The position numbers were made by a program, and so were the translations under genes. The notes beneath the pieces are model-generated. The model saw nothing but the letters and a program-made list of their open reading frames with translations, had not been told where the DNA came from and ran no database searches. A stretch of 64,000 nt of DNA. Source: Candidatus Kaiserbacteria bacterium. GTDB taxonomy: Bacteria > Patescibacteriota > Minisyncoccia > Phycocordibacterales > JABAAK01. The DNA lies in NCBI GenBank assembly GCA_028820405.1, contig JAPPJI010000021.1, positions 2,770 through 66,769 on the forward strand, in the 5' to 3' direction. Below, piece after piece: positions 1 through 64,000 of the stretch (positions within the stretch are counted from its first letter, which is position 1; each line of letters starts with the position of its first letter).

Positions 1-22
1 GACGGAACGATACCGGGAAATC

Positions 23-268
23 ATGGAACGATTCGACATACCGGCTGAGGAAGTGGAGGCGTGCCGGGAACAGGACAGCATCGCGGCACACATAGCCATT
101 GCGGCAAAAGATGTTGTCGAGCTCGACATTGAAGAGACACCGCACATTCAATTCATCTCACGATCCGGCGAACTCCTCTTTGACGGTGTCGGTGTTCTCT
201 CAGCAACCGAACTGGAGAGCTTCGTCGCACACATCATGCAAAGCAGGCGACAGGAAACGGAAGACTAA
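23..268 (+). CDS. hypothetical protein (81 aa), convergent with glyQS
   Basis: ORF track only. No recognisable motif. Acidic, non-repetitive composition. Confidence 0.3.
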   Translation: MERFDIPAEEVEACREQDSIAAHIAIAAKDVVELDIEETPHIQFISRSGELLFDGVGVLSATELESFVAHIMQSRRQETED

Positions 269-1611
269 TTGATCCTTTCGTTAACGTACGAGGCAAGGTC
301 TTCGATAGCGACACGGTCCTGTTTCATGGAGTCACGGTCCCGAACCGTTACCGTCTCATTTTCCTCGGTCTCGTGGTCAACCGTCACGGCAAACGGAGTA
401 CCGATCTCATCAGCACGACGATATCGCTTCCCGACCGCTCCCGTGTCGTCATAGTATGCGGAGACGTGCTTCGCAAGGTCTTCAACGATGCGGTGAGCAA
501 TACGCTGCTGCCCTTCCCGACGGAAGAGCGGTAACACGGCAACCTGCATCGGTGCGATCGACGGTTTGAACCTGAGTACCGTTCGTTCGGTCCCGTCGTC
601 AAGTGTTTCAACGGCATACGCGTCAGCAAGGAGGGCAAGGAACAGCCGACCCACGCCGATAGAGGTTTCAACAACTGCCGGCACGATATGTTCATTCCGG
701 TCCTGATCAAAGTACGTTAAACGTTCTTTTGCGTGCAATGCATGCTGCGTCAGATCATACGTTCCCCGGTCATGCACTCCTTCAAGCTCCTTCCATCCGA
801 AGGGATAGTGGTATTCAATGTCACTTGCTGCTGACGCGTAAAAAACAAGATTTTTGTGCTCAGTCACCCGCAGGTTCTCCTTCCGCAATCCCAGGGCAAC
901 CAGTGCCTCCTGCCGAGATGCAAGAAACGCAGCGAAGTGTTCACTACTCGTATCTTCGTGGCAGAAGTACTGCATTTCCATTTGTTCAAACTCCCGGGTA
1001 CGGAACAGGAACTGTCGGGGAGATATTTCATTGCGAAACGCTTTTCCGATCTGTGCAATACCAAACGGCAGTTTCATATGCATGCTGTCGAGCACCTGCT
1101 TGAAATTCACATAGATACCCTGGCAGGTCTCTCCCCGCAGGTATACTTCTCCCTCACCGATACCGGCTGAGACGAGGAGGTTTTGAAACGTCGGTGTCCC
1201 GAGATCATCGGGATCGCACACCTGTATTTTTTCCTTGTGTTGTTCAAAAATGGCACAGAACTCCTCCTGACTCATCCGCTCATCTGCCGCAACGCCCGCA
1301 TCCTCAAGCAAGTGGTCGGCCCGATACCGCTTCCCGGTCTTCTTGCAGACAACAACCGGATCGGTGAACCCGGTCGTATGCCCTGACGCCTCCCAGACGC
1401 TCGGGTGCATCACAATACCGGCATCAAGACCGACGATATCCTGTCGCTTTCGCACCATGGATGACCACCACTGCTGCTTAATGTTATTCGCCAACTCAAC
1501 GCCGAGCGGACCGTAGTCATAGATACCGGCACAGCCGTCGTAGATCTCTGAGGACGGAAACACAAACCCTCGCTTCTTTGCTAACTGAACAATCTCTTCC
1601 AGTGATGCCAT
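265..1611 (-). CDS. glyQS: glycine--tRNA ligase (class II, dimeric GlyQS type)
   Basis: 448 aa. N-terminal EIYDGCAGIYDYGPLG, the FRNEISPR motif 2 region and C-terminal anticodon-binding-like region are typical of archaeal/eukaryal-type GlyRS. Confidence 0.9.
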   Translation of the reverse strand: MASLEEIVQLAKKRGFVFPSSEIYDGCAGIYDYGPLGVELANNIKQQWWSSMVRKRQDIVGLDAGIVMHPSVWEASGHTTGFTDPVVVCKKTGKRYRADHLLEDAGVAADERMSQEEFCAIFEQHKEKIQVCDPDDLGTPTFQNLLVSAGIGEGEVYLRGETCQGIYVNFKQVLDSMHMKLPFGIAQIGKAFRNEISPRQFLFRTREFEQMEMQYFCHEDTSSEHFAAFLASRQEALVALGLRKENLRVTEHKNLVFYASAASDIEYHYPFGWKELEGVHDRGTYDLTQHALHAKERLTYFDQDRNEHIVPAVVETSIGVGRLFLALLADAYAVETLDDGTERTVLRFKPSIAPMQVAVLPLFRREGQQRIAHRIVEDLAKHVSAYYDDTGAVGKRYRRADEIGTPFAVTVDHETEENETVTVRDRDSMKQDRVAIEDLASYVNERIN

Positions 1612-1631
1612 AACTTCATCAGTATACCGCT

Positions 1632-2558
1632 TTACCGCACAGAAGGCGATAACAGCATGCTTCGATACAGCTGAAAGAGTGTCTGCATGTCAATAAATCG
1701 CTCTTCCTTCGTCGAGTTGAGCACGACAAAAGCAATACGTCGTCCCTGAATCTCGAGAACCATGAGAAGTGTTCCTCCCGCAATGTTTGTAAATCCGGTC
1801 TTCGACAGAAGTACCGGATGCGGCAGATTCCCGAGCAACTCATTCGTGTTCTCCGCACGATACTCCCTCCCGTCAAGTGTGTAGAACAGCCGCTCACTTC
1901 TTGCTGTTGCATTCGCGAGTTCGGGTTCATTCCGTATGAGAATTGACGCGATGGCGGCAAGGTCACGGGCGGAACTCTCAGATCCGGCAAGGGTTCCGTG
2001 TGCATCAAGACCGGTCACGTTGACGAAGTGAGTCTGTACGAGACCGTGCTCCCTTGCAAAGGTATTCATCAGGTCAACGAGCGGTGTGCCGACCTTCTCC
2101 TCAACTGTCCTTGCAACGGCACTAATTCCGCCGTTTGAGGATGTCATAAGGGCATAGCGGATGAGGTCAAGGGTTCGCCACCGATCTCCCGGTTTAATCG
2201 GGGTAATTTGCAGGACAGAGAGGTCCTCTTCAGTGACGGTGGTGGTGTCAAAATCGTTGATCTTTCTCACGGCGATGAGTGCCGCGGTGAGCTTAGTGAT
2301 GGAGGCGATTGACGTCGGTGTCATCGGGTTCTTTCCCGCAAGGATCCGGTTGGCATCAATATCGTAGATAACGGCTGATGTAGCAACCACTTCGTTGGTG
2401 ATCGACGTGTACTGCTCCGGTTGGTATTCATAGACGGAAAAATCATCGACGATGCGAACCCCTCTCGGTGCCGCGACGAGGACAACACTGGCGATGATAA
2501 AGAGTACTGACACCAAAAAAAACGGTCTCCCCCTTTCTTTTCTCTCCCCGGTCCCCAT
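1632..2558 (-). CDS. D-alanyl-D-alanine carboxypeptidase (serine peptidase S11, PBP5-like)
   Basis: N-terminal TM/signal. SITK (SxxK), SSN (SxN) and KTG motifs occur in the correct order. Confidence 0.8.
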   Translation of the reverse strand: MGTGERKERGRPFFLVSVLFIIASVVLVAAPRGVRIVDDFSVYEYQPEQYTSITNEVVATSAVIYDIDANRILAGKNPMTPTSIASITKLTAALIAVRKINDFDTTTVTEEDLSVLQITPIKPGDRWRTLDLIRYALMTSSNGGISAVARTVEEKVGTPLVDLMNTFAREHGLVQTHFVNVTGLDAHGTLAGSESSARDLAAIASILIRNEPELANATARSERLFYTLDGREYRAENTNELLGNLPHPVLLSKTGFTNIAGGTLLMVLEIQGRRIAFVVLNSTKEERFIDMQTLFQLYRSMLLSPSVR

Positions 2559-2560
2559 GA

Positions 2561-3100
2561 CTACCTCTCGTTACCACCCACCTCTTCCAGACCCTTCCTG
2601 AGCGATTCATGAATCTCTGCGTATTCCGGCAGATCTCCCTTCTTGCTCACACCAAGGTGTGACAGAAGGTCTGCAGTCACATCGAACGCCCGTGCCTTCC
2701 CCACCGACACCTCCTGGATGAGACCGCGAACCAGCAGTTGCCGGGTTGTGTACTGCGTGTTGACTCCACGGAGGAAATCAAGGTCAATCTTGGTAATCGG
2801 TCCTGCATATGCAATGAGTGAGAGTGTCTCTTGAGCTGCGTTTGAAAGCGGTGCGGTTTTCTCTTTCTGATGCACCTGTTGCATAAAGTGATCAAGACGC
2901 GGACTGCTGACGAGTGACAGTGAAGTGCCGTCATCAACGGGCACAACACCGCTTGCGAGCCGTTCCTTTGCGAGGGCGTCCGCAATTGAGTCAATTTCAT
3001 CAACCTTGCATCCGAGAAAAGAAGCCGCACTCTTTTTCGTCAGCGGCGATCCGTGGGTAAAGAGGAGGGCTTCGAGTTTTGCAACGTGGTCCTGGTTCAT
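2561..3100 (-). CDS. scpB: segregation and condensation protein B
   Basis: 179 aa. EALLF...GSPL N-terminal signature of ScpB winged-helix. Adjacent to scpA. Confidence 0.8.
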   Translation of the reverse strand: MNQDHVAKLEALLFTHGSPLTKKSAASFLGCKVDEIDSIADALAKERLASGVVPVDDGTSLSLVSSPRLDHFMQQVHQKEKTAPLSNAAQETLSLIAYAGPITKIDLDFLRGVNTQYTTRQLLVRGLIQEVSVGKARAFDVTADLLSHLGVSKKGDLPEYAEIHESLRKGLEEVGGNER

Positions 3101-3825
3101 ACCGTCTGCTTTGAAATCATAATATCATCAAACTGTCGATCCTGATGTGCCTGCAGGAGGTTCTTTTTGATCAATTCAAGTACGGCGAGGAATGAGACAA
3201 TACTCTCCGCCTTATCCTTCATTGCCATTGAACGAAACGATACCGACACCCGGTCTGACACTGCGGAGAGTACTTTGTCGATCACCTCTTCGATCATGAC
3301 ACGCTTCTCCACGTGTTTTTTCGGTATCTCCTGCAAAAACACCATGTGCCGTACGACTGCCCGTGCGTGGGCGTGGAGCCGCTTTGCACTGCAAGAGAGG
3401 TCCGGAGAAAATGAGACCTCCCGCTCACTCTTGTACACCTGAACGGTATACATCTGCCGTCGCCACGAATGCAATTTCGGCACGACGTGCTCTCGGATGT
3501 ACTCAAACAGTCTCACCCGATCCTCAAGCTGCCGTACATCAACTTCCTCTTCCTCAGTGTATTCGAGCATATCCAGCAGTGATTTCGACTTGATGAGGAT
3601 AAGGATTGAGGCAACGTGCATGAAATGTGCAATTTCCTCTGCCGTCACCGCATCCCCCTGCTTTGTGTGGCGGAGGTAGTCAGCGGTTACCTTTGCAAGT
3701 GACACGGTATTGATCTGCAGTTTCCGCTTGGTGATGAGCTGGTAGAGGAGGTCAATGGGTCCTTCAAACGATTCAACTGACACAACGTACTCTTTCGCAC
3801 TATTCATCATACAGCTTGACGTCAA
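3097..3825 (-). CDS. scpA: segregation and condensation protein A (kleisin)
   Basis: 242 aa. FEGPIDLLYQLI motif near the N-terminus. The scpA-scpB pair overlaps by 4 nt. Confidence 0.8.
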   Translation of the reverse strand: MTSSCMMNSAKEYVVSVESFEGPIDLLYQLITKRKLQINTVSLAKVTADYLRHTKQGDAVTAEEIAHFMHVASILILIKSKSLLDMLEYTEEEEVDVRQLEDRVRLFEYIREHVVPKLHSWRRQMYTVQVYKSEREVSFSPDLSCSAKRLHAHARAVVRHMVFLQEIPKKHVEKRVMIEEVIDKVLSAVSDRVSVSFRSMAMKDKAESIVSFLAVLELIKKNLLQAHQDRQFDDIMISKQTV

Positions 3826-5164
3826 TTCTGTTTCTATCCCGCGGGAACATAGATGCCTCTTTTGCGTTCTGCAGTCCGCAGAGTTTCGCCGTCAGCCGCT
3901 CAAGCCCCATTCCCATACCGCCGTGCGGCGGCATACCGTACCGAAACGCCTGGAGGTAGAAGGAGAACACGGTCTCAGGGTCGGCAATGCCGGTCTTTTT
4001 CGTGATCTTCTCAATAAGTGTGCTGTAGTCGTGGATACGCTGTCCGCCGGTGCTGATCTCAATCCCCCGGAACAGGAGATCAAATCCTTTGGTATATCCC
4101 GGATCATCTGCATCATCGTAGGTGTACATCGGTCGGGTTTCTGTCGGATAGTGGGTGATGAAAATGAAATCAGATCCCGTCTCTTTCTGTGCGTGCTCGC
4201 AGAGCACCCGCTCATGTTCCGGTGCAAGATCTTTCTCCCCTTCACACGATATGCCGTACTTCTCGGACAACAGGACCTGTGCCTCCGTCAGCTTCATGCT
4301 CGGAAACGGTGTCTCCGGAACGATCGGCAACGATGCCTCCAGCACTGTCAGATGGTTCTTGCACCGATCCGCAACCTGCCGCACGATGTGCCGGACACAT
4401 CCTTCAAGCATCGCCTGCACATCAGTGTGATCGGTAATGTACCCCATCTCAAAGTCCATGCTGGTGTACTCGTTGAGGTGACGGGACGTGCTGTGCTTCT
4501 CTGCACGAAAGACGTTTCCGACAGAAAACACCCGTTCAAACGCACCGACGAGAATCTGCTTGTATAGCTGCGGACTTGTCGCAAGTGATGCCCGCTTGTC
4601 AAAGTAATCAACACCGAATACCTCGGCACCGCCTTCTGCGTCACCTCCGACGATAGCCGGTGCCTGAAACTCCATGAACCCTTCCCCGGAGAGGTACTCA
4701 CGAAATGCCTGTGCAACCGACATCTGCACGCGAAAAACTGCCTGTTCACGACTTCTTCGCAGAGTCAGGGGACGATAGTCAAAGAGGGTATCGATATTGA
4801 TGTCCGCATCGCGATCAAACGGAAGGGTTTGTGCTGCTGCTGATTGAGAGAAGGAGGAGACGAGAATCTCAAGAGCACCGTTGTCCCCGTCAGACCGGTT
4901 TTTCTCAGAACGATCCTGCACCGCCCCGGTCACCATGAGAATACTCTCCGGCGTCAGCTTTTGGGCTTCAGCAAATTGCGGGTGATCCCCCTTCAGGACA
5001 CACTGCACTGATCCGGTCCTGTCGGCAAGGTCAATAAAAAGCACCTTGCCGTGGTCCCGGACAACGAGCACTTTCCCCCATACGGTCACTTCCGACCCAT
5101 TGTGCTCCCGCACCTGCCGCAACAGACATCGCTCCATATGGGCGCAGTATATCACACCGAACAC
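3800..5164 (-). CDS. aspS: aspartate--tRNA ligase, archaeal/non-discriminating type (class IIb). AsnRS cannot be fully excluded.
   Basis: 454 aa. N-terminal OB fold, FRAE...SRHLNEYT (motif 2), GGQRIH and GMPPHGGMGMGLERL (motif 3). The length fits archaeal-type AspRS. GatB is in the same window. The start may be the internal Met at 5137. Confidence 0.75.
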   Translation of the reverse strand: MFGVIYCAHMERCLLRQVREHNGSEVTVWGKVLVVRDHGKVLFIDLADRTGSVQCVLKGDHPQFAEAQKLTPESILMVTGAVQDRSEKNRSDGDNGALEILVSSFSQSAAAQTLPFDRDADINIDTLFDYRPLTLRRSREQAVFRVQMSVAQAFREYLSGEGFMEFQAPAIVGGDAEGGAEVFGVDYFDKRASLATSPQLYKQILVGAFERVFSVGNVFRAEKHSTSRHLNEYTSMDFEMGYITDHTDVQAMLEGCVRHIVRQVADRCKNHLTVLEASLPIVPETPFPSMKLTEAQVLLSEKYGISCEGEKDLAPEHERVLCEHAQKETGSDFIFITHYPTETRPMYTYDDADDPGYTKGFDLLFRGIEISTGGQRIHDYSTLIEKITKKTGIADPETVFSFYLQAFRYGMPPHGGMGMGLERLTAKLCGLQNAKEASMFPRDRNRIDVKLYDE

Positions 5165-5224
5165 TCACCGCTGTCAATGCCTGAGAACGTACCGAAAACA
5201 TCGCAACCCTGTATACTGCACAGA

Positions 5225-5821
5225 ATGGATAACCGTGTCACACTACTGGAAGATGAAATTGTCACCCGGGTACAAACGGCCCGATATATGCTCGAAAAAT
5301 TGGGAAAGCCGTGTGATTCACTGAAACTCATCAAGCTTATTGCCCTTGCTGATATCTACAAGCTACGGCTTGAGGGTGAAACGATAACGGGAGATGATTA
5401 TGTTGCCATGAAAAACGGACCCGCACCGTCCAACACTTCTAACATCATCAGGTTTAACAGTGACTATGTGGACGGCGATACACTGACGTATGCAGGAAAC
5501 TACATAGAAAAGCACAACACCACTATCTCAGCAAAAGAGGGTGACGTAGCATATGACTACCTGTCTGATTTCGATAAGAAGTGTATTGATTACGTGGTAG
5601 AGAAATATGGCAACTTATCTGCATCTGACCTCACAGACGGAAATGGCGGAGAAAACGTACATGCATTTGAGGCATGGAAGAAACATGATATTCGTGCCTT
5701 TGGTCCCGGACAGGTTGCACCGATACACATGGAAGACTTTTTTACAAATGACGGTCCGGTTCAGGTAGATGAGGCTGACATAGAACGGTCAAGAGAGAGA
5801 TACCTTCATGGCAACCTTTGA
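5225..5821 (+). CDS. Panacea-domain (DUF4065, SocA/GepA-like) putative antitoxin
   Basis: The LKLIKLIALADIYKLRLEGETITGDDYVAMKNGPAPS pattern matches the DUF4065 core (KLxKLLYxAD...G.PxxGxxxxAxxxGPV). The start was chosen at the internal ATG at 5225. The ORF track starts at 5051. Confidence 0.7.
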   Translation: MDNRVTLLEDEIVTRVQTARYMLEKLGKPCDSLKLIKLIALADIYKLRLEGETITGDDYVAMKNGPAPSNTSNIIRFNSDYVDGDTLTYAGNYIEKHNTTISAKEGDVAYDYLSDFDKKCIDYVVEKYGNLSASDLTDGNGGENVHAFEAWKKHDIRAFGPGQVAPIHMEDFFTNDGPVQVDEADIERSRERYLHGNL

Positions 5822-6221
5822 AAAACGAGACATCGCATACTATCTCAGCTCCAAAATAAAAAAGAACAAAGAAGGGAGAAAAGAGAGGCATTACCACATT
5901 TTGTGTGCTCAATTTACGGACCGCTCCGGGTATGTCTGGTTGCAGATTATCGGAACGAGCAAGGAGATAGAAAATAACAATGAAAATGTTATTGTCATTG
6001 AACCGTCTATGTGTAACGCATTCACCAAAAGAACACGGTTCAACTGTGACTATGTTTATGCAATCCAAGAAGAGGAGTTGCAAGGTGCGAGCATACGAGG
6101 TAGGGTGCCAGAAAATGTATTTGAAACCCTAAAACAGGCGATCGGGAGATCGAACAAAGTGAAGCCGATTTACAAAAAAAGGATGAACATAGTGTGCCAT
6201 GGGCACAGTACATCACGATAA
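5808..6221 (+). CDS. candidate toxin partner of the Panacea antitoxin (137 aa). Weak MazF/PemK-like pattern.
   Basis: It overlaps the upstream Panacea gene by 14 nt in a toxin-downstream arrangement. The pattern HILCAQFTDRSG...VIVIEPSM...CDYVYAIQEEEL loosely resembles the MazF/CcdB SH3-barrel layout. Inference only. Confidence 0.4.
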   Translation: MATFEKRDIAYYLSSKIKKNKEGRKERHYHILCAQFTDRSGYVWLQIIGTSKEIENNNENVIVIEPSMCNAFTKRTRFNCDYVYAIQEEELQGASIRGRVPENVFETLKQAIGRSNKVKPIYKKRMNIVCHGHSTSR

Positions 6222-6280
6222 GCATTCACTATCACCCATCGTTTATGCCAAGAGAAAGTACTCAATGCTTCATCCGGGTA

Positions 6281-7270
6281 CTACGACACCAGTCCGAGCA
6301 ATCGTTTTGCCTCATGCAATCGGTCAGAAAAAAGGGTATTCAGGGTATCACGATTCTTTTCCAGAATACGGTCAACATACTCCCCGTCGCCCTCTGTTTT
6401 CTGATATTGCTCACGTGCTTTTGCAAAGTACGCAAGATATGCATCTGCAAGCTGATCCTTCAATTCTTTATACGTCACACCCCCAGAGCGACATTGGTCT
6501 TCCCGTGCGAGGTACTCTTTTTCTGAGAGCATAAGTTTGAGGTACGTGCAAATAAGACAGGTGGCAGGATCTATCGGCTCACCGGCCGGTGTTGAGTCAG
6601 TTTTAATAGATTGTATCTGCTGCCGAATCACCTCCTCACTGCCAAAAATCGGAATAGTGTTTCGATATGACTTACTCATCTTTTCGCCGTCAATCCCCGG
6701 AACAGTCATTTGATCCTCTGCACGTTCTTCAGGTTCCGTAAAATAATCGGTGCCGGTCAGCCGATGAAATCTCCTCGCAAACTCTCGTGTAATCTCAATA
6801 TGCTGCACCTGGTCTTTGCCGACCGGAACAACAGCGGCGTCAGGAAGCAGAATATCTGCGGCCATAAGAGCTGGGTAGAGGAACGTGCCGACTGACGGTT
6901 CACTTCCCTTTTGCACTGCATCTTTGTATGCATGACCAATGGTTAAAAACGGCATCTTCACCATACAGGCGAATATCCATGCAAGCTCGGTAATCTGAGG
7001 AAAGTCAGATTGTCGATAGATCATGACACGATTAGGATCAATGCCCAGAGCCGTAAACGATCGGACAAACGTGGAAAACAGCTGTTCCTGCTCGTCTCTG
7101 CGATGTACCTCACGGTCACTGAGCCCGGTCAACGCATGAAGGTCTGCAACGAAAAGAAACACCTCTTCCCCACCTTCTTGCATAGCAACAATCTGTTGAA
7201 TTGCACCAAAATAGTTGCCGAGATGCAATTCGCCGGTCGGTTTCAGTCCTGTGAGAATCCGCTTTCCCAT
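6281..7270 (-). CDS. trpS: tryptophan--tRNA ligase
   Basis: HIGH-like TGELHLGNY and KMSKS motifs. The start is set at the internal ATG (MGKRILTG) at 7270. The ORF track extends 50 codons upstream. Confidence 0.9.
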   Translation of the reverse strand: MGKRILTGLKPTGELHLGNYFGAIQQIVAMQEGGEEVFLFVADLHALTGLSDREVHRRDEQEQLFSTFVRSFTALGIDPNRVMIYRQSDFPQITELAWIFACMVKMPFLTIGHAYKDAVQKGSEPSVGTFLYPALMAADILLPDAAVVPVGKDQVQHIEITREFARRFHRLTGTDYFTEPEERAEDQMTVPGIDGEKMSKSYRNTIPIFGSEEVIRQQIQSIKTDSTPAGEPIDPATCLICTYLKLMLSEKEYLAREDQCRSGGVTYKELKDQLADAYLAYFAKAREQYQKTEGDGEYVDRILEKNRDTLNTLFSDRLHEAKRLLGLVS

Positions 7271-7307
7271 AGCCAACGCATTATACAACACCACCACTAA
7301 AGACCTA

Positions 7308-7317
7308 CCCCCCCCCC
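7308..7317. repeat. homopolymeric C10 (G10 on the minus strand) tract, 38-47 nt upstream of the trpS start
   Basis: Seen directly in the sequence (taCCCCCCCCCCtca). Confidence 0.85.
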
Positions 7318-7431
7318 TCATGTGTGTAAAAGTTATCTCTTCAACGTAGCCACTCTGTATCAATAAAAATAACCCGATGCAACCTACTGTTGCATCGGGT
7401 TTTGCTAAGGAAGCGATCACCCCCCTCTCTC

Positions 7432-7779
7432 CTATTTCCGTGCCGGAGCTGTCTCATTCGCCGGCGAACTCCATCCCTGCTGCAAGGTGGCGAGCATGTC
7501 AACGAGATCATGCATATCACCGCTTCGAACCAGCATGATGGCCGAGAAATGGTGTGGTTCTGCAGCCGTGTTTCCCAGCCCTCTCATGTCGGCATCAATG
7601 ACCCGGCTCGATACCGGTCGGAGAACGGGAGGGTCAGGGTGTCGCCAATCGTCCCACTGGTCACGTGCAAACTCGCGCACGTCAAATCCGGTCGACTTGT
7701 TGACGACGATCACTGCTACAAAAACGACCACCACAACTGCCACGACGAGTGTGATACGCTCTAGCCACACTTCTAACAT
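7432..7779 (-). CDS. hypothetical small membrane protein
   Basis: 115 aa. One N-terminal hydrophobic helix (VVAVVVVVFVAVIVV). No known motif. Confidence 0.4.
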   Translation of the reverse strand: MLEVWLERITLVVAVVVVVFVAVIVVNKSTGFDVREFARDQWDDWRHPDPPVLRPVSSRVIDADMRGLGNTAAEPHHFSAIMLVRSGDMHDLVDMLATLQQGWSSPANETAPARK

Positions 7780-7864
7780 GGTACTACCTCCTTTGATGAG
7801 AGAAACGTCAGTTTTCTAAAACCGCCTCCGCATGCAGTATAGCAAGAACAAATACCTCCATCGC

Positions 7865-8275
7865 TTACCGCTTACTCCACTGCGGTGCCCGCCTCGCTTT
7901 TCGCAACCCAAACTTCTTCCGCTCCTTCTGCCTCGAATCTCGGGTCAGAAGACCGAGGTCCTTGAATAGTTTTCGTGCGCCTTCATCGCACGCAACCAAT
8001 GCACGGGCAAGCCCGTGGCTGACTGCCTGTGCTTGTGCTGAAATACCCCCTCCCTTTACCGTAATAGATGCATGGAGACCGGCGAACTCCTCTTTCTCAC
8101 CCCGCGGTCTCAGTGCTACCTGCGTCAGGTATCCTTTTGGAAAATATGCTTCGATATCCTTCCCGTTCACGGTTGTTTTTTTGAATATCTTGGAGACACG
8201 AACACGAGCAACCGCATGCTTTCTGCGGCCGACTGCCTCAATGTATCCTCCTCGTTCTACTTGATTCTCTGCCAT
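7865..8275 (-). CDS. rpsI: 30S ribosomal protein S9
   Basis: GRRKxAVARV start and C-terminal basic KR tail. Confidence 0.95.
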   Translation of the reverse strand: MAENQVERGGYIEAVGRRKHAVARVRVSKIFKKTTVNGKDIEAYFPKGYLTQVALRPRGEKEEFAGLHASITVKGGGISAQAQAVSHGLARALVACDEGARKLFKDLGLLTRDSRQKERKKFGLRKARRAPQWSKR

Positions 8276-8278
8276 AGG

Positions 8279-8638
8279 TTATTCGTTAATCTGCACCCGA
8301 CGCATCTTGCGGTCACGGAGCCGATTACTCGGTAGCATGCCATAGATTGCCCGGCGAAGCACCTCACCATACCCCCGCTTCTCTATGAGCTGAGCGAGTG
8401 ACTGCTCTTTCTTTCCGCCAAAGTACCCGGTGTATCGAACATACACCTTCTGCCGCTTCTTACGCTCATCAATTGCCATTTTTGACGCATTTTCAACGGT
8501 AACGAGCACATTCGGCACCTGATTCGGTGCGTAGGTCACGCTGTCCTTCCCGTTGAGTATGGTGGCAATCTTTGAGGCAGCCCGACCCAGTCGATCACCG
8601 GCAACATCTATGGTTATGTCTCGTCGTTTCTCTTCCAT
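8279..8638 (-). CDS. rplM: 50S ribosomal protein L13
   Basis: GRLASKIATILNGK motif. Adjacent upstream of rpsI, the canonical order. Confidence 0.95.
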   Translation of the reverse strand: MEEKRRDITIDVAGDRLGRAASKIATILNGKDSVTYAPNQVPNVLVTVENASKMAIDERKKRQKVYVRYTGYFGGKKEQSLAQLIEKRGYGEVLRRAIYGMLPSNRLRDRKMRRVQINE

Positions 8639-8640
8639 AC

Positions 8641-8994
8641 CTATACAAATTCAATCACCGCTGACGTTCGCCCGCTCCCCGGTCGTGGCTCAACCTTCGC
8701 GATCCTCGTGTAGCCGCCGGAGTGCTCTTTGTACTTCGGTCCGAGAACTTCAATCAGCTTCTTCACAACGGTGCGATCGTTGTTAAACCGGGCGAGGAGG
8801 AGCCGTCTCGTTGCCACGTCATCCTTTCTTGCCGTTGTTACCAACTTTTCAACAAACGGTCGGACAGACTTTGCCCGAGCAACGGTGGTGTGCACCTTTT
8901 CTTCCAGAATAACGGAGCGAGCGAGCGAGCGAAGCAACTGCTTACGCTGCTGTCCGACCCGCCCAAATTTTCTCTGCTTTCTGTGGTACGCCAT
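8641..8994 (-). CDS. rplQ: 50S ribosomal protein L17
   Basis: MAYHRKQRKFGR...GYTRI signature. The start is at the internal ATG at 8994. Downstream of rpoA, the canonical order. Confidence 0.95.
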   Translation of the reverse strand: MAYHRKQRKFGRVGQQRKQLLRSLARSVILEEKVHTTVARAKSVRPFVEKLVTTARKDDVATRRLLLARFNNDRTVVKKLIEVLGPKYKEHSGGYTRIAKVEPRPGSGRTSAVIEFV

Positions 8995-8998
8995 AGGT

Positions 8999-9940
8999 CT
9001 ATCCCGCATCCTTGAAGGAGATGCCCCGACTCTCAAGGCTGGTAACAATCTCCTCCATCGCCTTGTCACCGATACCCGGCAGGTCACGAATACCGACAAT
9101 ACCCCGCTTGAGGATATCCATAACGGTCCGTATTTCATTTTTCTCCAAGATGGAAACCACACCTGCACTGAGACCGAGATCGTCAATCGTAATGGTATCT
9201 GACCCGGACGCACCCTCTTCTGCCACCTTCTTTTCTTTGCCTTCCTCCTGAAATCCGGTCATTGCCTCAAACTGTGCAATCATCGTACGAACCACTTTGT
9301 CAAGTGCCTGCCTGGGGGTAACGGTTCCGTCTGTTTCAATACTCACAACGAGACGATTGAAGTCGGTTCGATCACCGACCCGCATGTTGTGTACTTCATA
9401 CGCTGACCGCCTGACGGGAGAAAACATGGCATCAACAAAGATAGAATCAACTGCATCTGAGCTGGCAAGATCTTCGCGGGGACGAAAACCAATCCCCTGC
9501 AACACGTCAGCTTCAATACTGAGCTCGGTCTTGCCGTCAGTGATCTCAGCAATGACCAAATCCTTGTTCACGATCTCAATCTGTGACGGTGTTTCAAAAT
9601 CGCCGGCGGTTACCGGACCGACACCGCTCTTCTTGAGGGTAATAGTCTGTGGGAACACCTCGGTATTCGCCCGCACCCGAATGTTTTTCATGTTAACGAC
9701 AACCGTGAGGGCATCCTCCTTGACTCCGTCGATAACGGAAAATTCATGCGGAACATTTTTAATCCGCACCGCAGTGACCGCCGTACCGGGAATAGATGAG
9801 AGGAGCATGCGACGGAGTGCATTTCCCAATGTGTTGCCATACCCCGGGTAGAGGTTTGATATTTCATAGGTTCCCCGGTCCCCCTCTTCACTAATCATTT
9901 CCGGCTTTGATGGAACGGCGATGTTAATGTATTCTGTCAT
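8999..9940 (-). CDS. rpoA: DNA-directed RNA polymerase subunit alpha
   Basis: 313 aa. N-terminal dimerisation domain, C-terminal alpha-CTD (GIGDKAMEEI HhH-like). alpha-operon context. Confidence 0.95.
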   Translation of the reverse strand: MTEYINIAVPSKPEMISEEGDRGTYEISNLYPGYGNTLGNALRRMLLSSIPGTAVTAVRIKNVPHEFSVIDGVKEDALTVVVNMKNIRVRANTEVFPQTITLKKSGVGPVTAGDFETPSQIEIVNKDLVIAEITDGKTELSIEADVLQGIGFRPREDLASSDAVDSIFVDAMFSPVRRSAYEVHNMRVGDRTDFNRLVVSIETDGTVTPRQALDKVVRTMIAQFEAMTGFQEEGKEKKVAEEGASGSDTITIDDLGLSAGVVSILEKNEIRTVMDILKRGIVGIRDLPGIGDKAMEEIVTSLESRGISFKDAG

Positions 9941-9961
9941 ACGCGTTGATTATGTATACGT

Positions 9962-10558
9962 TTATCGGGAATAATATTCAAAAATTGCCGGTAAGGAAAA
10001 AATGGTCTCACCGATAACCGGCTTGTCGGTAATGGATCCGGACTTTTTCTTCGCATCCCATGATGCCCACGCAACACGAGACGTAACTGCTTTGCCGGTG
10101 AGGATTGCCTGAAAGAGTGAGGTTCGCTCACTTCCTGCACGCACCTGGATAACATCAGCATCACGGACACGGTATGACGGAATGGTCATCTTCCGACCAT
10201 TCACCGTAATGTGACCGTGGGAAACCAATTGTCGGGCCATCCGACGGGTTAACGCGAGACCGAGCTGGTACACAATGTTATCAAGCCGCCGCTCAAGCAC
10301 CTGAACGAGTACATCCTCCGCTTCACCGCTCTTCACTGCTTCACGGGCATAGTTCTTGAGAACCTTCTCTGAAATACCGTAGAGGTATCGCACCTTCTGC
10401 TTCTCAACAAGCTGTCGACCGTACTCTGTCGGACGCCTCCCCCGACTCGGTCGTACGGACCGGTTCTGCTCACGATACACGAACTTCTGCGTTTGGCACT
10501 TCTCAAAGATTGGTGCCTGCAGTCGTCGACTGATTTTATACTTCTTAACTCTTTTCAT
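9962..10558 (-). CDS. rpsD: 30S ribosomal protein S4
   Basis: S4 domain ([30 protein letters not shown]). Confidence 0.95.
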
Positions 10559-10567
10559 AACTTCTTG

Positions 10568-11005
10568 CTACACGCGACGAGGCTTCCTTCGTCGCGGTCC
10601 GTTATGCGGTACCGGTGTCCGGTCACGTATTGAGTGAATGATAAAGCGACGATTCAGGAATGAACGAATAGCTGACTCCCGTCCGCCCCCAACCCCTTTC
10701 ACAATGATGTCAATGTCTTTAACTCCAATAGCCGCAACCTTCTCTGCAACTGCCTCAGCTACCTTTGCCGCAGCATACGGCGTTGCTTTTTTCGCACTGT
10801 TGAAACCAAGCATACTGCTCGTCACCCACGTAACAACACTGCCGTTTTTCTCCGTGAAGAGAACCTTAGTGTTGTTAAACGTTGATTCGACAAACACAAT
10901 TCCCGATCCCAACTTTTTCTTCGGTATCTTTGAGAGTACGCGGGCACGCTTTCCTGCATCACCCCGCCCTCGCTCCACCTTACTCGCTGTTCGCTTCTTT
11001 CCCAT
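10568..11005 (-). CDS. rpsK: 30S ribosomal protein S11
   Basis: The GIVFVESTFNNT and ITDKTPVPHNGxRxxK pattern is conserved in S11. Confidence 0.95.
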   Translation of the reverse strand: MGKKRTASKVERGRGDAGKRARVLSKIPKKKLGSGIVFVESTFNNTKVLFTEKNGSVVTWVTSSMLGFNSAKKATPYAAAKVAEAVAEKVAAIGVKDIDIIVKGVGGGRESAIRSFLNRRFIIHSIRDRTPVPHNGPRRRKPRRV

Positions 11006-11014
11006 GGTATGTCT

Positions 11015-11395
11015 TTACTTCTTCTGCAGCTTCACGCGTCCTGATCCCATTGTCTTTCGACCACCCTGCCGTTTTGTTCGCGCATTTGTTTTTGTTCGCT
11101 GACCGCGAACCGGAAGTCCGACGCTGTGTCGGTACCCTCGAATAACCTGCAGATCTTTGAGTCGTTTAATATCACCGGCAACAGATCGACGGAGATCTCC
11201 TTCCACAACATACGATTCCACTTTTTTTCGTACAAGCGTCTCCTGCTCTTCTGAAAGATCTTTTGCCATCGTCATCGGTTCAATTGATGCCTCCTTCAAA
11301 ATATCTTCCGCACGTGCACGTCCAATACCATACACTGCGGTCAGTGCAATATTGAGGTGTTTTTCCTCCGGTATGTTTATTCCAACGATACGCAT
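11015..11395 (-). CDS. rpsM: 30S ribosomal protein S13
   Basis: MRIVGINIP...ALTAVYGIG start and RGxRxxTNARTxxGxRK tail. Confidence 0.95.
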   Translation of the reverse strand: MRIVGINIPEEKHLNIALTAVYGIGRARAEDILKEASIEPMTMAKDLSEEQETLVRKKVESYVVEGDLRRSVAGDIKRLKDLQVIRGYRHSVGLPVRGQRTKTNARTKRQGGRKTMGSGRVKLQKK

Positions 11396-11402
11396 AGATA
11401 GG

Positions 11403-11522
11403 TTACTTCTGTCGTCGTTTTCGACGCGGGTTTCTTTTGTTTATGAGATACAAACGACCTTTCCGACGAACAAGTTTATCTCCCTGCTGTTCATTTGCTC
11501 GTATTGAAGTACGTACTTTCAT
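11403..11522 (-). CDS. rpmJ: 50S ribosomal protein L36 (39 aa), apparently Cys-less form
   Basis: [39 protein letters not shown] lies inside the 71-aa ORF. MKVRxSxK start and position between rpsM and infA. There are no zinc-ligand cysteines. Confidence 0.75.
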
Positions 11523-11550
11523 GGGTTTATTTGCTTTCACCCCTCTTTTT

Positions 11551-11793
11551 CTATAAACGCTTGACGATACGAGCCCGCTCTCCATGCTGGTCAACCACGA
11601 GCGTAACACGGTCACCAACCATGACTTTTATGCGGTTCATTCGCATGCGCCCTGAAAGGTATGAGAGGTAGACGATTTCTTCTTGGTCACCGTCTCCTTC
11701 CACTGCAACACGAAAGAGAGCACTTGGGAGAGCTTCTAAAACGCTCCCAACAACCTCATTTTCCTTGCTCGGTTGTGTTGTGTCCTTAGTCAC
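11551..11793 (-). CDS. infA: translation initiation factor IF-1
   Basis: S1-like OB fold ([20 protein letters not shown]...[18 protein letters not shown]). The likely GTG start is near 11793. The ORF track begins at an upstream TTG. Confidence 0.85.
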
Positions 11794-11868
11794 AGCGGAT
11801 AATTTATCGTACCATAGAAACTCCACGCCACGCAAGACACGTGGCGTGGATAACCTAACTCAATGATT

Positions 11869-14220
11869 CTACTGGCTTGTTCCCGCATCCCCACTCGGGT
11901 TGGTAGACATTTGCTCCTGAATCTGGTTTGTTATTTCTGCAATCTGTTGCTCGAGAGCCGCAAGATCAGCTTGCGTATCCTCTGCCGCAACAACAAATGG
12001 TGCAAGGAAGGTGGTGGTGTCAGTCTCACTGTCAATGTAGACAATTACCTCACCCGTCACCTCTTCCCCTCGTGCTTCCTGGAACCTTCGAACCGCAGCG
12101 TCGGTCGCATCACCAAAGATATTCGTTTCATTTCCTGGAGATCCGGGACCTTCACTCGCAACGAGGAAGTCACCGCCCTGACTGTTGAGGAATCGCTGCA
12201 GGTCTCGCACCGGCTCCATAACAACACCTTTTCGCAAGGTAACCGGGTCACCAGTCGGTGTTGCTAAGACGACTACATCTTGATCTGGGGTGCTGTCCTC
12301 CTCTTCAACTGCTGCTGTATCGTCTTGCACCGGCTCTTCAACGATAAGTTGCGGTGCTGTCGGCTTCGTTGGGTCAACAACCGGCTCACTGCTGCCTGCG
12401 TCTTCTTGATCAACGGGCTGGCTGACAACATCACTGTCCTCGCTATCAGAAACTACCAATTCCGGAGCTGTTGGTTTCACGTCTTCGCTATTCTGGTCAA
12501 CACTTGACTCATCAGGAGTTTCTGAATCTCCGTCAGCCACAGGAATAACAATGGAACTTGCCTGGTCATCAGACGGAAGTTCCGGTGCCTGAATCCGCAG
12601 TACGTCTTCTACCTCACTTTCAATGGTGAAGTCCTTAATCGCAACAGGGTCTCCGCTGTTGATACTAAACGTACAGTCTTCGTAAACTCCGTCATCAAGT
12701 TTTGCCGTTCGTACCTCATGTTTCTCTGATACTGACAACTGGTCTCCGTCTCTCTTGACGACAAACTGACCGCTGCTCAGGAGGCGGTCATTGAAGTGCT
12801 TACACATGCCCGCACCGCCGATGGTAATCGTCGCGATACTCTCTGTCTCATCCCCTGAGAACCAGTGATCAACATCAATAGTAAATGACACCCGTCGCTT
12901 TCGTTCTTCGACAGAAACTTGCTCTATCGGATTACTCAGCAAAACTCCTTCCGGACTGTCAACCGTGAATGTCGGAATATCATGCACTTCTGAAACAGCA
13001 CCTGTGTCATCACGAAGAGCAATACTGCAGTCATAGGAACCGTTGTTCAGCGACAACGCAATGGTAACCGGTCCTGCCGCCACAACCTGGTCTTCAATGG
13101 CACAGCCATCACCGCTCATGGTAAGTATGCCGGGTACGCTTGCGGTAACGGTGTATGAAGGATACTGGTAGGTCACCCCTTCTCCAGACTCCTTGGTGAG
13201 AGATCCTTCGGTGAGCAGCGGCTGTGGTGCAGCTGTCACCACGCCGTCGACAACAGGACCTGTTTCCTCAGCAGCACCCTCCCCTGCCACAGCAGTACTT
13301 ACTGGATCTTCTTGTACAGCAATCGGTGCATCGCTTGCAACAGGAGTGCTGTCATCCTGAACGTCTGTTTCCTCTTCAACGGGACTCGCCTGTCCTTCCG
13401 GTACCACTACCGAATCTTCAACCGGTGCCGTTGGCGTGTCCTCCACAACAGGAACACTCTCATCCTGAGTATCCTCTGCTACCCCTTCAACATCTGGTGT
13501 CACCACTGGTTCAGATGCTACCCCCTCTTCAACAGGCACGACCGGAGTATCGCTCGTAACGGGAGCATCTTCACCTTGTGTGTCTGTTTCTTCTACGACA
13601 GCAGGGATTTCTGTGTCTACGACTGGTGCTGGTGGTGTGTCACTCACATCAGAAGCAGTGTCATCTTCAACTGGCGCGACAGGATCTGGCGTCTCTTCCG
13701 GTGCTGCTACCGGCTCCCCATCTACTGGTGCAGTCACGGGTACCTGCTCTTGTGCTTGCGGATCAGAGATCTGAGCAGCGTGTGTAACCTGCGTAAGTGA
13801 TCCTGATCCAAGCGAGTTTCCGCTCGTGTCAACAATGTCAGTACCGTCACCCGGTGCAGTGTAGGAAATGGTTGTTGCAACACCTTCAGGGAGCGGCTGC
13901 GAGAGCAGCAGTGTCACCGTCTGAGCATGAACAATAACGTGGTTCACCGCAAGACCTTCCTGGTCAGTAGCAAATCCGCCATCCCCGTCAATGTTTCTTG
14001 GGATGAGGGCTTCACTAACGGTAAGCGTAATGATCGATCCGCTCGGATCAACAGCACTGTCGGTAACGGTTAGTCCCACTACTTCCGTCTCCGTTGGGGC
14101 AGGTTGTCCTGCTACGTCCTGTTGCTGTGCACCAACGGTTGCGGGGAAAAGAAATAATAGGGCGATAAGTGCTGGGACAATACCAACACGTGCATATAAC
14201 TGCTTCATATAATTGAACAT
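11869..14220 (-). CDS. secreted, highly acidic Thr/Val/Pro/Glu/Asp-rich low-complexity protein with a C-terminal peptidoglycan-binding (PG_binding_1-like) domain
   Basis: Signal peptide (LIALLFLFPATVGAQQ). About 400 aa of acidic PV/ET/DT low complexity. The C-terminal LRKGVVMEPVRDLQRFLNSQG...GPGSPGNETNIFGDATDAAVRRFQ matches the PG-binding repeat (LxxGxxGxxVxxLQxxL...DGxFGxxTxxAVxxFQ). Confidence 0.7.
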   Translation of the reverse strand: MFNYMKQLYARVGIVPALIALLFLFPATVGAQQQDVAGQPAPTETEVVGLTVTDSAVDPSGSIITLTVSEALIPRNIDGDGGFATDQEGLAVNHVIVHAQTVTLLLSQPLPEGVATTISYTAPGDGTDIVDTSGNSLGSGSLTQVTHAAQISDPQAQEQVPVTAPVDGEPVAAPEETPDPVAPVEDDTASDVSDTPPAPVVDTEIPAVVEETDTQGEDAPVTSDTPVVPVEEGVASEPVVTPDVEGVAEDTQDESVPVVEDTPTAPVEDSVVVPEGQASPVEEETDVQDDSTPVASDAPIAVQEDPVSTAVAGEGAAEETGPVVDGVVTAAPQPLLTEGSLTKESGEGVTYQYPSYTVTASVPGILTMSGDGCAIEDQVVAAGPVTIALSLNNGSYDCSIALRDDTGAVSEVHDIPTFTVDSPEGVLLSNPIEQVSVEERKRRVSFTIDVDHWFSGDETESIATITIGGAGMCKHFNDRLLSSGQFVVKRDGDQLSVSEKHEVRTAKLDDGVYEDCTFSINSGDPVAIKDFTIESEVEDVLRIQAPELPSDDQASSIVIPVADGDSETPDESSVDQNSEDVKPTAPELVVSDSEDSDVVSQPVDQEDAGSSEPVVDPTKPTAPQLIVEEPVQDDTAAVEEEDSTPDQDVVVLATPTGDPVTLRKGVVMEPVRDLQRFLNSQGGDFLVASEGPGSPGNETNIFGDATDAAVRRFQEARGEEVTGEVIVYIDSETDTTTFLAPFVVAAEDTQADLAALEQQIAEITNQIQEQMSTNPSGDAGTSQ

Positions 14221-14227
14221 CGTACAA

Positions 14228-14316
14228 AAATAATAAATAAACGGGCGACACTTTCACACTTACAATGGTATCACACCGCTGTCATTGGTATGAGACTATG
14301 TGGAAATGTCGCCCGT
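14228..14316 (-). terminator. long hairpin followed by a U-rich tract immediately after the trmD stop. Putative intrinsic terminator or regulatory structure.
   Basis: ACGGGCGACA (14241-14250) pairs with TGTCGCCCGT (14307-14316). The pairing extends partially (cttcaca/tgtggaa). The loop is about 40 nt. On the minus strand it is followed by UUUAUUUAUUAUUUUUG. Confidence 0.35.
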
Positions 14317-14949
14317 CTATACTGTTTCTTCCCGATACGTATCTATGTCTTTATGATTGCCGGAGATAAGAACGTCAGGAACGGCATACTCTTTTCCCTC
14401 GTGCACGATGACTTGCGGACGGGTGTATACCGACCCGCCCGCAACCCGCGTTTCTTCACGAGATGATTCATTCCCGAGAACACCGGGAATATGCCGGGAA
14501 ACTGCGTCAATAACGAGCAGTGCGGGGATCTCACCGCCGGTTAGCGTAAAAGAGCCGACGGAAATACGCTCTGCCTCGGCAATGAGGGCTACTCGTTCAT
14601 CAATACCTTCATAGTGACCGCAGAGCAGCACGAGGTGGTCATAAGCTGCATAGGTTTGTGCCCGCTCCTGATTGAACAGATCGCCCCGCGGTGTGAAGAA
14701 TAGTACTGTTTCACGACCAGACCCTTGCACTGCCTTTTCAAGACAGCGCAAAAACGGTTCAGCCCTGAGCACCATACCGGGACCGCCACCATACGGACGA
14801 TCGTCAACCCGTTTTGCCGACTCAGCTTCATCAATCGGATTGAAGTAGTGAACATCAAGCAACCCTTGCTCGGTTGCACGTCCAAGAATAGATGTTTGAA
14901 GGTAGGTCTGACAGATATCCGGGAACAGTGATATGATGCTCACCCGCAT
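14317..14949 (-). CDS. trmD: tRNA (guanine37-N1)-methyltransferase
   Basis: SPOUT knot motifs. YGGGPGMV and the ISGNHKDI-like C-terminus. Confidence 0.9.
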   Translation of the reverse strand: MRVSIISLFPDICQTYLQTSILGRATEQGLLDVHYFNPIDEAESAKRVDDRPYGGGPGMVLRAEPFLRCLEKAVQGSGRETVLFFTPRGDLFNQERAQTYAAYDHLVLLCGHYEGIDERVALIAEAERISVGSFTLTGGEIPALLVIDAVSRHIPGVLGNESSREETRVAGGSVYTRPQVIVHEGKEYAVPDVLISGNHKDIDTYREETV

Positions 14950-14955
14950 AGTCCC

Positions 14956-15228
14956 CTACATTCCTGTTTCTGACTTGTCTGGCTCCTGAATAATAACGCT
15001 GATTTTTGCTTGATTTTGCCCGCCGTATGCGTGCATAACGGTACGAATAGCCGTTGCCATTCGTCCCTGGGATCCGACAACCTTACCCATGTCACCCGGG
15101 TCAACACTCAATGTGAGCTTTACCCCCTGCTTATCAACCTCCTGTTCAACATGTACCTTGTCGGGGTTGTCAACGATTTTTTGAATAATAGTGGTAAGAA
15201 ATTGTGATTCCTCTTTCTCTTGTGTCAT
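14956..15228 (-). CDS. KH-domain RNA-binding protein (YlqC/UPF0109-like)
   Basis: VGKVVGSQGRMATAIRTV KH GxxG-like loop. Location between rpsP and trmD. Confidence 0.7.
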   Translation of the reverse strand: MTQEKEESQFLTTIIQKIVDNPDKVHVEQEVDKQGVKLTLSVDPGDMGKVVGSQGRMATAIRTVMHAYGGQNQAKISVIIQEPDKSETGM

Positions 15229-15254
15229 AGTTTGTGTAGTTCAGCAATAATATT

Positions 15255-15704
15255 TCATCCTTCCTGGGAAGGAGTGGTGGAATCATCAGTTGCAGATTCC
15301 TCTTGTGGCTTGTCGTCTGTGCCCTCTTCAGCGGTCTCAGCCGGTGCTTCTGTCGGCTGCTCACCTTCTGATGCTTCTTGAGACTCGGGAGCTTCTGTCG
15401 TTGCTTCACGTTCCTCCTCATTCTTGACAATCGGCTGCTTCTTAGGAAGTACATTCTGTTTTGTTCCCTCGATAATACCGTTTTGAATCAGAATGTTGTG
15501 GAGCGTATCTGACGGCTTTGCACCGTTTGCGATCCAGTGTTGCACCCGGTCTCCGTTGACTGACGTTTTCTTCCGAACGGTGTCATGAAAGCCGAGTATC
15601 TCAACAGGAACCCCCTTCTTCGCTGCAACAGCTGACTCAACAACAACAACCCGATACGAAGGATCGTTTCTTCTCCCGATACGCTGCAAACGAATTTTCA
15701 ACAT
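15255..15704 (-). CDS. rpsP: 30S ribosomal protein S16 with a ~60-aa acidic E/T/P-rich C-terminal extension
   Basis: MLKIRLQRIGRRNDPSYRVVV S16 signature. The start is at the internal ATG at 15704. Confidence 0.9.
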   Translation of the reverse strand: MLKIRLQRIGRRNDPSYRVVVVESAVAAKKGVPVEILGFHDTVRKKTSVNGDRVQHWIANGAKPSDTLHNILIQNGIIEGTKQNVLPKKQPIVKNEEEREATTEAPESQEASEGEQPTEAPAETAEEGTDDKPQEESATDDSTTPSQEG

Positions 15705-15751
15705 GCTTGTGGTTACGTATGTACCACTGTGCCACGATATCAGGCTGTCTG

Positions 15752-17104
15752 TCAATAGCACTCAAGTTTTTTGAGTCCCTGGTGTGCACGAAGCTTTTCC
15801 AGTGCCCGTGCTTCAATTTGACGAACCCGCTCACGCGTAACTCCCATCTTGTTACCGATTTGCTCAAGGGTATACCGAATACCATCGTCTTGCATGCCGT
15901 GTCGCATCTCAATGACCTCTCGCTCACGGGAAGAAAGGTCTTCGAGAATGTCTTGTATCTGCTCCCGCAAGATGTCGTGAGAGACAATTGTCTCCTGCGT
16001 GTCCTGATCAACATCCTCAATGGTATCAGATATCTTTGTGTTACTCTCCTCATCATCGGAACCGCCGAGAGGCTTCTCAAGCTGCACGACCTCCTGCGTA
16101 ATACGACGAATAGTGTAGATTTTTTCAACCTCAACACCCAACTCATCAGCCACCTCCTGCACCGTCGGCACACGACCGAGGTCCTGTTCCAGTTGCACCA
16201 TCGTTTTCTTATATCGCTGTGCGGTTTCAGACATGTGCACCGGGATTCGAATCGTTCTTGACTTATCCGCCAGTCCCCGCACAATTGACTGTTTGATCCA
16301 CCACGTTGCGTAGGTGGAGAACTTGAATCCCCGCTGCGGCTCAAACTTGTCCACCGCTTTATACAGCCCTTCAACTCCCTCTTGCACGAGGTCAAGCAGG
16401 TTGAGATCACGACTTCGTCCCGCATAGTTCTTGGCAATAGAGACAACGAGACGGAGGTTTGCGGTCGCAAGCCGATGTCGTGCTTCAAGACCTTCTTCGA
16501 CAACGGTTCGCTGTGCTTTCGACAGTGCAGTGGTTTTCTTTTTCTTTTCAAGCAGTTTTTGACGTGCCATGATCTTCTCCCCGAGTTCCTGCTCTTCTGC
16601 AGCACTCAACAGGGCGTACTTTCCGATGTCCCGCAGGTACATTTGAATGGAATCGTACGAAGAGAGGTCTGTTTCCGGGAACCGACTGTCGGTTTTTAGT
16701 TTCTCTTCATGCAAAATGCCGTCACGATGCACGAGATCAATGCAGTTGTTATTGAGTATTTTCTCAATGCAGTCCCACACTTCCTTCTCATTGTCACATT
16801 CACTCGGATTAACGTGTTCAAGGATGATGTCTGACGGAACATAGCCACTCCCCTGACACTGTTTAACAAGATCTTTGATTTTTTTGCGAAACTTGGTCGG
16901 AATCACTGCATACAACTCCTTCTCTCTCTGTGCCGCAAGAATCGCTTCATCAATGTTGTCGTCCTTTTCCGCCGTTTTCTTTTTTGCAACACGCACCGCT
17001 TTCTTTACCTTCTTTTTCATTGTTTTCTTTACCGCCTTCTTCGCCCGTGTCGTCTTCTTTTTTACAGACGTTTTTTTCCGTGCAGTTTTCTTCTTGGCTG
17101 GCAT
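15752..17104 (-). CDS. rpoD: RNA polymerase sigma factor RpoD (sigma-70) with a lysine-rich N-terminal tail
   Basis: Region 2 ([35 protein letters not shown]). Regions 3 and 4 ([21 protein letters not shown]). The N-terminal ~48 aa are K/A/T-rich ([17 protein letters not shown]...). Confidence 0.9.
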
Positions 17105-17223
17105 ATGAGAGGTTTGTGCTCCCTACACAAAGTAGTGCAGAATATTGTAGCATGGTTTGAAAAACACGCAACTCGTCCTGGGGACAGGGGCAGATATACC
17201 CTGCTACTGCCTGCTCTCTTCCG

Positions 17224-18897
17224 TTACACCGCGGGTGCTCGGCTTTTTTTCACCTCCTGTCGCTTTCGAGCTTCTTGAAACAACGTACTGATTGATTTGC
17301 GCAGATCTTCTTGCACCCGAGCAGCCCGATCCTGCTTACTCAGATCAGGCATACCTTCCTCATACTTCACCACTGCCTCACTGCGAGAAACAGACGGCAA
17401 GCCCCACACAGCACATATCGTCCGCAGTGCATCCTTCTGATCTTTCTCAACTGATCCTGTCGTGCCGAGAAATGCTTGGGCACTGGCAACGATGCGCAGG
17501 TGTTTGTCGATCTTGCCGAGTTGATGTTTCGATGCAGCAGGAGTCTGGCAGACCGGAGCCGGCGTGTTCTGTATGTCAGATCGCAGTTGTTCAACCATTT
17601 CAGCCACCGCGGTGTCGGATACCCCGCAAAATGATGCCGCTTCTTTCTGCAGGTGGTCACGGGTCACGGGATTTTGCACCTTTGCAATGAGGGGAGCAAA
17701 CTGCGTCAGCACACCGCGAACCCGGTCAGCGGTATCACCGCTTGCAACCTGTGTATCAATACAATCGGTGACAAATGAAGCGACTGATTTAGCACCCCGA
17801 AACCGTGTCCGAAACTCCTCGGGATCGGCAGCAATCATATCCGCCGGATCTTTCCCGTCCGGCAGCACGACCACCTTGATATTGGTTGCATCAACACCGA
17901 TCGTAATTGCCATTTCAATCACCCGAAGTGTCGCCCGCTTCCCTGCACCGTCACCGTCGAGGGCAAGAATGAGACGGCCGCCCGAGAGTCGCTGCATTGT
18001 TTCGAGATGTTCGGTGGTAACGGCGGTTCCGGATGTTGCAACGGTCATCGGATACCCGGCCTGGTGCATGAGGATAGCATCAACCGGTCCTTCGGTGAGG
18101 ACAACGACACTTTGGCGACGAATTTCCTGTTTTGCACGATGCAATCCGTACAGAAACGTTGATTTGTTGAACAGCGGCGGCTGCATGGTCTCCGGCGAGT
18201 TGATGTACTTCGCCGTTTCTTTTTCACCGTATGCCCGCCCGGAAAATCCGATGATACGATTATTATCATGGAACGGAAACAGAACCCGTCCCCGGAAAAA
18301 GTCAAAGTGACGACCTCTCCTTTGTACGCAAAGACCTGCTTTGACATACTGTTCAAGTTCCTTTTTCGTCCGATTCTCAGTCACAGTCCGCCACGAATCC
18401 GGTGCAAACCCGATGCCCCACGCAGTAATTGACGCTTCACTGATACCGCGCCCGGTGAGGTACGATCGAACGTCATCGGTGAGCAGTTCCTGATAGAGTG
18501 AGGCGGTTGACGCAAGGATGTCATACAGACTATCCGTGTCATTCCGGCGTCTCGTCGGATGATTACCAAGTTCAATGCCTGCCTGCTGCGCAAGGATAGC
18601 GAGAGCTCCCTTGAAATCAACCCCTTCAACTTCCTGCACAAAGGAAAAGATATCTCCCCCTTTTTGTGATGAGAAGCAGTAGTACACGCCGTCTTCCGGA
18701 TCAACGTAAAAAGAGGGGGTTTTTTCGTTCGTAAAAGGAGAGAGCCCCTTCATTCGTTTACCAGAGGGAACGAGATTGGTGTATGGAGAAATGACGTCAA
18801 CGATATCAATGACCTCCTTTATTTGTCGCACCTCGTCACCTCGAGCGGCGTGAGGGCGTTGTGAGGCACACATCAATTGCATCGTATCCCAAAGCAA
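17224..18897 (-). CDS. dnaG: DNA primase
   Basis: N-terminal zinc-ribbon-like region and Toprim domain (LTEGPVDAILMHQAGY...LALDGDGAG). dnaG-rpoD operon order. Confidence 0.85.
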   Translation of the reverse strand: MLWDTMQLMCASQRPHAARGDEVRQIKEVIDIVDVISPYTNLVPSGKRMKGLSPFTNEKTPSFYVDPEDGVYYCFSSQKGGDIFSFVQEVEGVDFKGALAILAQQAGIELGNHPTRRRNDTDSLYDILASTASLYQELLTDDVRSYLTGRGISEASITAWGIGFAPDSWRTVTENRTKKELEQYVKAGLCVQRRGRHFDFFRGRVLFPFHDNNRIIGFSGRAYGEKETAKYINSPETMQPPLFNKSTFLYGLHRAKQEIRRQSVVVLTEGPVDAILMHQAGYPMTVATSGTAVTTEHLETMQRLSGGRLILALDGDGAGKRATLRVIEMAITIGVDATNIKVVVLPDGKDPADMIAADPEEFRTRFRGAKSVASFVTDCIDTQVASGDTADRVRGVLTQFAPLIAKVQNPVTRDHLQKEAASFCGVSDTAVAEMVEQLRSDIQNTPAPVCQTPAASKHQLGKIDKHLRIVASAQAFLGTTGSVEKDQKDALRTICAVWGLPSVSRSEAVVKYEEGMPDLSKQDRAARVQEDLRKSISTLFQEARKRQEVKKSRAPAV

Positions 18898-18962
18898 TCA
18901 AGAGATATATCCTGTCATATGTGCACTTTGTGGATAGTGTGGAAAACCTCAGACCTGCTCCC

Positions 18963-18974
18963 CTCACCCCCTAA
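18963..18974. repeat. left copy of a ~12-bp imperfect direct repeat (CTCACCCCCTAA) flanking the AT-rich island
   Basis: Seen in the sequence. The right copy CTCACCCCCCTA lies at 22641-22652. Each copy overlaps the stop codon of a minus-strand gene (KAP NTPase, rpoC). Confidence 0.3.
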
Positions 18975-20346
18975 CACTTGGTATGCTATCACCATGAAAT
19001 TCCTCAATGTATAAAAGCAATACATCCTTGAATGTTTTTAGAACCTCTCCTTCGTGTATTACATCACCTCCCTTTATGCTTAATTCTCCTTCACGAACGA
19101 CCAACCCTTCAATGTGCCTACCTTTAAGCAAACGTGGCAGAAATGGTGCCTTGTGGGACAGGTTTACTGCTGACACAATGAACTTACAGTGGTCTCTCAA
19201 ACCATCAAACATATCACTCTGACCATATTTATTATCAACTATGGGTTCACAATCGTTAGAAAGAGATTGCTTTATAGCGTCAACTAAAGCTTTCTTTGAT
19301 CCGACAGTCTTTATTAAAAAAGACACAGTTCTTTTCATGGGTCTTCCGTATTCCCTCTCTTCAATCATAGAGAACCCTGAACTATTTCTTTTTTGTGAAT
19401 ACTGTAGCGTCCCCAACCCATTGAGGACCTGTCGCAAGTTTATGATATTTTTTCTGAAGAAGTTTTTCAAAAGGAATAATGACAACCAGACACTTATATA
19501 TTGACCTGTTTTATCTGTCACTTGTTTATTTGGTTGTGGGCCAAAAACGGTACCCATATATTCAGCAATAATACCTTTCGGGTCATACTCAAAAACTTCC
19601 TTGCTGTAAAATTTATCAAGATACCCTTGTGAATCTGTGCCAGCACCATATTTGTGGTGAAAGATTGATCGTAGGTTATTATAGTCCGCTACAAAAATTA
19701 CGTGATCAAAACCAAGCCTTTTAGCAACTGTCTTCTCCTCATCCTCGCCAACAAATAAAGAAAATACATTAAATAGTCTGAAAATATGTTCGGGATCAAG
19801 TCGATCCATATCATCAATAACCAAAACTTTCTTCTTTTCTTTCCCCGCAACTTTGCACAACATTTTTCTGATTTTTTCTTCAGTAATCGTCCCAAAAGAT
19901 TCTTTTATCTCTTCAATCGCAGCAACTATGAAATTCGCAATTGGATTGACCCTCCCCAGCAAAGATGCGGTTTTCCACCCTATCTTTACCAACTTTTTCA
20001 TTTTTGATTTTTCCTTGTGCCCTGACAAGGGTCCTTTTTCTCCACCTTGTTCCATAATAGATATCATCAAGTCTTCCTTCATGGTTTCTATCAGTACCTC
20101 ACTTCCCACTATTTGATAAGCTGTGGGGCGAAGACGTACCCAAAAGTAATATTCCTCATACTGCTTAAAAAACCTCTCGATAAAAAACGTCTTCCCTATA
20201 CCAAATTTGCCAGAAAACAAGATTCTACTGTTTCTCAACATCTCCAAATGATGTTTAAAATGATCAAACAAGGGATCTATCGGTATTATCATACCGCTTC
20301 CAACCAACCCGTCTTGGGATTCTTTAGGATCTTTTGTTACATCCAT
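18964..20346 (-). CDS. KAP-family P-loop NTPase
   Basis: Walker A SGKFGIGKTFF. The Walker B context KVLVIDDMDRLDPEHIF matches the KAP signature (hhhhIDDLDRxxP). AT-rich codon usage unlike the flanking genes. Confidence 0.7.
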   Translation of the reverse strand: MDVTKDPKESQDGLVGSGMIIPIDPLFDHFKHHLEMLRNSRILFSGKFGIGKTFFIERFFKQYEEYYFWVRLRPTAYQIVGSEVLIETMKEDLMISIMEQGGEKGPLSGHKEKSKMKKLVKIGWKTASLLGRVNPIANFIVAAIEEIKESFGTITEEKIRKMLCKVAGKEKKKVLVIDDMDRLDPEHIFRLFNVFSLFVGEDEEKTVAKRLGFDHVIFVADYNNLRSIFHHKYGAGTDSQGYLDKFYSKEVFEYDPKGIIAEYMGTVFGPQPNKQVTDKTGQYISVWLSLFLLKNFFRKNIINLRQVLNGLGTLQYSQKRNSSGFSMIEEREYGRPMKRTVSFLIKTVGSKKALVDAIKQSLSNDCEPIVDNKYGQSDMFDGLRDHCKFIVSAVNLSHKAPFLPRLLKGRHIEGLVVREGELSIKGGDVIHEGEVLKTFKDVLLLYIEEFHGDSIPSVRG

Positions 20347-20461
20347 ACACTAATCACATGATAGTGTAATAACGATATGGAGCACAAGTCAAGACATTGA
20401 CCGACAGTTTCCGATCACTATTCATTTGTAGCCGTGCAAGGAGGTTATACTGAATATAAGC

Positions 20462-21541
20462 ATGGTCACCAAAAGCCTAAACAAGGGATTGCATACTGCA
20501 AAGAGAGAAAAGAAAGATGAGTTCTATACCCAACTTACTGATATTGAAAAAGAGCTGAAACATTACAAAGATCAGTTTCGTAATAAAGTTGTGTATTGTA
20601 ATTGCGATGACCCTTATGAAAGTAATTTTTTTAAATATTTTTCTCTCAGTTTCAACCACTTGGGGTTAAAAAAGCTTATCACCACGAGTTACAAACCATC
20701 ACCAATTACTGGCAAACAATTGCCTTTGGTTGAAATTGAAGGATTAAAGCCAGAAGGCAAAGAACCTTTCAAACTTGAGATCAATGAAGTTTTAGACAAT
20801 AACAAAGATGGTGCTGTTGACTTAACAGATGTTGAGTGGCTATTGAAGAATGATGCGAACACCGCCACACCACTTGATAGTGACGGTGATTTTCGCAGTG
20901 AAGAATGTGTAGAATTTCTCAAAGAAGCAGATGTTGTTGTAACGAACCCTCCTTTTTCACTTTTTCGCGAGTACCTTGCTCAGTTGATGGAGTATGATAA
21001 GAAGTTTTTAATCATTGGAAACATCAACGCCATCACGTACAAAGAGACATTTCCGTTAATCCAGAAAAACAAGGTATGGCTTGGAGTAAGCATCCATAGC
21101 GGAGATCGTGAATTCAGAGTTCCTGACCACTACCCTCTAGAGGCTGCCGGGTATCGTGTTGATGACGAAGGCAACAAATACATTCGCATAAAAGGTGTTC
21201 GATGGTTTACAAATCTTGACACAGAAAAGCGGCACGAAAGTCTTGTTTTGTACAAGAAGTACACCCCCGAGGAGTTTCCAAAATATGACAACTATGATGC
21301 CATAAATGTAAATAAAACCTCTGACATCCCGATGGATTATGCTGATGCAATGGGTGTGCCGATCACTTTTTTGGACAAACACAACCCCGATCAATTTGAG
21401 ATAGTAAATTCAAATAATGTAAGGTTAAGCGAAAAAGTTCCGACCAAAGACTCGGGACTTATCAAAGACAAAGAAAGTGCAATAAACGGCAAGCCGACCT
21501 ATGTTCGAGTTGTCATAAAAAACAAGGAGGTGACAAAATAA
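20462..21541 (+). CDS. N6-adenine DNA methyltransferase, M.EcoRI-like (EcoRI_methylase family)
   Basis: The SDEFYTQ N-terminal motif, VVYCNCDDP, FFKYFSLxFxxLGLKKLI, VVTNPPFSLFREYL (NPPF motif IV), DKKFLIIGNINAITYKE and YPKYDNYDAINVNKTxDIP are all as recalled for M.EcoRI. AT-rich. Confidence 0.8.
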   Translation: MVTKSLNKGLHTAKREKKDEFYTQLTDIEKELKHYKDQFRNKVVYCNCDDPYESNFFKYFSLSFNHLGLKKLITTSYKPSPITGKQLPLVEIEGLKPEGKEPFKLEINEVLDNNKDGAVDLTDVEWLLKNDANTATPLDSDGDFRSEECVEFLKEADVVVTNPPFSLFREYLAQLMEYDKKFLIIGNINAITYKETFPLIQKNKVWLGVSIHSGDREFRVPDHYPLEAAGYRVDDEGNKYIRIKGVRWFTNLDTEKRHESLVLYKKYTPEEFPKYDNYDAINVNKTSDIPMDYADAMGVPITFLDKHNPDQFEIVNSNNVRLSEKVPTKDSGLIKDKESAINGKPTYVRVVIKNKEVTK

Positions 21542-21542
21542 C

Positions 21543-22637
21543 ATGAAAATAGAACTCAAAAGAATTCCTGTTCGTGAGGCAGTTAATGGCTACAAAGATA
21601 ATGCCGAGGAGGGTGTTACGGCATACGGCGGCAAACTTGATGTTCGCCCAAAATACCAACGCGAGTTTGTTTATGACGACAGACAGCGTGATGCGGTAAT
21701 TGAAACAATCAAACAAGATTTTCCGCTTAATGTGATGTACTGGATGACAAAAGATGACGGAATTAATTACGAAATGATTGACGGTCAACAGCGAACTATC
21801 AGTATTGGTCAGTATGTGAGTGGTAATTTTGCACTTGCTAATCGTTTTTTCTATAACCTCACAAAAGAAGAGCAGAATCAGATCCTTGACTACGAGCTCA
21901 TGATTTACTTCTGCGAAGGAACAGACAAAGAACGTTTAGATTGGTTTAAGGTTATCAACATCGCCGGTGAAAAACTGACCGATCAAGAAATACGGAATGC
22001 GGTATATACCGGACCATGGCTTTCTGATGCAAAATTGAAATTCAGTAAAACGAGCTGTGCAGCGTACAAATTAGCAAACGACGGAGGAACACTTTTGAAC
22101 GGTGAATTAAACAGACAGCACTACCTAGAAACCGCCCTCTCTTGGATTAATCATGGAGAAATAGATGGTTACATGGCAAAGCATCAGCACGAACCAAACG
22201 CAAACAACCTATGGAGTTACTTTCAAGATGTGATCATGTGGGTTCGCAAGACATTCCCAAAATATCGAAAAGAAATGAGAGGTGTGAATTGGGGCGGGCT
22301 GCACAACGAATCTAAAGACAAAAAATTGGATGCTGAGAAACTAGAAACTGAGGTTGCTCAATTAATGCAAGATGAAGATGTAACAAGAAGGTCGGGCATT
22401 TACCCTTATGTCCTCACAAGAGATGAGAGACACCTCCAAATACGTGCGTTTACCGACAACATGAAACGAGAAGTATATGAGGAACAAGAGGGAATCTGCA
22501 AAAAATGTGAAGAACAATTCCCATTCGAAGAAATGGAGGCTGACCACATTAAGCCGTGGCACGAAGGCGGCAAAACGACCTCAGAAAATTGTCAGATGTT
22601 GTGCAAGGATTGCAATCGGAGAAAATCCGGAAAATAA
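21543..22637 (+). CDS. DUF262 (ParB/Srx-like, DGQQR motif) + C-terminal HNH nuclease fusion (COG1479/GmrSD-related)
   Basis: YQREFVY and IDGQQRTISIGQY DUF262 signatures. C-terminal CKKCEEQ...ADHIKPWHEGGKTTSENCQMLCKDCNRRK is a canonical zinc-finger HNH. The start codon lies 1 nt after the MTase stop. Confidence 0.8.
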   Translation: MKIELKRIPVREAVNGYKDNAEEGVTAYGGKLDVRPKYQREFVYDDRQRDAVIETIKQDFPLNVMYWMTKDDGINYEMIDGQQRTISIGQYVSGNFALANRFFYNLTKEEQNQILDYELMIYFCEGTDKERLDWFKVINIAGEKLTDQEIRNAVYTGPWLSDAKLKFSKTSCAAYKLANDGGTLLNGELNRQHYLETALSWINHGEIDGYMAKHQHEPNANNLWSYFQDVIMWVRKTFPKYRKEMRGVNWGGLHNESKDKKLDAEKLETEVAQLMQDEDVTRRSGIYPYVLTRDERHLQIRAFTDNMKREVYEEQEGICKKCEEQFPFEEMEADHIKPWHEGGKTTSENCQMLCKDCNRRKSGK

Positions 22638-22640
22638 CAA

Positions 22641-22652
22641 CTCACCCCCCTA
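22641..22652. repeat. right copy of the ~12-bp imperfect direct repeat (CTCACCCCCCTA) flanking the island
   Basis: See the left copy at 18963-18974. Confidence 0.3.
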
Positions 22653-25600
22653 CTCCGCCTCTTTCTCTGCTTCCGCTTCTTCAAGACGGCGTTGCACGTC
22701 TTCACTTATCTTCCGAACAATATCATGCTTCTTGCTCCCTTCAAAACCGCTGCCAACCGGCACCAGGCGACCGATGATCACGTTTTCTTTCACACCGTCA
22801 AGGGTATCCTTTGATCCGCTGATAGCAGCCCTGATGAGAACACTGGTTGTGTTCTGGAACGACGCTGAAGAGAGAAAATTACTCCGGGACACCGACACGT
22901 TGGTGATACCGGTCACAATATGCTCCGCCTCCATGACATGTTTCTTTGCCGTTTTCAGCTCTTCATTTGCTTCAATAAATTCACTCAAATCAATAACCTC
23001 ACCGGCAGTATAGATACCGTCACCGGAATCAGTGATCCGAAGCCGGCTGAACATTTGACGGATGATAATTTCAAAATGTATTGATGCGGTACCCACTCCC
23101 TGCAGTTCGTAGACCTTTGAAACCTCGCTCAAAATGTACTCCTGTGTCGCCTCCTTCCCGCAGTACTGCAGCATCTCCTCAAGGTCCGCTGATCCGTCAG
23201 TGAGAAACTGTCCTTTCGTTACTTCATCGCCGACTGCAACCGAAAGCGTTCGAATCGGAGAAACAGAATAACTCTTGTCCGCAGCTGCAACCCGTTTCGC
23301 ACCGACGTTGAGATAAATTGTTCGACTTCCGTCGCTGTGTTCTTCAATCTGCTCAATCGTCCCGTCAGCGTGAGCGATAACTGCCGGCACTTTCGGTGCC
23401 CGTCGTTCAAAGAGCTCGGTCACCCGCGGCAGTCCTGAGGTAATGTCACCGCCGGCCTGAGCGACACCGCCGGCGTGGAAGGTTCGAAGCGTTAGCTGCG
23501 TACCCGGCTCTCCGACCGACTGTGCGGCAATGGTTCCGACCGCTTCACCGAGATCAACAATCTCACCCGTTGTTCGGTCTTCGCCGTAGCACTTCGCACA
23601 CACGCCGCGTGCATGCAGGCAGGTAATCGGTGATCGCACCCGTATCTTGTCAACAGACTCATGCTTTTCAATAGTTCGTGCCAGGTCGCGATCGATAAAG
23701 TCCCCTTTCTTTGCAACCGCTTTCCCCTTGTCACCAACAACGTCTTCGGAGAGGAATCGTCCCCGAATACGGTCACTGAACGAGTCTCCCGCTCCCGATT
23801 CTGTTTCCCGGTAGAGGTTGAACCCTTTTGTCGTACCGCAGTCGTCTCCGTCAATCCGAATCTCCTGTGCAACGCTGAAGAGCTTTCGTGAGAGGAACCC
23901 CGCATCCGCCGTCTTAAGAGCGGTGTCAGCGGCACCCTTTCTCGCACCGAATGACGCATTGAAGTACTCAATAGACTTCATACCGTCTTTCAGTGACGAA
24001 ATAACCGGCTGCTCAATCGGCTCACCTGATGCCGAGTCAACGACACCGAACATCGCCGTCATGTCACCGAGGTCATCAAAGGAGCCACGGGCACCGGATT
24101 GGATCATTTTTCCGACCGGGGAATCTGTCAGCACCTCATCCCGTGCCCGCTGACTGAGATCGCCTTTCACGTCAAGCCACAGGTCAATGTTCTTTCGCTT
24201 TCTCTCCTGGAGAGAGATGGTCCCCTCGTTATACGCATCCATAACCTCCTGTGATTTCTTGAACCCTTCCTGGATGATCGAATCACGATTGCCCGGGCAA
24301 CGAAGGTCTTCCCATGAAAAGGTCACGCCGGATGCCATTGCATATTTGAAACCGAAGTCCTTGATGAGGTCAAGGTGGTCAACAAGCACCTGGCGACCGA
24401 GGGTATCAAAAATGTCTCTCGTAACCTGTTTGAGCATCTTCTTGTCAATAGCGTCGTTAATGTACGGATACTCCTTCGGCAGTGTCATATTGAACAGCAG
24501 GCGGCCTACCGTTGTCTCAAACATCGTTCCCCGATGCTCACCGTACTTCTCTTTGTCAGAAGCGAGCACTTTTATCTTCGATCGAATCCCGACAATGCCG
24601 TAGTCACTCGCGCTAATCGCTTCATTTATGTTTGCAAAATACTTCCCTTCCCCGTGACCGCCTTCTTCAATCTCTGTTGCCCAGTAACAGCCGAGAACGA
24701 TGTCCTGCTCCGCCGGCGTTATGTTAATCTCACCCGATGCCGGTGAGACAACATTCATAGAAGATGCAAGGATGTTCTTTGCCTCTGCCTGTGCCTCCTC
24801 AGAAAGCGGCAGGTGCACCACAACCGCATCACCGTCGAAGTCTGCGTTGTACGGCGTACACACGAGCGGGTGAAACTCAATGGCAAGTCCTTCGGTGAGG
24901 ATCGGCCGAAACGCCTGAATACTCTGCCGGTGCAGTGTCGGTGCCCGATTCAGGAGCATATACTTTCCGACAATAACTTTTTCTAATATCTCCCACACAA
25001 CGGGCTCACGTGAATCAATGAGCCGCTGTGCGCCCCGAATATTGAAGGCAAGGTCACGATCAAAAATCTCCCCGATAATGAACGGCTTGAATATTTCCAG
25101 TGCCATTGTCTTCGGCAGACCGAACTCATCGAGTTTCAGGTGCTGACCGACGACAATAACTGAACGGCCGACAAAGTCAACGCGTTTTCCGAGCAGGTTC
25201 AGTCGGAAGTACCCGGTCTTTCCGCCGAGGTACTCTGATATCGGCTTCAGCTGCCGTGACTGACCGCGACCGCCGGTTGACGGTGCACCGCGACCCGTGC
25301 TCTTCTCAAAGAGCGCGTCAACTGATTCCTGTAAAAGTCGTTTTTGCGTGTTGACAAAGATTGCCGGTGCCTTTGACTCACGAAACTCTTTCAGACGGTT
25401 GTTTCGAACAATGATGTGGCGATAGAGGTCATTGAGGTCGGAACTTGCGTAGCGACCGCCGTCAAGCTGCACAATCGGTCGTATACCCGGAGGAATAACC
25501 GGAAGCACGGTCACGAACATCCACTCCGGTCTGTTTCCCGACTGGATAAATGATCGGATAATGAGCAGCTGCCGCTGCAGCCGTTCCTGCTGCCCTTTGT

Positions 25601-26339
25601 TCGCTGTCTCAAGGTCACGGAGCACCTCCCGTTCTTTCTTCTCAAGATCAATGTCCTTCAGCAAGTTGTAGATAACCTCTCCGCCTTTCTCCGCTTTGAA
25701 AAGATCGGGAAATGACCGCTTCAGCTGATCATGCCGAACGCCGTCAATAATTATTCCGGGCTGCACCGAGTCAAGGTCATTGACACGGGTCTCGTACAGG
25801 ATATTCAGCATCTCACGCGTCTCCTCCTGACCGGCTTTTTGCAGTTTTTCATCAAACTCTTTCTTAATACTCTTGTGCAACTTTTTCCGATCACCCTCAT
25901 CAACGTCAAGCACGTAGTACGAAGAGTAGTAGACAACGTTTTGCACCTGCTGAGCGGGGAGACCGAGGAGCATTGCAACCCGTGACGGCACCTTACGGAG
26001 ATACCACGGGTGTGCAACCGGCGTCGCAAGCTCAATGTGTCCCATCCGCTCACGCCGCACCAGTGCCCGTGTCACCTCAACGCCACAGTTTGAGCACGTG
26101 ATGCCCTGGTATTGATTCCCCTTATACTTCCCACAGCTACACTGAAAGTCATGCTCGGGACCGAAGATTTTTTCGCAAAAGAGTCCGTCACGCTCTGACC
26201 GTTGGGTACGGTAATTGATGGTTTCTGACTTCGTCACTTCGCCAAATGACCACGACTGGATCTCATCAGGCGACGCGAGCCGCAAGTTGAGGTGATCAAA
26301 GTTTTGTGTCTTTCGTATTGTTTTTTTACTATCCTGCAT
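22650..26339 (-). CDS. rpoC: DNA-directed RNA polymerase subunit beta'
   Basis: 1229 aa. Zinc-binding CxxC N-terminus, NADFDGD catalytic loop, trigger-loop/bridge-helix regions. Confidence 0.97.
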   Translation of the reverse strand: MQDSKKTIRKTQNFDHLNLRLASPDEIQSWSFGEVTKSETINYRTQRSERDGLFCEKIFGPEHDFQCSCGKYKGNQYQGITCSNCGVEVTRALVRRERMGHIELATPVAHPWYLRKVPSRVAMLLGLPAQQVQNVVYYSSYYVLDVDEGDRKKLHKSIKKEFDEKLQKAGQEETREMLNILYETRVNDLDSVQPGIIIDGVRHDQLKRSFPDLFKAEKGGEVIYNLLKDIDLEKKEREVLRDLETANKGQQERLQRQLLIIRSFIQSGNRPEWMFVTVLPVIPPGIRPIVQLDGGRYASSDLNDLYRHIIVRNNRLKEFRESKAPAIFVNTQKRLLQESVDALFEKSTGRGAPSTGGRGQSRQLKPISEYLGGKTGYFRLNLLGKRVDFVGRSVIVVGQHLKLDEFGLPKTMALEIFKPFIIGEIFDRDLAFNIRGAQRLIDSREPVVWEILEKVIVGKYMLLNRAPTLHRQSIQAFRPILTEGLAIEFHPLVCTPYNADFDGDAVVVHLPLSEEAQAEAKNILASSMNVVSPASGEINITPAEQDIVLGCYWATEIEEGGHGEGKYFANINEAISASDYGIVGIRSKIKVLASDKEKYGEHRGTMFETTVGRLLFNMTLPKEYPYINDAIDKKMLKQVTRDIFDTLGRQVLVDHLDLIKDFGFKYAMASGVTFSWEDLRCPGNRDSIIQEGFKKSQEVMDAYNEGTISLQERKRKNIDLWLDVKGDLSQRARDEVLTDSPVGKMIQSGARGSFDDLGDMTAMFGVVDSASGEPIEQPVISSLKDGMKSIEYFNASFGARKGAADTALKTADAGFLSRKLFSVAQEIRIDGDDCGTTKGFNLYRETESGAGDSFSDRIRGRFLSEDVVGDKGKAVAKKGDFIDRDLARTIEKHESVDKIRVRSPITCLHARGVCAKCYGEDRTTGEIVDLGEAVGTIAAQSVGEPGTQLTLRTFHAGGVAQAGGDITSGLPRVTELFERRAPKVPAVIAHADGTIEQIEEHSDGSRTIYLNVGAKRVAAADKSYSVSPIRTLSVAVGDEVTKGQFLTDGSADLEEMLQYCGKEATQEYILSEVSKVYELQGVGTASIHFEIIIRQMFSRLRITDSGDGIYTAGEVIDLSEFIEANEELKTAKKHVMEAEHIVTGITNVSVSRSNFLSSASFQNTTSVLIRAAISGSKDTLDGVKENVIIGRLVPVGSGFEGSKKHDIVRKISEDVQRRLEEAEAEKEAE

Positions 26340-26342
26340 ACG

Positions 26343-29300
26343 CTATGTGTACTGTATTTTATCAACCGGACCCGGCTCCTTCTGATCATCCGCCGTGTCA
26401 AGCGTCACGTTCAAGCCGAGACCGCGAAGGTAGTAGAGGAGAACGTTGAATGCTGCCGGCGTCCCCGTCTGCACGATCGGCTTCTTTCTGATAATGGCGT
26501 TGTACGCTATGTTTCGCCCATGCATGTCGTCTGACTTGATAGTCAGCATCTCACGCAGCGTGTGTGCTGCACCGTGACCGAGCAGGGCCCACACTTCCAT
26601 CTCTCCGAGCCGGCCTCCGCCGAACCGAGACCGCCCGCCCGGCGGCTGTTGTGTGATGAGGGAGTACCGACCGGTTGATCGGGCGTGCACCTTGTCTTGC
26701 ACCATGTGCTCCAGCTTCAGTGTGTACACCCAACCGATCGAAACGTCACCGGCAAACCGATCTCCCGTCTTGCCGTCGTAGAGGTCAACTTGACCGCTCT
26801 CCGGATATCCCGCCTCAACGAGCTCGTTCCGAAGTTCATCCTCGGTGATAGAGGTCATCGGCGGTACAATCGCCTGGTATCCCTGTGCATGTGCGGCAAG
26901 ACCGAGGTGCATCTCAAGCACCTGTCCGATGTTCTTTCGGGACGGCACACCAAGTGATGACAGGATAATGTCAATCGGCTCACCGTCACTGGTAAACGGC
27001 ATGTCTTCAATCGGTGCAATACGGGAAATGACCCCCTTGTTTCCATACCGATTTGCCAGCTTGTCACCCACCTTCACACGACGCAAATCAGCGACAATAA
27101 TGTGCACCTGTTTCAGAACACCCATGTCAATCATGTGATCACTTTCGCGGTCACGAACCTGAACAGACACCACCTTCCCCTGCTCTCCCGGCGGAAGTGT
27201 CTTTGAGGTGTCCCGCATATCCTTCGCCTTGTCACCAAAGATGGAGAGGAGCAGGTGCTCTTCGGCTGACATCTGCATCTCACCGCGCGGGGTGAGCTTT
27301 CCGACAAGGATATCGCCGGGAACGACCTCCGATCCGACGCGAATCACGCCGTCAAGACCCAGGTTGCGGAGTTTGCGTTCGGGAACATTCGGAATATCAG
27401 CTGTCATCACGTCAGGACCGAGCTTGGTCTCCCGAACATCAACAACATGCTCCTTCACCTGTATGGAGGTAAGCACGTCATCGTGTACCAGCCGCTCAGA
27501 GACAATGATCGCATCGTTGAAAGTGCTGTCATACGGCAGAAAGGCGACCCGAAGGTTTTTCCCGACAGCAATACTCCCGTCAACCGTTGATGCTATGTCA
27601 GCAAGCACATCACCTTTCTTCACCTTGTCACCGAGAGAAACAGACGGTCGCTGGTGATTTGCAAAGGTGTACGCGGATCCTGCAAGTTTGAACACCTCAA
27701 GATCGTAGCGCTTGGTATCGTTCCTTGACTTCACTGCGATATGCTTCGCGTCAACAGAGACAACCTCACCGTCTTCCTCGGCAACCATGAGCCGACCGGA
27801 TGACCGTGCAAACGCTTCCTCGTAGCCGGTTGCAATCAACGGCTTCTCCGGCCGAAGACAAGGAATTGCCTGTTGTTGCATGCGGGTACCGGTTGCAGAA
27901 CGATACGGAATGGTGTTACTTGCAAACGGCACAAGTGCGGATGCGATGGAGAGGATCTGACCGGTCGCCGCGTCAACATAGTCAACTTCCTGCGGTGACA
28001 CCCGATCATACTGACCGTCATGCCGAACAAGGACCGTTTCCTGCGTGATGCTTCCCTTTCCGTCAGTCTCCACGTCAGCCCCTGCAATTTTGTACCGCTC
28101 ATCTTCTGCCGCGGTCATGAATGCAATCTCATCAGTCACCTTTCCTCCTTTCACCACGTTGTACGGACACTCAAGCAACCCATACTCATTAATACGGGCA
28201 TACAGAGCAAGGTGCAGTACGAGACCGATGTTTCCCCGTTCCGGCGTGTTGATCGGACAGATGCGCCCGTAATGGGTGCGGTGTACGTCACGGACTGAGA
28301 CATTTGCGTGCTCACGGGTCACACCACCGGCACCAAGTGCGGAAATTGTTCTGAGGTGCTCCAACTGGTCAAGGACGTTCTGCTGTTTGAGTGTCTGCGA
28401 GAGCTGATCAGTATTGAAAAATCCGTGAATAGTCGACTGAAAGGTCCTGAGGTTGATAACGTTTGTCGGCAGCTCAAGCAGTTTCGGATCCTGCGTCAAC
28501 ATCTTATCACGCACATTCTTACGTACCCGAATAAATCCGGTGCGTGCATGCTCGTAGACCAGCTCACCGACAGACCGAATGCGACGAAATCCGAGATGGT
28601 CAATATCATCCCCCTCAGCACCCGGCGTGTTGTTCAGCCGCACGATCTCTTTCACGATGACAACGATGTCCTCAAGGTTGAGCACAAGGTTATCCTTCGT
28701 CTCTTCGGTAATGGGCAGGCTAAACCGTTTATTAAAATTAATACGGCCAATCTCACTGATGTTGTACCACTCCGGTGAGAACCGTGACTGCACCATCTCC
28801 TTCGCCCGCTCAGGACTCACGACACTGCCTGACCGGAGCACCTTGTAAAAGGCGAGCCACACCTCATCCATCGTCGTTGCAGTGTCATCGGCAAAACTCT
28901 GCTCTATTGATTTGTGTGCCGCCGGATCGTCTGCAAAAAGTTTCAGCACATCAGCCTGCGTCTCCGGACCGAACGCACGGATAAAGGTGGTGATCGGCAG
29001 CCGTCGTGAACTCTGGTCAACACGGACTGAGACGAGACCGTTTACATCACTCTCAAACACGAGCCAGATACCCTTCCCTTTCTGCGGCACAACCTGTGCA
29101 CCGAAGGTGTCACGGGTTTTCCGCTTCGTCTCTTTGAAAAATCGGATTCCCTGAGAACGAATCAGCTGTGATACGATGGTTCGCTCAACACCGTTGATGA
29201 TGAACGATCGCTGCGGTGTCATCATAGGGATGTCTCCGAAGAGCACCTCCTCTTCGACAACCCGCTTTGTCACCGTATTATTGAGGTGCAGCACAACACG

Positions 29301-29558
29301 GAGGGGGGCGGTGTAACTGGTAAAGGATTCTTTTGCTTTCTGCGGCGAGAGACGGGGTTCCTCAAGGCGGTGGGAGACAAAGGAAATCTTGTACCGATTG
29401 TTTGAATCCTCAATCGGAAAAAACTCTTCAAACAGGCTCTTCAAACCTGCATCAAGAAACGTGCCGTACGACTCTTCCTGAAATGCAAGAATGTCGTTCA
29501 GCGGAAATGACGGCTCTTTGTATCGCGAAAATGTCTTTTTTGGTCTGGCGGTATCCAT
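26343..29558 (-). CDS. rpoB: DNA-directed RNA polymerase subunit beta
   Basis: 1071 aa. Conserved beta regions (GRHGNKGVISRI-like GNKGVISRIAP, fork and clamp segments). Immediately upstream of rpoC. Confidence 0.97.
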   Translation of the reverse strand: MDTARPKKTFSRYKEPSFPLNDILAFQEESYGTFLDAGLKSLFEEFFPIEDSNNRYKISFVSHRLEEPRLSPQKAKESFTSYTAPLRVVLHLNNTVTKRVVEEEVLFGDIPMMTPQRSFIINGVERTIVSQLIRSQGIRFFKETKRKTRDTFGAQVVPQKGKGIWLVFESDVNGLVSVRVDQSSRRLPITTFIRAFGPETQADVLKLFADDPAAHKSIEQSFADDTATTMDEVWLAFYKVLRSGSVVSPERAKEMVQSRFSPEWYNISEIGRINFNKRFSLPITEETKDNLVLNLEDIVVIVKEIVRLNNTPGAEGDDIDHLGFRRIRSVGELVYEHARTGFIRVRKNVRDKMLTQDPKLLELPTNVINLRTFQSTIHGFFNTDQLSQTLKQQNVLDQLEHLRTISALGAGGVTREHANVSVRDVHRTHYGRICPINTPERGNIGLVLHLALYARINEYGLLECPYNVVKGGKVTDEIAFMTAAEDERYKIAGADVETDGKGSITQETVLVRHDGQYDRVSPQEVDYVDAATGQILSIASALVPFASNTIPYRSATGTRMQQQAIPCLRPEKPLIATGYEEAFARSSGRLMVAEEDGEVVSVDAKHIAVKSRNDTKRYDLEVFKLAGSAYTFANHQRPSVSLGDKVKKGDVLADIASTVDGSIAVGKNLRVAFLPYDSTFNDAIIVSERLVHDDVLTSIQVKEHVVDVRETKLGPDVMTADIPNVPERKLRNLGLDGVIRVGSEVVPGDILVGKLTPRGEMQMSAEEHLLLSIFGDKAKDMRDTSKTLPPGEQGKVVSVQVRDRESDHMIDMGVLKQVHIIVADLRRVKVGDKLANRYGNKGVISRIAPIEDMPFTSDGEPIDIILSSLGVPSRKNIGQVLEMHLGLAAHAQGYQAIVPPMTSITEDELRNELVEAGYPESGQVDLYDGKTGDRFAGDVSIGWVYTLKLEHMVQDKVHARSTGRYSLITQQPPGGRSRFGGGRLGEMEVWALLGHGAAHTLREMLTIKSDDMHGRNIAYNAIIRKKPIVQTGTPAAFNVLLYYLRGLGLNVTLDTADDQKEPGPVDKIQYT

Positions 29559-29663
29559 TTGTGCTCCTCAACTAACGGAAACAGCACGCCAAAACCAGAC
29601 CAAACGATTGACAACCCCTCTCTTTGTGCTTGTCCCTCATCGTACCAACCCGCACGCAGTCCG

Positions 29664-30692
29664 TCAAGATGCTGTCGTGGATATCACGGCGGCATCAATC
29701 AGCAGGTATTCGAGCGGGAGGGTCTTGACCGGTGACCCGGGGATGGCAAGTGATGCCGCAATGAGGCTTTTGAGCAGCTGACACGATACCGCCCCCTGAT
29801 CGGCAACCTCCTGAATACACACCCGATCTTCATCGGTATACTCGTCCAGCACGTCAGTAATGCCGGACTGAACCAGGAGGGCGGCACGGATTTTTCGTAT
29901 ACAGAGCCTCGCAAACAGCGTCATGTCAACACTGTCCTTCGCCGCCGCAGCGACAGCGTGTATACCGCCTTGCACATCCTGCTTTGTCAGTGCCCGCACG
30001 TAGTCATTCACGAGACGATGTTTCGGTGCCCCGAGAATTGTTTCAACCGTATCGTGCGACACATTCTTTCCGTCAACTGTGAAGAGGATCTTTTGTATAA
30101 CGGTCACCATGTCACGAAATGACCCGTCCGCCATGAGGGCGATGAGGGCGGCAGACTGTTCTTCAAGGACGTACCCTTCTTTCCCGGCAAGTGCCAGTGC
30201 ACCCTCTTGCAAGAGAGCGAGAGACGGCTGTCGAAATGACAGCGGAATGCATCGGGAAACAATGGTGTCGGGCACTTTGTCAGATTCTGTCGTCACGAGA
30301 ATGAAGATGGCATACGCCGGCGGCTCCTCAAGTGTTTTGAGAAATGCATTAAACGCCGCCTTGGAGAGCATGTGCACTTCATCAAGAATGTACACCTTGT
30401 ACGAAGACTCAACCGGCTGCGTGTATACCGAAGCGGTCAGTTCACGAATGTGCTCAACGCTTGTGTGTGACGCCGCATCAATCTCAAACACGTCAATCGG
30501 TGCACAGTCAAGACGGGTTGCAAAGATACGTGCCGCACTGGTCTTTCCGATACCGCGCGGACCGGTCAGAAGGTAGGCATGAGCCGGCTCACCGTTCTCA
30601 ACCGCCTTCTCAAGCACGGAGACAACCTGCGGCTGTCCGGCAATATCATCAAATGTTGCCGGACGGTGTTTTTGGTAGAGGGATTGCTTCAT
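29664..30692 (-). CDS. dnaX: DNA polymerase III subunit gamma/tau (short, gamma-like)
   Basis: AAA+ clamp-loader motifs: Walker A GPRGIGKTSAARI, Walker B ILDEVHMLS and sensor-1 TTESDKVP. The start is at the internal ATG at 30692 (MKQSLYQKHRP). Confidence 0.85.
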   Translation of the reverse strand: MKQSLYQKHRPATFDDIAGQPQVVSVLEKAVENGEPAHAYLLTGPRGIGKTSAARIFATRLDCAPIDVFEIDAASHTSVEHIRELTASVYTQPVESSYKVYILDEVHMLSKAAFNAFLKTLEEPPAYAIFILVTTESDKVPDTIVSRCIPLSFRQPSLALLQEGALALAGKEGYVLEEQSAALIALMADGSFRDMVTVIQKILFTVDGKNVSHDTVETILGAPKHRLVNDYVRALTKQDVQGGIHAVAAAAKDSVDMTLFARLCIRKIRAALLVQSGITDVLDEYTDEDRVCIQEVADQGAVSCQLLKSLIAASLAIPGSPVKTLPLEYLLIDAAVISTTAS

Positions 30693-30720
30693 GGACACTG
30701 AGAGTCGTTGCAAGTATACC

Positions 30721-31683
30721 TCATGACCGTGAGGAGAGAAATGATCGGGCAATTCGGACAGCATGCCCGGCATGCTCCGTCTCCATCAGAGCAATCCTCA
30801 GATCTTTTGCACCGGGAAATCCCTGTGCATATGCTTTGTAGTGTTTTCGCATAATGGCGAAATGTTTCCGGGGCAGGAGCGAAGAGAACAGGTTCGTGTG
30901 CTCAATGAGTGCGTTAATCTTTTGCTCAACCGACACCGTGTCAACGGATGCATTAAAGAACCACGGGTTGCCGAACGCACCGCGACCGACCATGATGCCG
31001 TCGCACCCGGTTTCGTGCACTCGCCGCAACCCGTCTTGTAAAGAAACGACATCTCCGTTGCCAATAACCAACGTCTCGGGTGCCGTCGCATCCCGCAGTG
31101 CAACGATGCGCTGCATGAGGTCCCACCGCGCAGGTACCTTTGAGAGGTCATTCCTGGTCCGAAGGTGCACCGAGAGGGCTTCAATACCTGCAAGGAGGAG
31201 CGTGCGAATCCATGTGTCAATTTCTTCCTGCCGATACCCGAGCCGTGTCTTTACTGAAACCGGCAAACCGGTTTTTTTCGCGGCAGCAATCAGTGACACC
31301 GCCCGGTCAGGGTCCCGCATCAGTGCGGCACCGCACCCCTGTTTCTCAACACTTCGATCGGGACATCCCATATTGATATCGAGACCGTCAAATCCCATAT
31401 CCCGCACCAGCACACCCGCCTCGTACATATGATCAGGATTACTCGTGAAGAGCTGTGCGACAATCGGTCGCTGATTGTCCTCAAAGAGGAGGTCAACAGC
31501 AAGTGCTTCCCGACCGGGCGAGAGGAGACCGTCCGCTGAAACAAATTCCGTCCAGAGTACGTCCGGTTTTCCGTACGTCGCAAACATGGTCCGAAACGCG
31601 ACATCAGTCACATCAGCCATCGGAGCGAGTGAGAAAAATGGTTTCGGCACCGTTTTCCAAAATGATCTACTGCTGTTTTTCAT
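30721..31683 (-). CDS. dus: tRNA-dihydrouridine synthase
   Basis: LAPMADVTD FMN-binding start motif and the TIM-barrel pattern (DINMGCP, KTRLG). The start was chosen at 31683. The ORF track continues upstream. Confidence 0.8.
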   Translation of the reverse strand: MKNSSRSFWKTVPKPFFSLAPMADVTDVAFRTMFATYGKPDVLWTEFVSADGLLSPGREALAVDLLFEDNQRPIVAQLFTSNPDHMYEAGVLVRDMGFDGLDINMGCPDRSVEKQGCGAALMRDPDRAVSLIAAAKKTGLPVSVKTRLGYRQEEIDTWIRTLLLAGIEALSVHLRTRNDLSKVPARWDLMQRIVALRDATAPETLVIGNGDVVSLQDGLRRVHETGCDGIMVGRGAFGNPWFFNASVDTVSVEQKINALIEHTNLFSSLLPRKHFAIMRKHYKAYAQGFPGAKDLRIALMETEHAGHAVRIARSFLSSRS

Positions 31684-32491
31684 ACAGAATACTGAGCGGA
31701 TTGCGGACATCGACAGAGACAACCCCCTGTCGACGCGGATGAGAAAAAACTTCTCTAAAGACGACGTAGAGGGCGCGGGTCGTGTCATACAGCGATTCAC
31801 TCGCATCAATAACAACGCCGATACCGCCGGCAAGCCGGATGCGAACGACCCTGCTGTCACGCTTGAGTGCAACCTCATCGACAGCAACATCGATGCTATC
31901 AAGGAACTGCACCGTTCCGACCACCTTGCTGAAATCAGCCTTCTCATCACCGCTTTTGCCGAACAGAGTTTCCCCGACCCGTATGTCACCGTCAATTGTA
32001 ATCGCCGTTCCGGCCGGCAGCGTTGTTTGATCAAAAACAATTCCGTACGGATCAATCAGATAGCAGTCACCGCGAGAACAGACCGTCCCGAATGTCGTTC
32101 GTCCGGATGAGGTAATGACCCAGCGGTTGAAAAATTTGCGGGTAATGGTGACGGATCCGATGCCGGGAAACCGCTCTGCAACCATTGCTGCAACTTCATC
32201 TCGTTTGAAAAAATAGCGCGTTGACCCTTTCACCCCGTATGCGTACCCCTCCAGCAAATCCGTTACAAAAGAGAACACTTCAGAACGAAGATCCTGATCT
32301 GTCAGCGTGCGGTCATCAATATGCACTGAATTGACCGAGATAACCGGCAGATGCACCGTTCCCCAGAGCACTGCAACGGAGAGAAAAAACCAACCGGCAC
32401 CGCGAAGAGCAGTGACAACAAGCCGGCGGTTCTCGTGCCGCGAGAACCAGAGTCGTGTCTTTGTTGCCGCATTCTTTCTCCTCACACGCAC
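31667..32491 (-). CDS. cell-division protein FtsQ/DivIB-like (POTRA-containing), tentative
   Basis: A single N-terminal TM segment followed by a ~230-aa beta-rich region, the size and architecture of FtsQ. No strict motif was verified. Confidence 0.45.
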   Translation of the reverse strand: MRVRRKNAATKTRLWFSRHENRRLVVTALRGAGWFFLSVAVLWGTVHLPVISVNSVHIDDRTLTDQDLRSEVFSFVTDLLEGYAYGVKGSTRYFFKRDEVAAMVAERFPGIGSVTITRKFFNRWVITSSGRTTFGTVCSRGDCYLIDPYGIVFDQTTLPAGTAITIDGDIRVGETLFGKSGDEKADFSKVVGTVQFLDSIDVAVDEVALKRDSRVVRIRLAGGIGVVIDASESLYDTTRALYVVFREVFSHPRRQGVVSVDVRNPLSILYEKQQ

Positions 32492-33759
32492 TCCTGATTG
32501 CCGAGGTACGGACGCAGCACTTCAGGAACGGTAACAGACCCGTCACTTCGCTGGTTGTTCTCAATGATCGCAATGAGGGTCCGTCCCATTGCAAAGACGG
32601 TCGCATCATTCATATGCACAAACTCTTTTTTTCCCCCCTCCCGCTTCACCCGTATCCCCAACCGACGTGCCTGGTATGCACCCATGAGGTCAGCTGAGTG
32701 GGTTTCCCGATACGTGTTCTGTCCCGGCATCCATGTTTCAATATCAATCTGCCGAACATCCGGCTTCCCCATGTCCCCGGTACATACCATCACAACCTGA
32801 TACGGCAAATTCAGCTGTTGCATGAGGTGCTCTTGCAGTGCAACGAGAAAGTCCTGCTCAGCACGGGACCGTTCGCCGACGGTAAACGATTCAAATTCCA
32901 ACTTATCAAACTGATGCTGACGAAGGATACCCTTCGTATCTTTACCGTATGACCCTGCTTCACGACGAAACGCCGTTGAGTACCCGACGTACCGAATCGG
33001 CAGTGCATCCTCTTCAAATACCTCCCCCGCGTGCATTGCCCCGAGTGTGTGCTCTGCACTCCCGGCCAGAAAAAGATTGTCTTCTTGCAAATAGTACTTA
33101 TCCTCCTTCGGATCGAGGCGTGCCATGCCGAACAGCATCTCAGGAGTGATCATCACCGGAGGGAGCACCGGCACAAACGGTTTTGACGGAACGTTGATCT
33201 CATGCTGCTTTGCGACCTCCGTGAGCACGGTCTCGTTCGACACGGTGTCAAACACCCACTGCACGAGTGCGACCTGCAGGCGAACGATACCGCCTTTGAG
33301 ATAGGTGAAGCGGGAGCCGGCAACGTTTGCGGCACGCTCACTGTCGATAAAGTCACGTTCCGCACCGATGTCCCAATGTGCCTTCACCTTAAAATCAAAC
33401 GTCGGTTTCTCGCCCCATTGCCGGATAACAACATTGTCATCTTCACTCGCACCCACCGGAACATCCGGTGACGGAATATTCGGAACCTTCGCGAGCAGAT
33501 CCGTGAGTTCCTTCGTCACCTCACGAACTGCTTCTTCCGCTTCCGCCGCTTTCTTTTTCAAATCAGATCCCGTTGCATCGTCACGTGACGCAGCCGCCTC
33601 TTTCCGCTCCCGATTTATCTCACCGAGATCTTTGATGAGCCCGACCCGCTTTACATGTAACGCCTGCAACGCGTCAATATCAACCGGATCCCCCTTTTTG
33701 TTCTGCACTGCGGCAATGACCAGGTCACGATTTTCCAAAATAAACCCGATGTCAAGCAT
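32482..33759 (-). CDS. serS: serine--tRNA ligase
   Basis: N-terminal coiled-coil arm. Class II motifs (FRREAGSYGKDTKGILRQHQFDKLE, GLGIRVKREGG...). The start is at ATG 33759 (MLDIGF). Confidence 0.9.
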   Translation of the reverse strand: MLDIGFILENRDLVIAAVQNKKGDPVDIDALQALHVKRVGLIKDLGEINRERKEAAASRDDATGSDLKKKAAEAEEAVREVTKELTDLLAKVPNIPSPDVPVGASEDDNVVIRQWGEKPTFDFKVKAHWDIGAERDFIDSERAANVAGSRFTYLKGGIVRLQVALVQWVFDTVSNETVLTEVAKQHEINVPSKPFVPVLPPVMITPEMLFGMARLDPKEDKYYLQEDNLFLAGSAEHTLGAMHAGEVFEEDALPIRYVGYSTAFRREAGSYGKDTKGILRQHQFDKLEFESFTVGERSRAEQDFLVALQEHLMQQLNLPYQVVMVCTGDMGKPDVRQIDIETWMPGQNTYRETHSADLMGAYQARRLGIRVKREGGKKEFVHMNDATVFAMGRTLIAIIENNQRSDGSVTVPEVLRPYLGNQECV

Positions 33760-33918
33760 ATCCCCACTATACCACGACAACCCCCCTGTTTTTATGAAAA
33801 AACGGCACCGTGATACCGTTGCACAGCACTTGCAAGACCGCTGAGCACAATCGTTACACAAACAAGGATGAGAATGACACCTATCGTTTTGCCCATTGCT
33901 CTGCAGTATACCGCGGCA

Positions 33919-34587
33919 CTACAACTCCTTTGTCAAACCGAGCATCGCAGCGACGTCTTCTCCGGAACGGACAACCTGTGCACCCCGGGCAATGAGACTG
34001 TTCGTCCCCGCACCGGTTGCGGAAAAGATATCATGCGGCACCGCCCCGAGCTCCCGGTTGTATTCAACTGCAAGGTGAGCCGTTATCTGCGTGCCTGCAC
34101 GCTCTGCACATTCAACGGCAACAACTGCACTTGAGATGCCGACGATAATACGGTTTCTTGCAGGGAATGCCGACTTCGTCGCCGGCGTGTCCGGTGAAAG
34201 TTCTGAGAGGAGCGTGCCTCCTGCCGCAAGCATTCGCTCTGTGAGTGCACGGTTCCGTTTCGGATACAGAACGGTATCAGCAAGACCGGATCCGGGAATT
34301 GCAATGGTCGGAATATCTGCTTGCAGGGCCGCCTCGTGCGCAACCGTATCAAGACCGATGGCGAGACCGGAGACGATCGTCACCCGGTACGGCGTGAGAC
34401 CGGAGACAATGTGTTCACAAACCCGCTTTCCGTACGGAGAGTGCACCCTTGCACCGACAACGGCAATCAGATGGCGGGACCAGTCCGGCTCTCTGCCCCG
34501 GAGGTACAGCTGCTGTGGCGGATGCGGAATCTCTCGCAGCGGCAGCGGATACGCATGCCTCGGTATCGTCTGAATCGGATGTTCCAT
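33919..34587 (-). CDS. dprA: DNA-processing protein A (Smf), short form
   Basis: Rossmann-like DprA core (IAVVGARVHSPYGKRV...IVSGLAIGLDTVAHEAAL...TIAIPGSGL...PARNRIIVGIS). The start is set at 34587, immediately 3' of tRNA-Pro, to avoid overlapping it. Confidence 0.75.
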   Translation of the reverse strand: MEHPIQTIPRHAYPLPLREIPHPPQQLYLRGREPDWSRHLIAVVGARVHSPYGKRVCEHIVSGLTPYRVTIVSGLAIGLDTVAHEAALQADIPTIAIPGSGLADTVLYPKRNRALTERMLAAGGTLLSELSPDTPATKSAFPARNRIIVGISSAVVAVECAERAGTQITAHLAVEYNRELGAVPHDIFSATGAGTNSLIARGAQVVRSGEDVAAMLGLTKEL

Positions 34588-34588
34588 G

Positions 34589-34660
34589 TCGGACTGCCGG
34601 GAATCGAACCCGGACCACACGCACCCCATGCGTGCACACTACCACTATGCTACAGTCCGA
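34589..34660 (-). tRNA. tRNA-Pro (anticodon GGG), no encoded CCA
   Basis: Manual fold. Acceptor CGGACTG/CAGTCCG, anticodon stem CACGC/GCGTG, loop AUGGGGU and T-arm CCGGG-TTCGATT-CCCGG. 72 nt. Confidence 0.75.
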
Positions 34661-34718
34661 TACATGGTCAGTATACCGATACGAACAGGACAACACATGG
34701 TATCTTGAGGATATAGGT

Positions 34719-36359
34719 ATGGTTCCAAAAAGAAAAGGTCATGAAATGCGGGGGCTCGGCAAGCAAGAACAGAAACTGCTCAAAGAACACGAGGATCGAA
34801 TATCCCTCAAACAGGGGCCTGAGAACTTACGCTTGCAGTGGGAGTGCGAAGTTAACGGTGAACGGTTAGCACTGAAGAGAGGGTGGCACTACAAGGTACT
34901 CGGCGGAAATCTCGTTGAGCGACAGAGTAAAAAAGATTCGTGGAAGCTGGTGCTTCCGTCTGACACTGACACCCGCTTCATCAAAACGTTTACCAAAGAA
35001 ATCGAATCATCTGCTCATCCTGACAAAGACGAGGTCCACAATGCCTGGAGCGAGACGGATCATGTCATAGAAGAAGCATTGGAAGGCATGTCGGAAGATG
35101 ATACTGAACAGAGAGAGAATCTGTCATTTCAGCGAGAGGTGATACTCAAACACGCTAATGCACTGTTGGGAATCGGTGACACGAAAACACCGATTCAAAT
35201 CGAAAACAAAAGTCGTGAAGAAGATCCTGATCTGCTGCAGCACGTTGACAACCATCACTACGAATACGCATTCAACCGGTGGCGCCTGGTGCACGATGAA
35301 AAGGAATCGGAGGGAAAGGTCACGGAAGAAGCGTATATCAAAGCGGCACAGGAAGATATTGATTGGGTGCTCGAAAATCTGGTGATACAGTCAGACATCA
35401 ATGGCGTGTCACTTGATGAAGAAGCACGGCTTGACACAAGAGACACAAGAACAGGGCAAACCGCAGCCCTCAGACAGACGAACCAGGAAATGGATGACGG
35501 GGAATTTCAAGAACGCAGGAAAAAGTACGACGAAGGAAAAACAGAGAAAGACCGGGTCAATAAGCAGTATGCTGAGATGTCTGAGATATACTTTCCCCTC
35601 CTCTTTCAGAAGGCAAAGGCATGGCTTCCCAACTGCCCCTTCTCCCTTGTGCGGTCAACCCCTTTGGATGATGTCGATAATAAAACTGACTTTCTTGTTA
35701 TTGATCAGAAACACGGTGATGTTGTTGCCCGTATTGACGCAAATGTCCGTGATCAGGAGACGGGCGGCGCAACCGTTGCACTTGCAGAACTCGTTGTCAG
35801 CGGACCAAAACAGGAAGCACTGGACATCATCAATCAAACCGGCAACGCAAATTTTTCTAACAAGGGAAAAGATACTTTCCATCTCGTCGGCGGACTTGCA
35901 CGGGACGGAGACGATGAGGACGGTGTATTTTCCTTTGCTTCATACGAAAATCTGAGCGTCCCTGCTATCGGTCTTTCAATTGATCAAAAAAGATTGTTGG
36001 GAAACATTGTCAACATGAGAAAATCGGGGGAGAATCTCGACATTCAAGAGAAAGGAGCTTTCTTGGAAATTGTCAATCAACTTAAAAGTGAGTCGAATCG
36101 GGTACTGCGAAGAAAAAAGAGGTATCAGGATGAATCGGGGGGGGTCGGGTCAGTCAAAGAACGATCGAGGGCGATCGAGAATGATGCCGCTTTCGTAGAT
36201 CGGCTGGAGCGTTTCGGAACATTCATGAGGCTGGCAGTGAATACCGCCTCCAAAAAAATAGACGAAGAAAAAGAAGCGAAAGCACTCGGGCATCACGAGC
36301 GATCGTTCCAACGGTATAGGACACCGGAAGAGCGGCAGCGGGAAGGACAACGGCGTTAA
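34719..36359 (+). CDS. hypothetical protein (~547 aa), highly charged, no recognisable domain
   Basis: A long ORF with consistent coding periodicity. The start is set at the first ATG after the tRNA (MVPKRK). E/K/D-rich and predicted alpha-helical. Confidence 0.5.
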   Translation: MVPKRKGHEMRGLGKQEQKLLKEHEDRISLKQGPENLRLQWECEVNGERLALKRGWHYKVLGGNLVERQSKKDSWKLVLPSDTDTRFIKTFTKEIESSAHPDKDEVHNAWSETDHVIEEALEGMSEDDTEQRENLSFQREVILKHANALLGIGDTKTPIQIENKSREEDPDLLQHVDNHHYEYAFNRWRLVHDEKESEGKVTEEAYIKAAQEDIDWVLENLVIQSDINGVSLDEEARLDTRDTRTGQTAALRQTNQEMDDGEFQERRKKYDEGKTEKDRVNKQYAEMSEIYFPLLFQKAKAWLPNCPFSLVRSTPLDDVDNKTDFLVIDQKHGDVVARIDANVRDQETGGATVALAELVVSGPKQEALDIINQTGNANFSNKGKDTFHLVGGLARDGDDEDGVFSFASYENLSVPAIGLSIDQKRLLGNIVNMRKSGENLDIQEKGAFLEIVNQLKSESNRVLRRKKRYQDESGGVGSVKERSRAIENDAAFVDRLERFGTFMRLAVNTASKKIDEEKEAKALGHHERSFQRYRTPEERQREGQRR

Positions 36360-36718
36360 CGATGCCGCTTCACCAAATCACGAAGGTACGGAGAAATATT
36401 TTTCACTGACGACCGACGCAGCCGACCCCGCCCTGTTTTGAGAGCTTGGTATTGACGCTTTGCCTTCTCTGCCGGAGCGGTCAGCGGATCGATGAGGTCT
36501 TTTTCAACGGTCTCCTCTCCCCGGCGAAACACCGTCGATGCACGTCTCCCCGCCTGACTCACTCGTTTCACCATTGCTATTGCAACGCGATCAAGGTAGC
36601 CGCGCATGCCTGACATAAGCCGCTTTCCGGATCGAGCTTCAACGGCAACGATACTCACATACAGGAGGCTGACCAGTGCCGTGGTGAGAAAAGAATATGC
36701 AACAGTCTCAGGACTCAT
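36356..36718 (-). CDS. hypothetical small membrane protein (120 aa)
   Basis: N-terminal TM helix (FLTTALVSLLYVSIVAV) and a basic C-terminus. Confidence 0.35.
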   Translation of the reverse strand: MSPETVAYSFLTTALVSLLYVSIVAVEARSGKRLMSGMRGYLDRVAIAMVKRVSQAGRRASTVFRRGEETVEKDLIDPLTAPAEKAKRQYQALKTGRGRLRRSSVKNISPYLRDLVKRHR

Positions 36719-36748
36719 GTACGCAGTATACCCTCCTGAGCAATAGGG

Positions 36749-37330
36749 CTACACACTCCAGACATCAAACCGACCGACCTCAATTCGTTCGCCAAACTTT
36801 TGTACCATCTCATCGACAACATTTTTCACCGACCTGCTGTCGTCAAGAATGAATGACTGCTCAAGCAGTACTGCTTCCTGTAGTTTTGTATCAATCTTTC
36901 CTTCAATGATCTTCTCCTGCACTTCTTTCGGCTTATCCGCATCAACATCAGACTGAAGCTCCTCCCGCATCGTTGCAAGTACCTCTTCAGGCACCCGTTC
37001 TCTCGATACATACTGCGGCTGAAATGCCGTGCAGTGCATTGCGAGATCCTGGGCAAGCTTGATAAATGTTTCATTGCGGGCGACAAAATCCGTTTCGCAC
37101 AGGAGCTCAAGCATCGCACCAACCTGATTTGTCGTGTGGATGTAGGATTGCACGACACCTGACCCGAGGTCCCTATCTGCCTTTTTCTCAGCGGCAAGTG
37201 CACCACGCTCACGAAGTAAGTCCTGTGCCTTGTCCATGTCACCGCCGGCCTCTTCCAATGCCTCTTTACACTTGGTGATTGAGTGACCGGTCACGTCACG
37301 AAGTTTTTTGATGAGTGCAATGTCTGTCAT
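36749..37330 (-). CDS. tsf: elongation factor Ts (short form)
   Basis: N-terminal UBA-like LIKKLRDVTGHSITKCKEALEEAGGDMDKA and the core dimerisation domain. Confidence 0.9.
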   Translation of the reverse strand: MTDIALIKKLRDVTGHSITKCKEALEEAGGDMDKAQDLLRERGALAAEKKADRDLGSGVVQSYIHTTNQVGAMLELLCETDFVARNETFIKLAQDLAMHCTAFQPQYVSRERVPEEVLATMREELQSDVDADKPKEVQEKIIEGKIDTKLQEAVLLEQSFILDDSRSVKNVVDEMVQKFGERIEVGRFDVWSV

Positions 37331-37331
37331 A

Positions 37332-38030
37332 CTACCCCTCCTTTCCTTTGGTATACGCTTCCTTCACCAGCCCAAGAAGATATGCAACTGCCTCACGTGA
37401 ATAAATATTCATCGGCACCGGGTACTGAGCAGCCCGAAGATCTGCATTCGCATTTGAAAAACCAATGACCGGAATCTTTGATCGTATCGCCTCACTCACC
37501 GCGATTTTCTCACGCTTGGTGTCAAAGACAATAAGTGCTGCGGGTCGCTCGGTCATTGAAGCAATACCGGAAAACTTTCCCTGCAGCTTTCCAAGTTCCC
37601 GTGTCATGAGCACCTTCTCTTTCTTGGTGTAGTGGGTCCATCGACCCTCTTCCCGCTCCTTGACAAGTTTTTCCATCCTCTCAACCCGACTACGAACATT
37701 TTTGAAATTTGAAATGGTACCGCCAACCCATCGATTTACCATATACGGCTGCGAAAGCTCTTCCGCAGTTTTCTGCACCATGTCGGCGGTCTCCCGCCGG
37801 GTTGAAACAAAAAAGAGTGATCCTTCCTTCTTTGCAACCGCTTCAATAAAGGTGAGTGCCTTGGTGAGCATCTCAACTGTTTTTTCTAAATCAAAACAGA
37901 GACCGCCGCTCGCTTTCTGCCGGACAATAGCCTGCATAGACGGATGACGATACCGCTTTGTCAGGGCATACTGCCCGCCAACTTTTTCCATTTCCTGCAC
38001 TATATCCCGTGCTGACTGCATGCCCTCCAT
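37332..38030 (-). CDS. rpsB: 30S ribosomal protein S2
   Basis: S2 fold motifs (LFFVSTRRE, ERPAALIVFDTKREKIAVSEA, IPVIGFSNANAD). tsf lies immediately downstream. Confidence 0.9.
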   Translation of the reverse strand: MEGMQSARDIVQEMEKVGGQYALTKRYRHPSMQAIVRQKASGGLCFDLEKTVEMLTKALTFIEAVAKKEGSLFFVSTRRETADMVQKTAEELSQPYMVNRWVGGTISNFKNVRSRVERMEKLVKEREEGRWTHYTKKEKVLMTRELGKLQGKFSGIASMTERPAALIVFDTKREKIAVSEAIRSKIPVIGFSNANADLRAAQYPVPMNIYSREAVAYLLGLVKEAYTKGKEG

Positions 38031-38034
38031 ACTA

Positions 38035-39030
38035 TCACATCGCTGTCTCATCAGGCAACGTACGCTGTTCCTCCTCATATGCTTCCTGCAACGCCTTGAC
38101 AATACCGGCAATATCACCGCCCAGAATCTTTTCAATACCCGACCAGCTCTTTTGTATGCGATGATCCGTTACCCGATCTTGTAAGACATTGTACGTTCGT
38201 ATCTTCTCAGATCGATCAGCCCGACCGATCTGGGATCGGCGGAGTGAGTCATACGCCTGATCTTCCTGCTCCTGCCGCAATTGCTCCACCTTCGACTCAA
38301 GAATTTCCATTGCCCGTTCCCGATTCTTGACCTGTGTTCGCTCCTCAGTGCAACGCACCTCAATACCGGTCGGCACGTGCACGAGGTGTACTGCGGACTC
38401 AACTTTATTCACGTTCTGACCGCCCGCACCGCCGGAGCGGGAAAATTTCATCGTTATGTCACTCGAATCGATGGTACTAACCCGCTTTTTTCGAATCGGC
38501 AATACAGCGACAGAAGCGGTCGAGGTATGAATACGACCGGATTTTTCTGTTGCCGGCACCCGCTGCACCCGATGCACCCCGGTCTCAAAGCGAAAAGTGT
38601 CGTACGCACCGGATCCGCGAATCCGTACAACGATTTCCTTGTATCCGTCGATGTCATTCCGTGCAATAGAGACCGGAGCGAAAGAGCAGTCAATGGTTCC
38701 CGCGTACTTCTCATACATGTCAGCGAGGTCCCGTGCAAAAATGGACGCCTCATCACCGCCGGCACCGGCACGAATCTCCAGCACAATCTCGTTTGCCCCC
38801 TTTCCTTCAGGTGAACCTTCATCGGTAATGGTTTGCATCTGCTGTAAAAGAGCCGCCATACTCTTTTCAAGATCCTCCTTCTCCTTTGCAACGAGATCGT
38901 CCATCCCGTCACCGGAGAGGTCCTGCAGTGAATCACGTTCGCGACAGAGTCGGTCATACTCCTTTGCAAGGTACGCAGTACGCGGATCTGTACGATACGG
39001 TTCTATATCCATACGTGTAGCAGGCAGCAA
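38035..39030 (-). CDS. prfA: peptide chain release factor 1
   Basis: GGQ motif ([16 protein letters not shown]) and PAT tripeptide ([14 protein letters not shown]), which indicates RF1 rather than RF2. Confidence 0.9.
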
Positions 39031-39036
39031 CGCCAG

Positions 39037-39309
39037 TTACTGCCCATCCCCGCCCTTCTTTGCGGATGCACGCTTGCTTGCCCGTGTGCGAAACTTTTCA
39101 ACCCTGCCGGCAGTGTCAACGATGTTCTCCTCACCGGTGTAGAACGGATGGCTTGCCGAACTGATCTCAACGGGGATAACGTAGTACTCGACACCATCAA
39201 CCGTCTCCTTCTGTTCAGAGACCGCGGTTGACTCGCCAAAGAAATCCGCACCCACACCAGTGTCGCGAAAGATGACCGGATGCATTGGTGGATGAATATC
39301 CTTTTTCAT
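39037..39309 (-). CDS. rpmE: 50S ribosomal protein L31
   Basis: MKKDIHPxxHPV start (ATG at 39309) and the SASHPFYTG motif. Confidence 0.9.
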   Translation of the reverse strand: MKKDIHPPMHPVIFRDTGVGADFFGESTAVSEQKETVDGVEYYVIPVEISSASHPFYTGEENIVDTAGRVEKFRTRASKRASAKKGGDGQ

Positions 39310-39354
39310 AGTATTGGTAGTATATAGAGTGAGCACGATTAGGACAAGAAACGA

Positions 39355-41076
39355 CTATCGACGCAGAAATGCGATGTCTTTTTCAAAGTCCCTCGCCTTG
39401 GCCAGCACGCCGTCACAGTACAGCCGTGCAACCCGGGACTGCCAGTTTGATCCTGCGTAGTATCGCCGCGATGCGGTGCACTCATTTTTCAGGGCACCGA
39501 GTTCGGTAAGGTAGATGCCGGAGACAAAGAATGCATCACGCGGGTTCCACGGATTTGACGGCCGGTTGCCGCCGGTGTGCCTGCGGACAATATCTTTGTC
39601 TCTGCGATACTCCCATGAGCCGTCATAGAAATTGATCTGATTGACTGCTGACCGGGTTGACGGCCCGACCTGACCGGTTCCGCGTGTCAGGTTGTACGGT
39701 CGCAAGATGCGTGACGCATAGCGTTCTTGAAACCTCGTGACTGCCTGTGCCACCGCGCTGCCGTACGTGCCCGTCTCATTTCCCGGACTCCCCGGACCGA
39801 TCGAAGCAACGGTGAACCCTTGCCTGTTGAGAAATCGCTGCAGCCGCTTCACATCAGACCCGGAGCTCCCTATCTGCAGCGTGGTGTTCCCGCGGATAAC
39901 CCTGCTGGTACTGGTCATGGAACACGTTCCCGTTTCCCGATTCACCATACCGCCGTAGCAGACCCACGTTGACGGGATGAACTGTGCGGGACCCATCGCA
40001 CCGCCCCAACCAAACCCGGGTCGTGCTGAGACGCGAAGTTCGTTCGGATCGTCATACCCGAGCAGTTTCACAATCTTCGGGAACAGCGGCTGGTCTCGTG
40101 TCGGGTGCATGTCTTTTTGATAGGTGCCGGTTCCGACATTCTTTCCGAGATCTGATTCGTGCTTAATGACGCCGAGGAGAAATGCCGGGCGGATACCTGT
40201 CGCCGCATGCACCTCATTTGCATACGTCAGTGCCTGCTCAAACGAGATGGCACCCCCGCCGAAGAGGTCAAAGAGCCGGTTTCGTATCTTCGCGGCCCGT
40301 TCCCGATATTCCTCAAGATACTCTTTGGTATCGTTCTCTTCTGCAATCTGTCCTTTGAGTACCTGGTCTTTCTCTTCACGCTTCTCCTGCACCCGTTGTG
40401 CCGAGACTTCCTGGTGCTGGCGGATACGGCCCTGCTCATCTTTCTTCTCACGCAACTCTTCAATGCTTGCGGCAATGCGATGACGGAGACCGTTGATATC
40501 ATTAACGGATTCTTCGGTCACCTTTCGCAGTGACCGATACTCATTTTCTTCAAAAAAATACGAAGAGAGGGTTGTGTTTGAAAGCAGCAGGCTCACAAAG
40601 CCCCGCTGTTCGGTTTCATTAAGATTGCGAAAGAGGGTTGTGAGGAACAGTTTCCGGTCCTCCACCTTCTCGCCAAGCCCTTCCACCGCCGTCTCTTTAT
40701 CAATAATCTCTTCACCGAGATCCCCAATGATATCGTCAATTGTCTGTATGTTTGAGAGGACCCGGTTAATCTCTTTGTCAATTACCGCAATCTCCTGCTC
40801 GGTATTCAAACGATCAGCCTGCTGCTGATTCAATTTTTCTTCACCAACTTTAACGCGATGTTCCATGTATTCCTGACATTTCTCCATCTCCCGCTTCAGC
40901 TCCCCCGGCCGCGTGGTTTCATCAGCAAGGATCTCCGCACACTTCGCTTCCATAGAGGTGTCAGCCTCAATATACGGAACGGTGTGCACTGCCAACGCAA
41001 CAAACAAAACAGTTACGTATAGCATAATGACGGTACGTATTCTTATTTCTCTTTGATACACACGCATCTCCCCCAC
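39355..41076 (-). CDS. membrane-anchored coiled-coil protein with MltB-like lytic transglycosylase domain and C-terminal peptidoglycan-binding domain
   Basis: N-terminal TM. ~250 aa of heptad-like charged coil. Catalytic-region motifs HESDLG (ES) and GAMGPAQFIPSTW (as in GAMGQxQFMPxT of MltB family). C-terminal GSDVKRLQRFLNRQG...GPGSPGNETGTYGSAVAQAVTRFQ is PG-binding. Confidence 0.65.
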   Translation of the reverse strand: MGEMRVYQREIRIRTVIMLYVTVLFVALAVHTVPYIEADTSMEAKCAEILADETTRPGELKREMEKCQEYMEHRVKVGEEKLNQQQADRLNTEQEIAVIDKEINRVLSNIQTIDDIIGDLGEEIIDKETAVEGLGEKVEDRKLFLTTLFRNLNETEQRGFVSLLLSNTTLSSYFFEENEYRSLRKVTEESVNDINGLRHRIAASIEELREKKDEQGRIRQHQEVSAQRVQEKREEKDQVLKGQIAEENDTKEYLEEYRERAAKIRNRLFDLFGGGAISFEQALTYANEVHAATGIRPAFLLGVIKHESDLGKNVGTGTYQKDMHPTRDQPLFPKIVKLLGYDDPNELRVSARPGFGWGGAMGPAQFIPSTWVCYGGMVNRETGTCSMTSTSRVIRGNTTLQIGSSGSDVKRLQRFLNRQGFTVASIGPGSPGNETGTYGSAVAQAVTRFQERYASRILRPYNLTRGTGQVGPSTRSAVNQINFYDGSWEYRRDKDIVRRHTGGNRPSNPWNPRDAFFVSGIYLTELGALKNECTASRRYYAGSNWQSRVARLYCDGVLAKARDFEKDIAFLRR

Positions 41077-41088
41077 TCCACGCCTGAA

Positions 41089-41751
41089 CTACTCCTGTTC
41101 TCCGGCGTCCTCTTCTGCCACCTCTTCATCTTCCGGCTTCTTCCCTCCTTTTCCGGTTACTTCGATATTCTCAAGGTAATTTTCATCCTCTTGCACCGGC
41201 TCTTCTTCCTCCTGAGACTGCTCAACAATTGATATAACGGTGTCCTCAGGATTCGATACCAGTGTAACATTGTCTGGTAACGGTATGTTAGAGACCGAAA
41301 GATGGGACCCGATATCCTCAAGACCGCTCACGTCAGCGGTTACAAAACCGGGGATGTTCTGCGGCAACGCCCGCACAATCAATTTATCCAAAGCAACAAC
41401 CATCTGCCCTTCGTGCACCTTCACCCCCGGCGCTTCGCCTTCAACACGAATCGGCACTTCGTGCTCAACCTCACGTGATGCATCAACAAAGAGAAAGTCA
41501 GCATGTATCGGATCCCCGGTCACCGGATGAAAATCAATGTCCTGCAACAGCACCTGCTTCCCTTGCAAATCACCGTCTGCCTCAACAACCACAACATCGG
41601 ATGTGAGAAGGTCTGTCAACTGCTTCACCGGCACGGTATATGCGGTACTTTTTTGCTCAGCACCGTAGCAGACAACCGGCACCGACCCCGCTTTGCGGAG
41701 TCCCGCCACCTGCTTGCCAAATATCGTCCGGGACGTAAATGGGAGTTTCAT
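41089..41751 (-). CDS. rplY: 50S ribosomal protein L25 / general stress protein Ctc form, with acidic C-terminal tail
   Basis: L25 N-domain (RTIFGKQVAGLRKAGSVPVVCYG) plus the Ctc C-domain. The start is at ATG 41751. Confidence 0.85.
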   Translation of the reverse strand: MKLPFTSRTIFGKQVAGLRKAGSVPVVCYGAEQKSTAYTVPVKQLTDLLTSDVVVVEADGDLQGKQVLLQDIDFHPVTGDPIHADFLFVDASREVEHEVPIRVEGEAPGVKVHEGQMVVALDKLIVRALPQNIPGFVTADVSGLEDIGSHLSVSNIPLPDNVTLVSNPEDTVISIVEQSQEEEEPVQEDENYLENIEVTGKGGKKPEDEEVAEEDAGEQE

Positions 41752-41803
41752 GTACTGGGTATGGTATCGCAAGAAGCGATCTCTTGCAACTGAGGAACGC
41801 CGT

Positions 41804-42772
41804 CTATGACAATAGCACTGGGTTTTTTGCCTCGCTGCCGTGGAGCACGGCGATAACATCCTCAGCTACCATCGTCGCCATATTATTTCTCGTCGCAATA
41901 CTTGCCGATGCAGTATGTGGTGTGAGCACAACATTTTCCAACGATCGAAGGTCTCTGCCGATATGCGGCTCTCGTTCAAACACGTCAAGACCGGCACCGA
42001 ATATGCGATCTTCCTTGAGCACGTCGGTGAGTGCCTGCTCATCAATGACCGGACCGCGGGAAGTGTTGATAACAATTGCATCGTGTCGCAGGAGAGCAAG
42101 TCGACGATCATTGAGAAAGTGGTGCGTCTCTTTTGTCAACGGAAGGTGCACAGACACCACATCGGCCTGTCGCAGGAGATCCTCCGGGCTCTCACACAAT
42201 TTGCCGCCGGTACTCTTTTCAAACAGATCGTTTCGCTTGGTGTCGTAGTAGACAACCTGCATGCCGATCCCTGTCGCCATTTCTCCGACACGAGACCCGA
42301 TTCTCCCTGCACCGATAACGCCGAGTGTTTTCCCCTTCAGGTCAACACCGAGAAGCAGTTCCGGCTCCCAGCCACGAAACCTGTTCTTCCTGACATACCG
42401 ATCAGCCTCCGGCGTTCTTGTTGCAACCGCAAACATGAGTGCAATGGTGTGCTCTGCAACGGTATCAGTGAGGACACCCGGCGTGTTTGTCACCACGATA
42501 CCCCGTTCATTCGCCGCAGCAACGTCAATATTGTTGTACCCTACCGCATAGTTTGCGATGATCTTGATCCCCGACCCCATCGCATCAATCACCTCACGGT
42601 CAATGTCATCAGTGAGGAGGGTGATGACACCGTCATATGCATCTTTTTTCAGAGCACGAAGCAGGTGTCTCTTCCCCGGCGGCCGTTCACCGAGAACCGT
42701 TAACGACACATCATGTGCTTTGAGCAGATCAAAACACACTGACGGTATGCGTTGGGTGACAAGGACCTTCAT
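41804..42772 (-). CDS. D-isomer-specific 2-hydroxyacid dehydrogenase (glycerate/hydroxypyruvate reductase-like)
   Basis: NAD-binding GxGxxG (GVIGAGRIGSRVG), catalytic RG...E...H pattern and TPHTAS near the C-terminus. Confidence 0.8.
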   Translation of the reverse strand: MKVLVTQRIPSVCFDLLKAHDVSLTVLGERPPGKRHLLRALKKDAYDGVITLLTDDIDREVIDAMGSGIKIIANYAVGYNNIDVAAANERGIVVTNTPGVLTDTVAEHTIALMFAVATRTPEADRYVRKNRFRGWEPELLLGVDLKGKTLGVIGAGRIGSRVGEMATGIGMQVVYYDTKRNDLFEKSTGGKLCESPEDLLRQADVVSVHLPLTKETHHFLNDRRLALLRHDAIVINTSRGPVIDEQALTDVLKEDRIFGAGLDVFEREPHIGRDLRSLENVVLTPHTASASIATRNNMATMVAEDVIAVLHGSEAKNPVLLS

Positions 42773-43808
42773 GTTGCAGGTAGTGTATCACGGCTATGTG
42801 GCATACTTGGGAGTAGTGAACAGTCTGACCTTTCTTGCACTTGGCGACATTACCGCTGACAGCTTCATCACTTTGCAAGACGCGTCAGTGCACTGTGCGG
42901 TTGAAACGGAAGCGTGCACGATATCAATGCGATGGGGTGACAAGATACCGTACAAAGATGTCGTAACGATTCCCGCCGTCGGCAACAGTCCGAACGCCGC
43001 TGTCTGTGCCGCACGGCTCGGCATACCGACCGGGTTGATTTCGTTTGTCGGGAACGATCGGGGTGGTGATGAATGTGTCGCATCTCTTGAAAAAGAAGGT
43101 ATTGACACCTCACTCATCAACCGGGAATCGGGCAAGACAACGAATCATCACTATGTTCTCTCCTTTGATGCCGAGCGAACTATCCTTGTTCGGCATGAAT
43201 CATTCACCTACACCCTCCCGACAATACCGGAAACGGTCACCTGGCTCTACGTCTCTTCCGTCGGGTCAGCAGCAGAAGACCTGCATGACGACATTGCTGA
43301 GTGGGCTCAGCAACACCCGAATGTGAAGATCGTCTTTCAGCCGGGGACATTTCAGATGTCACTCGGCTACGATCGTCTCCGGAAACTGTACGAAGCAGCT
43401 CACCTCTTCGTTTGTAACAAGCAGGAGGCACAGCGTATTCTTGCATCGAATGAGAACAGTGTTCGGGAACTCCTTATTGCACTGCAAAAGAGAGGACCGG
43501 CCGTTGTCTCCATCACCGACGGTCCGGCAGGCGCCTATGCATATGACGGCAATGCCATGCACAAGATTCCTCAATATCCGGACAGCAGCCCGCCGAAAGA
43601 GCGAACCGGTGCAGGAGATGCATACACTGCGACACTCGCAGCATTTCTTGCAAAAGGGCTTCCTTTGACTGAGGCACTCCTTCGCGCACCCATCAATGCA
43701 ATGTCCGTTGTTCAACATGTCGGAGCACAAAAAGGGCTTCTCACTGAGGGAGACGTGGAACGATACCTCGCCAAGGCACCGGATAGCTACACGGTCTCAT
43801 CGCTTTGA
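42771..43808 (+). CDS. PfkB-family carbohydrate/ribokinase-like kinase
   Basis: N-terminal GD/GG motif region (LALGDITADSFI), the anion hole and the C-terminal GAGDAYTATLAAF (DTxGAGD) motif. The start is uncertain: ATG 42771 (2-nt divergent overlap with the dehydrogenase start) or GTG ~42816. Confidence 0.7.
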   Translation: MLQVVYHGYVAYLGVVNSLTFLALGDITADSFITLQDASVHCAVETEACTISMRWGDKIPYKDVVTIPAVGNSPNAAVCAARLGIPTGLISFVGNDRGGDECVASLEKEGIDTSLINRESGKTTNHHYVLSFDAERTILVRHESFTYTLPTIPETVTWLYVSSVGSAAEDLHDDIAEWAQQHPNVKIVFQPGTFQMSLGYDRLRKLYEAAHLFVCNKQEAQRILASNENSVRELLIALQKRGPAVVSITDGPAGAYAYDGNAMHKIPQYPDSSPPKERTGAGDAYTATLAAFLAKGLPLTEALLRAPINAMSVVQHVGAQKGLLTEGDVERYLAKAPDSYTVSSL

Positions 43809-44438
43809 TTGATCAAGGCGTTGAACGATTTTTTGCATGAGGTACGTCAACCCCCGCTGTATGTGTTTGCCGAACAGTACGATAGCAACAAACAAGGCAA
43901 CTGCATAGAGAATGGTGTTGGATATCTCCAAACCGGCTTCACGGGTCAGGATGTCTCGACCGACAAAGTAGCCGGGAACGAAGAGAAAGAGGGTCCATAT
44001 GACGGTAACGACGGTATCACGGATGAAAAACGACCACGTGGACATGTTACTGCGGAGTGCAAGGAGAAACACTAACCCTTTTGTCATAGGTGCTATCTTC
44101 ATGGCAACAATGAGAAAATATATGTGGTGCTGAAACTGCCGTTCGTAGGTTTTTAAAACAGCGTCAAGTTTTTTGAAAAATGGTCGGCTTGTAACACGAT
44201 TTGACAGTACACCCGTTCGCTTCAATGCTTGGGTAACGGCGTAGACGGCAGTCTCAAACGTTATGATACTGATAACACCGACGAGAAACGGATAAATGGT
44301 TGTCTTGCCCGATCCGTAGAGAACACCGAACGCATGCAGCGTCACCTCTCCGATCGTCAGCGGGGTGGTAACTGCAATGAGGTACTGATACTGTGCAATC
44401 GTTGCGGTAACCTGTTCAATGAGGTTGACGGAGAGCAT
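43797..44438 (-). CDS. DedA/TVP38-like (VTT-domain) membrane protein, tentative
   Basis: Multi-TM protein whose re-entrant hydrophobic segments resemble the DedA family. The start is set at the internal ATG at 44438 to avoid overlap with tkt. Confidence 0.45.
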   Translation of the reverse strand: MLSVNLIEQVTATIAQYQYLIAVTTPLTIGEVTLHAFGVLYGSGKTTIYPFLVGVISIITFETAVYAVTQALKRTGVLSNRVTSRPFFKKLDAVLKTYERQFQHHIYFLIVAMKIAPMTKGLVFLLALRSNMSTWSFFIRDTVVTVIWTLFLFVPGYFVGRDILTREAGLEISNTILYAVALFVAIVLFGKHIQRGLTYLMQKIVQRLDQSKR

Positions 44439-44439
44439 A

Positions 44440-45453
44440 TCATCGTGCACCCCGACCGCCTGCCGCAACCCGAACAATTTCAGCAAGATGCTCTTTTGAG
44501 AGACCGTAGTGGTCGATAAGTTCTTCGGGTGTTCCTGACTGACCGAACCGGTCATCAACACCGACACGGTGCACCGGCATCGGGCAGCTCTCAGAGATCA
44601 TCTCGGCAACGGCAGATCCGAGACCGCCAATACGCTGATGTTCTTCGATCGTAACCGTGCAGCCTGATGCTTCTGCATAGGTGCACACCGTGGGGTCAAG
44701 CGGTTTGACGGTCGGCACATTTACAACAATGACACCGATGTCACCTGCAAGTTCTTCGGCAACGGTAAGGGCTGTCCGAACAGCAGCCCCGCAGGCAAAG
44801 ATGGTAACGCTCGGATTGCTCGATCGGTATAAACACTGCGCTTTTCCGATCTCAAACGGCGAAACATCTGTTGTCATCAGCGGCGTTTCCTCCCGCTGCA
44901 ATCGAATGTAGACCGGTCCGTCATGATCAGCTGCAGCAATCGTTGCTTTCCGTGCTTCCTCCGCATCACACGGAACAATCACCGTCATACGGGGAATGAC
45001 CCGGGTAATGGCAATGTCCTCAAGTGCCTGGTGGGTGCCGCCGTCCGGTCCGACGGAGACACCTGCGTGCGACCCCACAATTTTTACATTCACATCGTTG
45101 TAGCAGATTGTGGTTCGAATCTGCTCCCAGTTTCTTCCCGGAGAAAACATGGCGTACGAGGTAAAGAAAGGGATTTTTCCCATTGCCGCCATACCGGAGG
45201 CAACTGATGCCATCGACTGTTCGGCAATCCCCATCTCCACAAACCGACCGGGAAACCGATCACGGAACAGGTGTGTCTGTGTCGACTCAGTCAAATCCGC
45301 ACAGAGTGCAACCACACGTCGATCCTTTTCCCCGGCTTCAAGCAGACCCTGACCGTACCCTTTCCTGATCGGGACCTTCTCTTCGTCCGATGTTCCTAGT
45401 TTAGGGTGAAAATGTATTCCTTGTTCCAACATACTACTCACACTCTGACACAA
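44440..45453 (-). CDS. transketolase, C-terminal section (pyrimidine-binding + C-terminal domains)
   Basis: Split transketolase. GIAEQSMASVASGMA and the C-terminal domain. Confidence 0.9.
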   Translation of the reverse strand: MCQSVSSMLEQGIHFHPKLGTSDEEKVPIRKGYGQGLLEAGEKDRRVVALCADLTESTQTHLFRDRFPGRFVEMGIAEQSMASVASGMAAMGKIPFFTSYAMFSPGRNWEQIRTTICYNDVNVKIVGSHAGVSVGPDGGTHQALEDIAITRVIPRMTVIVPCDAEEARKATIAAADHDGPVYIRLQREETPLMTTDVSPFEIGKAQCLYRSSNPSVTIFACGAAVRTALTVAEELAGDIGVIVVNVPTVKPLDPTVCTYAEASGCTVTIEEHQRIGGLGSAVAEMISESCPMPVHRVGVDDRFGQSGTPEELIDHYGLSKEHLAEIVRVAAGGRGAR

Positions 45454-46324
45454 TAGTGCCTTTCAGGTTGCGCAACTGTTTGAGTGCACAGATGCCCTGC
45501 TTGTCTTTTGTAACGATGTCTTCCGGACCTTTTCCGGGAGGTGTCCCGTGCCATCGATAGTCCCGTTCAAACTGCGGCACCCCTTTTCCGGGCACGGTGT
45601 GTGCAATGATAACGGTCGGTCGGTGTGCTGACTGTGCTTCACCAAAGGCGCTGTGGATCTCCTGTACGTTATGACCGTCCGTGTTTATCACATGCCAATT
45701 AAATGATTCAAACTTTTCCTGCAGTGGCTCAAGCGGCATAATGTCCCGCGTGAACCCGTCAATCTGGATACCGTTCCGATCAATAACCGCGATGAGATTG
45801 TACGGCTGGTCGCGACCTGCAAGCATCACCGATTCCCACACCTGACCGCAGTTAAGTTCGCCGTCGCTCATGAAGCAGTAGAAAAAAACCGGTGATTGCG
45901 GTCGATCGATACGATCGGCCAGTGCCATACCGACCGCCTGCGAGAGCCCGGATCCGAGCGGTCCGGAACTGGTCTCAATACCGGGGAGAAACTCACGGTG
46001 CGGATGTCCCTGCAGGCGAGATCCGAACTGACGGAGGGTTTTGAGCTCCTTGGTCGGGAAAAATCCTGCATGCGCCATAGTCGCGTACAGTACCGGACAG
46101 ATATGACCGTTTGAGAGAATGACCCGATCACGATCATCGGCAAGCGGATTCTTCGGATCATACCGAAGGACAGAAAAATAGAGTGTCGCGAATACATCCG
46201 CCATGCCGAGCGGTCCCGCGGTGTGACCTGAACCGGCTTCAATGAGTGATTCAATGAGCGAAATGCGAATTTTATTTGCTTTTCGTTCAATAATTGCAAC
46301 CTCCCTATCTTTCAAATGTTCCAT
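45434..46324 (-). CDS. transketolase, N-terminal section (TPP-binding)
   Basis: GSGHTAGPLGMADVFATLYF and GDGELNCGQVWE TPP motifs. Overlaps the C-terminal section by 20 nt. Confidence 0.9.
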   Translation of the reverse strand: MEHLKDREVAIIERKANKIRISLIESLIEAGSGHTAGPLGMADVFATLYFSVLRYDPKNPLADDRDRVILSNGHICPVLYATMAHAGFFPTKELKTLRQFGSRLQGHPHREFLPGIETSSGPLGSGLSQAVGMALADRIDRPQSPVFFYCFMSDGELNCGQVWESVMLAGRDQPYNLIAVIDRNGIQIDGFTRDIMPLEPLQEKFESFNWHVINTDGHNVQEIHSAFGEAQSAHRPTVIIAHTVPGKGVPQFERDYRWHGTPPGKGPEDIVTKDKQGICALKQLRNLKGTIVSECE

Positions 46325-46352
46325 TTTTTTAGTGTAGCACGGCTCTGCGGTA

Positions 46353-47204
46353 ATGATTGTACAAAAAGATCAAAATGGTGCACCTTCTCACGGTATACTG
46401 GTACTGTTTGTACCTATGTTTTTACGTGCTCAACGATTTGCAATTTCTGCCACCTACTCACGTATCTTCCATATTGTGTCGGTCGTCTTTGACGTAACGA
46501 GCATTACCTATTTTATCTGGTCGTTTTTCTTCCTTGACGCACCGCTCGTTCACTTTGAGATTACGCTCGGTGTCTATTTTGCTGTTGAGTACCTGCTCAT
46601 GTTTCTCGCGAGCGAAAACGGCTGGCGGTACGTCAAGCATCCGTTGGCGGTATCAAATGCCCTCATCATTATCGGCTACCTCGCCGTGCCGTTCTCCAAC
46701 TTCGGATTCCTCCGTATCCTCCGGGCATTTCGTATCATTCACCTCTACCAACTCATCCCCGACTTCCGCCTCCTCACCAACCGGATTATTCTCTGGGAAA
46801 AATTTCTCGCCATTATCGTACACGTCTTTGTTCTCGTCTTCATCATCACCGAAGCGGTCTTTGTTCTCCAGGCACCGATCAACCCGGAGATCAACATGCG
46901 CTTTGACGCCTTCTACTACACCGTGAACGCGATAACAAAGGTGGGTGACGGTGATACCATTGCGCTCGTCGGCGTTCAGGGGAAAATCATCACCCTTATC
47001 ATTGCACTGATCAGCCTCTCTATCTTTGTGCAGCTGCTTGACATGGCACGATCCGTGCAAACGATTCAGCTGCGAAAGCGGCGAAGACTCCCGAAAGAAA
47101 TTTACTCCGAACACCTCTGCACGTACTGTGATATAAAAAATCGGGAAAAAATGGCAACGGCACCGAAACGAAAGAAACGGAAAAAGGGTCGTCGCGGTGT
47201 ATGA
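46353..47204 (+). CDS. cation channel with S4-like segment and NaK-like GDG selectivity filter
   Basis: 6-TM layout. S4-like LRILRAFRIIHL. Pore FYYTVNAITKVGDGD aligns with the K-channel FWWxxVTxTTVGYGD, but GYG is replaced by GDG (as in the non-selective NaK, TVGDG). Confidence 0.6.
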   Translation: MIVQKDQNGAPSHGILVLFVPMFLRAQRFAISATYSRIFHIVSVVFDVTSITYFIWSFFFLDAPLVHFEITLGVYFAVEYLLMFLASENGWRYVKHPLAVSNALIIIGYLAVPFSNFGFLRILRAFRIIHLYQLIPDFRLLTNRIILWEKFLAIIVHVFVLVFIITEAVFVLQAPINPEINMRFDAFYYTVNAITKVGDGDTIALVGVQGKIITLIIALISLSIFVQLLDMARSVQTIQLRKRRRLPKEIYSEHLCTYCDIKNREKMATAPKRKKRKKGRRGV

Positions 47205-47712
47205 TGCATCTATGACGCTCTCTGTCATCTCCGCACTTATCATCGTCTCCGCCATCCTCTATTTCGCCCTCCCCATTGACACGATCAGAGAGCGGGCAAG
47301 CCGAGAAATTAGCGGTGCAGAAAAAGACGGCTGGACATCTTTTTCCAGCCTCTCTGAGAGCGTGCAACAGGCCTTTGACGATGACCCGGACAGCTCCGTT
47401 ATGCAAGACATGTTTTCGCTTCCCGTCAGCGGAACCGTTGTCTCAGATATCACCAGCGAAGCATTGGCGGACGACAAAACCGTGCTTCGATGGCAAGAAC
47501 CGGAAAGCGAAGAAACGGTACGACAATATCGTATCTTTCTCTATGAAAAAAGTAATTGCAACGGATCACCCCTTTCAACATCTGAGACAGAAACGAACTC
47601 AATAACCCTGCCGATCCCACAGAGCGTACGGTCACTGAGTGTCCAGGCACGCTACGAAGATGCGGTAAGTATCCCTACCTGCTCGCCGAGACAGACATCG
47701 CCGATTCAATAG
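47197..47712 (+). CDS. hypothetical membrane-anchored protein
   Basis: N-terminal TM (LSVISALIIVSAILYFALP) followed by a Ser/Thr/Glu-rich region. It overlaps the rpe 3' end on the opposite strand. Confidence 0.3.
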   Translation: MYDASMTLSVISALIIVSAILYFALPIDTIRERASREISGAEKDGWTSFSSLSESVQQAFDDDPDSSVMQDMFSLPVSGTVVSDITSEALADDKTVLRWQEPESEETVRQYRIFLYEKSNCNGSPLSTSETETNSITLPIPQSVRSLSVQARYEDAVSIPTCSPRQTSPIQ

Positions 47713-48355
47713 CGTCGGTATTGCCGGACACATCCCCCCGGAAAAGTGCTGACCCGACAGCCAGACAGGAAGCTCCTGCTTCAATCAGTTCCGGAATCGT
47801 CTTTGGCGAAACACCGCCATCTACGGCAACAGGAACTCCCGGGCAGAGATCCTGAACAGCCTGCATGAGGTTGAGAACACGACGATCATACGGCTCCCCC
47901 TGTCTGCCGATGTCTTTGATTCCCATACACTGTATACCGTCAAGGTGATCTGAAACGGTTTCCAGAGTGCTGATGTCATCGTCAATAACAACACCGACAT
48001 ATGCTTCTGATCCCGCATCCCGCACCTGCTGTAGGCATCGCTTGATATGCCGTGTTGATGAGAGGTGTACAGAGACTCGACGGGCACCGGAGAGGAGCCA
48101 TTGATCCAGCACCTCTTCCGGACGGTCAATCATGAGGTCAAGGTCATGAGAGAGGGTGATGTTGTGCAGTCGCTGCACTGCCGCATCAACTGTCTCGCCG
48201 GATGCATACGGCCACGTCTGCCCCGGTGCATGAACCCCGTCAACGATGTCAATGTGCACTCGGGAAAACAGGTCATCAACCCGATAAACACTTTGGGCAA
48301 TGTCATCAAATGACTCAGCAAGAATTGCGGGAATAATCTCCGGCTTCATACGCAT
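47675..48355 (-). CDS. rpe: ribulose-phosphate 3-epimerase
   Basis: PAILAESF start. HIDIVDG, VDGGV and the TIM-barrel pattern. Confidence 0.85.
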   Translation of the reverse strand: MRMKPEIIPAILAESFDDIAQSVYRVDDLFSRVHIDIVDGVHAPGQTWPYASGETVDAAVQRLHNITLSHDLDLMIDRPEEVLDQWLLSGARRVSVHLSSTRHIKRCLQQVRDAGSEAYVGVVIDDDISTLETVSDHLDGIQCMGIKDIGRQGEPYDRRVLNLMQAVQDLCPGVPVAVDGGVSPKTIPELIEAGASCLAVGSALFRGDVSGNTDAIESAMSVSASR

Positions 48356-48357
48356 CT

Positions 48358-48804
48358 TTACCCCTCATCAATCTGTTGCACCCGACGTTCGTGCCGATCT
48401 TCATATGAAAAAGGTGTCGTGAGAAACAGGCGTATCGCTTCTTCTGCCTCACTGTTTGAAACCAGCCGTGCACCGATTGAGAGAACATTCGCATCATTGT
48501 GCTGCCGACCAAGCAGAACGATCTCGGTGTTGTGTGCAGGATAGACGATGGCACGAACCCCTTTATACCGATTCGCCACAATAGCCTCACCCTGACCGGA
48601 CCCGCCAAAGAGAATGCCGAAAGCGTTTGGTGTTTTTGTCAGACGGTCGGCGGCGTCTTTCATGTACCGGGGATAATGATCTGTCGGGTAGAATTGCGTT
48701 GCACCGACATCCTCTATTCGTTTATACCCCTCATCTTCAAGGAACGATTTAATATGTTCCTTCATTTCAAACCCTGCATGGTCGGCTGAAAGAATAATTG
48801 TCAT
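48358..48804 (-). CDS. rpiB: ribose-5-phosphate isomerase B (RpiB/LacAB family)
   Basis: IILSADHAGF...GILFGGSGQGEAIVANR signature. Confidence 0.85.
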   Translation of the reverse strand: MTIILSADHAGFEMKEHIKSFLEDEGYKRIEDVGATQFYPTDHYPRYMKDAADRLTKTPNAFGILFGGSGQGEAIVANRYKGVRAIVYPAHNTEIVLLGRQHNDANVLSIGARLVSNSEAEEAIRLFLTTPFSYEDRHERRVQQIDEG

Positions 48805-48811
48805 GTCATCT

Positions 48812-49810
48812 TTAAACATACTTTGTGTGATATATCAGCGACTGTGCATACCCGTACTCGTTATCGTACCAGAGAAATACCTTCACCAACGTACCGTTCA
48901 CCACACGGGTCAGCGAAAGATCGGCAATCGCAACAAAGGGTCTGCCGATAACGTCTGATGAAACAATCTGCTCAGTTGTTGTTGTAAAGAGAGCATTTTC
49001 GCCGGATTGCAGTGCATCATTAACCTCCTTGATAGTTGTCGGCCTCTTTGCAATGAAGGTGAGATCAACGAGGGACCCTGACACCGTCGGAACACGAAGT
49101 GACATTCCGTCAAATCGATGTTTCAGATCAGGGAGTGCTTCCGTTGTTGCAACAGCCGCACCTGTCGTTGACGGAATAATATTTTGAGCCGCTGCACGAC
49201 CAAGCCGGTAGTTACTCTTCTTTTCAGAAGGACCGTCAACGACATTCTGTGTTGCGGTGTAGCTGTGAACGGTGGTGAGGATTGCACTTGCAACACCGAT
49301 GTCCTCGTCAAGAATGCTCAATGGCAAACCGACTGCGTTAGTGGTACATGACGCATTTGACGTAATGAGGCATTTTTTTGCATGCTTCTCGTTGATACCG
49401 ACAAGCACCACCCCGGCAGTGACATTCTCAGGCGGCGGATCTTTAACCGGTGCGGTGACAATAACGTGCTTCGCTCCGGCAATAATATGGGTATATGCTT
49501 TTTCGTACGATGCGAAGACACCGGTCGCCTCAATGACAACGTCAACTCCCATCGTTCGCCACGGCAACTCGGACGGATTCTTCATCGAAAACCAAGAAAT
49601 CTCTTTTTTTCCGATACGAAGTGCACCGTCCGATGCGGTCACCGATGCATCTATCGGTCCATACACGGTGTCGTGGGTGAGAAGGTATGCGCCCATTTCA
49701 CTGTCCGAAAGGTCATTGATAGCGACGATATTAATATCTTTGCACCCCTGTGCAAGACGAACATATGCTCGACCAATCCTCCCGAACCCGTTAATGGCCA
49801 CCTTCTTCAT
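48812..49810 (-). CDS. gap: glyceraldehyde-3-phosphate dehydrogenase
   Basis: INGFGRIGR NAD-binding start and ASCTTN catalytic Cys motif. Confidence 0.9.
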   Translation of the reverse strand: MKKVAINGFGRIGRAYVRLAQGCKDINIVAINDLSDSEMGAYLLTHDTVYGPIDASVTASDGALRIGKKEISWFSMKNPSELPWRTMGVDVVIEATGVFASYEKAYTHIIAGAKHVIVTAPVKDPPPENVTAGVVLVGINEKHAKKCLITSNASCTTNAVGLPLSILDEDIGVASAILTTVHSYTATQNVVDGPSEKKSNYRLGRAAAQNIIPSTTGAAVATTEALPDLKHRFDGMSLRVPTVSGSLVDLTFIAKRPTTIKEVNDALQSGENALFTTTTEQIVSSDVIGRPFVAIADLSLTRVVNGTLVKVFLWYDNEYGYAQSLIYHTKYV

Positions 49811-49839
49811 GCCTGTTGGTAGTATACCAGCAAAACATG

Positions 49840-50229
49840 TTACAACTCCTGAAAAAATTCTATGATTACCTCCGCCATCCTGTTACACGCCTCGTATGAC
49901 AAATTATTTTCCTTGATGCACTGCACCGTTATCGACCTTTTCAAATCACCATGAAACTGCTCAATGCACCAGGAAGCATCAAACACCTCCTCCCCGTGTT
50001 TTGCCACTTCCTTTTGACAGAAATCATCAATGAACCGTTTAATGTTTTCAAACATCCGCTTCGTATCAGCATCCTGATCAATGCCGTCCCGAAATACTTC
50101 TTTCGTCGGTTCAGCCGAATCGTGATCAGTATCCTGCGAGACAAATGAACTGATACCTCCAACGGCAACTGCACCGGTGACAAGCAGTATGATACTTTTT
50201 GTCTTTCTGCTTCTTGGCACCTCCGTCAT
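49840..50229 (-). CDS. hypothetical secreted/membrane-anchored protein (129 aa)
   Basis: N-terminal hydrophobic segment (IILLVTGAVAVGG). No known motif. Confidence 0.35.
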   Translation of the reverse strand: MTEVPRSRKTKSIILLVTGAVAVGGISSFVSQDTDHDSAEPTKEVFRDGIDQDADTKRMFENIKRFIDDFCQKEVAKHGEEVFDASWCIEQFHGDLKRSITVQCIKENNLSYEACNRMAEVIIEFFQEL

Positions 50230-50238
50230 ACTACTTCA

Positions 50239-51654
50239 TCATCCGTCACTGAGTTTCTGATGCATGATCTCTTGCACCCGAACCGGATTTGCAGATCCTT
50301 TCGTCTCCTTCATAACCTGACCGACCAAAAACTGCAACACCTGTTCCTTGCCGGATCGATACTCGTCAACAACAGCAGGGTTTTGTTCCAGAACGGCGAG
50401 CACAGCTGTGGTGAGTGCATCGTCATCTGAAGTTTGAAAGAGACCCTCCTGCTCGGCAACAGCTTTCGGAGAACCGCCTTGCTTTGCGATAACGGCAATG
50501 GTATCTTTCGCACCCCGTGACGACAGCTCGCCGGCACGAATCATCTGCACCAACTCAGCCATCACCTCACCCGTTATTCGTTCGTATACGGCATCACCAA
50601 CTGTTTCTTCGTACTGCAACACATCAGAGGTGAGATAGTTTGCTATGGTTTTCGCGTCATCGCCGTCAACACGCTGCAGAGCTTCATCAAATATTTCCCC
50701 GAGCTTTTGATTTTTCACCAACAGCGCAGCATGTTTTTCCTGAATGCCGACAGTGTCAGCGTATCGATGCATTCTCTGCACCGGCAGCTCCGGTATTGTC
50801 TTGAGCAGCTCATCACGCTGCCAACCTGAAACATCCCCAAGCACAAGCGACGGTATGTCAGGATCCGGCATATACCGGTACTCCTCTGATGTTTCCTTAA
50901 GCCGCTGTGACACAGTCTTACCCGTATTCTCGTTCCACCCTCTCGTCTCTTGCACCACAGATTCCCCTTTCTCAAGCAGCGACGTCTGCCGCTCTATTTC
51001 ATATGCAATAGACCCCGCAACCGCCTTGAATGAATTCAGGTTCTTCACCTCAACTTTGGTACCGAGATCATCGGTATTGCTTACCGATATGTTCGCCTCA
51101 ACCCGCATCTCTCCCCATTCCATTCTTGCACTTGCCGCACCGAGATACTGCAAGGTCATCTGTAACATCGTGGCAAACGCCGCTGCTTTTTCTGGTGAAT
51201 GTATAACCGGCTCAGTCACCAGCTCCATAAGCGGCACCCCCGACCGATTGAAATCAATCGCAGAACCCTGCGTGCAAACATCATGCGAACTTTTTGCCGT
51301 GTCTTCTTCAAGGTGAATTCGCTGAATGCCGACATCAAGAAGCATGGCATGTTTGACTAACGGGTGTTCGTACTGACTGATCTGATACCCTTTCGGAATG
51401 TCGGGATAGAAGTAGTGTTTTCGATCGAACTTGGTGTCCGATGCAAGGTCTCCCCCCAATGCGGCACCGATCCTGAGCACATGCTCAATAGCTTTCTTAT
51501 TGATATACGGCAGTGCACCGGGATAGCCGATGCAGACCGGACAGACATGCATGTTCGTCTCCGCACTGCTCGGATCATTCTTGCAGCCGCAAAAAAGCTT
51601 GCTCTCCGTCAAAAGCTCAACGTGCACCTCAAGTCCGATCGTCGGTTTATACAT
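50239..51654 (-). CDS. gatB: Asp-tRNA(Asn)/Glu-tRNA(Gln) amidotransferase subunit B
   Basis: YKPTIGLEVHVELLTESKLFCGC start and the C-terminal GatB/YqeY domain. Confidence 0.9.
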   Translation of the reverse strand: MYKPTIGLEVHVELLTESKLFCGCKNDPSSAETNMHVCPVCIGYPGALPYINKKAIEHVLRIGAALGGDLASDTKFDRKHYFYPDIPKGYQISQYEHPLVKHAMLLDVGIQRIHLEEDTAKSSHDVCTQGSAIDFNRSGVPLMELVTEPVIHSPEKAAAFATMLQMTLQYLGAASARMEWGEMRVEANISVSNTDDLGTKVEVKNLNSFKAVAGSIAYEIERQTSLLEKGESVVQETRGWNENTGKTVSQRLKETSEEYRYMPDPDIPSLVLGDVSGWQRDELLKTIPELPVQRMHRYADTVGIQEKHAALLVKNQKLGEIFDEALQRVDGDDAKTIANYLTSDVLQYEETVGDAVYERITGEVMAELVQMIRAGELSSRGAKDTIAVIAKQGGSPKAVAEQEGLFQTSDDDALTTAVLAVLEQNPAVVDEYRSGKEQVLQFLVGQVMKETKGSANPVRVQEIMHQKLSDG

Positions 51655-51679
51655 GCTCACCAGTATAGCAGAGCACACT

Positions 51680-52645
51680 CTACCGCCGCTTTGAGCCGGA
51701 AACTCTTCGAATGATTTCTTTTCCCACCTTCATGACTGAATCGTCATCAAGCACTGTCAGGGTTAACGTGCCCGGCGGCAGTGCACGCAATTTTTCCTGC
51801 ACCGCAGACTCGCTCACGGTATCAGTCTTTGAGAGCACAACCATCTCTTCCTTTTTTCCAAGATCGCGGCGATATGCACTGAGCTCACCCCGAACGGTCT
51901 GGTACGCACCCGCAACATCTTCTTCCGCTGACACAAGATGGACGAGTACCTTCGTGCGTGAGATATGTTTCAAAAATGAATGACCCAGCCCTTTCCCTTC
52001 AGAGGCATGCTCAATGATACCGGGGATGTCGGCAAGCGTGTAACCGTTGTAGACACCGAGGTTCGGGTCCAGCGTGGTAAACGGGTACGCACCGACACCT
52101 GCACGTGCATTGGTGAGGGCGTTGAGGAACGATGACTTCCCTGCATTTGGCAAACCGATGATGCCTGCTTCCGCAATCATGTTCAGTTCGATGAAAAACG
52201 TATACGATTGGGGCTCCTGTCCGCTCGTTGCCGTCATCGGCGTTGTGTTCCGAGAACTCTTAAAATGTGCATTGCCGAGACCGCCGGCTCCGCCGGATGC
52301 CACCAGCACCTTTTCTCCTTCCTCAAGGAGTTCAAACGTCTCGCGAGTCACCGTATTTGTAACAATGGATCCGATCGGCACGGATACAACGAGATCAGAA
52401 CCATTTTTCCCGGACTGCAGATTGCCGCTGCCGTCCGTACCGTTCTCTGCCTGCATTACCTTTCTTTCTGCATATCGACCCAGGGCAAAAATATCACGAA
52501 CCGTCTGAACATAGACGTCGCCGCCACGACCGCCATTCCCGCCGTCCGGTCCTCCTTTGGGAACGTACTTTCTTCTCAGCCAGTGGACACTCCCGTCGCC
52601 GCCACGACCGCCCGACAGTGTCAATGTTCTCTCGTCAACCAACAT
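51680..52645 (-). CDS. obg: GTPase Obg
   Basis: Gly-rich Obg fold (KGGPDGGNGGRGGDVY). G-domain motifs (GLPNAGKSSFLNALT, DIPG). Confidence 0.9.
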   Translation of the reverse strand: MLVDERTLTLSGGRGGDGSVHWLRRKYVPKGGPDGGNGGRGGDVYVQTVRDIFALGRYAERKVMQAENGTDGSGNLQSGKNGSDLVVSVPIGSIVTNTVTRETFELLEEGEKVLVASGGAGGLGNAHFKSSRNTTPMTATSGQEPQSYTFFIELNMIAEAGIIGLPNAGKSSFLNALTNARAGVGAYPFTTLDPNLGVYNGYTLADIPGIIEHASEGKGLGHSFLKHISRTKVLVHLVSAEEDVAGAYQTVRGELSAYRRDLGKKEEMVVLSKTDTVSESAVQEKLRALPPGTLTLTVLDDDSVMKVGKEIIRRVSGSKRR

Positions 52646-52649
52646 ACCG

Positions 52650-53024
52650 TTATCGCATTACTTTTCGTAATATCCCAAGCATGCCACCGAGAAGAACTCC
52701 GTGCAACCACGAGGTAACTATGAATGGATCAAAGAAATGTGCAATGGTGTAGACAATACCGACAGAGAGAGCGATGGAGGTGAGACCGAAGGTGATGAGA
52801 CGAAGCGGTGTGAGGAGTACCTTGAGAACAGGATGAATGGCAATATCAATGATAACAACAATAATGGTGAGGAAAAGAAATGAGGCAACATAGTCGTATC
52901 CGTCTCCGGTCAATGAAATACCGCTGAGGTAGTGCAAACCTGCATACAGAACCGCACCGGTTAAAAGGAGGCGGAACAGAATTCTTTGCACGAGACCACC
53001 AAGCATAGGTGCAGTATATCGCAC
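52650..53024 (-). CDS. 4-TM membrane protein resembling the PF04020 'phage holin 4_2' family
   Basis: 124 aa. The pattern VIIDIAIHPVLKVLLTPLRLITFGLTSIALSVGIVYTIAHFF resembles the PF04020 consensus. Its start abuts the stop of the RelE-like ORF. Confidence 0.45.
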   Translation of the reverse strand: MRYTAPMLGGLVQRILFRLLLTGAVLYAGLHYLSGISLTGDGYDYVASFLFLTIIVVIIDIAIHPVLKVLLTPLRLITFGLTSIALSVGIVYTIAHFFDPFIVTSWLHGVLLGGMLGILRKVMR

Positions 53025-53468
53025 CTATCGCCTCACCTTGTTTGTTTCAAGGTGATTTTCAGTGATGGCAACGACATAGAACACCCTCTTACTCTCAATA
53101 CTAAAATGAAAAATCCGTGACTTTCCTTGCAGTTTGATCTCTTTCAAGTCAACATCATCAGGAAGTCCGCTGAAGAGCTTTTTATACTCACCATCCCGCC
53201 TCACCGGCTTATACTGCAATGAGTATTTTTGATAATCAGCCGGCGATCGAATTTCTGTCCCAACCTTTTTGAGAACCTCAAGAGTTTTTTTTGCCTTGTT
53301 CCCTTTCAAAACGGAGAGGTTGCCCACCTTATCGTTATACGTCGCAAATGAAATAACATACGGCATTGCCTCCGGTGCTTCCGTTTCCTGAGAGACCTCG
53401 TTAACTTTTTGAGGAATCTTTATACGTCCACCAGCCGTTTTCGTTACCGGTCTCGGAATACTTGACAT
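53025..53468 (-). CDS. candidate toxin with RelE/ParE-like pattern, partner of the upstream Panacea antitoxin
   Basis: The C-terminal LQGKSRIFHFSIESKRVFYVVAITENH resembles the RelE/ParE core (G..YRIRVGDYRIIY...V.IL.IGHR). The real start may be the internal ATG near 53366, giving 114 aa. Confidence 0.4.
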   Translation of the reverse strand: MSSIPRPVTKTAGGRIKIPQKVNEVSQETEAPEAMPYVISFATYNDKVGNLSVLKGNKAKKTLEVLKKVGTEIRSPADYQKYSLQYKPVRRDGEYKKLFSGLPDDVDLKEIKLQGKSRIFHFSIESKRVFYVVAITENHLETNKVRR

Positions 53469-53474
53469 TGACCG

Positions 53475-53972
53475 TTATTTTACTGCCAACCCTTCCATCT
53501 TTGCGGTATAGAAAGCTTTCATGTCTCTGCGAGGTATCTCCCTGTCCGAGATCTCATGCTCATTAAGACCGTTTCTTGCATCCTGCCACGGCTTCTCTGA
53601 GTGGGTAAGGAATTCCAGGTACGCAGCATCAAACGAACCGTACACATCCCACACCTCGTCGATAACGTGCTTGCCTTTGGGAGGAATGCTGATACTTTTT
53701 TCATCAACTACTTCATCTATCGGATCAAACCCATACCGCTTATACCGCAAATACAAACTTCGCACCGCCGGACCATGAACCCACGCCTCGATAGGATCAT
53801 TGAAAAGTTTTTTCCCGTTCAATACGAGAGACCACGCCTGAGAATAGTACACGAGCTTTTGCAGCTTCTTGTTCGTTAATGGTTTCTTCTCTGCTCCCGC
53901 ACGATAGATAAGGTATCGTCCAACATCAAGAGCGGTGACTGTTTTTCTTTGCGTACCCATACTTAGATACAC
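53475..53972 (-). CDS. Panacea-domain (DUF4065, SocA-like) putative antitoxin
   Basis: KLQKLVYYSQAWSLVLNGKKLFNDPIEAWVHGPAVRSLYLRYKRYG matches the DUF4065 core. Confidence 0.7.
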   Translation of the reverse strand: MYLSMGTQRKTVTALDVGRYLIYRAGAEKKPLTNKKLQKLVYYSQAWSLVLNGKKLFNDPIEAWVHGPAVRSLYLRYKRYGFDPIDEVVDEKSISIPPKGKHVIDEVWDVYGSFDAAYLEFLTHSEKPWQDARNGLNEHEISDREIPRRDMKAFYTAKMEGLAVK

Positions 53973-54014
53973 TCTGCCTGATTCGTAAGGAAAAAGAAAG
54001 GATCGATGCAGAAC

Positions 54015-56288
54015 TTACTCCTCCGCCACTTTCGCAACACTTTGCAATGACTCCTTCACCTTCTCTTTCACGTGATCCCAGAATCCCTGGAACAGACGGG
54101 CACCTTCCCGCTTGTACTCCATCAACGGTTCACGCTGTCCGTACGATCGCAAGTTTGCACTGCTCCGTGCGTAGTCCATCAATTCCAAGTGTTCCATCCA
54201 TGCAACGTCAATACTGCGAAGCACCGCACGACGAAGCGTCTCTGTCGGCACTGCTTCTCCGTTTTCTCCGACAAGATCGTCACGAGAAAAAAAGTCAGCG
54301 AGCACACCTTGGTCATCAGTGAGAAGCATTGATCGGCGTTTTTTGTATACCTCAGACCGATGTTTATCGAGCACCGTATCATACTCAAGACTGAACCGAC
54401 GCGAATCAAAGTGGTGCCCTTCAATACGTTTCTGTGCACTTTCAATCGACTTTGATATCATCTTATTCTGTATCGCCTGGTCTTCCGGAAGACCCATCTT
54501 CTGTGCAACAGAACGAATCCTGTCAGATCCGAAGATGCGTGCCAGGTCATCCTCAAGAGAAATGAAGAACTGTGTCTCACCCTCATCACCCTGCCGTCCG
54601 CAGCGACCGCGAAGCTGATCATCAATACGACGTGACTCATGCCGTTCGGTACCGAGCACAAAGAGTCCGCCCAACTTTTTGATATCTTCAGGACGATCAG
54701 CACCGTCCGCACCGCCAAGCTTAATGTCCACACCACGACCGGCGAGGTTCGTTGCAATCGTCACCATCCCGCGACGGCCCGCCTGTGCGATAACCTCTCC
54801 TTCCTGTTCATGATTTTTTGCATTCAGCACTTCATGCGGCACTTTCTTCTTTTTGAGCCGCTTTGAGATCTCTTCACTGTGATCAATAGATGTTGTCCCG
54901 ACCAGCACCGGCTGCCCTTTTTCGTGGAGCTCCTGTATTTTTTTCACCGCCGCACGGAGTTTCGCCGGTCTCGTCGAATAAATAACATCGGAGTGATCAA
55001 CCCGCTGCACCGGTTTGTTTGTCGGAATTGAGAGCACCGGCACTTTGTACACTTTGTAGAACTCTTCTTCTGAAGAGAGGGCGGTTCCGGTCATCCCTGC
55101 GAGCTTATCGTACATGCGAAAGTAGTTTTGAAAGGTTATTGACGCATAGGTTCGTGTCTCCTGCTGCACCTTGACCCCCTCTTTCGCCTCAATAGCCTGG
55201 TGCAACCCTTCACTCCATTGCCGTCCCGGCTGCAGCCGTCCCGTGAACTCGTCGACGATAACGATGGATCCGTCCCGAACAACGTACTGTCGATCTTTGG
55301 TAAAGAGAGATTTTGCCTTGAGGGCATTCTGAAGGTAGTGAACCGCACGCTGCGATCCTTCAACGTATACGTTCTCTACCTTGAGAATACGCTCAAACTT
55401 TTGTATACCGTCCGGTGTCAATGATACCGCACGCTGTTTCTCATCAATGGTATAGTCTTTTTCTTCCTCAAGTGTGTCCGCAAATGTCGCAAACTGTGTG
55501 TAGTGGGAAGCGGGTATCTCAACCGGACTTGATATGATAAGCGGGCTTCGTGCTTCGTCAATGAGAATGGAGTCCACTTCGTCAACAATTGCAAAGTGAA
55601 ACCCCCGATGACGAATGTTATCTTTCTCGTACTCAATGTTGTCTCTGAGGTAGTCAAAGACAAACTCGTTGTTCGTACCGTACACAATGTCTGATGCATA
55701 CACATCCTTTCGGGGTACGTCCCGCAAAAACTCATGCACCACTTTATACGCTCCTTCTTCATCACGCTCTTTGTCGTGGTCACGGTGGTCCGGGTCATAT
55801 CGATACGACTGGTTCTGACTGTTCACGACACCGACGGTCATGCCGAGAAAGGAAAATACCTGCCCCATCCATACCGCATCACGACGGGCAAGGTAGTCAT
55901 TAACGGTCACGATGTGCACAGAATTGCCGGACAGTGCATTGAGGTACGCAGGAAGCACTGCAACGAGTGTTTTTCCCTCACCGGTCCGCATTTCTGCAAT
56001 TGATCCGTTGTGAATTGCCATGCCGCCAATGACTTGCACATTAAACGGATCCATGCCCGTTGTTCGCCGAGCGGCCTCACAGACAACTGCAAATGCCTCT
56101 TCGAGAATACTATCAAGCGTTGCACCGCCTTTTACTGCCACACGAAAATCATCAGTTTTCTTCCGTAGTGCGTCATCCGACTCTTTAGCGAGTTCTTTCC
56201 GGCGAGATTCAATAGCTGCAACGGATGCTTTCACCCGACGCACGTACCGTTTTGATTCCGTTCCGAGGATGAAATCAAGGAGAGCCAT
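54015..56288 (-). CDS. secA: preprotein translocase ATPase SecA
   Basis: DEAD-like motor (MRTGEGKTLVAVL, DEVDSILIDEARSPLIIS), preprotein cross-linking domain and C-terminal helical scaffold. The start is set at MALLDF (~56288). Confidence 0.95.
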   Translation of the reverse strand: MALLDFILGTESKRYVRRVKASVAAIESRRKELAKESDDALRKKTDDFRVAVKGGATLDSILEEAFAVVCEAARRTTGMDPFNVQVIGGMAIHNGSIAEMRTGEGKTLVAVLPAYLNALSGNSVHIVTVNDYLARRDAVWMGQVFSFLGMTVGVVNSQNQSYRYDPDHRDHDKERDEEGAYKVVHEFLRDVPRKDVYASDIVYGTNNEFVFDYLRDNIEYEKDNIRHRGFHFAIVDEVDSILIDEARSPLIISSPVEIPASHYTQFATFADTLEEEKDYTIDEKQRAVSLTPDGIQKFERILKVENVYVEGSQRAVHYLQNALKAKSLFTKDRQYVVRDGSIVIVDEFTGRLQPGRQWSEGLHQAIEAKEGVKVQQETRTYASITFQNYFRMYDKLAGMTGTALSSEEEFYKVYKVPVLSIPTNKPVQRVDHSDVIYSTRPAKLRAAVKKIQELHEKGQPVLVGTTSIDHSEEISKRLKKKKVPHEVLNAKNHEQEGEVIAQAGRRGMVTIATNLAGRGVDIKLGGADGADRPEDIKKLGGLFVLGTERHESRRIDDQLRGRCGRQGDEGETQFFISLEDDLARIFGSDRIRSVAQKMGLPEDQAIQNKMISKSIESAQKRIEGHHFDSRRFSLEYDTVLDKHRSEVYKKRRSMLLTDDQGVLADFFSRDDLVGENGEAVPTETLRRAVLRSIDVAWMEHLELMDYARSSANLRSYGQREPLMEYKREGARLFQGFWDHVKEKVKESLQSVAKVAEE

Positions 56289-56409
56289 ATACGAGATATA
56301 TAGTATATGCGGTACACGCTCCTGTACACCCCTGCAAGACAAAAACACCCGCACATGGGTGTTTTTGCCAACCGTCGCATGCGACGATTTGTAAAAGAAC
56401 GTCCTACAC

Positions 56410-56619
56410 TTATCCTCGAGAACGACGTTTGGTTGTCCTCCTCTTCTTTGCCGGGGCCTTCTTGGCTGAGCGCTTTGTGCTCCTCCTCTTCATGCTTCTC
56501 TTTTTTGTCGAAGACTTTTTAGCGGTCTTTCTTCGTGTCGTTCGCTTCTTCATCGAACGCTTTTTCATTGAGCGTTTCTTTGTCGCTGTCTTCTTCATTG
56601 ATCGCCTTCTTTTCATCAT
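56410..56619 (-). CDS. ultra-basic K/R-rich low-complexity small protein (69 aa), histone H1/Hc1-like. Possibly a nucleoid-associated protein.
   Basis: Sequence MMKRRRSMKKTATKKRSMKKRSMKKR... with KKRSMKKR repeats and no hydrophobic core. It lies in the same orientation between secA and the LTD protein gene. It could be spurious. Confidence 0.3.
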   Translation of the reverse strand: MMKRRRSMKKTATKKRSMKKRSMKKRTTRRKTAKKSSTKKRSMKRRSTKRSAKKAPAKKRRTTKRRSRG

Positions 56620-56740
56620 TGTGCTTTGTTTATATTTTTAATGGACCTAGCTAGGCAGGTCTACTGTCATTATCGTAACTTTGTGCACTGTTTTATAAAA
56701 CAACGTAACAATATGTGGAAAACTTTTTTATCTGCTGCAT

Positions 56741-57445
56741 TTATGTTTCTTCTTTTTTATCTGCAAGAAAAAGTGGTGATGCAAGTAACGCACTCACACC
56801 GAGAAGAACAGAAAACCACAACAGCAGTGTTGTGTGTGCGTTTCGTTTTGTTTCTTTTTGCTGTACCGGCACGGTTTTTTCTTTCTCTGTTGTAAATAAC
56901 GCTGCGGCAACTGCATCTTTTTTCTCTTCCTCACTCGGCAACGGTGACAGTGACGGCTGTTTTGAGATAAAGGTATCTTCTCTTGTCACATGCAACGCAT
57001 TGCCGTCACCTCGTGCACCGTCACTATTGGCATATGAAACCGTGTGCACCGGCACCCTTTCTCGAATAATTGATATCGTTGCACCGTTATTGAGCAGTGA
57101 GAAATTCCCCGAATCAATCAGCATTCCTTGATATGCATAGTTCTGCAGAAACTGCTCAGGGCGGGAGACAATCACCGCAGTGCTACCCGGTCGGAGCACT
57201 GCTGAACCGACACTTTCGCGGAGCCGGTGATCTTTTTTGTCAGAACGTGATGAAAAACGGAAGTCGGTCAGAGAGATTGCGGATGAACCGACATTTTGCA
57301 CCACAACATACTCCCGACCGTCATCACCTCCCGGAGCGTTGTACATAATCTCAGTAATGCGAACCGATGCAAACACTGCGGTCGGAATAAGTGCAAAAAA
57401 CAAGGCGACAAACAACGCGGCTCTGCTCCCTCCCCTGGCTATCAT
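56741..57445 (-). CDS. lamin-tail-domain (LTD) protein with N-terminal signal/TM and C-terminal TM anchor
   Basis: ITEIMYNAPGGDDGREYVVVQNVGSSAISLTDFRF matches the LTD consensus (I.EI.YNP.G.D..EFIEL.N....DLSGW). C-terminal LLLWFSVLLGVSALLASPLFL is a TM segment. Confidence 0.6.
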   Translation of the reverse strand: MIARGGSRAALFVALFFALIPTAVFASVRITEIMYNAPGGDDGREYVVVQNVGSSAISLTDFRFSSRSDKKDHRLRESVGSAVLRPGSTAVIVSRPEQFLQNYAYQGMLIDSGNFSLLNNGATISIIRERVPVHTVSYANSDGARGDGNALHVTREDTFISKQPSLSPLPSEEEKKDAVAAALFTTEKEKTVPVQQKETKRNAHTTLLLWFSVLLGVSALLASPLFLADKKEET

Positions 57446-57446
57446 G

Positions 57447-57523
57447 TGGTGCGAATGGTAGGATTTGAACCTACGACCTCTCCATTATCAGTGGAGTGCT
57501 CTAACCAACTGAGCTACATTCGC
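57447..57523 (-). tRNA. tRNA-Ile (anticodon GAT), CCA encoded
   Basis: Manual fold. GCGAATG acceptor, D-arm GCTCAGTTGGTTAGAGC, anticodon loop CUGAUAA, T-arm GTAGG-TTCAAAT-CCTAC. 77 nt. Confidence 0.85.
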
Positions 57524-57582
57524 CTGCCTAAGACACGTACATAATATCACTCTTTTGAAAAAAGGGACAAGACTGTTTTGTG

Positions 57583-57655
57583 AGCCACCTGTCGGACTTG
57601 AACCGACGACCTGTGCGTTACGAATGCACTGCTCTACCAACTGAGCTAAGGTGGC
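57583..57655 (-). tRNA. tRNA-Thr (anticodon CGT), no encoded CCA
   Basis: Manual fold. GCCACCT acceptor, D-arm GCTCAGTTGGTAGAGC, anticodon loop UUCGUAA, T-arm GTCGG-TTCAAGT-CCGAC. 73 nt. Confidence 0.8.
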
Positions 57656-57679
57656 ATTGTCCTTTTCCCATCATATCAT

Positions 57680-59359
57680 TTATACACTTTCTTTCGAACG
57701 GTCCTCCTCTTGCAGGTCACCAAGTGACACCCAGCCGTCCTCGTAGCGGATCGGCGGCGCTTCTTTTTCCTCTTCCTTCTTCGGCACCTGCAGCGGCTTC
57801 GGCATACCGCTCATCTTTGCCTCCTGAATACTGTTTCGCAATTCAGATGCGTCCTCCTTCCTGTCATCAGACCGCTGCTGCTTCTGATCAGGTTTCTGCT
57901 TATCAGCACGATCATCTCTTCGTTCCCTGCCGCCCAGTGCATCTCGAACCGCTTTTGTAACTCCTCTTTGCGGTGCCTTCCCTTTCTGCCCCGGCTTCTT
58001 GAACGCTCCTCTACCACCCGGTTTTTCTTTCTTCTCTTTCCAATCCTGCTCAATATTCTTTCGCACCTGGTCTTCAATCTCTTCCCGATCAACACCGTAC
58101 TGCTGCATTGACTGTTTGATAACCTGGTCAGCGATAGAAACGGGTGGTGGTGCCGGCTTCATGTATGTCCGGGCAGAAAATGGCGTTGATCCTGCACCGC
58201 CAATATTGAGTGTGAGGAACATGTGGAACCGCGGGAGTGCGACGAGATCTTCCTCCGTTACCGCCGGTGCAAATTGTTTTGCAATGACCTCGGCATCAAC
58301 GGGACCGACGCGGAACGAAATAAAGGTGCCGACGTTACCGAACACTGCATCACGAATCGCATTCCCGTCACCTGAATCACCGCTGTATATTTGACCGATG
58401 TACTGGTGTGCAAGGATGAGGTTGAGTTTGTATTTTCTCGCCTCAGACAAAATGCTGCTGAATGTCGAGTTTGCAAATGACTGAAACTCGTCGACGTAAA
58501 AGTTGCAGGCAGGCGTCGCATCAAGTTGTTGTGGTGAGAGGTCACTTCGCGAGAGTGCGGAGAGGTAGATCTTGGTGGTAAAAAGGATACCGAGCATGCG
58601 TGCATTGTTGTCTCCGATCCGCCCCTTTGAAAGATTCACTAAAAGCACTTTCCCCTCATCCATCACCTGCCGAAAGTTAAACGCTGATTTCTTTTGACCG
58701 ATAATGTTTCGCATCAGCGGGTTTGAGGTAAACTGTCCGAGTTTGTTTTGAATGGCCGGCGTTGCATCCTGTACGTACCGTTCAGAATAGTTCGCATACT
58801 CATCAACCCAGTACCGACGAACCTGCGGATCTTTCACATTCTCAACAACTTTTGTTCGAAAATCTTTACTCGAGTACATACGACCGACGTCAAGCAGTGT
58901 CGTACCCGGATACTCAAGCAGTGCGAGGAGCGTATTTTGTAAAATGTAGGCCATGCGATCAGACCACGACGTCTCTCCCCAGATTTTTTCAAACGATGCC
59001 ATGAGACTGCTGACAACATGGTGCCGATGATCATACCCGACGTCTTCCATAATATTGAGACCAATCGGCCGATCCTGCAGGTGAGGGGCAAAATAAATGA
59101 CCCGATCCAAACTGTTCGGCGTGACATACTCCAAAAGACTGTCGACAGACTGACCGTGCGGGTCCATAAAGATGAGTCCTTCGCCGTTCTCCATGTCCTG
59201 CATGGCAAGCATCTCAAGAAACGTTGACTTTCCCGTTCCCGTCTGACCGATAACGTAGATGTGTCGGGAGCGATCCTCTTCCCGAATACCGAATCGAATC
59301 ACCTCACCACGTTTCTCCGTTTCTCCGATAAATACTTTTCTGTCAGGATCGTAGGTCAT
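57680..59359 (-). CDS. FtsK/HerA-superfamily P-loop ATPase of the TraD/TraG/VirD4 coupling-protein type, with charged low-complexity C-terminal tail
   Basis: Walker A VIGQTGTGKSTFLE and Walker B-like NFYVDEFQSF. There are no N-terminal TM segments. The last ~130 aa are K/E/R/D/Q-rich. Confidence 0.5.
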   Translation of the reverse strand: MTYDPDRKVFIGETEKRGEVIRFGIREEDRSRHIYVIGQTGTGKSTFLEMLAMQDMENGEGLIFMDPHGQSVDSLLEYVTPNSLDRVIYFAPHLQDRPIGLNIMEDVGYDHRHHVVSSLMASFEKIWGETSWSDRMAYILQNTLLALLEYPGTTLLDVGRMYSSKDFRTKVVENVKDPQVRRYWVDEYANYSERYVQDATPAIQNKLGQFTSNPLMRNIIGQKKSAFNFRQVMDEGKVLLVNLSKGRIGDNNARMLGILFTTKIYLSALSRSDLSPQQLDATPACNFYVDEFQSFANSTFSSILSEARKYKLNLILAHQYIGQIYSGDSGDGNAIRDAVFGNVGTFISFRVGPVDAEVIAKQFAPAVTEEDLVALPRFHMFLTLNIGGAGSTPFSARTYMKPAPPPVSIADQVIKQSMQQYGVDREEIEDQVRKNIEQDWKEKKEKPGGRGAFKKPGQKGKAPQRGVTKAVRDALGGRERRDDRADKQKPDQKQQRSDDRKEDASELRNSIQEAKMSGMPKPLQVPKKEEEKEAPPIRYEDGWVSLGDLQEEDRSKESV

Positions 59360-59360
59360 A

Positions 59361-59690
59361 TTACTTCTTCACCACCCCACCTCGTAGTGCACGGAAGAGA
59401 ACGGAAAAGAGTACGACGATACCGATACCGAACGCCAGCCACATCTTCCATACGGTAAATACGGAAACAAACGGAAACAGAACGAGAACAACACCAATGA
59501 CGGTGAGGAAACGATCAGACATACAGGTATAGTATACCCTGCATCCGCTGCAACGAGAAAAAGGGGCTGAGACAGCCCCTTTTCCCGACCATCGTTGTAC
59601 GAGTGCAAAAAATATGCACAGAATATTCGCACAAACAAATGGCACCCCAAGTATACTATTCCCCGACAGGGAGTTCAACAAGATATGCAC
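59361..59690 (-). CDS. small membrane protein, translationally coupled to the downstream ATPase
   Basis: The hydrophobic ORF may start at the internal ATG ~59522 (53 aa, 2 TM: VIGVVLVLFPFVSVF / LAFGIGIVVLFSVLF). Its stop lies 1 nt before the ATPase start. Confidence 0.35.
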   Translation of the reverse strand: MHILLNSLSGNSILGVPFVCANILCIFFALVQRWSGKGAVSAPFSRCSGCRVYYTCMSDRFLTVIGVVLVLFPFVSVFTVWKMWLAFGIGIVVLFSVLFRALRGGVVKK

Positions 59691-59692
59691 AT

Positions 59693-60391
59693 CTACCCTG
59701 AGCGACGCGAGAGTTGCGAGACGATAACCACCACCTCGCCACGGACCTCATCGGGGTGATTCTGGTAGTGGGCAAAGACCTCTTTTGCGGTGCCGGCAAT
59801 GCTCTGCTCATACACCTTTGTCATCTCCCGAACAACAATCACCTCCCGATCCTCCGGTATGTGTACTGTGAGAGACTCCAGTGCCCGCACCAGGCGGTGC
59901 GGTGCTTCATAGAAAACAACGGTACGATCTTCGTTTGCAATTGATTGAAACGCTTTCTCCCTCCCCTTCTTCCTCGGAAGGAAGCCGAGAAACACAAAAG
60001 AAGATGCCGGTGCACCGGATACGGAGAGTGCCGCGGTGACTGCTGACGGACCCGGTATTGAGACAATAGCGGCATCAGGGATAGTATCCCGAACATACCG
60101 AACAAGCTTCACGCCGGGATCGGCAATCGTCGGTGTTCCTGCATCAGAGATGAGTGCAATGTCACGACCACCTTGCATGAGTCGCACTGCTTTTGCCGTC
60201 TTGCCAAACCCGCTATACGAATGGTATGCCGTGCACGGCGTGTGAATGTCGTAGTGTGCAAGCAGTTTTTTTGAGACACGAGTATCCTCGCAAAATATAG
60301 TATCAACCGATCGAAGCACATCTCTTGCTCGATCTGACACATCCCCCAAATTTCCAATCGGGAGACCGATGACATACAGTATTCCGGTCAT
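59693..60391 (-). CDS. rsmI: 16S rRNA (cytidine1402-2'-O)-methyltransferase
   Basis: Tetrapyrrole-methylase fold (LYVIGLPIGNLGDVSDRA, IALISDAGTPTIADPG). The start is at MTGILYVIG. Confidence 0.85.
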   Translation of the reverse strand: MTGILYVIGLPIGNLGDVSDRARDVLRSVDTIFCEDTRVSKKLLAHYDIHTPCTAYHSYSGFGKTAKAVRLMQGGRDIALISDAGTPTIADPGVKLVRYVRDTIPDAAIVSIPGPSAVTAALSVSGAPASSFVFLGFLPRKKGREKAFQSIANEDRTVVFYEAPHRLVRALESLTVHIPEDREVIVVREMTKVYEQSIAGTAKEVFAHYQNHPDEVRGEVVVIVSQLSRRSG

Positions 60392-60508
60392 TAGCGGCAG
60401 TATAGCAAAGATGCACTGATCTGTTGTCGACAAAAAGTGATATTAAAAAAGAAAGAAATCTCTTATTATTATAAACATCAACACAGCAAAAGCGAAGAAA
60501 AAATATCT

Positions 60509-62665
60509 CTACCCGTCCCACCGACCTTCTTTTACCAATTTTTTCAACTGCCGAACACCTGCTTCTCCCGACTCAGTTATACCAGATCGCTGCAACTCAC
60601 TCGGCACCGTTTTCTGCTCCATAAGGGTTATTACATACCGATGTAAATCCATCGTCGCTTCATCACCAAAGAGATCACCCGTTTTCCTAATATCCCGATC
60701 AAATACCCGACGGAACCGCCTTGAAAGATACCGCTCCGTGTCTGCAAGACTGGAAAATGAATAGATATCATCCCCCCGATCCTTCAACGCCTCAAAGAGG
60801 TCGGATGCTTCTTTTCGCGAAGAAAATGCAATGTTTGAGACGTAGTCTACCACACCCTGCACCTCACCTGCTGCAATAACTTTGTGAGCGGTTTCTACGT
60901 GATCGATTCCTTCAAATGATGACAGATTCCGCATCACAGCCCACCCTTCTTTTTCTTGTATGAGCCGTTCAGCCAATGCGACATGATCAACACCTTCAAG
61001 TAGTGAGAGGTGTTCGGCAATCTCAGCGGTCCTGCCGACCCTCAGTGCCCTATCTATAATTGCGTCACTGTCAAGATGCGTAAACGCACTGCGATGCTCC
61101 TCAAGATACCAAAGACCGCAAAACTCAACGAACGAAAGAATAACCTCTTGAGGATCCATGCCATCGAGATCGAGCATGTATTCAACAACCGCCTTGGCTT
61201 GACCGTCTTTCATGAGCTCAGCAGCATACTGCATGCGATCAATTTGAAATCCTTTGATGTGCTTTGCAACATGATCACCCAGATCATGCTGCAAGAGACG
61301 CCATGCAATATTTTTATGGTCGGCAGCAATAAATCGCTGTATGTTTTCGGCAACACGATTGCCGTACCCTGCGGTAATCAATGTGTTAGCCGTGTCCGCA
61401 TTGAGGTCATCAAATCTCTCCATATGCTCGGCGATCACGCGCTCCCGATCATCTCGTGCTAACCCGCGTGCAACGTCATTACTTAAACCAGAGAAGTGTG
61501 TTATGTACTCAGCGAGAGATCTTCCCTGACCTTTCTCAAGAAGCATGAGAGCAACGTCCGTATGATCCACCCCCTTAAAACTCGGAAAGAATTCAGCAAC
61601 AGACTGTGCATCCATTCCGCCTTTGTCCATAAGTGCACGGACAACGGTATCGTGAGAAACAGCATCAAATTTTGAAATATGCGGAACAATACGCCACCCG
61701 GATCCTTTTTGTATGAGGATGTCCACCACTTTCTGCTGATCAACCGCAAGACGCTTCAGGTATTGAGGGATGACGGCACTATCGACCTTGTACACCAGTT
61801 TCAAAAATATGTTTTCCGGGTCAACATCAAACTGATCAGCGTACGTGACAACACTCTCACTTCCGTACGACCCCTGCTGCAAAAGATCATCTATAACTGA
61901 TTCGTGATCAACACCGTGCATTTTTGAAAGATGTTTTGCAACGGATTCACCCTGCTGATTTTGTATGAGGCTTCGAACAAGCACTCTTTGATCAATGGTG
62001 AAGTTTTGTACAAACAATGCAACAACATCTCCCTTCCCTCGTGCAATAAACTCTTGTGCGAGACGATCATGGTCAAGGTTGTTAAAGTTTGGAAGATGTT
62101 TTGCAAGTGATTCAAGTGAACCGGCAGCCAGTAATCGATCCGCAACCGCTTTGTGATCAATATTGGACATTTCCGGAAGATGTTTTGCAACCGCCTCACC
62201 TTCCCCAACGTTAATCAGTTGATAGACAACAAACCTATCAAGACCTTCAAAATCAAATGCGGCTATGTTTTCGGCAACGAGAGATCCTTCGCCGGAGTCA
62301 ATAATCTCATATGCAATCCACGAATGGTTAAGATGAAAATTAGTAAGATGTTCAATCACGACGCTTCCTTCGCCGGACTGAATAAACAGAGATGCTGTCT
62401 CAACATGGTCAATGTCCGGAAATTGGCTAAGATGCCGGGCGATAAGCGGTGCTTTCCCTTGTTCTATTGCAAAGCGAATTGCCCCGGAAATATCTTGCTC
62501 ACGTTGCAAGGATTCAAGCATCTCCTCGTCGGTTCCCTGCTCAAGCACTGATGCAAGATCGTTCTTTGGCGCCTCTTGCTCTTTTCTTTTCCCCCGCCCC
62601 AAGGTAAACATCATTCGCTTCTTCATGTAATCAGTATGGCACGAAAACAGCACGGACACTTGCAT
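60509..62665 (-). CDS. 718-aa tandem-repeat (alpha-solenoid-like) protein of unknown function
   Basis: About 18 copies of a ~34-aa unit with consensus xxHLxxFxGxDHxxVAxxLIxxGxGxxVxE (e.g. AKHLPEMSNIDHKAVADRLLAAGSLESL, AKHLSKMHGVDHESVIDDLLQQGSYGSE). The repetition is also visible at the DNA level (atgttttgcaac...). Confidence 0.6.
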   Translation of the reverse strand: MQVSVLFSCHTDYMKKRMMFTLGRGKRKEQEAPKNDLASVLEQGTDEEMLESLQREQDISGAIRFAIEQGKAPLIARHLSQFPDIDHVETASLFIQSGEGSVVIEHLTNFHLNHSWIAYEIIDSGEGSLVAENIAAFDFEGLDRFVVYQLINVGEGEAVAKHLPEMSNIDHKAVADRLLAAGSLESLAKHLPNFNNLDHDRLAQEFIARGKGDVVALFVQNFTIDQRVLVRSLIQNQQGESVAKHLSKMHGVDHESVIDDLLQQGSYGSESVVTYADQFDVDPENIFLKLVYKVDSAVIPQYLKRLAVDQQKVVDILIQKGSGWRIVPHISKFDAVSHDTVVRALMDKGGMDAQSVAEFFPSFKGVDHTDVALMLLEKGQGRSLAEYITHFSGLSNDVARGLARDDRERVIAEHMERFDDLNADTANTLITAGYGNRVAENIQRFIAADHKNIAWRLLQHDLGDHVAKHIKGFQIDRMQYAAELMKDGQAKAVVEYMLDLDGMDPQEVILSFVEFCGLWYLEEHRSAFTHLDSDAIIDRALRVGRTAEIAEHLSLLEGVDHVALAERLIQEKEGWAVMRNLSSFEGIDHVETAHKVIAAGEVQGVVDYVSNIAFSSRKEASDLFEALKDRGDDIYSFSSLADTERYLSRRFRRVFDRDIRKTGDLFGDEATMDLHRYVITLMEQKTVPSELQRSGITESGEAGVRQLKKLVKEGRWDG

Positions 62666-62677
62666 GCAAAAAGAAAA

Positions 62678-62696
62678 CCTGGGACAGTGTCCCAGG
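62678..62696 (-). terminator. perfect hairpin (CCTGGGAC-agt-GTCCCAGG) followed by a T-run on the minus strand. Intrinsic terminator-like.
   Basis: Seen in the sequence. Minus-strand context ...CCUGGGACACUGUCCCAGGUUUUCUUUUUGCAUGCA, only ~13 nt upstream of the annotated start of the repeat protein. Confidence 0.45.
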
Positions 62697-62816
62697 TCTT
62701 TCTATGTAATCAGAGGAGAAATACTTGTACAAATTCTTCTTCATCAAACAGGTATTGCATACGCCTCACCGTGTCGGCAAAGACCTTAATTATCACAACA
62801 ACATGCATGAAAAAAT

Positions 62817-62840
62817 GCCTGGGACAAACGTGCCCCAGGC
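62817..62840 (-). terminator. hairpin (GCCTGGGGCACgtttGTCCCAGGC on the minus strand) followed by a T-run. Likely terminator of the upstream membrane-protein gene.
   Basis: Seen in the sequence. Minus-strand ...GCCUGGGGCACGUUUGUCCCAGGCAUUUUUUCAUGCAUG. It shares the CCTGGGAC core and the flanking GCATGCA with the hairpin at 62678. Confidence 0.45.
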
Positions 62841-62846
62841 ATAGAA

Positions 62847-63608
62847 CTAAAATAGCGTCTCTTTTATTCGCAGTGCACCGTGGTACAAAACCTGTCCGAT
62901 GCTATGTGCCTGCTGACGAAACGACCGCATCGAAAGACTGCAGACCCGCTCCTTAACGGATGCTGCCTGTCCGCGCAATGAAATATCACGCCAGTTATCA
63001 GGCTGTCTGATGTCGGTCACTGCCTCTCTGAGATCACCGAACATTTCCCGGGACTCACCGGCAATGGTACGACTTCCCTCTCGAACCCCTTGACGGACAA
63101 ACCGCCAGGCACAACTGGCATTGTGTTGTGTCCATTTCTTTGTTCGTTGCCACACCACCTTCAGCATTGCTACCGTTACCGGATCTTCTGCACCAAGCAC
63201 ATAGAGTAACGCCAGCATGGCAACAACAAAAATGGGGAAACAAAGAAATGTCGCGATGAATTCCGTGGCACGGATGCCAAGACCAATCATCAAAAACAGT
63301 TCGTACACGCCGAAAGCAGCCAGTATTGCGGCACCAAGCGGCACGGCAAAAAGTGCCGAAAGGTATATCCCAAAGGCAATCCCGATCAGCCACCACTCTG
63401 TTTTGGGTCGTAGTGGTGACAACCACCACACAAGACCTATGAGACCTGGTACCAGGAGACTTATTCCGAGCGGAAAGGCTCCGACTCCTTGTTCAAACAG
63501 AGTAGAGACAGAGACTGCATGTACTGCAAAGAGCAGAGCAAGTAATGTTCCGAAAAACGTCACAACCGCGACCAATCCTTGGGCCGTTTCTTGTCCAAGA
63601 GCCCTCAT
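62847..63608 (-). CDS. hypothetical polytopic membrane protein (253 aa)
   Basis: About 6 predicted TM helices in the N-terminal 170 aa and a charged C-terminal tail. No known motif. Confidence 0.4.
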   Translation of the reverse strand: MRALGQETAQGLVAVVTFFGTLLALLFAVHAVSVSTLFEQGVGAFPLGISLLVPGLIGLVWWLSPLRPKTEWWLIGIAFGIYLSALFAVPLGAAILAAFGVYELFLMIGLGIRATEFIATFLCFPIFVVAMLALLYVLGAEDPVTVAMLKVVWQRTKKWTQHNASCAWRFVRQGVREGSRTIAGESREMFGDLREAVTDIRQPDNWRDISLRGQAASVKERVCSLSMRSFRQQAHSIGQVLYHGALRIKETLF

Positions 63609-63782
63609 GTGACCCTCCTTTCTAGTGCGAGACAGAGATGTATGACACCAAATAGACTATACAATATATAGATATTTTTGTAAATATCGTGCTTTTTCGT
63701 CCTTTTGGACTCATCAGATACGGCACACACCGCATGAAAGCTGGTTTTTGAGGAAAAACCTGTCTAAAACCTGGGGAGAAAT

Positions 63783-63929
63783 CTACGAAACCGACCAGAA
63801 AAACGCTGCCGATTCCGCCAAAAAGAGGGCTTCGTTGAGGGCTTCTACAGCACTCGACAGGAGTGCGGTAACGCTGAATCCAACCGCACAACCAACCAGA
63901 AACACTCCAACAACTTTCAAATAGCTCAT
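63783..63929 (-). CDS. possible 48-aa small TM protein (below the ORF-track length cutoff)
   Basis: ATG...TAG ORF read manually: MSYLKVVGVFLVGCAVGFSVTALLSSAVEALNEALFLAESAAFFWSVS. It competes with the less protein-like 89-aa ORF at 63622-63891. Confidence 0.2.
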   Translation of the reverse strand: MSYLKVVGVFLVGCAVGFSVTALLSSAVEALNEALFLAESAAFFWSVS

Positions 63930-64000
63930 CGTCTGCTCCTTTGTAAGGTGAATTGATTCCTACCCCAGATTATACAATATATGAGTTTTTTGTCAAATAC

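Follow-up and report, generated by a model that had tools for sequence, protein, structure and literature searches.

The gene upstream of infA in the stretch of Candidatus Kaiserbacteria DNA analysed here (64,000 nucleotides of contig JAPPJI010000021.1; hereafter the window) probably encodes, at a probability of roughly 0.6, a Sec-exported and adhesin-like envelope protein that is anchored non-covalently to the wall and displays Ig-like domains on polyanionic spacers. Its C-terminal PG_binding_1 domain belongs to a loop-insertion subfamily that recurs in many CPR proteins, and the gene occupies a slot within a translation-gene cluster that is conserved in related contigs. CPR bacteria, to which this ultra-small organism belongs, are mostly uncultured, and the way in which they build their surface and attach to hosts is little understood.

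Results

The gene and its product

The features discussed below are collected in Table 1. Although the open reading frame was counted from the first ATG, the second Met (ATG at 14208) is the probable true start, giving a protein of 779 aa; it is used by NCBI (P0001, 'peptidoglycan-binding protein', from a Candidatus Kaiserbacteria MAG) and in one orthologue. The product had been described as a very acidic secreted protein, and this agrees with its composition (150 D+E vs 27 K+R, pI 4.05, net charge about -123) and with its N-terminus, where K/R residues, a hydrophobic core and the VGA/QQ junction form the layout of a Sec-type signal peptide. The A-x-A-Q ending of this peptide is common to all four orthologues, P0122, P0127 and P0155 among them. 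A SecA gene is present within the window. At the other extremity, which reads ..QEQMSTNPSGDAGTSQ, an LPXTG motif and a hydrophobic tail are absent, so that the sortase signature of LPXTG, hydrophobic segment and basic tail is not seen; the sequence also contains neither a C-terminal TM segment nor a lipobox.

A promoter-like site, recognised by consensus match only, adjoins the 5' side of the gene, and the hairpin that directly follows the stop codon overlaps a conserved TTATCCAC element and the probable infA start. The same-strand neighbours are highly expressed translation genes. Horizontal acquisition was rejected because the GC and GC3 of the gene match those of its neighbours and are ordinary for the contig. 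Searched by word index, the full-length protein retrieved only itself, low-complexity words having crowded the candidate list, and its C-terminal 130 aa gave no match; against PDB sequences, the full-length protein had matches at chance level only.

Table 1. Coordinates of the features in the window.
Feature	Position	Strand	Remarks
Whole gene	11869..14220	-	783-aa ORF counted from first ATG
Signal peptide	14128..14220	-	residues 1-31, ..ALIALLFLFPATVGA / QQQ; read from sequence
N-terminal Ig-like domain, SWM_repeat type	13786..14103	-	residues about 40-145
Acidic spacer 1	13222..13785	-	residues 146-333 (188 aa); 47 D/E, 0 K/R
Tandem Ig-like/FnIII-like module	12580..13221	-	residues 334-547 (214 aa); 4 conserved Cys
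Acidic spacer 2	12256..12579	-	residues 548-655 (108 aa); 30 D/E, 2 K/R
PG_binding_1 domain, loop-insertion subfamily	11986..12255	-	residues 656-745
GPGSPGNET, 9-residue insertion	12124..12150	-	residues 691-699; insertion relative to solved PG_binding_1 domains
C-terminal amphipathic helix	11905..11982	-	residues 747-772; heptad-like L753, L756, I760, I763, I767, M771
Hairpin, 13-bp stem	11822..11850	-	directly 3' of stop codon; dG -26.3 kcal/mol, z -4.7
Promoter-like site GTGAAA-16-TATTAT	14230..14257	-	adjoins 5' side of gene; consensus match
Second protein	39355..41076	-	573 aa; N-terminal membrane anchor, coiled coil, SLT_2-type lytic transglycosylase domain
PG_binding_1 of second protein, same subfamily	39667..39882	-	residues 399-470
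GPGSPGNET of second protein	39772-39798	-	inside its PG_binding_1

The C-terminal PG_binding_1 domain, a probable wall anchor

The C-terminal domain matches PG_binding_1 (PF01471) at 35.0 bits for a cut-off of 23 over residues 669-725, the match covering profile positions 3-49 of 57 only. A PG_binding_1-like repeat had been proposed here; the domain is real but present as a single copy. In the AF2 model (pLDDT 86), helix 1 (669-681) is followed by the insertion loop, helix 2 (704-716) and a beta-hairpin (725-738) that stands in for the canonical third helix; both helices are modelled at pLDDT above 95. All top Foldseek matches are PG_binding_1 domains with a probability of 1.0 (6tci, 1lbu, SleC, CtpB, phiKZ gp144). 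The helix 1-loop-helix 2 core superposes on the closest structures (6tci, 4xxt, 5nm7 and 3bkh) at 1.4-2.4 Å over about 65 residues, and the conserved LQ..LN and FQ motifs are retained. Known members of the family include the SleB N-terminal domain (6tci), the Streptomyces albus Zn DD-peptidase (1lbu), CtpB and the phage phiKZ protein gp144 (3bkh). The window domain departs from the solved domains in several respects. The loop that joins helices 1 and 2 has a nine-residue insertion, G-x-G-S-P-G-N-E-T, as seen by comparison with 4xxt and 7rum; a beta-hairpin and then a long helix take the place of the third helix, in the window protein as well as in its orthologues; and the protein that bears the domain is a non-enzymatic one with Ig domains, not a wall hydrolase. 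The hairpin-bearing anchor is common to the window protein, P0122 and the L083 gene. The terminal helix is conserved in the L083 orthologue and missing in P0122; one orthologue aligns as far as this helix.

A second loop-insertion domain lies in the protein encoded at 39355-41076 (PG_binding_1, 37.7 bits vs 23, residues 405-453). Comparison with P0076, a homologue that has no such domain, places it in an insertion of about 95 aa (about 386-480) within the transglycosylase domain; the inserted domain is conserved in at least 56 homologues of the enzyme. This protein had been labelled MltB-like. It scores just above threshold with SLT_2 (25.7 vs 24.3 bits, profile positions 21-170 of 292 only) and far below it with TIGR02283 MltB_2 (11 vs 248 bits); it is therefore SLT_2-like, but not an MltB equivalog. 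BLASTP aligned residues 661-715 of the first protein with 399-451 of the second, with 33 of 55 positions identical (60%, E 2e-13). Since the alignment extends over 55 aa, beyond the shared 9-mer, and the PG_binding_1 profile matches above its cut-off, the relationship between the two domains holds on both counts. To call them shared almost verbatim was too strong: the 9-mer is identical, but identity is 60% over the aligned stretch and the domains diverge past helix 2. As noticed initially, the motif recurs in the second protein, and translating the window in all six frames gives exactly two occurrences of GPGSPG; an HMM of the subfamily likewise found only these two domains, with 71 and 124 bits for the pair.

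Distribution of the loop-insertion subfamily

A consensus drawn from 237 copies defines the subfamily by the nine-residue insertion G-[PAV]-G-S-[PK..]-G-[NQK]-E-[TS], located between helix 1 and a conserved FG before helix 2. Among the best 149 matches out of 1369 cluster representatives, 129 have this insertion, in proteins of 157-7151 aa. Within this set, the last copy lies at most 80 aa from the C-terminus in 97 of the 129 carriers and two copies are present in 90, the usual layout being a C-terminal tandem pair. The taxonomic spread rests on a few named cluster members, which come from Kaiserbacteria, Campbellbacteria, Ryanbacteria, Magasanikbacteria and Paceibacterota; the carriers labelled otherwise are two MAG-derived records, from Atribacteria (a 3.4-kb contig) and Alphaproteobacteria. 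As the loop is common across CPR carriers, the identical 9-mer reflects subfamily conservation rather than recent sequence transfer from one gene to the other. The preliminary description of a lineage-specific, reused anchoring module is thus borne out as regards a distinct and reused subfamily, but the lineage is CPR-wide rather than this genome. A tblastn search of a phage collection with the domain consensus found canonical PG_binding_1 without the insertion only. None of the papers searched contains 'GSPGNET', and we know of no curated family for the subfamily. These comparisons support the view that the GPGSPGNET-type domain is a distinct, reused module with a predicted wall-binding role.

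The trmD-infA slot and the Ig-like domains

The gene is flanked by trmD and infA/rpsM, all in one orientation, and its counterparts in three other contigs (L081, L082 and L083) have the same placement. Aligned with the orthologues over 413 aa, the protein is 41% identical (E 1e-93); conservation is good in the anchor, the signal peptide and the two Ig-like regions, at 41-49% identity. The signal peptide and four-Cys tandem Ig-like module by which the family is recognised are both found in the window protein, and P0122, P0127 and the L083 gene, uncharacterised and of metagenomic origin, share them together with the slot. This gene family is previously undescribed. The tandem module is the sole part kept by every one of the four orthologues, at 44-48% identity and with four invariant Cys (alignment A1). 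Its model is of moderate confidence (pLDDT 66) and matched only Ig/FnIII-like folds, and the idea that the middle region acts as an enzyme was rejected on this ground. P0127 lacks both the PG-binding and the SWM domains; thus anchoring through the former is not essential to the family.

The N-terminal domain scores 22.2 bits with SWM_repeat (PF13753), below the Pfam cut-off of 27, while the orthologue P0122 reaches 30.3 and P0124 reaches 1553 bits. The region around residues 54-153 is homologous to the repeats of the giant proteins P0123-P0125 (alignment with P0124, E 3e-60). SWM_repeat takes its name from the cyanobacterial SwmB, and it forms the repeat unit of proteins of 3000-6750 aa; in contrast to these giants, the window protein has a single copy, below cut-off, and no motility context.

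Scanning metagenome contigs with a profile of the tandem-Ig alignment gave no relative. Among the loci listed in a TrmD scan of genome contigs, where the universal CGHYEGID pattern dominated, most came from Clostridia and other Bacillota, four from CPR bacteria and none from Kaiserbacteria. In one of these CPR loci, L046 of Abawacabacteria, a glycosyltransferase follows trmD, and the slot is thus not shared by all CPR bacteria.

The acidic tracts, putative spacers

Low complexity had been estimated at about 400 aa; we measured about 296 aa, in two blocks (146-333 and 548-655) that alternate with the folded N-terminal Ig-like domain and the 214-aa tandem module. Spacer 1 is rich in P, V, T and A and has zero aromatic residues. 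Spacer 2 contains the short motifs KPTAPELVV (582-590) and KPTAPQLIVEEP (619-630), with related motifs in orthologues. Tandem Repeats Finder detected zero DNA tandem repeats in the gene, and the acidic tracts therefore did not arise by recent expansion of a repeat unit. In place of the 188-aa spacer 1, the positional orthologues bear 4-6 CBM5/12 repeats and one extra beta domain. CBM_5_12 (PF02839) scores 77-90 bits in the orthologues and has no match at E<=1 in the window protein. With these repeats in the long-spacer position, the orthologues are much less acidic (pI 4.6-4.9), so that acidity is not a conserved feature. Of 94 other carriers of the module, only 2 show a strongly acidic tract in the region that precedes it, most others being Ser/Thr-rich. 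On both grounds the acidic tract looks like an expanded spacer rather than a conserved functional part.

Discussion

We propose that this multi-domain protein is exported by the Sec pathway to the cell envelope, where its C-terminal PG_binding_1 domain would grip the cell's own peptidoglycan non-covalently. The two Pro/Val/Thr/Asp/Glu-rich polyanionic spacers (188 and 108 aa) may form extended stalks, which would carry the disulfide-type tandem Ig-like module and the N-terminal SWM_repeat domain through and beyond the wall in the manner of an adhesin or a surface-display protein. The C-terminal helix possibly oligomerises, which would make up for the single anchor domain, two being present in most carriers. 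In this genome the CBM5/12 array has been lost and the acidic linker expanded, while relatives keep 4-6 repeats. Because that array is the only recognisable ligand-binding part, an adhesive role of this particular copy is unsupported. As its wall attachment is very probably mediated by a common CPR version of a known domain, it would be a fairly ordinary kind of protein.

The anchor might instead bind a host wall, made of peptidoglycan or of a pseudomurein-like polymer, thus bridging the epibiont to its host. CPR bacteria are commonly episymbionts, and the glycan-binding CBM5/12 repeats of the orthologues would fit binding to a foreign surface. A role in host attachment has also been proposed for PG-binding-domain proteins of Paceibacteria (Kuroda et al. 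2024, mBio, PMC10936435). We consider this unlikely for the window protein, which has no other anchor (TM, LPXTG or lipobox), so that a host-bound domain would leave it unheld by its producer. Moreover, the organism's own enzyme for wall remodelling contains a domain of this subtype, and most carriers end with the module, as self-anchored proteins usually do.

Slightly less likely still, and along the lines first suggested, the acidic tracts could themselves be functional, as a cation-binding, teichoic-acid-like or S-layer-like coat or as a mask for phage receptors. The net charge of the protein, the 47 acidic and 0 basic residues of spacer 1 and the position of the gene among highly expressed same-strand translation genes would suit such a coat; the milder pI of the orthologues with their CBM5/12 repeats in the same place, the scarcity of acidic tracts among other carriers and the lack of DNA tandem repeats argue against it, and no SLH or other S-layer family was matched in the window protein (Pfam, NCBIfam). 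The missing CBM5/12 array and beta domain, in a family plastic enough for P0127 to have neither SWM domain nor anchor, could also point to a gene on its way to loss with the low-complexity tract as neutral filler. This is highly improbable given 783 uninterrupted codons, a signal peptide, Ig-like regions and anchor conserved at 41-49%, ordinary GC and GC3, and a promoter-like site and strong 3' hairpin flanking the gene. We retain the wall-anchored, adhesin-like protein as the preferred reading.

The proposed organisation follows the same logic as monoderm surface proteins with LysM, SLH, CWB2 or GW modules, namely a signal peptide, displayed domains, a low-complexity wall-spanning spacer and a terminal module. 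Those modules, like the CPR subfamily, are reused in many proteins of a lineage and often in tandem. Their anchor fold differs from that of the PG_binding_1 subfamily, for which wall binding is predicted, and none of the four was detected in the window protein (Pfam, NCBIfam). Reused wall-binding modules being well known in monoderm surface proteins, our findings are unsurprising in kind. Compared by description only, the secreted proteins of Paceibacteria, which belong to the same phylum-level group, have the same PG-binding and Ig-like vocabulary. They combine PG-binding, Ig-like and PKD domains, come from families (Yanofskyibacteriaceae and Minisyncoccaceae) that differ from that of the window organism, and were proposed to bind archaeal hosts; in cultured Paceibacteria, the genes for extracellular proteins that carry PG-binding and Ig-like domains rank with the most highly expressed (PMC10936435).

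More speculatively, and at rather long odds, the GxGSPGNET-loop module could be a general surface-display anchor of CPR/Patescibacteria, functionally comparable to LPXTG, SLH or LysM, its conserved loop being adapted to a wall chemistry peculiar to CPR; the product of the trmD-infA slot would then be an abundantly expressed, major protein for contact with hosts or substrates, and its ligand cassette, CBM5/12 array or polyanionic spacer, would be exchanged from one close lineage to another with changes of host or of phage pressure.

For those who annotate CPR genomes, three results may be of use. The easily recognised PG_binding_1 variant marks well over 1000 clusters of CPR proteins that are taken as secreted, ranging from small ones up to giants of 7000 aa, and therefore offers a straightforward way to compile candidate surface proteins. 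In Kaiserbacteria-related contigs, a fixed slot in a translation-gene cluster houses a fast-evolving surface protein. Finally, a plain acidic spacer can take the place of the ligand-binding cassette in this protein.

Results

The reading frame at 11869..14220 (-) is real and encodes 783 aa counted from the first ATG; NCBI begins the same frame at the second Met (P0001, 779 aa) and names the product, from a Candidatus Kaiserbacteria MAG, a 'peptidoglycan-binding protein'. As the preliminary description proposed, the protein begins with a stretch arranged like a Sec signal peptide (MKQLYARVGIVPALIALLFLFPATVGA|QQQ); the terminal A-x-A-Q is also found in three orthologues, and a SecA gene is present in the window. 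The protein is indeed very acidic (pI 4.05, 150 D+E, 27 K+R). However, sliding-window composition and per-segment counts replaced the announced 400 aa or so of low complexity by two blocks of about 296 aa in total, which set off two folded regions (Table). No tandem repeats were found in the DNA of the gene, and neither its GC nor its GC3 departs from what is usual on the contig. In spacer 2 a short motif recurs (KPTAPELVV and KPTAPQLIVEEP, window 12451-12477 and 12331-12366, -), with relatives in two orthologues: TKPRAPQIEETP, three times, in the L083 locus (about 8650-8900) and PLTPTIVEEPP in P0122. Judging from sequence, this conserved linear motif, next to the wall anchor, may serve for processing or interaction.

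Features of the surface protein, of the region between its gene and infA, and of other genes in the window
Feature	Position	Strand	Remarks
N-terminal folded domain	residues about 40-145		set off by the low-complexity blocks
Spacer 1 (low complexity)	residues 146-333		47 D/E, 0 K/R
4-Cys folded region	residues 334-547		214 aa, between the two blocks
Spacer 2 (low complexity)	residues 548-655		30 D/E, 2 K/R
PG_binding_1 (Pfam)	residues 669-725		35.0 bits, cut-off 23
Helix 1	residues 669-681		AlphaFold2 model
GPGSPGNET loop	residues 691-699		AlphaFold2 model
Helix 2	residues 704-716		AlphaFold2 model
Beta-hairpin	residues 725-738		AlphaFold2 model; in place of canonical third helix
Long amphipathic helix	residues 747-772		AlphaFold2 model; heptad-like spacing L753, L756, I760, I763, I767, M771
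Element region	window 11800-11875; L081 9100-9215; L082 6000-6085; L083 9340-9420	- (window)	L081-L083, metagenomic loci of orthologues
KAP-family P-loop NTPase	18964-20346	-	
EcoRI-type adenine methyltransferase	20462-21541	+	505 bits
GmrSD_N+HNH nuclease	21543-22637	+	
TrwB/VirD4-like coupling-protein ATPase	57680-59359	-	near the 718-aa ORF

The C-terminal PG_binding_1-like repeat described earlier stands as a domain and not as a repeat, for there is a single copy. Pfam also recognized the domain (residues 405-453, 37.7 bits) in the 573-aa transglycosylase-like protein encoded at 39355..41076 (-), together with SLT_2 (25.7 vs 24.3 bits). BLASTP found 60% identity between the two proteins along an alignment of 55 residues (E 2e-13), so that the likeness reaches well past the shared 9-mer. 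Neither of the two outcomes named beforehand as refuting the preliminary description, motifs that align no further than the 9-mer and the lack of a PG_binding_1 profile match, was thus observed. GPGSPG occurs exactly twice in the six-frame translation of the window, and in the window the subfamily HMM matches these two domains only. The second protein keeps the canonical sequence of the third helix (GTGQVGPSTRSAVNQI), and the two domains are therefore alike only through helix 2. Its domain (39667-39882, -) is not terminal: it lies inside a ~95-aa insertion of the catalytic domain (roughly residues 386-480), seen by comparison with homologues of about 470 aa without it, such as P0076, and found in Kaiserbacteria-type homologues of 540-575 aa.

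The AlphaFold2 model of the anchor, built on a 52-sequence alignment, reached a pLDDT of 86, and more than 95 across the core. Every top Foldseek match in the PDB was a PG_binding_1 domain (probability 1.0), including the SleB N-domain 6tci (2.2 A over 65 columns), phiKZ gp144 (1.4 A), 1lbu, SleC and CtpB. The anchor is a PG_binding_1 domain by sequence and appears to be one in most of its modelled fold; wall binding itself is predicted.

When 1.84 billion cluster representatives were searched exhaustively by HMMER with the whole protein as query, 1369 matched at E<=1e-3, and 164 of the matches reached E<=1e-10. Among the 149 best matches (self excluded), 129 carry G-x-G-x-x-G-[NKQ..]-E-[TS] in register within a PG_binding_1-like domain, and 237 copies yield the consensus G-[PAV]-G-S-[P..]-G-[NQK]-E-[TS]. 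When a profile of 52 such domains was compared with the solved PG_binding_1 structures 4xxt and 7rum, the motif proved to be a 9-residue insertion in the loop from helix 1 to the conserved FG ahead of helix 2. Carriers range from 157 to 7151 aa; 90 of the 129 have two copies, and in 97 the last copy lies <=80 aa from the C-terminus. Those named belong to Candidatus Kaiserbacteria, Campbellbacteria, Ryanbacteria, Magasanikbacteria and Paceibacterota, except for two MAG-derived records labelled Atribacteria (a 3.4-kb contig) and Alphaproteobacteria. Among the 121 homologues listed for the transglycosylase-like protein, at least 56 keep the variant too. In the phage collection the only domains found were canonical ones lacking the insertion, and the string GSPGNET had no match in the literature searched. 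Because the variant is so widespread among CPR carriers, the shared 9-mer reflects conservation in a large CPR-enriched subfamily rather than a private exchange between the two genes.

Three giant proteins, P0128 (7151 aa), P0213 (3819 aa) and P0126 (5783 aa), contain many Big_13-like units (G.Y.DC...L.D.AGN.S), equivalent to the first half of the 4-Cys module; the loop-insertion domain terminates P0128 and P0213. P0128 and the transglycosylase-like homologue P0016 are probably on one contig, as 731,333 bp is recorded for both.

The HMMER search also retrieved true homologues of the non-anchor parts: P0122 (1023 aa; 41% identity over 413 aa, E 1e-93; N-terminus 28%), P0127 (750 aa), and P0155 with P0130. 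Three relatives lie between trmD and infA/rpsM, arranged as in the window and on the strand of the flanking rpsP-KH-trmD ... infA-rpsM-rpsK-rpsD-rpoA genes. The L083 copy is broken by frameshifts, and so are its neighbours rpsD and rpoA; by tblastn it nevertheless covers target residues 1-160 (the N-terminal region) and 320 to 775, anchor and C-terminal helix included. By sequence and position, P0122, P0127 and the L083 copy are positional orthologues. Since a glycosyltransferase follows trmD in an Abawacabacteria locus, the surface-protein slot is specific to this clade.

The orthologues carry 4-6 CBM_5_12 repeats (Pfam, 77-90 bits, cut-off 26.2), and P0122 also matches SWM_repeat (30.3 vs 27 bits), Big_13 (27.6 vs 27 bits) and PG_binding_1. 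Pfam gave no CBM5/12 signal in the window protein and spacer 1 has no aromatic residues, so the CBM5/12 array, with one adjacent beta domain, has been lost in this genome. The short acidic linker that P0155 shows (about 60 aa) has grown here to 188 aa. P0127 (L082 3758-6010) is without the N-terminal SWM_repeat domain and the anchor; what it retains is the 4-Cys tandem Ig module and a CBM5/12 array of six repeats. Its stop is followed after 53 bp by infA, which therefore leaves no space for a missed exon or frameshift. The make-up of P0127 shows the modularity of the family.

In the short region from the surface-protein gene to infA, an element GTTATCCAC(G/A)...CTTGCGTGGC is invariant in 4/4 syntenic loci; TTATCCAC(A) is the DnaA-box consensus. 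A promoter-like TTGCGT-18-TACGAT comes after it. Only in the window does this element extend to a 13-bp-stem hairpin (dG -26.3, z -4.7), which overlaps the probable GTG start of infA. Terminator, infA promoter or operator, and translational control element are candidate roles.

Elsewhere in the window, a small defence-like cluster (18964-22637) lies between dnaG and the large ORFs from 22650. A 718-aa ORF at 60509-62665 (-), for which Pfam gave no match, consists of about 36-aa repeats, V(A/I)xHLxxFxxxDHxxVAxxLIxxGxG, whose sequence looks like an alpha-helical repeat array.

Discussion

Our results show an intact conserved gene. Its product has a signal peptide, Ig-like domains, two low-complexity tracts of polyanionic character and, towards the C-terminus, a PG_binding_1 domain; in CPR secreted proteins, domains of this subfamily typically stand at the C-terminal end. 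We propose that the protein would be exported by Sec and then held by its anchor on the cell's own peptidoglycan, because the same domain subtype occurs in the organism's own wall-remodelling enzyme and because nothing else in the protein could anchor it, a TM tail, an LPXTG motif and a lipobox all being absent. Spacer 2 would cross the wall and spacer 1 would push the N-terminal domain outward, and oligomerisation through the C-terminal helix may offset the single anchor domain, as most carriers have two. The anchor could instead bind the host wall; P0127, without any anchor, shows that the family is able to function in the absence of one and lends this some support, but given the arguments for own-wall binding we regard it as doubtful.

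The acidic tract might itself be the functional element, in cation binding, as an S-layer or in phage masking. This appears quite improbable, as the tract is missing from the orthologues and has no repeat structure at the DNA level, no S-layer domain was found in the protein, and a strongly acidic tract upstream of a loop-insertion anchor is rare (2/94, most being Ser/Thr-rich). Decay of the gene is unlikely, since the frame is intact and all folded parts are conserved.

In cultured Paceibacteria, genes for extracellular proteins that have peptidoglycan-binding and Ig-like domains rank with those of highest expression (PMC10936435). By analogy this is compatible with an abundant surface protein, although it does not bear on this gene itself. 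The CBM5/12 repeats suggest that the ancestral role of the family may have been glycan binding or adhesion, with the cassette lost in this copy. As far as our searches show, neither the loop-insertion subfamily nor the trmD-infA family has been separately described. They are variations on a familiar scheme, that of monoderm surface proteins bound non-covalently to the wall, which likewise reuse one module in many proteins and have a spacer and displayed domains.

Follow-up and report, generated by a model that had tools for sequence, protein, structure and literature searches.

We interpreted the DNA between dnaG and rpoC in the 64-kb stretch analysed here (the window) as a small acquired defence islet, which would have entered a short rpoC-dnaG spacer of a Candidatus Kaiserbacteria genome in a single insertion and would carry two functionally independent units, a restriction-modification (R-M) cassette and a KAP NTPase; we put the probability of this reading at roughly three in four. 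The features concerned, in window coordinates, are as follows.

17224-18897, minus strand: dnaG, host context, gene adjoining the insertion.
18963-22652: apparent inserted island, ~3.68 kb including both flanking direct repeat copies, delimited by lowest GC and by homology breaks in relatives.
18963-18973, plus strand: direct repeat, dnaG-side copy CTCACCCCCTA, which includes the KAP stop codon.
18964-20346, minus strand: KAP-family P-loop NTPase, 460 aa, predicted cytosolic (Pfam KAP_NTPase).
20347-20461, no strand: intergenic spacer between the divergent KAP and methylase genes, 115 bp.
20462-21541, plus strand: M.EcoRI-family N6-adenine DNA methyltransferase, 359 aa, NPPF at residue 162 (Pfam, PADLOC).
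21083-21205, plus strand: variable TRD-like methylase segment, residues 208-248, 41 aa, 'type 1' GVSIHSGDREFRVPDHYPLEAAGYRVDDEGNKYIRIKGVRW (cassette comparison).
21543-22637, plus strand: DUF262 (ParB-like) + HNH nuclease, 364 aa, putative restriction component (Pfam, PADLOC).
22641-22652, plus strand: direct repeat, rpoC-side copy CTCACCCCCCTA, the final 3 nt of which are the rpoC stop codon.
22650-26339, minus strand: rpoC, host context, gene adjoining the insertion and convergent with the nuclease.

Pfam confirmed the three domain assignments proposed in an earlier sequence-only reading of this DNA (KAP NTPase, M.EcoRI-like methylase and DUF262-HNH nuclease), and the three open reading frames lay where that reading had placed them, with exactly 1 nt between the TAA of the methylase and the ATG of the nuclease. 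The methylase matched Pfam EcoRI_methylase (PF13651; E 1.9e-151) and, end to end, the PADLOC profile MTase_II (PDLC03297; 2.9e-128). The nuclease matched GmrSD_N/DUF262 (E 9e-17) and HNH (PF01844, E 1.9e-13; PF14279 was also matched), as expected from the earlier claim that the methylase's partner is not an EcoRI-type PD-(D/E)xK enzyme. Its DGQQR motif was located at residue 80 (nt 21780-21794), and its HNH motif (nt 22497-22628), in which two CxxC pairs flank D-H...N...N, was intact. Residues 1-364 aligned with positions 1-372 of the 372 positions in the PADLOC profile REase_II (PDLC03418; 2.1e-130), and it is this model together with the gene context that points to a restriction enzyme. Neither a publication nor a solved structure turned up for this nuclease family in the literature and structures searched, and residues 1-220 of its AF2 model were unusable.

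Homologues of the nuclease numbered over 8000. The best 119 were 74-79% identical, and some of these were source-labelled Deltaproteobacteria, Bacteroidales or Patescibacteria; at E ≤ 1e-30 the family comprised 478 clusters at 50% identity. Of 91 loci, 89 had an EcoRI-family methylase next to the nuclease, and these were all the informative ones, since the remaining two had ≤150 nt of upstream sequence before the contig end. This pair was found on plasmids and viral contigs from many phyla, and the 1-nt junction recurred in three other loci (L001-L003). On sequence grounds, methylase and nuclease are a widespread, already catalogued R-M gene pair, and the suggestion that the island holds an undescribed defence module did not survive the PADLOC matches of both proteins and the 478 clusters. 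The 115-bp spacer upstream of the methylase contained no HTH (C-protein-like) open reading frame, unlike some relatives, in which an HTH_3 C-protein-like frame precedes the methylase (L001, L020 and L021), and it had no Rfam match. The sole promoter-like site for KAP was TTGACT-18-TACACT at 20392-20363; overall, promoter-like matches were no commoner than the shuffle expectation.

In the mechanism that we propose for this pair, the M.EcoRI-family enzyme would methylate adenine N6 of host DNA, and the translationally coupled DUF262-HNH protein would cleave DNA without the methyl mark through its zinc-bound HNH (beta-beta-alpha-Me) site, while the ParB-like DGQQR domain would probably bind or hydrolyse NTP and so gate or position cleavage. 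An AATT-core target site for the methylase is a guess from family membership. The host showed no depletion of AATT-core palindromes, GAATTC among them (6 sites where 5.9 were expected), which is uninformative because the same is expected of a recent arrival.

Comparison of the cassettes added a new point, namely that the nuclease does not track the variable, probably DNA-recognising segment of the methylase. Across 81 cassettes, this segment came in no fewer than 20 discrete types. The window methylase was 20% identical to that of L002 within the segment and 76% elsewhere, as opposed to 66% and 48%, respectively, for L004, and DNA homology of the window to L020 and L021 broke exactly at the segment. 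Unrelated types were paired with nucleases that were 80-86% identical (e.g., L056/L062 and L067/L073), and in the pair L086/L093 the methylase outside the segment was 83% identical too, so that the segment alone appears to have been swapped. Where nuclease identity was below 75%, cassettes had a type in common about as often as expected by chance (0.05-0.16; expectation, 0.11). The most informative nuclease column captured 0.97 of 2.03 bits of type information, with no local peak, in a mutual-information test on 48 non-redundant sequences without phylogenetic correction. By comparison, five cassettes linked to R.EcoRI (REase 61-88% identical) had a single segment type, which was the best-conserved part of the methylase (the five shared 63-95%; the window segment was 37% identical to that of M.EcoRI). 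Where both proteins of DUF262-HNH loci were compared, the nucleases were 75-79% identical and the methylases 63-70%.

A change of type without a matching change in the nuclease is hard to square with independent recognition of one and the same site by both proteins, and the shuffling of types without nuclease co-variation suggests that the nuclease may draw its specificity from the methylase. We therefore entertain, as a tentative idea that we consider possible and rather less likely than conventional restriction, that the exchangeable TRD of the methylase sets the target for both activities in a Type III-like or Type IIG-like manner. The nuclease would then have no sequence specificity of its own and be complexed with, or loaded by, the methylase, and its ParB-like NTPase domain would allow NTP-gated clamping or sliding ahead of cleavage by the HNH domain. 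Besides the diversity of types, their free pairing with similar nucleases, the single type retained in R.EcoRI-linked cassettes (n = 5) and the better conservation of the nuclease, a natural methylase-nuclease fusion (P0402), in which NPPF has degenerated to FPSF, is consistent with this idea; it is, however, the sole convincing fusion, a second one (P0499) appearing frame-shifted. The role of the segment in sequence specificity is likewise putative, changes at a handful of dispersed nuclease residues could shift specificity without being picked up by a mutual-information test on 48 sequences, and PADLOC places the nuclease among ordinary Type II REases. The remark in the sequence-only reading that this is not a textbook R-M architecture thus holds in part, though on grounds that it did not offer: the independent shuffling of the TRD-like segment may reflect a working other than textbook Type II, but the pair itself is already catalogued.

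It is improbable, in our assessment, that the nuclease is instead modification-dependent, its DUF262 domain reading a mark on the DNA in the manner of GmrSD, BrxU and SspE, whether as a Type IV enzyme that merely lies beside a methylase or as one that takes host m6A as a licence (cf. SspE and phosphorothioate). A DUF262 domain with DGQQR is the hallmark of those enzymes, and the next-best PADLOC matches of the nuclease were NsnA (3.6e-26) and PD-T4-2_A (4.3e-11). To our knowledge, all characterised DUF262 nucleases (GmrSD, BrxU and SspE) sense modified rather than unmodified DNA, which counts against the reading of protective methylation. Nevertheless, the methylase-then-nuclease coupling in every informative locus, with overlapping or 1-nt junctions, is a signature of protective methylation; the nuclease lacks DUF1524, its match to PADLOC mREase_IV (7.6e-5) was confined to the HNH motif (residues 304-360), and a sequence-profile search of the PDB gave no match to BrxU or SspE structures.

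The second unit would be a P-loop NTPase of the KAP family that is cytosolic, stands alone and has a helical C-terminal region. It matched Pfam KAP_NTPase with an E-value of 1.4e-13 (51.2 bits; cut-off, 20) and had intact Walker A (GKFGIGKT, nt 20188-20211) and Walker B (VLVIDD, nt 19810-19827) motifs, while the C-terminal ~200 aa were helical and had no family match. Many KAP proteins reportedly have an NTPase domain interrupted by transmembrane helices (Aravind et al. 2004); no such helix was predicted here (maximum 19-residue Kyte-Doolittle mean, 1.29). The best PDB matches of its AF2 model (pLDDT 77) in Foldseek were RdrA of RADAR (E 1.8e-4), BrxC and ORC/Cdc6, and the PADLOC profile PDC-S20 gave a weak partial match (1.9e-6). 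Phage-blocking activity has been shown for KAP NTPases that act as single genes and whose C-terminal regions are uncharacterised (PMC13552941).

The gene was absent from all 91 other nuclease-bearing loci, and its homologues occurred alone in variable regions without the methylase-nuclease pair, the closest (41% identity) being solitary beside Fic, DpnI, SocA or Zeta-toxin genes. KAP is thus best read as independent of the pair, and as a single-gene defence candidate. The earlier proposal that all three genes form one module found no backing, and a conserved KAP-methylase-nuclease system is in effect refuted, as the triplet recurred in 0 of 91 loci. That KAP senses infection or regulates the pair in an integrated three-gene system seems very unlikely to us, even though all three genes lie inside one repeat-bounded insertion, with KAP and methylase diverging across the spacer; arrival by one insertion makes a functional tie conceivable for this particular donor. 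Just two plasmids had KAP matches, neither of them among the 20 nuclease-bearing plasmids listed, and DNA homology of the window to other cassettes, limited to 20478-22638, ended at the methylase start.

The island in which these two units lie differed in composition from its surroundings, with a GC of 0.392 against 0.510 in the remainder of the window, and it was the minimum of any 3.7-kb stretch across the 64 kb (sliding-window mean 0.503, SD 0.028). GC3 ranged from 0.36 to 0.41 across the island genes, compared with 0.52-0.60 for rpoD, dnaG, rpoC and rpoB. In a relative with a 56% identical DnaG (L017), rpoB-rpoC-dnaG-rpoD were contiguous and the rpoC stop overlapped the dnaG start, and in a closer one (L016, DnaG 68% identical) the rpoC-dnaG spacer was ~76 bp and held no island. 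Homology of the window to both relatives ended at ~22664-22672 and picked up again at ~18809-18834 (the dnaG start was placed at 18873 in other assemblies), and only 12 nt separated the nuclease stop from the rpoC stop. Within the 64 kb, the sequence CTCACCCCC had just two occurrences, both in the same orientation and one at each edge of the island (18963 and 22641); the two repeat copies matched at 11 of 12 nt, with one additional C in the rpoC-side copy. Flanked by the sole two copies of this repeat, the island looks like foreign DNA that arrived between rpoC and dnaG in one event. The GC and GC3 shifts, the empty site in relatives and the direct repeats bear out what had been claimed from sequence alone, that the island is AT-rich and was horizontally acquired. 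Although GC shifted abruptly and the sequence comes from a metagenome-assembled genome, a misjoin in assembly or binning of foreign DNA onto a Kaiserbacteria contig is scarcely credible, given that an independent Logan assembly (L015, SRR10996926) was 100% identical over 11.3 kb with identical junctions, that host sequence on either side keeps the gene order of relatives and that the direct repeat is present at both junctions.

Among known systems, RADAR supplied the top Foldseek matches of the KAP protein (RdrA, with a TM of 0.36 and 12% identity), and the gene's neighbours are dnaG and the methylase rather than an RdrB adenosine deaminase. The KAP protein shares features with single-gene KAP defences such as EF_KAP (PMC13552941), in which a KAP domain bearing Walker A and B motifs is likewise followed by a C-terminal region without a known domain and the gene lies in a variable, defence-rich context, although EF_KAP has two transmembrane helices (PMC13552941) and the window protein none.

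Like GmrSD, BrxU and SspE, the nuclease combines a ParB-like DUF262 domain that carries DGQQR, at the N-terminus, with a His-Me finger nuclease at the C-terminus. Those enzymes are NTP-stimulated and are Type IV or PT-sensing, whereas the window protein has a zinc-bound PF01844 HNH in place of DUF1524, is far shorter (364 aa), goes with a methylase of its own in every informative locus (89 of 89), which does not support methylase-free action of a GmrSD-type Type IV kind, and had no profile match to solved structures.

Resemblance to EcoRI R-M lies in the methylase, which belongs to the same family (PF13651) and is 48.5% (tblastn) or 52.5% (MAFFT alignment) identical over its full length to authentic M.EcoRI (E. 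coli pU90-3), and in the layout of two co-oriented genes on mobile DNA. The differences are that the window nuclease is DUF262+HNH and not PD-(D/E)xK, that the order is methylase-nuclease instead of nuclease-methylase, and that the methylase has another segment type, so that GAATTC is not necessarily the target; moreover, a search of plasmids with R.EcoRI yielded loci other than DUF262-HNH cassettes. The pair nonetheless has features of Type II R-M, namely a methylase with NPPF and a family match and a conserved adjacent nuclease (89 of 91 loci), and with both proteins matching the REBASE-derived REase_II and MTase_II profiles end to end, PADLOC would label the locus RM type II.

Type III R-M (Mod/Res) is a functional analogue only: Res is an SF2 helicase with PD-(D/E)xK whereas the window protein is a ParB-like NTPase with HNH, the window methylase is gamma-class and EcoRI-like, and a methylase-nuclease complex is putative here. 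An exchangeable methylase TRD serving a generic NTP-dependent nuclease subunit nevertheless fits the shuffling seen among the cassettes. It is conceivable, if still doubtful, that they represent a very widespread kind of R-M in which a generic ParB-like NTPase-HNH subunit takes its specificity from a modular, often exchanged methylase TRD; this would amount to Type III-like logic without a helicase, and would account both for the stronger conservation of the nuclease than of the methylase and for the free shuffling of TRD types.

The island between dnaG and rpoC carries three genes (listed below), and Pfam identified them as the sequence-only reading had proposed. The KAP NTPase and the nuclease were 100% identical to NCBI entries from a Candidatus Kaiserbacteria (Patescibacteria/CPR) MAG. 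Motifs were intact in all three, namely Walker A and B in the KAP NTPase, NPPF in the methylase, and DGQQR together with an HNH motif containing two CxxC pairs in the nuclease, the ORF of which begins 1 nt past the methylase stop. The description of the island as AT-rich also held, as its GC content was 0.392 vs 0.510 elsewhere in the window (no other 3.7-kb stretch of the 64 kb was lower) and GC3 was 0.36–0.41 in island genes vs 0.52–0.60 in flanking genes.

Genes of the island and its flanks (window coordinates, strand, description)
15752–17104, minus strand, rpoD, host gene
17224–18897, minus strand, dnaG, host gene adjoining the island
18964–20346, minus strand, KAP NTPase, 460 aa (Pfam KAP_NTPase, 1.4e-13)
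20462–21541, plus strand, methylase, 359 aa (Pfam EcoRI_methylase, 1.9e-151)
21543–22637, plus strand, nuclease, 364 aa (Pfam GmrSD_N/DUF262, 9e-17, and HNH, 1.9e-13)
22650–26339, minus strand, rpoC, host gene adjoining the island
26343–29558, minus strand, rpoB, host gene

Horizontal acquisition, also claimed earlier, was borne out by this composition, by an empty site in two relatives and by a flanking direct repeat. In the relative's locus L017 (DnaG 56% identical), rpoB, rpoC, dnaG and rpoD were contiguous and the rpoC stop overlapped the dnaG start, and in L016 (DnaG 68% identical) the rpoC–dnaG gap was ~76 bp. Both loci were reached through a DnaG homologue search and look-up of the contigs; scanning genome contigs with DnaG returned only a Coprococcus match, a false lead, and scanning metagenome contigs returned only relatives of 30–34% identity. 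Nucleotide homology of the window to these loci ended at ~22664–22672 and restarted at ~18809–18834. The window contained exactly two copies of the 9-mer CTCACCCCC, both on one strand (18963–18971 and 22641–22649), and with one extra C the repeat lengthened to CTCACCCCC(C)TA, the TA forming part of the rpoC stop codon on the rpoC side; the dnaG-side copy comprises the final codons and stop of the KAP gene. A single insertion directly after the rpoC stop that duplicated 11/12 bp of the target (or used microhomology) would leave this pattern. No integrase, transposase or tRNA was found within the island, and an independent Logan assembly of SRR10996926 was 100% identical over both junctions, which argues against a chimeric contig. 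Thus, the island is of foreign origin and probably entered in a single event. As found, it is an ordinary case of a streamlined CPR genome acquiring mobile defence genes, notable mainly for the precision with which the insertion could be reconstructed, given that relatives keep the empty site intact and that the duplication takes in the rpoC stop codon.

The nuclease and rpoC stops are convergent and 12 nt apart (22637–22650), with no terminator-like site between them, so read-through from rpoBC would cross the R-M genes antisense and then enter KAP and dnaG-rpoD in sense; rpoC and dnaG appear to be co-transcribed in relatives. An Rfam scan of window 17–24 kb gave no match, and the promoter and terminator scan gave no more matches than expected from shuffled sequence. 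Just upstream of dnaG lie two tandem DnaA-box-like 9-mers, TTTTCCACA and CTATCCACA (18929–18946, minus-strand sense), to which TTCTCCACA and TTATCCACA correspond in L016 (3312–3342); the motif is thus conserved with this relative and marks the surviving native rpoC–dnaG spacer beside the island. A further copy of the motif lies inside the KAP gene as part of a 19-nt inverted repeat (18933–18951 and 19966–19984, 17/19 complementary), for which a rough estimate of chance expectation is ~0.05 pairs in 4.1 kb. In L016, the 3' end of rpoC was called as a separate 106-aa ORF (3031–3351), which is a frameshift or assembly error and not an extra gene, since homology to the window rpoC runs through it.

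The sequence-only reading had further suggested an undescribed defence module; this did not survive, as the methylase–nuclease pair is known and very common. PADLOC MTase_II matched the methylase end to end (2.9e-128) and REase_II (PDLC03418) matched the nuclease at 2.1e-130, with residues 1–364 aligned to positions 1–372 of the 372-position profile. Nuclease homologues formed more than 8000 clusters at 90% identity, the best 119 of which were 74–79% identical (some source-named Patescibacteria, Deltaproteobacteria or Bacteroidales), and 478 clusters at E ≤ 1e-30 in the 50%-identity library. The nuclease was also carried by 89 plasmids from a wide range of genera, by a few phage records and by at least 137 IMG/VR stretches (viral contigs), placing the cassette among the more common methylase–nuclease pairs of metagenomes. 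An EcoRI-family methylase accompanied the nuclease in 89 of the 91 loci gathered (upstream in 88, downstream in L088), and the two loci lacking it each had ≤150 nt of upstream sequence. The 1-nt junction recurred in three other cassettes (L001–L003), and nucleotide homology of the window to other cassettes was confined to 20478–22638. Given these matches, this linkage and this cassette-limited homology, the pair is the conserved unit, which standard tools would already report as RM type II.

Several cassettes differ in gene content. An HTH_3 ORF of 65–69 aa, resembling controller C proteins, directly precedes the methylase in L001 (4741–4938), L020 (168–377) and L021 (44–253); none was found in the window's 115-bp spacer. 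The loci with the closest nuclease homologues (L018–L021, 79% identical) have a small ORF between methylase and nuclease, which is 160 aa without a Pfam match in L018 and L019 (1235–1717) and 193 aa with weak T5orf172/MUG113 matches in L020 (1488–2069) and L021 (1364–1945), where these matches may point to invasion of the cassette by a mobile endonuclease gene. The L001 and L002 copies sit in defence-rich neighbourhoods, with a small Recombinase-domain gene and AAA_13/AAA_21 ATPases around the former (3725–4318 and 7164–9478) and a second methylase with an EcoO109I-like fragment, Fic, SocA/Panacea, DUF3800 and a C5 methylase around the latter (2482–3584 and 7195–7761).

Inclusion of the KAP NTPase in a module with the pair was likewise not upheld, as none of the 91 other cassette loci carried it. 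Its closest homologues (≤41% identity) were solitary genes in variable regions, beside Fic, DpnI, SocA/Panacea or Zeta-toxin genes, and it matched only two plasmids, weakly, neither of them among the 20 nuclease-bearing plasmids listed. Judged by this gene context, KAP is probably a separate passenger, independent of the pair; co-arrival shows that KAP and the pair lay together in the donor, from which mutual dependence does not follow.

Over its full length, the window methylase shared 48.5% (tblastn) or 52.5% (MAFFT) identity with authentic M.EcoRI (E. coli pU90-3, beside the 'type-2 restriction enzyme EcoRI'), within the range of many DUF262-linked plasmid methylases (42–57%). In a neighbour-joining tree, R.EcoRI-linked methylases formed one clade amid DUF262-linked ones, so one methylase family serves two unrelated nuclease folds. 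Alignment of the methylases revealed a variable, TRD-like segment of 41 residues (208–248; nt 21083–21205) just before the conserved W-x-TNLD...RH motif, which occurred as discrete types at odds with the rest of the protein. The window and L002 methylases were 20% identical in the segment vs 76% elsewhere, window and L004 66% vs 48%, and L025 (E. faecium, DUF262-linked) and M.EcoRI 63% vs 37%. At least 20 types were present among 81 complete cassettes. Five R.EcoRI-linked cassettes (E. coli, Klebsiella, Leuconostoc, Staphylococcus and Rhodococcus; REase 61–88% identical) shared a single type, with the segment 63–95% identical vs 57–83% for the remainder of the methylase, as a target-recognition element should behave with a partner of fixed specificity.

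Overall, we favour (probability about 0.75) a logic in which the m6A methylase would mark and so protect host DNA, the DUF262-HNH nuclease would attack DNA without the mark, and KAP would act independently. Granted R-M logic, orthodox independent recognition by the nuclease falls a little short of even odds; under it, either the segment is not a TRD or few nuclease residues suffice for retuning. The DUF262-HNH nucleases did not track the segment: those 80–86% identical were paired with unrelated segment types (L056/L062 and L067/L073), and in L086/L093 the segment alone was swapped, since the methylases were 83% identical outside it. Below ~75% nuclease identity, types were shared no more often than at random (0.11). 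Nuclease columns carried at most 0.97 of 2.03 bits of type information, with no local peak, and background methylase columns reached 1.11 bits, no less than the nuclease columns; in the same loci, the nuclease was 75–79% identical vs 63–70% for the methylase. These comparisons suggest that the restriction subunit may be indifferent to the methylase's recognition module.

A more doubtful account, again granted R-M logic, is that the methylase supplies specificity and a ParB-like NTPase domain gates or positions HNH cleavage. In a 688-aa protein of the 50%-identity library (P0402), an EcoRI_methylase domain is naturally fused to DUF262-HNH through a ~30-residue linker; the methylase motifs are degenerate (catalytic NPPF to FPSF, CNCDDP to CNAGDG), suggesting a methylase fold kept for DNA recognition only. 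The candidate second fusion, P0499, was rejected because its junction reads like out-of-frame translation. Modification-sensing variants take the remainder and are the least probable. If the restriction subunit is indeed indifferent to the recognition module, the family would represent a new mechanistic class of R-M and could provide a small HNH nuclease that is reprogrammed through exchange of the partner's 41-residue segment.

Neither the literature nor the PDB, searched by sequence and by profile, yielded a paper or solved structure on a member of the nuclease family, and the AF2 model of the nuclease had pLDDT <50 at residues 1–220 owing to a shallow alignment (rows 74–79% identical). CviAII and NlaIII, which recognise CATG, were considered as the characterised REBASE enzyme for the nuclease. 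CviAII was dropped because its 'unknown superfamily' label in a 2008 classification poorly fits an obvious HNH protein; the table of that classification places NlaIII in the HNH superfamily. By analogy with the methylase family, the recognition site might have an AATT core. GAATTC, CAATTG, AAATTT and TAATTA occurred at expectation in the host; among the palindromes counted, only GCGC (0.30), GGCC (0.32) and CTAG (0.18; observed/expected, host part outside 18898–22652) were strongly depleted, which hints at other, older restriction pressures on the host genome. For a cassette of recent arrival, such counts are uninformative on its site.

The locus adds a further member to a catalogued R-M family and also holds an unlinked KAP NTPase, both within an insertion of sharply defined limits, and its value beyond the island lies in the cassette family, a common one that possibly works in a non-Type II way. 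In the AF2 model of KAP (pLDDT 77), a P-loop core precedes a C-terminal half that is helical; the best PDB matches of the model were RdrA of RADAR, BrxC and ORC/Cdc6, all with low TM-scores. The protein has no transmembrane helix, and PADLOC gave only a weak PDC-S20 match. A 2026 study (PMC13552941) showed Walker B-dependent phage protection by single-gene KAP NTPases to which uncharacterised C-terminal regions are fused; the window KAP fits this description and is, by analogy, a candidate anti-phage protein.

Follow-up and report, generated by a model that had tools for sequence, protein, structure and literature searches.

The proposal that NTPases of the KAP family are conflict proteins dates back twenty years. 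PifA of the F plasmid, a founding member, mediates exclusion of phage T7. Membrane helices, either two or four, are tied to the NTPase domain in every eukaryotic KAP protein and in some of the bacterial ones. RdrA, the ATPase of RADAR, is a larger protein of about 800-900 amino acids (aa) whose partner is the adenosine deaminase RdrB. PifA has long been known, but for other KAP genes protection by a single gene has been shown only recently: in Enterococcus, individual genes that join a KAP NTPase to a C-terminal region of unknown function confer phage protection, this protection requires both the Walker B motif and the C-terminal region, and EF_KAP, the sole protein tested at different multiplicities of infection, does not act by abortive infection (PLoS Biol 2026, PMC13552941). 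Tmn and YobI represent a related P-loop clade with single-gene defense, and Tmn carries two membrane helices within its P-loop domain (PMC13001434). Here, we analyze a KAP-type gene located in a 64-kb stretch of DNA from a Candidatus Kaiserbacteria genome (64,000 nucleotides, henceforth termed the window). We consider it most likely, at a probability of roughly 55%, that its product is a soluble, stand-alone NTPase acting as a single polypeptide against phages or mobile elements, and that the gene is a passenger in an imported defense island.

An open reading frame (ORF) with an ATG start codon occupies 18964-20346 of the minus strand and specifies a protein of 460 aa. An identical 460-aa protein from Candidatus Kaiserbacteria is on public record under the name 'P-loop NTPase fold protein' (P0001), and the same locus and protein were called in a second assembly (L093). 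The Pfam model KAP_NTPase (PF07693) matches residues 41-249 (19600-20226, minus strand) with E=1.4e-13, and at 51.2 bits, where the gathering score is 20, the match is far beyond chance; generic AAA models of Pfam score lower on the same protein. This conserved motor domain contains the Walker A motif GKFGIGKT (residues 46-53; 20188-20211, minus strand), which conforms to the family pattern GxxGxGK[ST], and the Walker B motif with its extension VIDDMDRLDPEHIF (residues 176-189; 19780-19821, minus strand), within which VLVIDDMDRLDPEHIF shows the hhhhDD signature followed by the conserved D-R segment. The protein adopts the AAA+/STAND-like alpha/beta core fold in a structure model with a pTM of 0.75, for which RdrA is the closest solved fold and further similarity extends to TnsC, MuB and the ORC/Cdc6 loaders. 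The gene therefore encodes a KAP-type P-loop NTPase, as a first-pass annotation had read from the two motifs, both of which are encoded as it described, and the Pfam match above the gathering score bears out that assignment.

The remaining residues 250-460 (18967-19599, minus strand) form a variable, all-helical C-terminal region. No recognisable domain and no structural match were returned for this half of the protein, and domain and fold searches of the full sequence revealed no nuclease, protease or pore that could serve as an effector. NCBIfam and PHROGs searches likewise gave no informative family, and a sequence search of the family profile described below against PDB chains yielded nothing below E=0.15. 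Hydropathy analysis in 19-residue windows detected no membrane helix; since the highest Kyte-Doolittle mean is 1.29, we regard the protein as soluble. PifA, too, is a KAP-type NTPase without membrane helices, which shows that such helices are not universal in the family (PMC13001434), and their absence here is therefore compatible with KAP membership.

Comparison with characterized systems places the protein near several of them and within none. It can be likened, by architecture and genomic context only, to EF_KAP and three gut-metagenome proteins described in the same study, with which it shares an N-terminal KAP NTPase, a C-terminal stretch of 200-300 residues without known domain, and location in a defense island. 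EF_KAP was, however, modelled with two membrane helices that the window protein lacks, and genes of the EF_KAP class lie beside small serine recombinases, whereas the island studied here contains no recombinase (PMC13552941). Using PADLOC, we obtained a PifA match with E=0.0036 over residues 119-189 of the window protein. This partial match, weak and covering about 70 residues of a model of 720 positions rather than its full length, led us to reject identity with PifA; the C-terminal parts are unrelated, and PifA is plasmid-borne while the family of the window protein is chromosomal. A second PADLOC match, to PDC-S20 (E=1.9e-6), covers about 80-90 residues around Walker B (residues 158-247). 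The PDC-S20 models, with 450-464 positions, are similar in length to the 460-aa protein, and across the 46 family members introduced below PDC-S20 is matched by 38 (best E=3.4e-12) and PifA by 13. PDC-S20 is a PADLOC candidate of which our literature search found no mention, and judged by these partial alignments the window protein would be at best a distant relative of it.

The structural likeness to RdrA corresponds to 13-14% sequence identity and an alignment of the N-terminal half only. RADAR was rejected as an assignment given the length of 460 aa and a gene neighborhood consisting of dnaG and a methylase, with no RdrB. Tmn/YobI was rejected as well: a membrane helix is missing, PADLOC reports no Tmn match, and the YobI-ATPase model of Pfam reaches only 18.8 bits (cut-off 27), with the match confined to the Walker B extension.

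To place the protein within the superfamily, we collected 686 homologs from 5.8 billion proteins. Nearly all are 460-500 aa long, the best non-identical one shares 41% identity, and most of those listed carry a precomputed PF07693 match. A family profile built from 46 members and run against 1.84 billion cluster representatives matched 1,832 clusters at E<=1e-3, of which 1,366 remained at E<=1e-30, indicating a compact and well-separated family rather than the KAP superfamily as a whole. Its members belong mainly to Bacteroidota and Patescibacteria; other phyla contribute a few, and a DPANN archaeon contributes one. In the alignment of the 46 members, G49, G51 and K52 of Walker A, the Asp-Asp pair of Walker B (D178 and D179) and the residues R182, P185, F189, R190 and N193 are invariant, and an arginine at position 305 is nearly so. 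Conservation is distributed in blocks: mean pairwise identity amounts to 58% in residues 20-100 and 64% in residues 171-250, which constitute the NTPase core, compared with 27% in the insert that separates the two Walker motifs (residues 101-170) and 27% and 22% in the C-terminal half (residues 251-330 and 331-460, respectively).

The genomic setting of the gene points to import as part of a larger unit. Together with a methylase and a nuclease gene, it forms a 3.7-kb block that splits an rpoB-rpoC-dnaG-rpoD cluster. The GC contents of the KAP, methylase and nuclease genes are 0.378, 0.387 and 0.416, against 0.48-0.535 for the flanking rpoD, dnaG, rpoC and rpoB. In three relatives, whose DnaG proteins are 72%, 68% and 56% identical to that of the window, dnaG and rpoD come directly after rpoC, the spacers measuring 0-76 bp, and the three-gene block is therefore an insertion. 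Both lines of evidence agree with the first-pass description of the gene as embedded in an island, which is low in GC and horizontally acquired. A metagenome search with DnaG recovered only relatives of 30-34% identity, which were uninformative for the junction. The insertion point can be located by a conserved element of the rpoC-dnaG spacer, GGTTTTCCACACTATCCACA (18929-18948, minus strand), which is unique in the window and lies just downstream of the island. This element follows the rpoC stop codon immediately in one relative (L095) and after 2 nt in another (L094), and in the window it is found 15 nt past the KAP stop codon, placing the insertion at most about 24 nt from the rpoC stop.

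At the island borders we observed a 9-bp direct repeat, CTCACCCCC, whose left copy (18963-18971, plus strand) contains the KAP stop codon and whose right copy (22641-22649, plus strand) lies between the stop codons of the nuclease gene and rpoC. These are the only two occurrences of the 9-mer on either strand of the window, and the estimated chance of an exact 9-mer being shared between two 120-nt windows is about 5%. The repeat hints at a target duplication or at recombination between microhomologies without constituting proof. According to work attributed to Furuta and Kobayashi, restriction-modification (R-M) units reportedly insert with short target duplications, and by analogy the island may represent such an event. 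Neither an integrase nor a transposase was found among the island's ORFs and their Pfam matches, and direct reading of the island ends showed no terminal inverted repeats. All three genes, KAP and the two of the R-M pair, thus entered this genome as one block.

That the KAP stop codon falls inside the border repeat raises the question of whether the gene is a decaying remnant that resembles a pseudogene, is no longer active and merely travelled with a functional R-M cassette. Since the stop codon belongs to the repeat, insertion may have altered the extreme C-terminus, and a segment of about 37 alignment columns that is common to most of the 46 members is missing from the protein. Aravind et al. 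(2004) also reportedly noted a tendency of prokaryotic KAP genes towards disruption. Decay is nonetheless highly improbable. The missing segment is also absent from the nearest relatives P0003, P0005 and P0007 and is therefore a subfamily trait, the 460-aa product has full family length (420-550 aa) with the closest homologs covering 98% of it, all invariant catalytic residues are intact, and the structure model is confident.

The two genes inserted with the KAP gene were assigned with high significance. An EcoRI-like N6-adenine DNA methyltransferase is encoded at 20462-21541 on the plus strand (Pfam EcoRI_methylase, E=1.9e-151; PADLOC MTase_II, 2.9e-128), and a restriction endonuclease combining DUF262 (GmrSD_N) and HNH domains in Pfam follows at 21543-22637 on the same strand (PADLOC REase_II, 2.1e-130), starting 1 nt past the methylase stop codon. 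Both PADLOC matches extend over the full protein length and classify the pair as methylase and restriction enzyme of type II. The divergent orientation of the KAP gene relative to this operon and the 115-bp spacer between them (20347-20461) are as the first-pass annotation had described. It had taken this arrangement to suggest co-regulation through the spacer and had proposed that the KAP protein could be a sensor or effector partner of the R-M pair, two ideas that the data do not support.

With regard to regulation, the spacer holds one weak promoter-like site on the minus strand (TTGACT-18-TACACT, 20392-20363, 9/12 matches) and none on the plus strand, and the 11 promoter-like sites of the whole region do not exceed chance (8.3 +- 3.1 in shuffled sequences). 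An imperfect palindrome, ACACTAATCACATGATAGTGT, read directly from the sequence at 20347-20367, abuts the KAP start codon. No helix-turn-helix (HTH) controller gene is encoded at this locus, although some relatives of the methylase-nuclease cassette have one, and an Rfam scan of the island detected no RNA family. Among the cassette relatives, DNA similarity begins only about five codons inside the methylase gene; the spacer itself is not conserved.

For the question of partnership, we compared loci of three of the closest homologs and 80 loci drawn from one genome per species, 79 loci of which carry a family ORF that is intact and 420-550 aa long. BLASTP of the window methylase and nuclease against all ORFs within +-10 kb of the family genes in these 79 loci gave no match at 1e-5. 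The 551 proteins encoded within four genes of the family members fall into 434 clusters, and a universal partner is therefore lacking. Viewed from the other side, the nuclease recurs in more than 120 clusters at 74-79% identity, compared with 41% for the nearest KAP relative. In all four cassette relatives examined (nuclease 76-79% identical), the methylase gene lies close upstream of the nuclease gene; two of the four contain an HTH controller, in one an additional gene separates methylase from nuclease, and none has a divergent KAP gene. One of them (L088) does encode a family member, 33% identical to the window protein, which is located 2.4 kb downstream with another small R-M pair in between, in a defense cluster after dnaK-dnaJ; the closest KAP homolog likewise follows dnaK-dnaJ. 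Conserved co-occurrence with DUF262-HNH or EcoRI_methylase genes, whose absence had been named beforehand as evidence against the partnership, is thus found in 0 of 79 loci and 0 of 4 cassette relatives. Together with the unconserved spacer, these counts leave a dedicated three-gene system or a shared operator without support. The R-M pair is best explained as a separate, highly conserved mobile cassette that functions without the KAP protein.

A generic link between the family and R-M systems is, by contrast to this specific pairing, real. Among 74 upstream neighbor ORFs, Pfam identified nine N6_Mtase proteins (four with HsdM_N and five of the MmeI type) and two Methylase_S proteins; among 74 downstream neighbors, it identified five Methylase_S proteins, one N6_Mtase and one EcoO109I nuclease. 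A PADLOC scan of the adjacent ORFs agrees with these counts. A single Abi_2 protein, not an R-M component, also occurs among the 74 downstream neighbors. Control ORFs at +-7 genes in the same loci (n=98, median distance 7 kb) included one N6_Mtase and one Dam-type methylase. R-M components therefore account for about 18 of 148 immediate neighbors (about 12%) versus 2 of 98 controls (2%), a roughly six-fold enrichment (Fisher p=0.004). In six loci (L021, L024, L032, L043, L056 and L082), a single strand carries hsdM, KAP, hsdS and hsdR in this order. The reading frames of KAP and hsdS touch or overlap in every one of the six (+10 to -25 nt). The same holds for KAP and the methylase ORF upstream of it in four loci, the exceptions being L024 with a 1.6-kb gap and L043 with an extra ORF in between. 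KAP adjoins hsdM or hsdS in three more loci (L047, L069 and L066), so that six to nine of the 79 other family members are located in a type I R-M operon. Type I loci occupy at least four separate places in a neighbor-joining tree computed without support values. A generic form of the proposed link to R-M genes is accordingly upheld for the family, across several R-M types and sometimes inside type I operons, and the specific partnership with the pair in the window is not supported.

This enrichment feeds the main rival to stand-alone defense, in which the KAP protein would be an accessory or guard that monitors or regulates R-M complexes and that is paired here with the adjacent type II system. 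Such a guard would fire, for example, when a phage anti-restriction protein disables the R-M enzyme, as PrrC does for EcoprrI. The overlapping ORFs of the type I-embedded loci, their scatter over the tree, the five members that follow an MmeI-type enzyme and the joint acquisition of KAP and R-M genes in the window all fit this proposal, as does the observation that genes embedded in type I operons are often defense genes (bioRxiv 10.1101/2024.01.29.577857; PMC11411939). Type I embedding is, however, also found for systems that act independently (PMC11411939), and an adjoining R-M gene is missing from about four fifths of the 79 loci. The neighboring R-M types moreover differ (type I, IIG and II), which makes a common physical interaction hard to picture. 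For the window in particular, the gene diverges from an operon whose methylase and nuclease recur at none of the 79 loci and whose close relatives lack a divergent KAP gene, and the spacer contains no conserved or significant control element. We therefore regard the guard function as unlikely for this protein, while the type I-embedded members hint that at least some of the family may work with R-M enzymes rather than independently.

PrrC offers a precedent, as it also places an N-terminal NTPase before a C-terminal module, an organization shared by the KAP family, some members of which reside in type I operons. The PrrC NTPase is nevertheless of the ABC type and that of the window protein of the KAP type, and family and fold searches found no anticodon-nuclease domain in the latter. 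A PrrC-type guard was rejected for the window gene, which diverges from a type II pair instead of lying inside a type I operon. A broader version, in which the soluble KAP family as a whole would supply a general companion NTPase of R-M systems that binds to methylase or specificity subunits or detects when phage anti-restriction proteins inhibit them, strikes us as a long shot. If true, it would provide a second line of defense like that of PrrC for EcoprrI, and it would explain the repeated and seemingly independent embedding between hsdM and hsdS, the adjacency to MmeI-type enzymes and the co-transfer with the type II pair.

Outside the R-M context, the neighborhoods are mixed. Most neighbors in the 79 loci are housekeeping genes, with synteny at the level of clades, e.g., with methylmalonyl-CoA mutase in Prolixibacteraceae. 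Defense and toxin genes are nevertheless frequent nearby, among them Abi_2: close homologs adjoin genes for DpnI, an EcoO109I R-M pair, Zeta toxin, Fic and SocA_Panacea, and in Segatella copri a distant relative has a NACHT protein and a helicase as neighbors. The housekeeping majority would suit a protein without any role in defense, namely a cellular or mobile-element NTPase for complex assembly, remodelling or island maintenance that hitch-hikes with the R-M cassette. The fold likeness to TnsC, MuB and the ORC/Cdc6 loaders and the failure to find an effector domain are in line with such a function, and since the island encodes neither integrase nor transposase, something else must, on this proposal, have moved or fixed it. 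We nevertheless judge a non-defense role to be quite unlikely. The patchy distribution over Bacteroidota, Patescibacteria and a DPANN archaeon without conserved synteny is typical of accessory genes, the fast-evolving parts resemble sensor modules, and the family shows enrichment in the vicinity of R-M, toxin-antitoxin and Abi genes. A phage collection of 50,697 records contains no family member and a plasmid collection only two weak matches, and the family is related to PifA and PDC-S20. In addition, similar KAP fusions have been shown to defend their hosts (PMC13552941).

If the protein acts as a stand-alone defense NTPase, its parts suggest how it might do so. The conserved core, with Walker A, the Asp-Asp pair of Walker B and the invariant Arg and Asn residues, would bind and hydrolyze ATP and serve as a switch or motor. 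The two fast-evolving modules, namely the insert separating the Walker motifs and the helical region of about 210 residues at the C-terminus, could provide target recognition and output. Nucleotide-dependent oligomerization is probable by analogy with RdrA, STAND and AAA+ proteins. The three genes would have been assembled in a defense island of a donor and then arrived as one 3.7-kb block directly after the rpoC stop codon, which would explain why the KAP gene adjoins the R-M pair.

For the window, the outcome is mostly corrective: the R-M pair is an independent mobile cassette, and its adjacency to the KAP gene most likely reflects the assembly of a defense island. The family, a compact, membrane-free group of KAP NTPases that is common in Bacteroidota and in the tiny genomes of Patescibacteria, represents a tractable candidate for studying the function of the KAP motor. 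Its recurrent embedding in type I R-M operons is a testable hint of cooperation with restriction enzymes and the most promising lead to emerge from this analysis.

In the window, the rpoB-rpoC-dnaG-rpoD cluster is split by a block of three genes (18963-22649, with flanks spanning 15752-29558) that encode a KAP-family P-loop NTPase, an EcoRI-like methylase and a DUF262-HNH nuclease. The same cluster is contiguous in three related genomes (loci L094, L095 and L096). Since insertion, rpoC and the nuclease gene have been convergent, with 12 nt between their stops. Read-through from rpoC, if any, would run antisense across the restriction-modification genes and would next reach a sense orientation through the KAP gene to dnaG; a search of the minus strand 3' of rpoC in the window found no terminator-like site.

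The rpoC-dnaG spacer carries a conserved element, GGTTTTCCACACTATCCACA, which is kept in this spacer across three Kaiserbacteria-like genomes (window 18929-18948, minus strand; L095 2618-2637; L094 about 3354-3373). Part of it, CTATCCACA, which in the L094 counterpart reads TTATCCACA, resembles the DnaA-box consensus. The element may act as a regulatory site of dnaG-rpoD. A partial inverted copy, TGCGGTTTTCCACCCTATC, lies within the KAP ORF (19966-19984, plus strand) and is complementary to 18933-18951 at 17 of 19 positions. Its 13-nt core occurs at only two sites in the window, one in the KAP ORF and the other in the dnaG spacer, and two matches were reached in 1 of 100 shuffles. This inverted copy could be a chance occurrence.

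The methylase-nuclease cassette (20462-22637; relatives at loci L084-L088) combines unusually high conservation with broad spread: more than 120 clusters were found at 74-79% identity, all 8,000 scored candidates fell at E<1e-20, and the source names comprise Patescibacteria, Deltaproteobacteria and Bacteroidales. Among the copies at L084-L088, some have an HTH controller upstream, and one carries a T5orf172/MUG113 gene between methylase and nuclease.

Elsewhere in the window, a SocA_Panacea antitoxin domain marks a 256-aa ORF that runs into the start of a 137-aa ORF, for which a Pfam scan gave no match (5051-6221, plus strand). The two, which are probably a toxin-antitoxin pair, occupy a lower-GC stretch with an aminoacyl-tRNA synthetase gene on either side. 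A 636-aa ORF (34449-36359, plus strand), encoded opposite to most genes and assigned to no family by a Pfam scan, has dprA and the tRNA gene at 34589-34659 as neighbours; the AT skew is positive in this region.

At other loci with KAP-family members, a second conserved ORF, some 380-390 aa long, recurs (L024 12588-13766; L043 9482-10627; L062 6133-7266), and in two of the type I operons with an embedded KAP gene it sits between hsdS and hsdR. Directly downstream of dnaK-dnaJ, two Patescibacteria contigs carry a defence gene cluster with a KAP-family member (L001 5143-9419; L088 1-10038), and the presence of such KAP-containing clusters in both suggests that the region 3' of dnaK-dnaJ is a recurrent insertion hotspot.

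What the first reader, a model, noticed from the sequence alone, without database searches (positions are those of the whole stretch)
18963..22652. ~12-bp imperfect direct repeats (CTCACCCCCTAA / CTCACCCCCCTA) flank the island and overlap the stop codons of the KAP NTPase and rpoC
Near-identical 12-mers occur at 18963-18974 and 22641-22652, exactly at the two edges of the AT-rich segment. The right copy contains the rpoC stop codon. The left copy contains the KAP NTPase stop. This is the pattern expected for a target-site duplication or att-like core left by site-specific insertion at the 3' end of rpoC. No integrase or transposase is visible, so the insertion would be old or the mobilising gene lost.
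Basis: seen in the sequence. Interest (0 to 1): 0.5.

Follow-up and report, generated by a model that had tools for sequence, protein, structure and literature searches.

The report
Short repeats flanking an inserted defence islet
A 3.7-kb block of foreign defence genes (a restriction-modification pair plus a KAP ATPase) was inserted exactly at the end of the RNA polymerase gene rpoC of an uncultured Kaiserbacteria-like bacterium, and the 9-12-base repeat at its two edges is probably, but not provably, a scar of that insertion; this kind of event is already known.

Summary
CTCACCCCCTAA (18963-18974) and CTCACCCCCCTA (22641-22652) share an exact 9-mer found nowhere else in the 64 kb. They overlap the KAP stop (TGA) and the rpoC stop (TAG) and bracket the low-GC segment. 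An independent assembly carries the same C5 and C6 runs.

Island-free relatives (DnaG 72% and 69% identical) confirm an insertion. There the rpoC stop is followed within 0-2 nt by the motif GTTTTCCACACTATCCACA, which in the window lies next to the left repeat.

The cargo is a KAP P-loop NTPase plus a promiscuous type II R-M pair (EcoRI-family methyltransferase and DUF262/HNH nuclease). It has no integrase, transposase, terminal inverted repeats or nearby tRNA.

A repeat this good at two edges arises by chance in 0.2-4% of random position pairs, depending on how the edges are defined. Those relatives are too distant to settle it.

Best reading (about 0.5): a junction scar of recombinase-free insertion, by target duplication or 11-nt microhomology with the KAP 3' end. 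Chance is about 0.3. A site-specific att is unlikely. This is a new member of a known kind, of low to moderate interest.

The parts
22641..22652 (.). Right copy of the direct repeat, CTCACCCCCCTA (sense of rpoC: TAGGGGGGTGAG). It contains the rpoC stop codon (22650-22652) and starts 3 nt after the REase stop.
18963..18974 (.). Left copy of the direct repeat, CTCACCCCCTAA (sense: TTAGGGGGTGAG). It contains the KAP stop TGA (18964-18966) and the last codons V-R-G.
18964..20346 (-). KAP-family P-loop NTPase, 460 aa, full length relative to homologues. Low-GC cargo gene in the same orientation as rpoC and dnaG.
   Evidence: Pfam PF07693 E=1.4e-13. Best non-self homologues reach at most 41% identity, in variable regions of other CPR genomes.
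20462..21541 (+). EcoRI-family N6-adenine DNA methyltransferase, 359 aa, with the TNPPF motif.
   Evidence: PF13651 E=1.9e-151; PADLOC MTase_II; translation
21543..22637 (+). DUF262 (GmrSD_N, DGQQRT) + HNH nuclease, 364 aa; the restriction partner of the methyltransferase.
   Evidence: PF03235 and PF01844. PADLOC REase_II full-length match, E=2e-130. More than 8000 homologues at 75-79% identity across phyla. Paired with an EcoRI-family MTase on plasmids and in L172-L175.
18948..18962 (-). 15-nt GC-rich stretch (sense: gggagcaggtctgag) between the left repeat and the conserved dnaG-upstream motif. It is absent as such from the relatives. Its composition is host-like, and it aligns with the rpoC 3' tails of the relatives. 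TGA at 18949-18951 is a possible orphaned ancestral stop.
18929..18947 (-). Conserved host motif GTTTTCCACACTATCCACA (two abutting DnaA-box-like 9-mers). It marks the dnaG-side host boundary and follows the rpoC stop directly in island-free relatives.
22650..26339 (-). rpoC (1229 aa), the host gene at whose stop codon the insertion lies.
17224..18873 (-). dnaG (549 aa from the ATG at 18873), the host gene that directly follows rpoC in relatives.

Best explanation
A roughly 3.7-kb low-GC defence islet was inserted at the extreme 3' end of rpoC. The islet carries a KAP P-loop NTPase and a type II restriction-modification pair, and no recombinase of its own. The insertion split the conserved rpoB-rpoC-dnaG-rpoD cluster of a Kaiserbacteria-like (CPR/Patescibacteria) bacterium. 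The 9-nt perfect (11 matched bases with one indel) direct repeat is a junction scar of that one event.

The copy at rpoC (TAG+GGGGGGTGAG) is native host sequence that includes the native TAG stop. The copy at the KAP end has one of two origins:
- (a) It is the KAP gene's own 3' end (GTT AGG GGG TGA). This supplied an 11-nt microhomology for illegitimate integration, either by single crossover of a circularised fragment or by a template switch that re-annealed at the departure point.
- (b) It is a duplicated target.

Shown: the insertion, its approximate edges, the foreign and promiscuous nature of the cargo, the absence of mobility genes and terminal inverted repeats, and the position and reproducibility of the repeats.

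Inferred: that the repeat arose from the insertion, that the pre-insertion host site carried one copy, and the recombination mechanism.
For: Insertion:
- rpoC and dnaG are adjacent in L047 (74-nt spacer), L048, L049/L050 (8 nt) and L051 (overlap), and in other Parcubacteria.
- The window and L046 carry 3.7 kb between them.

Foreign cargo:
- GC is 0.39 against 0.51 for the host; GC3 is 0.36-0.41 against 0.52-0.60.
- The R-M pair occurs in many phyla, on plasmids and in a few phages.
- KAP homologues lie in variable regions elsewhere.

Repeat at the edges:
- The 9-mer is unique to the two edges.
- Random-pair null: 0.24-4%.
- The AT-rich cargo starts immediately inside both copies. The 24 nt at 18948-18971 have 17/24 GC, a value reached by 0% of island 24-mers and 3.2% of host 24-mers.

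Host-native right copy:
- Other copies of the R-M module diverge right after the REase stop and lack the motif.
- TAG is also the rpoC stop in the two nearest relatives.

KAP-native left copy:
- AGG and GGG are typical KAP codons (6/22 Arg, 13/39 Gly), and AGG is nearly absent from host genes.
- KAP ends at the same place as its homologues.
- The G5/G6 difference lets each gene keep its own stop.

No mobility apparatus: Pfam and PADLOC on all three ORFs, no terminal inverted repeats, no tRNA, no Rfam hit.

Precedent: R-M units inserted without mobility genes and flanked by direct repeats that overlap the 3' ends of genes (PMC2853133). Microhomology-based illegitimate integration of taken-up DNA (bioRxiv 10.1101/2023.11.22.568220, listed).
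Against: - Neither island-free relative has the motif at its rpoC stop.
- Reconstructions that keep one copy of the 12-mer align worse to the relatives (score 112) than those that remove both copies (126-134).
- The repeat is short and imperfect, and the looser chance criteria give 4-11%.
- A 3.7-kb circle or fragment with the KAP and REase 3' ends 4 nt apart is hypothetical, and no donor locus was found.
- No closer relative exists in the searched collections (100%, then 72%).
Confidence: 0.5

Rival explanations
1. Chance resemblance. The island inserted by some illegitimate event, and two short G/C-rich words near its edges happen to share 9 nt. One is the KAP gene's native last codons. The other is either the native rpoC 3' flank or the end of the incoming DNA.
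For: - The repeat is only 9 nt exact.
- Random-pair null reaches 4.1% for +-50-nt zones, and 4-11% for the 11-mer with at most 1 edit.
- About 32 direct-repeat families of 10 nt or more exist within the 4-kb region anyway.
- Relatives lack the motif.
- The left copy fits KAP codon usage, so it needs no special origin.
Against: - The 9-mer is unique in 64 kb and sits at both composition change-points.
- With tighter, alignment-derived edges only 0.24% of random pairs do as well.
- One-mismatch variants of the word are not enriched.
Confidence: 0.3
2. Both repeat copies came in with the inserted DNA, as terminal direct repeats of the unit or as a target duplication carried over from a previous site. 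The unit landed a few codons inside the ancestral rpoC tail. The insert's first triplet, TAG, now terminates rpoC. The ancestral tail end (GAG CAG GTC TGA) is stranded next to the dnaG-upstream motif.
For: - Optimal-excision alignment places the best breakpoints at about 22653-22659 and 18961. This keeps GGAGCAGGTCTGAG as host and removes both 12-mers (scores 129-134 against 112 for keeping one copy).
- GAGCAGG matches the L047 rpoC tail, and TGA abuts the conserved motif just as TAG does in L047.
- With these edges both copies lie 0-2 nt from the ends of the insert.
- R-M units with terminal direct repeats are described (PMC2875022, abstract).
Against: - It requires the insert to supply an in-frame stop as its very first codon (about 3/64 by chance), and specifically the same TAG that both nearest relatives use.
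- The motif is not found beside homologous R-M or KAP genes elsewhere.
- The score differences rest on a hypervariable, low-complexity Glu/Ala tail in relatives of roughly 75-79% nucleotide identity in the rpoC 3' end.
Confidence: 0.13
3. A tyrosine or serine recombinase integrated a circular element at a 9-12-nt core overlapping the rpoC stop, and the integrase gene was later lost or acts in trans.
For: Direct repeats at both edges overlap the 3' end of a conserved gene, which is the usual geometry of att sites.
Against: - No integrase or remnant in the island or its neighbourhood.
- The cargo fills the space: gaps are 1-115 nt, with no pseudogene room.
- No tRNA or tmRNA target.
- The core is absent from relatives' rpoC ends.
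- No recurrence of similar elements at this site. Fillers at the rpoC-dnaG junction in other lineages are unrelated genes.
- The core is imperfect (G5 against G6).
Confidence: 0.07

Closest known systems
Restriction-modification gene units inserted without mobility genes and flanked by target duplications (Nobusato et al. 2000, as cited in Furuta, Abe & Kobayashi 2010, NAR 38:2428, PMC2853133)
   Same: - R and M genes travel together in a small insert (under 20 kb) with no integrase or transposase.
- The insert has lower GC than the host.
- Direct repeats sit at both edges and overlap the 3' end of a flanking gene.
- The insertion lies inside an operon-like cluster.
   Different: - The described class has long duplications (over 30 bp by their criterion, typically 45-49 bp), each verified as a single copy in an empty site.
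- Here the repeat is 9-12 nt and imperfect, and the single-copy empty site could not be shown.
- An extra KAP NTPase gene is part of the insert.
Transposon/IS target-site duplication (for example the 9-bp duplications of IS1, IS10 or IS50-type elements; from general knowledge)
   Same: Direct repeat of about 9 bp immediately flanking a foreign segment.
   Different: - No transposase and no terminal inverted repeats.
- The copies are not identical.
- The KAP reading frame runs into the repeat.
Microhomology-mediated illegitimate integration of taken-up DNA (homology-facilitated illegitimate recombination and short-patch double illegitimate recombination, described in Acinetobacter; bioRxiv 10.1101/2023.11.22.568220 for SPDIR)
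   Same: - It is recombinase-independent.
- It relies on annealing at short (3-12 nt) microhomologies.
- It explains why one copy can be donor-native and the other host-native, and why they differ by one base.
   Different: - Those events were shown experimentally for short patches or with one homologous anchor.
- A 3.7-kb insertion leaving both copies has not been shown here or, to my knowledge, in CPR bacteria.
Integrase-mediated genomic islands at the 3' ends of tRNA or conserved genes (att core repeats)
   Same: Geometry: direct repeats overlap a gene's 3' end at both island borders.
   Different: - No integrase.
- The core is not conserved in relatives.
- The target is not a tRNA or tmRNA.
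- There is no recurrence.

Membership tests
Type II restriction-modification system (the cargo) | DNA methyltransferase with catalytic motif | tested here: met
   PF13651 EcoRI_methylase, E=1.9e-151, full length. PADLOC MTase_II. TNPPF motif in the translation.
Type II restriction-modification system (the cargo) | Adjacent nuclease partner | tested here: met
   DUF262/GmrSD_N + HNH. PADLOC REase_II, E=2e-130 over the whole length. The same pairing occurs in L172-L175 and on plasmids. Cleavage activity and specificity were not tested.
R-M insertion with long target duplication (Furuta et al. 2010 criteria, PMC2853133) | Insert contains both R and M homologues, is under 20 kb, and has no other mobile-element genes | tested here: met
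   3.7 kb; M + R + KAP NTPase only
R-M insertion with long target duplication (Furuta et al. 2010 criteria, PMC2853133) | Flanking duplication longer than 30 bp | tested here: not met
   9 nt exact, 11 matched bases with one indel. No longer flanking repeat was found.
R-M insertion with long target duplication (Furuta et al. 2010 criteria, PMC2853133) | Repeat present once at the empty site of a related genome | tested here: not met
   L047 and L048 have no copy. The relatives are distant (DnaG 69-72%), so this is weak evidence.
Transposon / IS with target-site duplication | Transposase gene or remnant | tested here: not met
   No transposase domain in any of the three ORFs; intergenic gaps are at most 115 nt
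Transposon / IS with target-site duplication | Terminal inverted repeats just inside the duplication | tested here: not met
   No inverted-repeat pair has arms at both termini
Transposon / IS with target-site duplication | Identical short direct repeats abutting the element | tested here: inconclusive
   The 9 nt are identical, but the copies differ by one G/C in the run
Integrase-mediated island (att core) | Site-specific recombinase gene in or beside the island | tested here: not met
Integrase-mediated island (att core) | Core sequence present at the unoccupied site (attB) in relatives, with recurrent use of the site | tested here: not met
   The core is absent from L047-L051. Fillers at this junction in other lineages are unrelated.
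Microhomology-mediated illegitimate integration | Short homology between the donor end and the recipient target, with one copy donor-native and one host-native | tested here: inconclusive
   The left copy fits KAP codon usage and the KAP end point. The right copy is not part of the R-M module elsewhere, and it includes the TAG stop shared with relatives. The donor locus and the true empty site are unavailable.
Microhomology-mediated illegitimate integration | Demonstrated recombinase-independent integration | not testable with these tools
   Needs experiment, or read-level evidence of an empty site or circular junction

The most novel reading that the evidence does not exclude
The repeat records a recombinase-free capture of a complete foreign defence module by an 11-nt microhomology between the incoming KAP gene's 3' end and the rpoC stop region. 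The route would be a template switch or a single crossover of a circularised fragment. This would be direct sequence evidence for how ultra-small CPR genomes, which carry few mobile-element genes, acquire defence islets inside essential, tightly packed operons. In this reading the only permissive target is the few bases between the rpoC stop and the dnaG control motif.
Probability: 0.3. Interest if true: 0.45.

Novelty: new member of a known kind. Interest (0 to 1): 0.27.

Why it matters
If the repeat is a true junction scar, it shows a small defence islet (R-M plus KAP NTPase) entering the rpoB-rpoC-dnaG-rpoD cluster of a CPR bacterium with no recombinase. That adds an example with a short repeat (9-12 nt) to the known class of self-contained R-M insertions. 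It also points to microhomology-based acquisition in a lineage thought to depend on DNA uptake.

The island separates dnaG and rpoD from rpoBC, and it places an antisense R-M pair in the path of rpoBC read-through, which may alter expression of essential genes.

If the repeat is chance, the finding reduces to an ordinary horizontally acquired R-M islet.

Tried and rejected
- **Genome-contig scan with DnaG.** The best hit was only 42% identical, so it was useless for the empty site. It did confirm rpoC-dnaG synteny in Parcubacteria.
- **Metagenome scan with the conserved 19-mer GTTYTCCACAYTATCCACA.** BLAST of the window's flanks against all fetched loci found no relative closer than L047 and L048.
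- **Exact look-up of RpoC.** Not on record.
- **Common word or terminator hypothesis.** Rejected: the 9-mer occurs only twice, its variants are not enriched, and no terminator-like hairpin lies at either copy.
- **Known RNA motif.** Rejected.
- **tRNA-type att site.** Rejected.
- **Transposon ends.** No terminal inverted repeats.
- **Two separate insertions (KAP and R-M), each with its own flanking repeat.** Only an 8-mer, GATAGTGT (18933 and 20360), and a 6-mer were found, both at chance level.
- **Motif travelling with the R-M module or KAP homologues elsewhere.** Not found in L172-L177.
- **Shine-Dalgarno-like reading of AGGGGGTGA.** No start codon lies at a usable distance after either copy. 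More distant relatives (L049, L051) do have a G-rich SD right after the rpoC stop for a coupled dnaG, but the nearest ones do not. I kept this only as a weak rationale for a host-native G-rich word.
- **KAP truncation test.** KAP is full length and its tail length is within the range of its homologues, so it does not discriminate between the models.


Full report
**1. What is there**

On the + strand, 18963-18974 reads CTCACCCCCTAA and 22641-22652 reads CTCACCCCCCTA. The two share the exact 9-mer CTCACCCCC. With one C inserted or deleted, 11 bases match.

All housekeeping genes here lie on the - strand:
- rpoB: 26343..29558
- rpoC: 22650..26339, stop TAG = cta at 22650-22652
- dnaG: 17224..18873 (ATG start as called)
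- rpoD: 15752..17104

Three ORFs lie between rpoC and dnaG:
- A DUF262(GmrSD_N)+HNH protein, 21543..22637 (+)
- An EcoRI-family methyltransferase, 20462..21541 (+)
- A KAP-family P-loop NTPase, 18964..20346 (-). Its stop TGA is tca at 18964-18966, and its last codons are GTT AGG GGG TGA.

GC drops from 0.50-0.55 to 0.36-0.42 between the copies.

An independently assembled Logan contig (L046, SRR10996926) is identical over 19.1 kb except for one G in a distant G-run. It has the same G6 and G5 versions of the repeat. The one-base difference between the copies is therefore real.

**2. Is it more than chance?**

The 9-mer occurs only at these two places in 64 kb on both strands. The expectation is 0.44, and 8 of 100 shuffles gave 2 or more. 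One-mismatch variants are not enriched (17 found, 12.7 expected), so it is not a frequent word or a terminator element. No terminator-like hairpin, tRNA or Rfam family lies at either copy.

As a null I took random pairs of positions at the same spacing in the window and looked for an exact direct match of 9 nt or more:

| Edge definition | Zone | Pairs with a match |
|---|---|---|
| TAG\|GTTTTCC | +-30 nt | 1.4% |
| TAG\|GTTTTCC | +-50 nt | 4.1% |
| Alignment to relatives | +-15 nt | 0.24% |
| Alignment to relatives | +-20 nt | 0.5% |

The looser criterion of an 11-mer with at most one edit gives 4-11%. The coincidence is unusual but not extreme.

**3. It is an insertion**

The organism is a CPR/Patescibacteria bacterium. 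NCBI names the identical KAP and DUF262 proteins as 'Candidatus Kaiserbacteria bacterium'.

The DnaG search found the same organism (100%) and then relatives at 72, 69, 57 and 56%. In all of these, rpoC is followed directly by dnaG:
- L047: 74-nt spacer
- L048: about 76 nt
- L049/L050: 8 nt
- L051: overlap

. The same adjacency holds in more distant Parcubacteria MAGs.

In the two nearest relatives the rpoC stop is followed within 0-2 nt by a conserved motif. L047 reads cactccTAG|GTTTTCCACACTATCCACA and L048 reads gcagcgTAGca|GTTCTCCACATTATCCACA.

In the window this motif lies at 18929-18947, 15 nt beyond the left repeat copy. In rpoC sense the window reads:

...gaggcggagTAG GGGGGTGAG ttgttatttt...[cargo]...ccaagtgtTAGGGGGTGAG gggagcaggtctgag GTTTTCCACACTATCCACA

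. Relative to L047, 3702 nt (18948-22649) are extra.

**4. The cargo**

- The methyltransferase matches PF13651 over its full length (E=1.9e-151) and has the TNPPF motif.
- The nuclease matches the PADLOC model 'REase_II' over its full length (E=2e-130) and has the DGQQRT and HNH motifs.
- This pair is very widespread. There are more than 8000 homologues, at 75-79% identity, in Deltaproteobacteria, Bacteroidales and many Patescibacteria. It also occurs on plasmids of many phyla and in a few phages.
- In other loci (L172-L175) the pair has an HTH controller and/or an extra small ORF, and no KAP gene. The sequence diverges immediately after the nuclease stop, with no CTCACCCC motif.
- KAP has no close relative. 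The best is 41% identical, in variable, defence-like regions of other CPR genomes.
- KAP is full length. Its tail after the conserved LYIEExH is within the 1-12-residue range of its homologues.
- No integrase, transposase, terminal inverted repeats or tRNA is present.

**5. Where the repeat copies come from**

*Right copy (at rpoC).*
- It is not part of the R-M module elsewhere.
- It is GC-rich.
- It begins with TAG, the stop codon that both nearest relatives also use.

This points to native host sequence.

*Left copy.* Two lines of evidence pull in different directions.
- The 24 nt at 18948-18971 have 17/24 GC. No 24-mer of the island reaches that value, and 3.2% of host 24-mers do. The low-GC cargo therefore ends just inside this copy.
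- Its codons AGG and GGG are typical of KAP (6/22 Arg, 13/39 Gly), and AGG is almost unused by host genes. KAP needs the G5 version to stop; G6 would read on for about 40 codons.

The simplest account that fits all of this has a host-native TAGGGGGGTGAG and a KAP-native TTAGGGGGTGAG. These provided an 11-nt microhomology for illegitimate integration. The route could be a single crossover of a circularised fragment, or a template switch that returns by re-annealing at the departure point. Either route leaves one copy on each side.

A classical duplication of a 9-12-nt target, followed by a one-base slip, is also possible. Both versions require the pre-insertion host to have carried one copy, followed by gggagcaggtctgag.

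**6. Evidence against, and the alternative reconstruction**

Neither relative has the motif.

I scanned all pairs of excision end points and scored each reconstructed junction against L047 and L048:

| Reconstruction | Score |
|---|---|
| Best: keep GGAGCAGGTCTGAG (18961-18948) as host, cut rpoC at 22653-22659, remove both 12-mers | 129-134 |
| TAG\|GTTTTCC | 126 |
| Keep one copy of the 12-mer | 112 |

GAGCAGG matches the L047 rpoC tail (GAGCAGGAACACTCCTAG). TGA at 18949-18951 abuts the conserved motif just as TAG does in L047. An alternative follows from this. The unit may have carried both repeat copies at its very ends and landed a few codons inside the ancestral rpoC tail, supplying a new TAG.

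That alternative has two weaknesses. First, it needs an in-frame stop as the first triplet of the insert, and specifically the same codon the relatives use. Second, it rests on a low-complexity, length-variable Glu/Ala tail in relatives that are only about 75-79% identical in DNA in the rpoC 3' end. I give it about 0.13.

**7. Comparison with known systems**

The closest described class is the R-M gene unit inserted without mobility genes and flanked by target duplications that can overlap the 3' end of a neighbouring gene (PMC2853133). This case meets the cargo criteria. It fails the operational repeat-length criterion (over 30 bp), and the single-copy empty site could not be shown.

The transposon and integrase/att models each fail defining features: no transposase, no terminal inverted repeats, no integrase, no attB in relatives, and no recurrence. 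Fillers found at the rpoC-dnaG junction in other lineages are unrelated genes.

Microhomology-based illegitimate integration of taken-up DNA is an established process in other bacteria (for example SPDIR, bioRxiv 10.1101/2023.11.22.568220). It has not been shown for a 3.7-kb block or in CPR bacteria.

**8. Verdict**

Probabilities:
- Junction scar of recombinase-free insertion with a host-native copy: about 0.5
- Chance: about 0.3
- Element-borne terminal repeats: about 0.13
- att with a lost integrase: about 0.07

This is a new member of a known kind, of low to moderate interest. The question can be settled by k-mer searches for the predicted empty-site and circular-junction sequences, or by a closer island-free genome.

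Noticed in passing
window 18929-18947 (- strand); L047 2618-2636; L048 3352-3370: GTTTTCCACACTATCCACA consists of two abutting DnaA-box-like 9-mers (TTTTCCACA and CTATCCACA; consensus TTATCCACA). It is conserved immediately after the rpoC stop, about 55 nt upstream of the dnaG start, in the window and its two nearest relatives. It may be a regulatory or DnaA-binding site for dnaG-rpoD. The 20-mer is unique in the window.
   Followed up: partly
window 18933-18951 and 19966-19984: A 19-nt inverted repeat (17/19 complementary) links the conserved host dnaG-upstream motif and a coding stretch inside the KAP gene (K-I-G-W-K-T-A). It may be coincidence; its significance is untested.
   Followed up: no
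L001 2703-9557 (Candidatus Adlerbacteria MAG JARIGK010000001.1): A single 2284-aa ORF contains both RpoB-like and RpoC-like sequence. This is an apparent rpoB::rpoC gene fusion, directly upstream of the rpoC-dnaG junction.
   Followed up: no
L004 2031-4731; L043 9275-9988; L001 9558-9988: The rpoC-dnaG junction carries other, unrelated fillers in other CPR lineages. L004 has about 2.7 kb including a PyrD-like 389-aa ORF, L043 about 0.7 kb, and L001 about 0.45 kb with a small membrane-like ORF. The junction tolerates insertions repeatedly.
   Followed up: partly
window 22638-22649: rpoC (-) and the HNH nuclease gene (+) converge with only 12 nt between their stop codons and no terminator-like hairpin. 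rpoBC read-through would run antisense through the R-M genes and then sense through KAP into dnaG.
   Followed up: no
window about 7298-7308 (L046 about 19025-19035): The only difference between the window and the independent Logan contig over 19.1 kb is a G-run of 10 against 9. This could be a homopolymer length polymorphism or an assembly error.
   Followed up: no
window 21543-22637 and loci L172-L175: The DUF262/HNH nuclease family is unusually conserved for an R-M nuclease: 75-79% amino-acid identity across phyla and more than 8000 hits. Its module varies by an HTH controller and an inserted small ORF (T5orf172/MUG113-like in L172 and L173) between M and R.
   Followed up: partly
L048 2-3351: rpoC of the 69% relative is split into two overlapping ORFs (2..3052 and 3031..3351). 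This is probably a frameshift error in a long-read assembly rather than biology.
   Followed up: no
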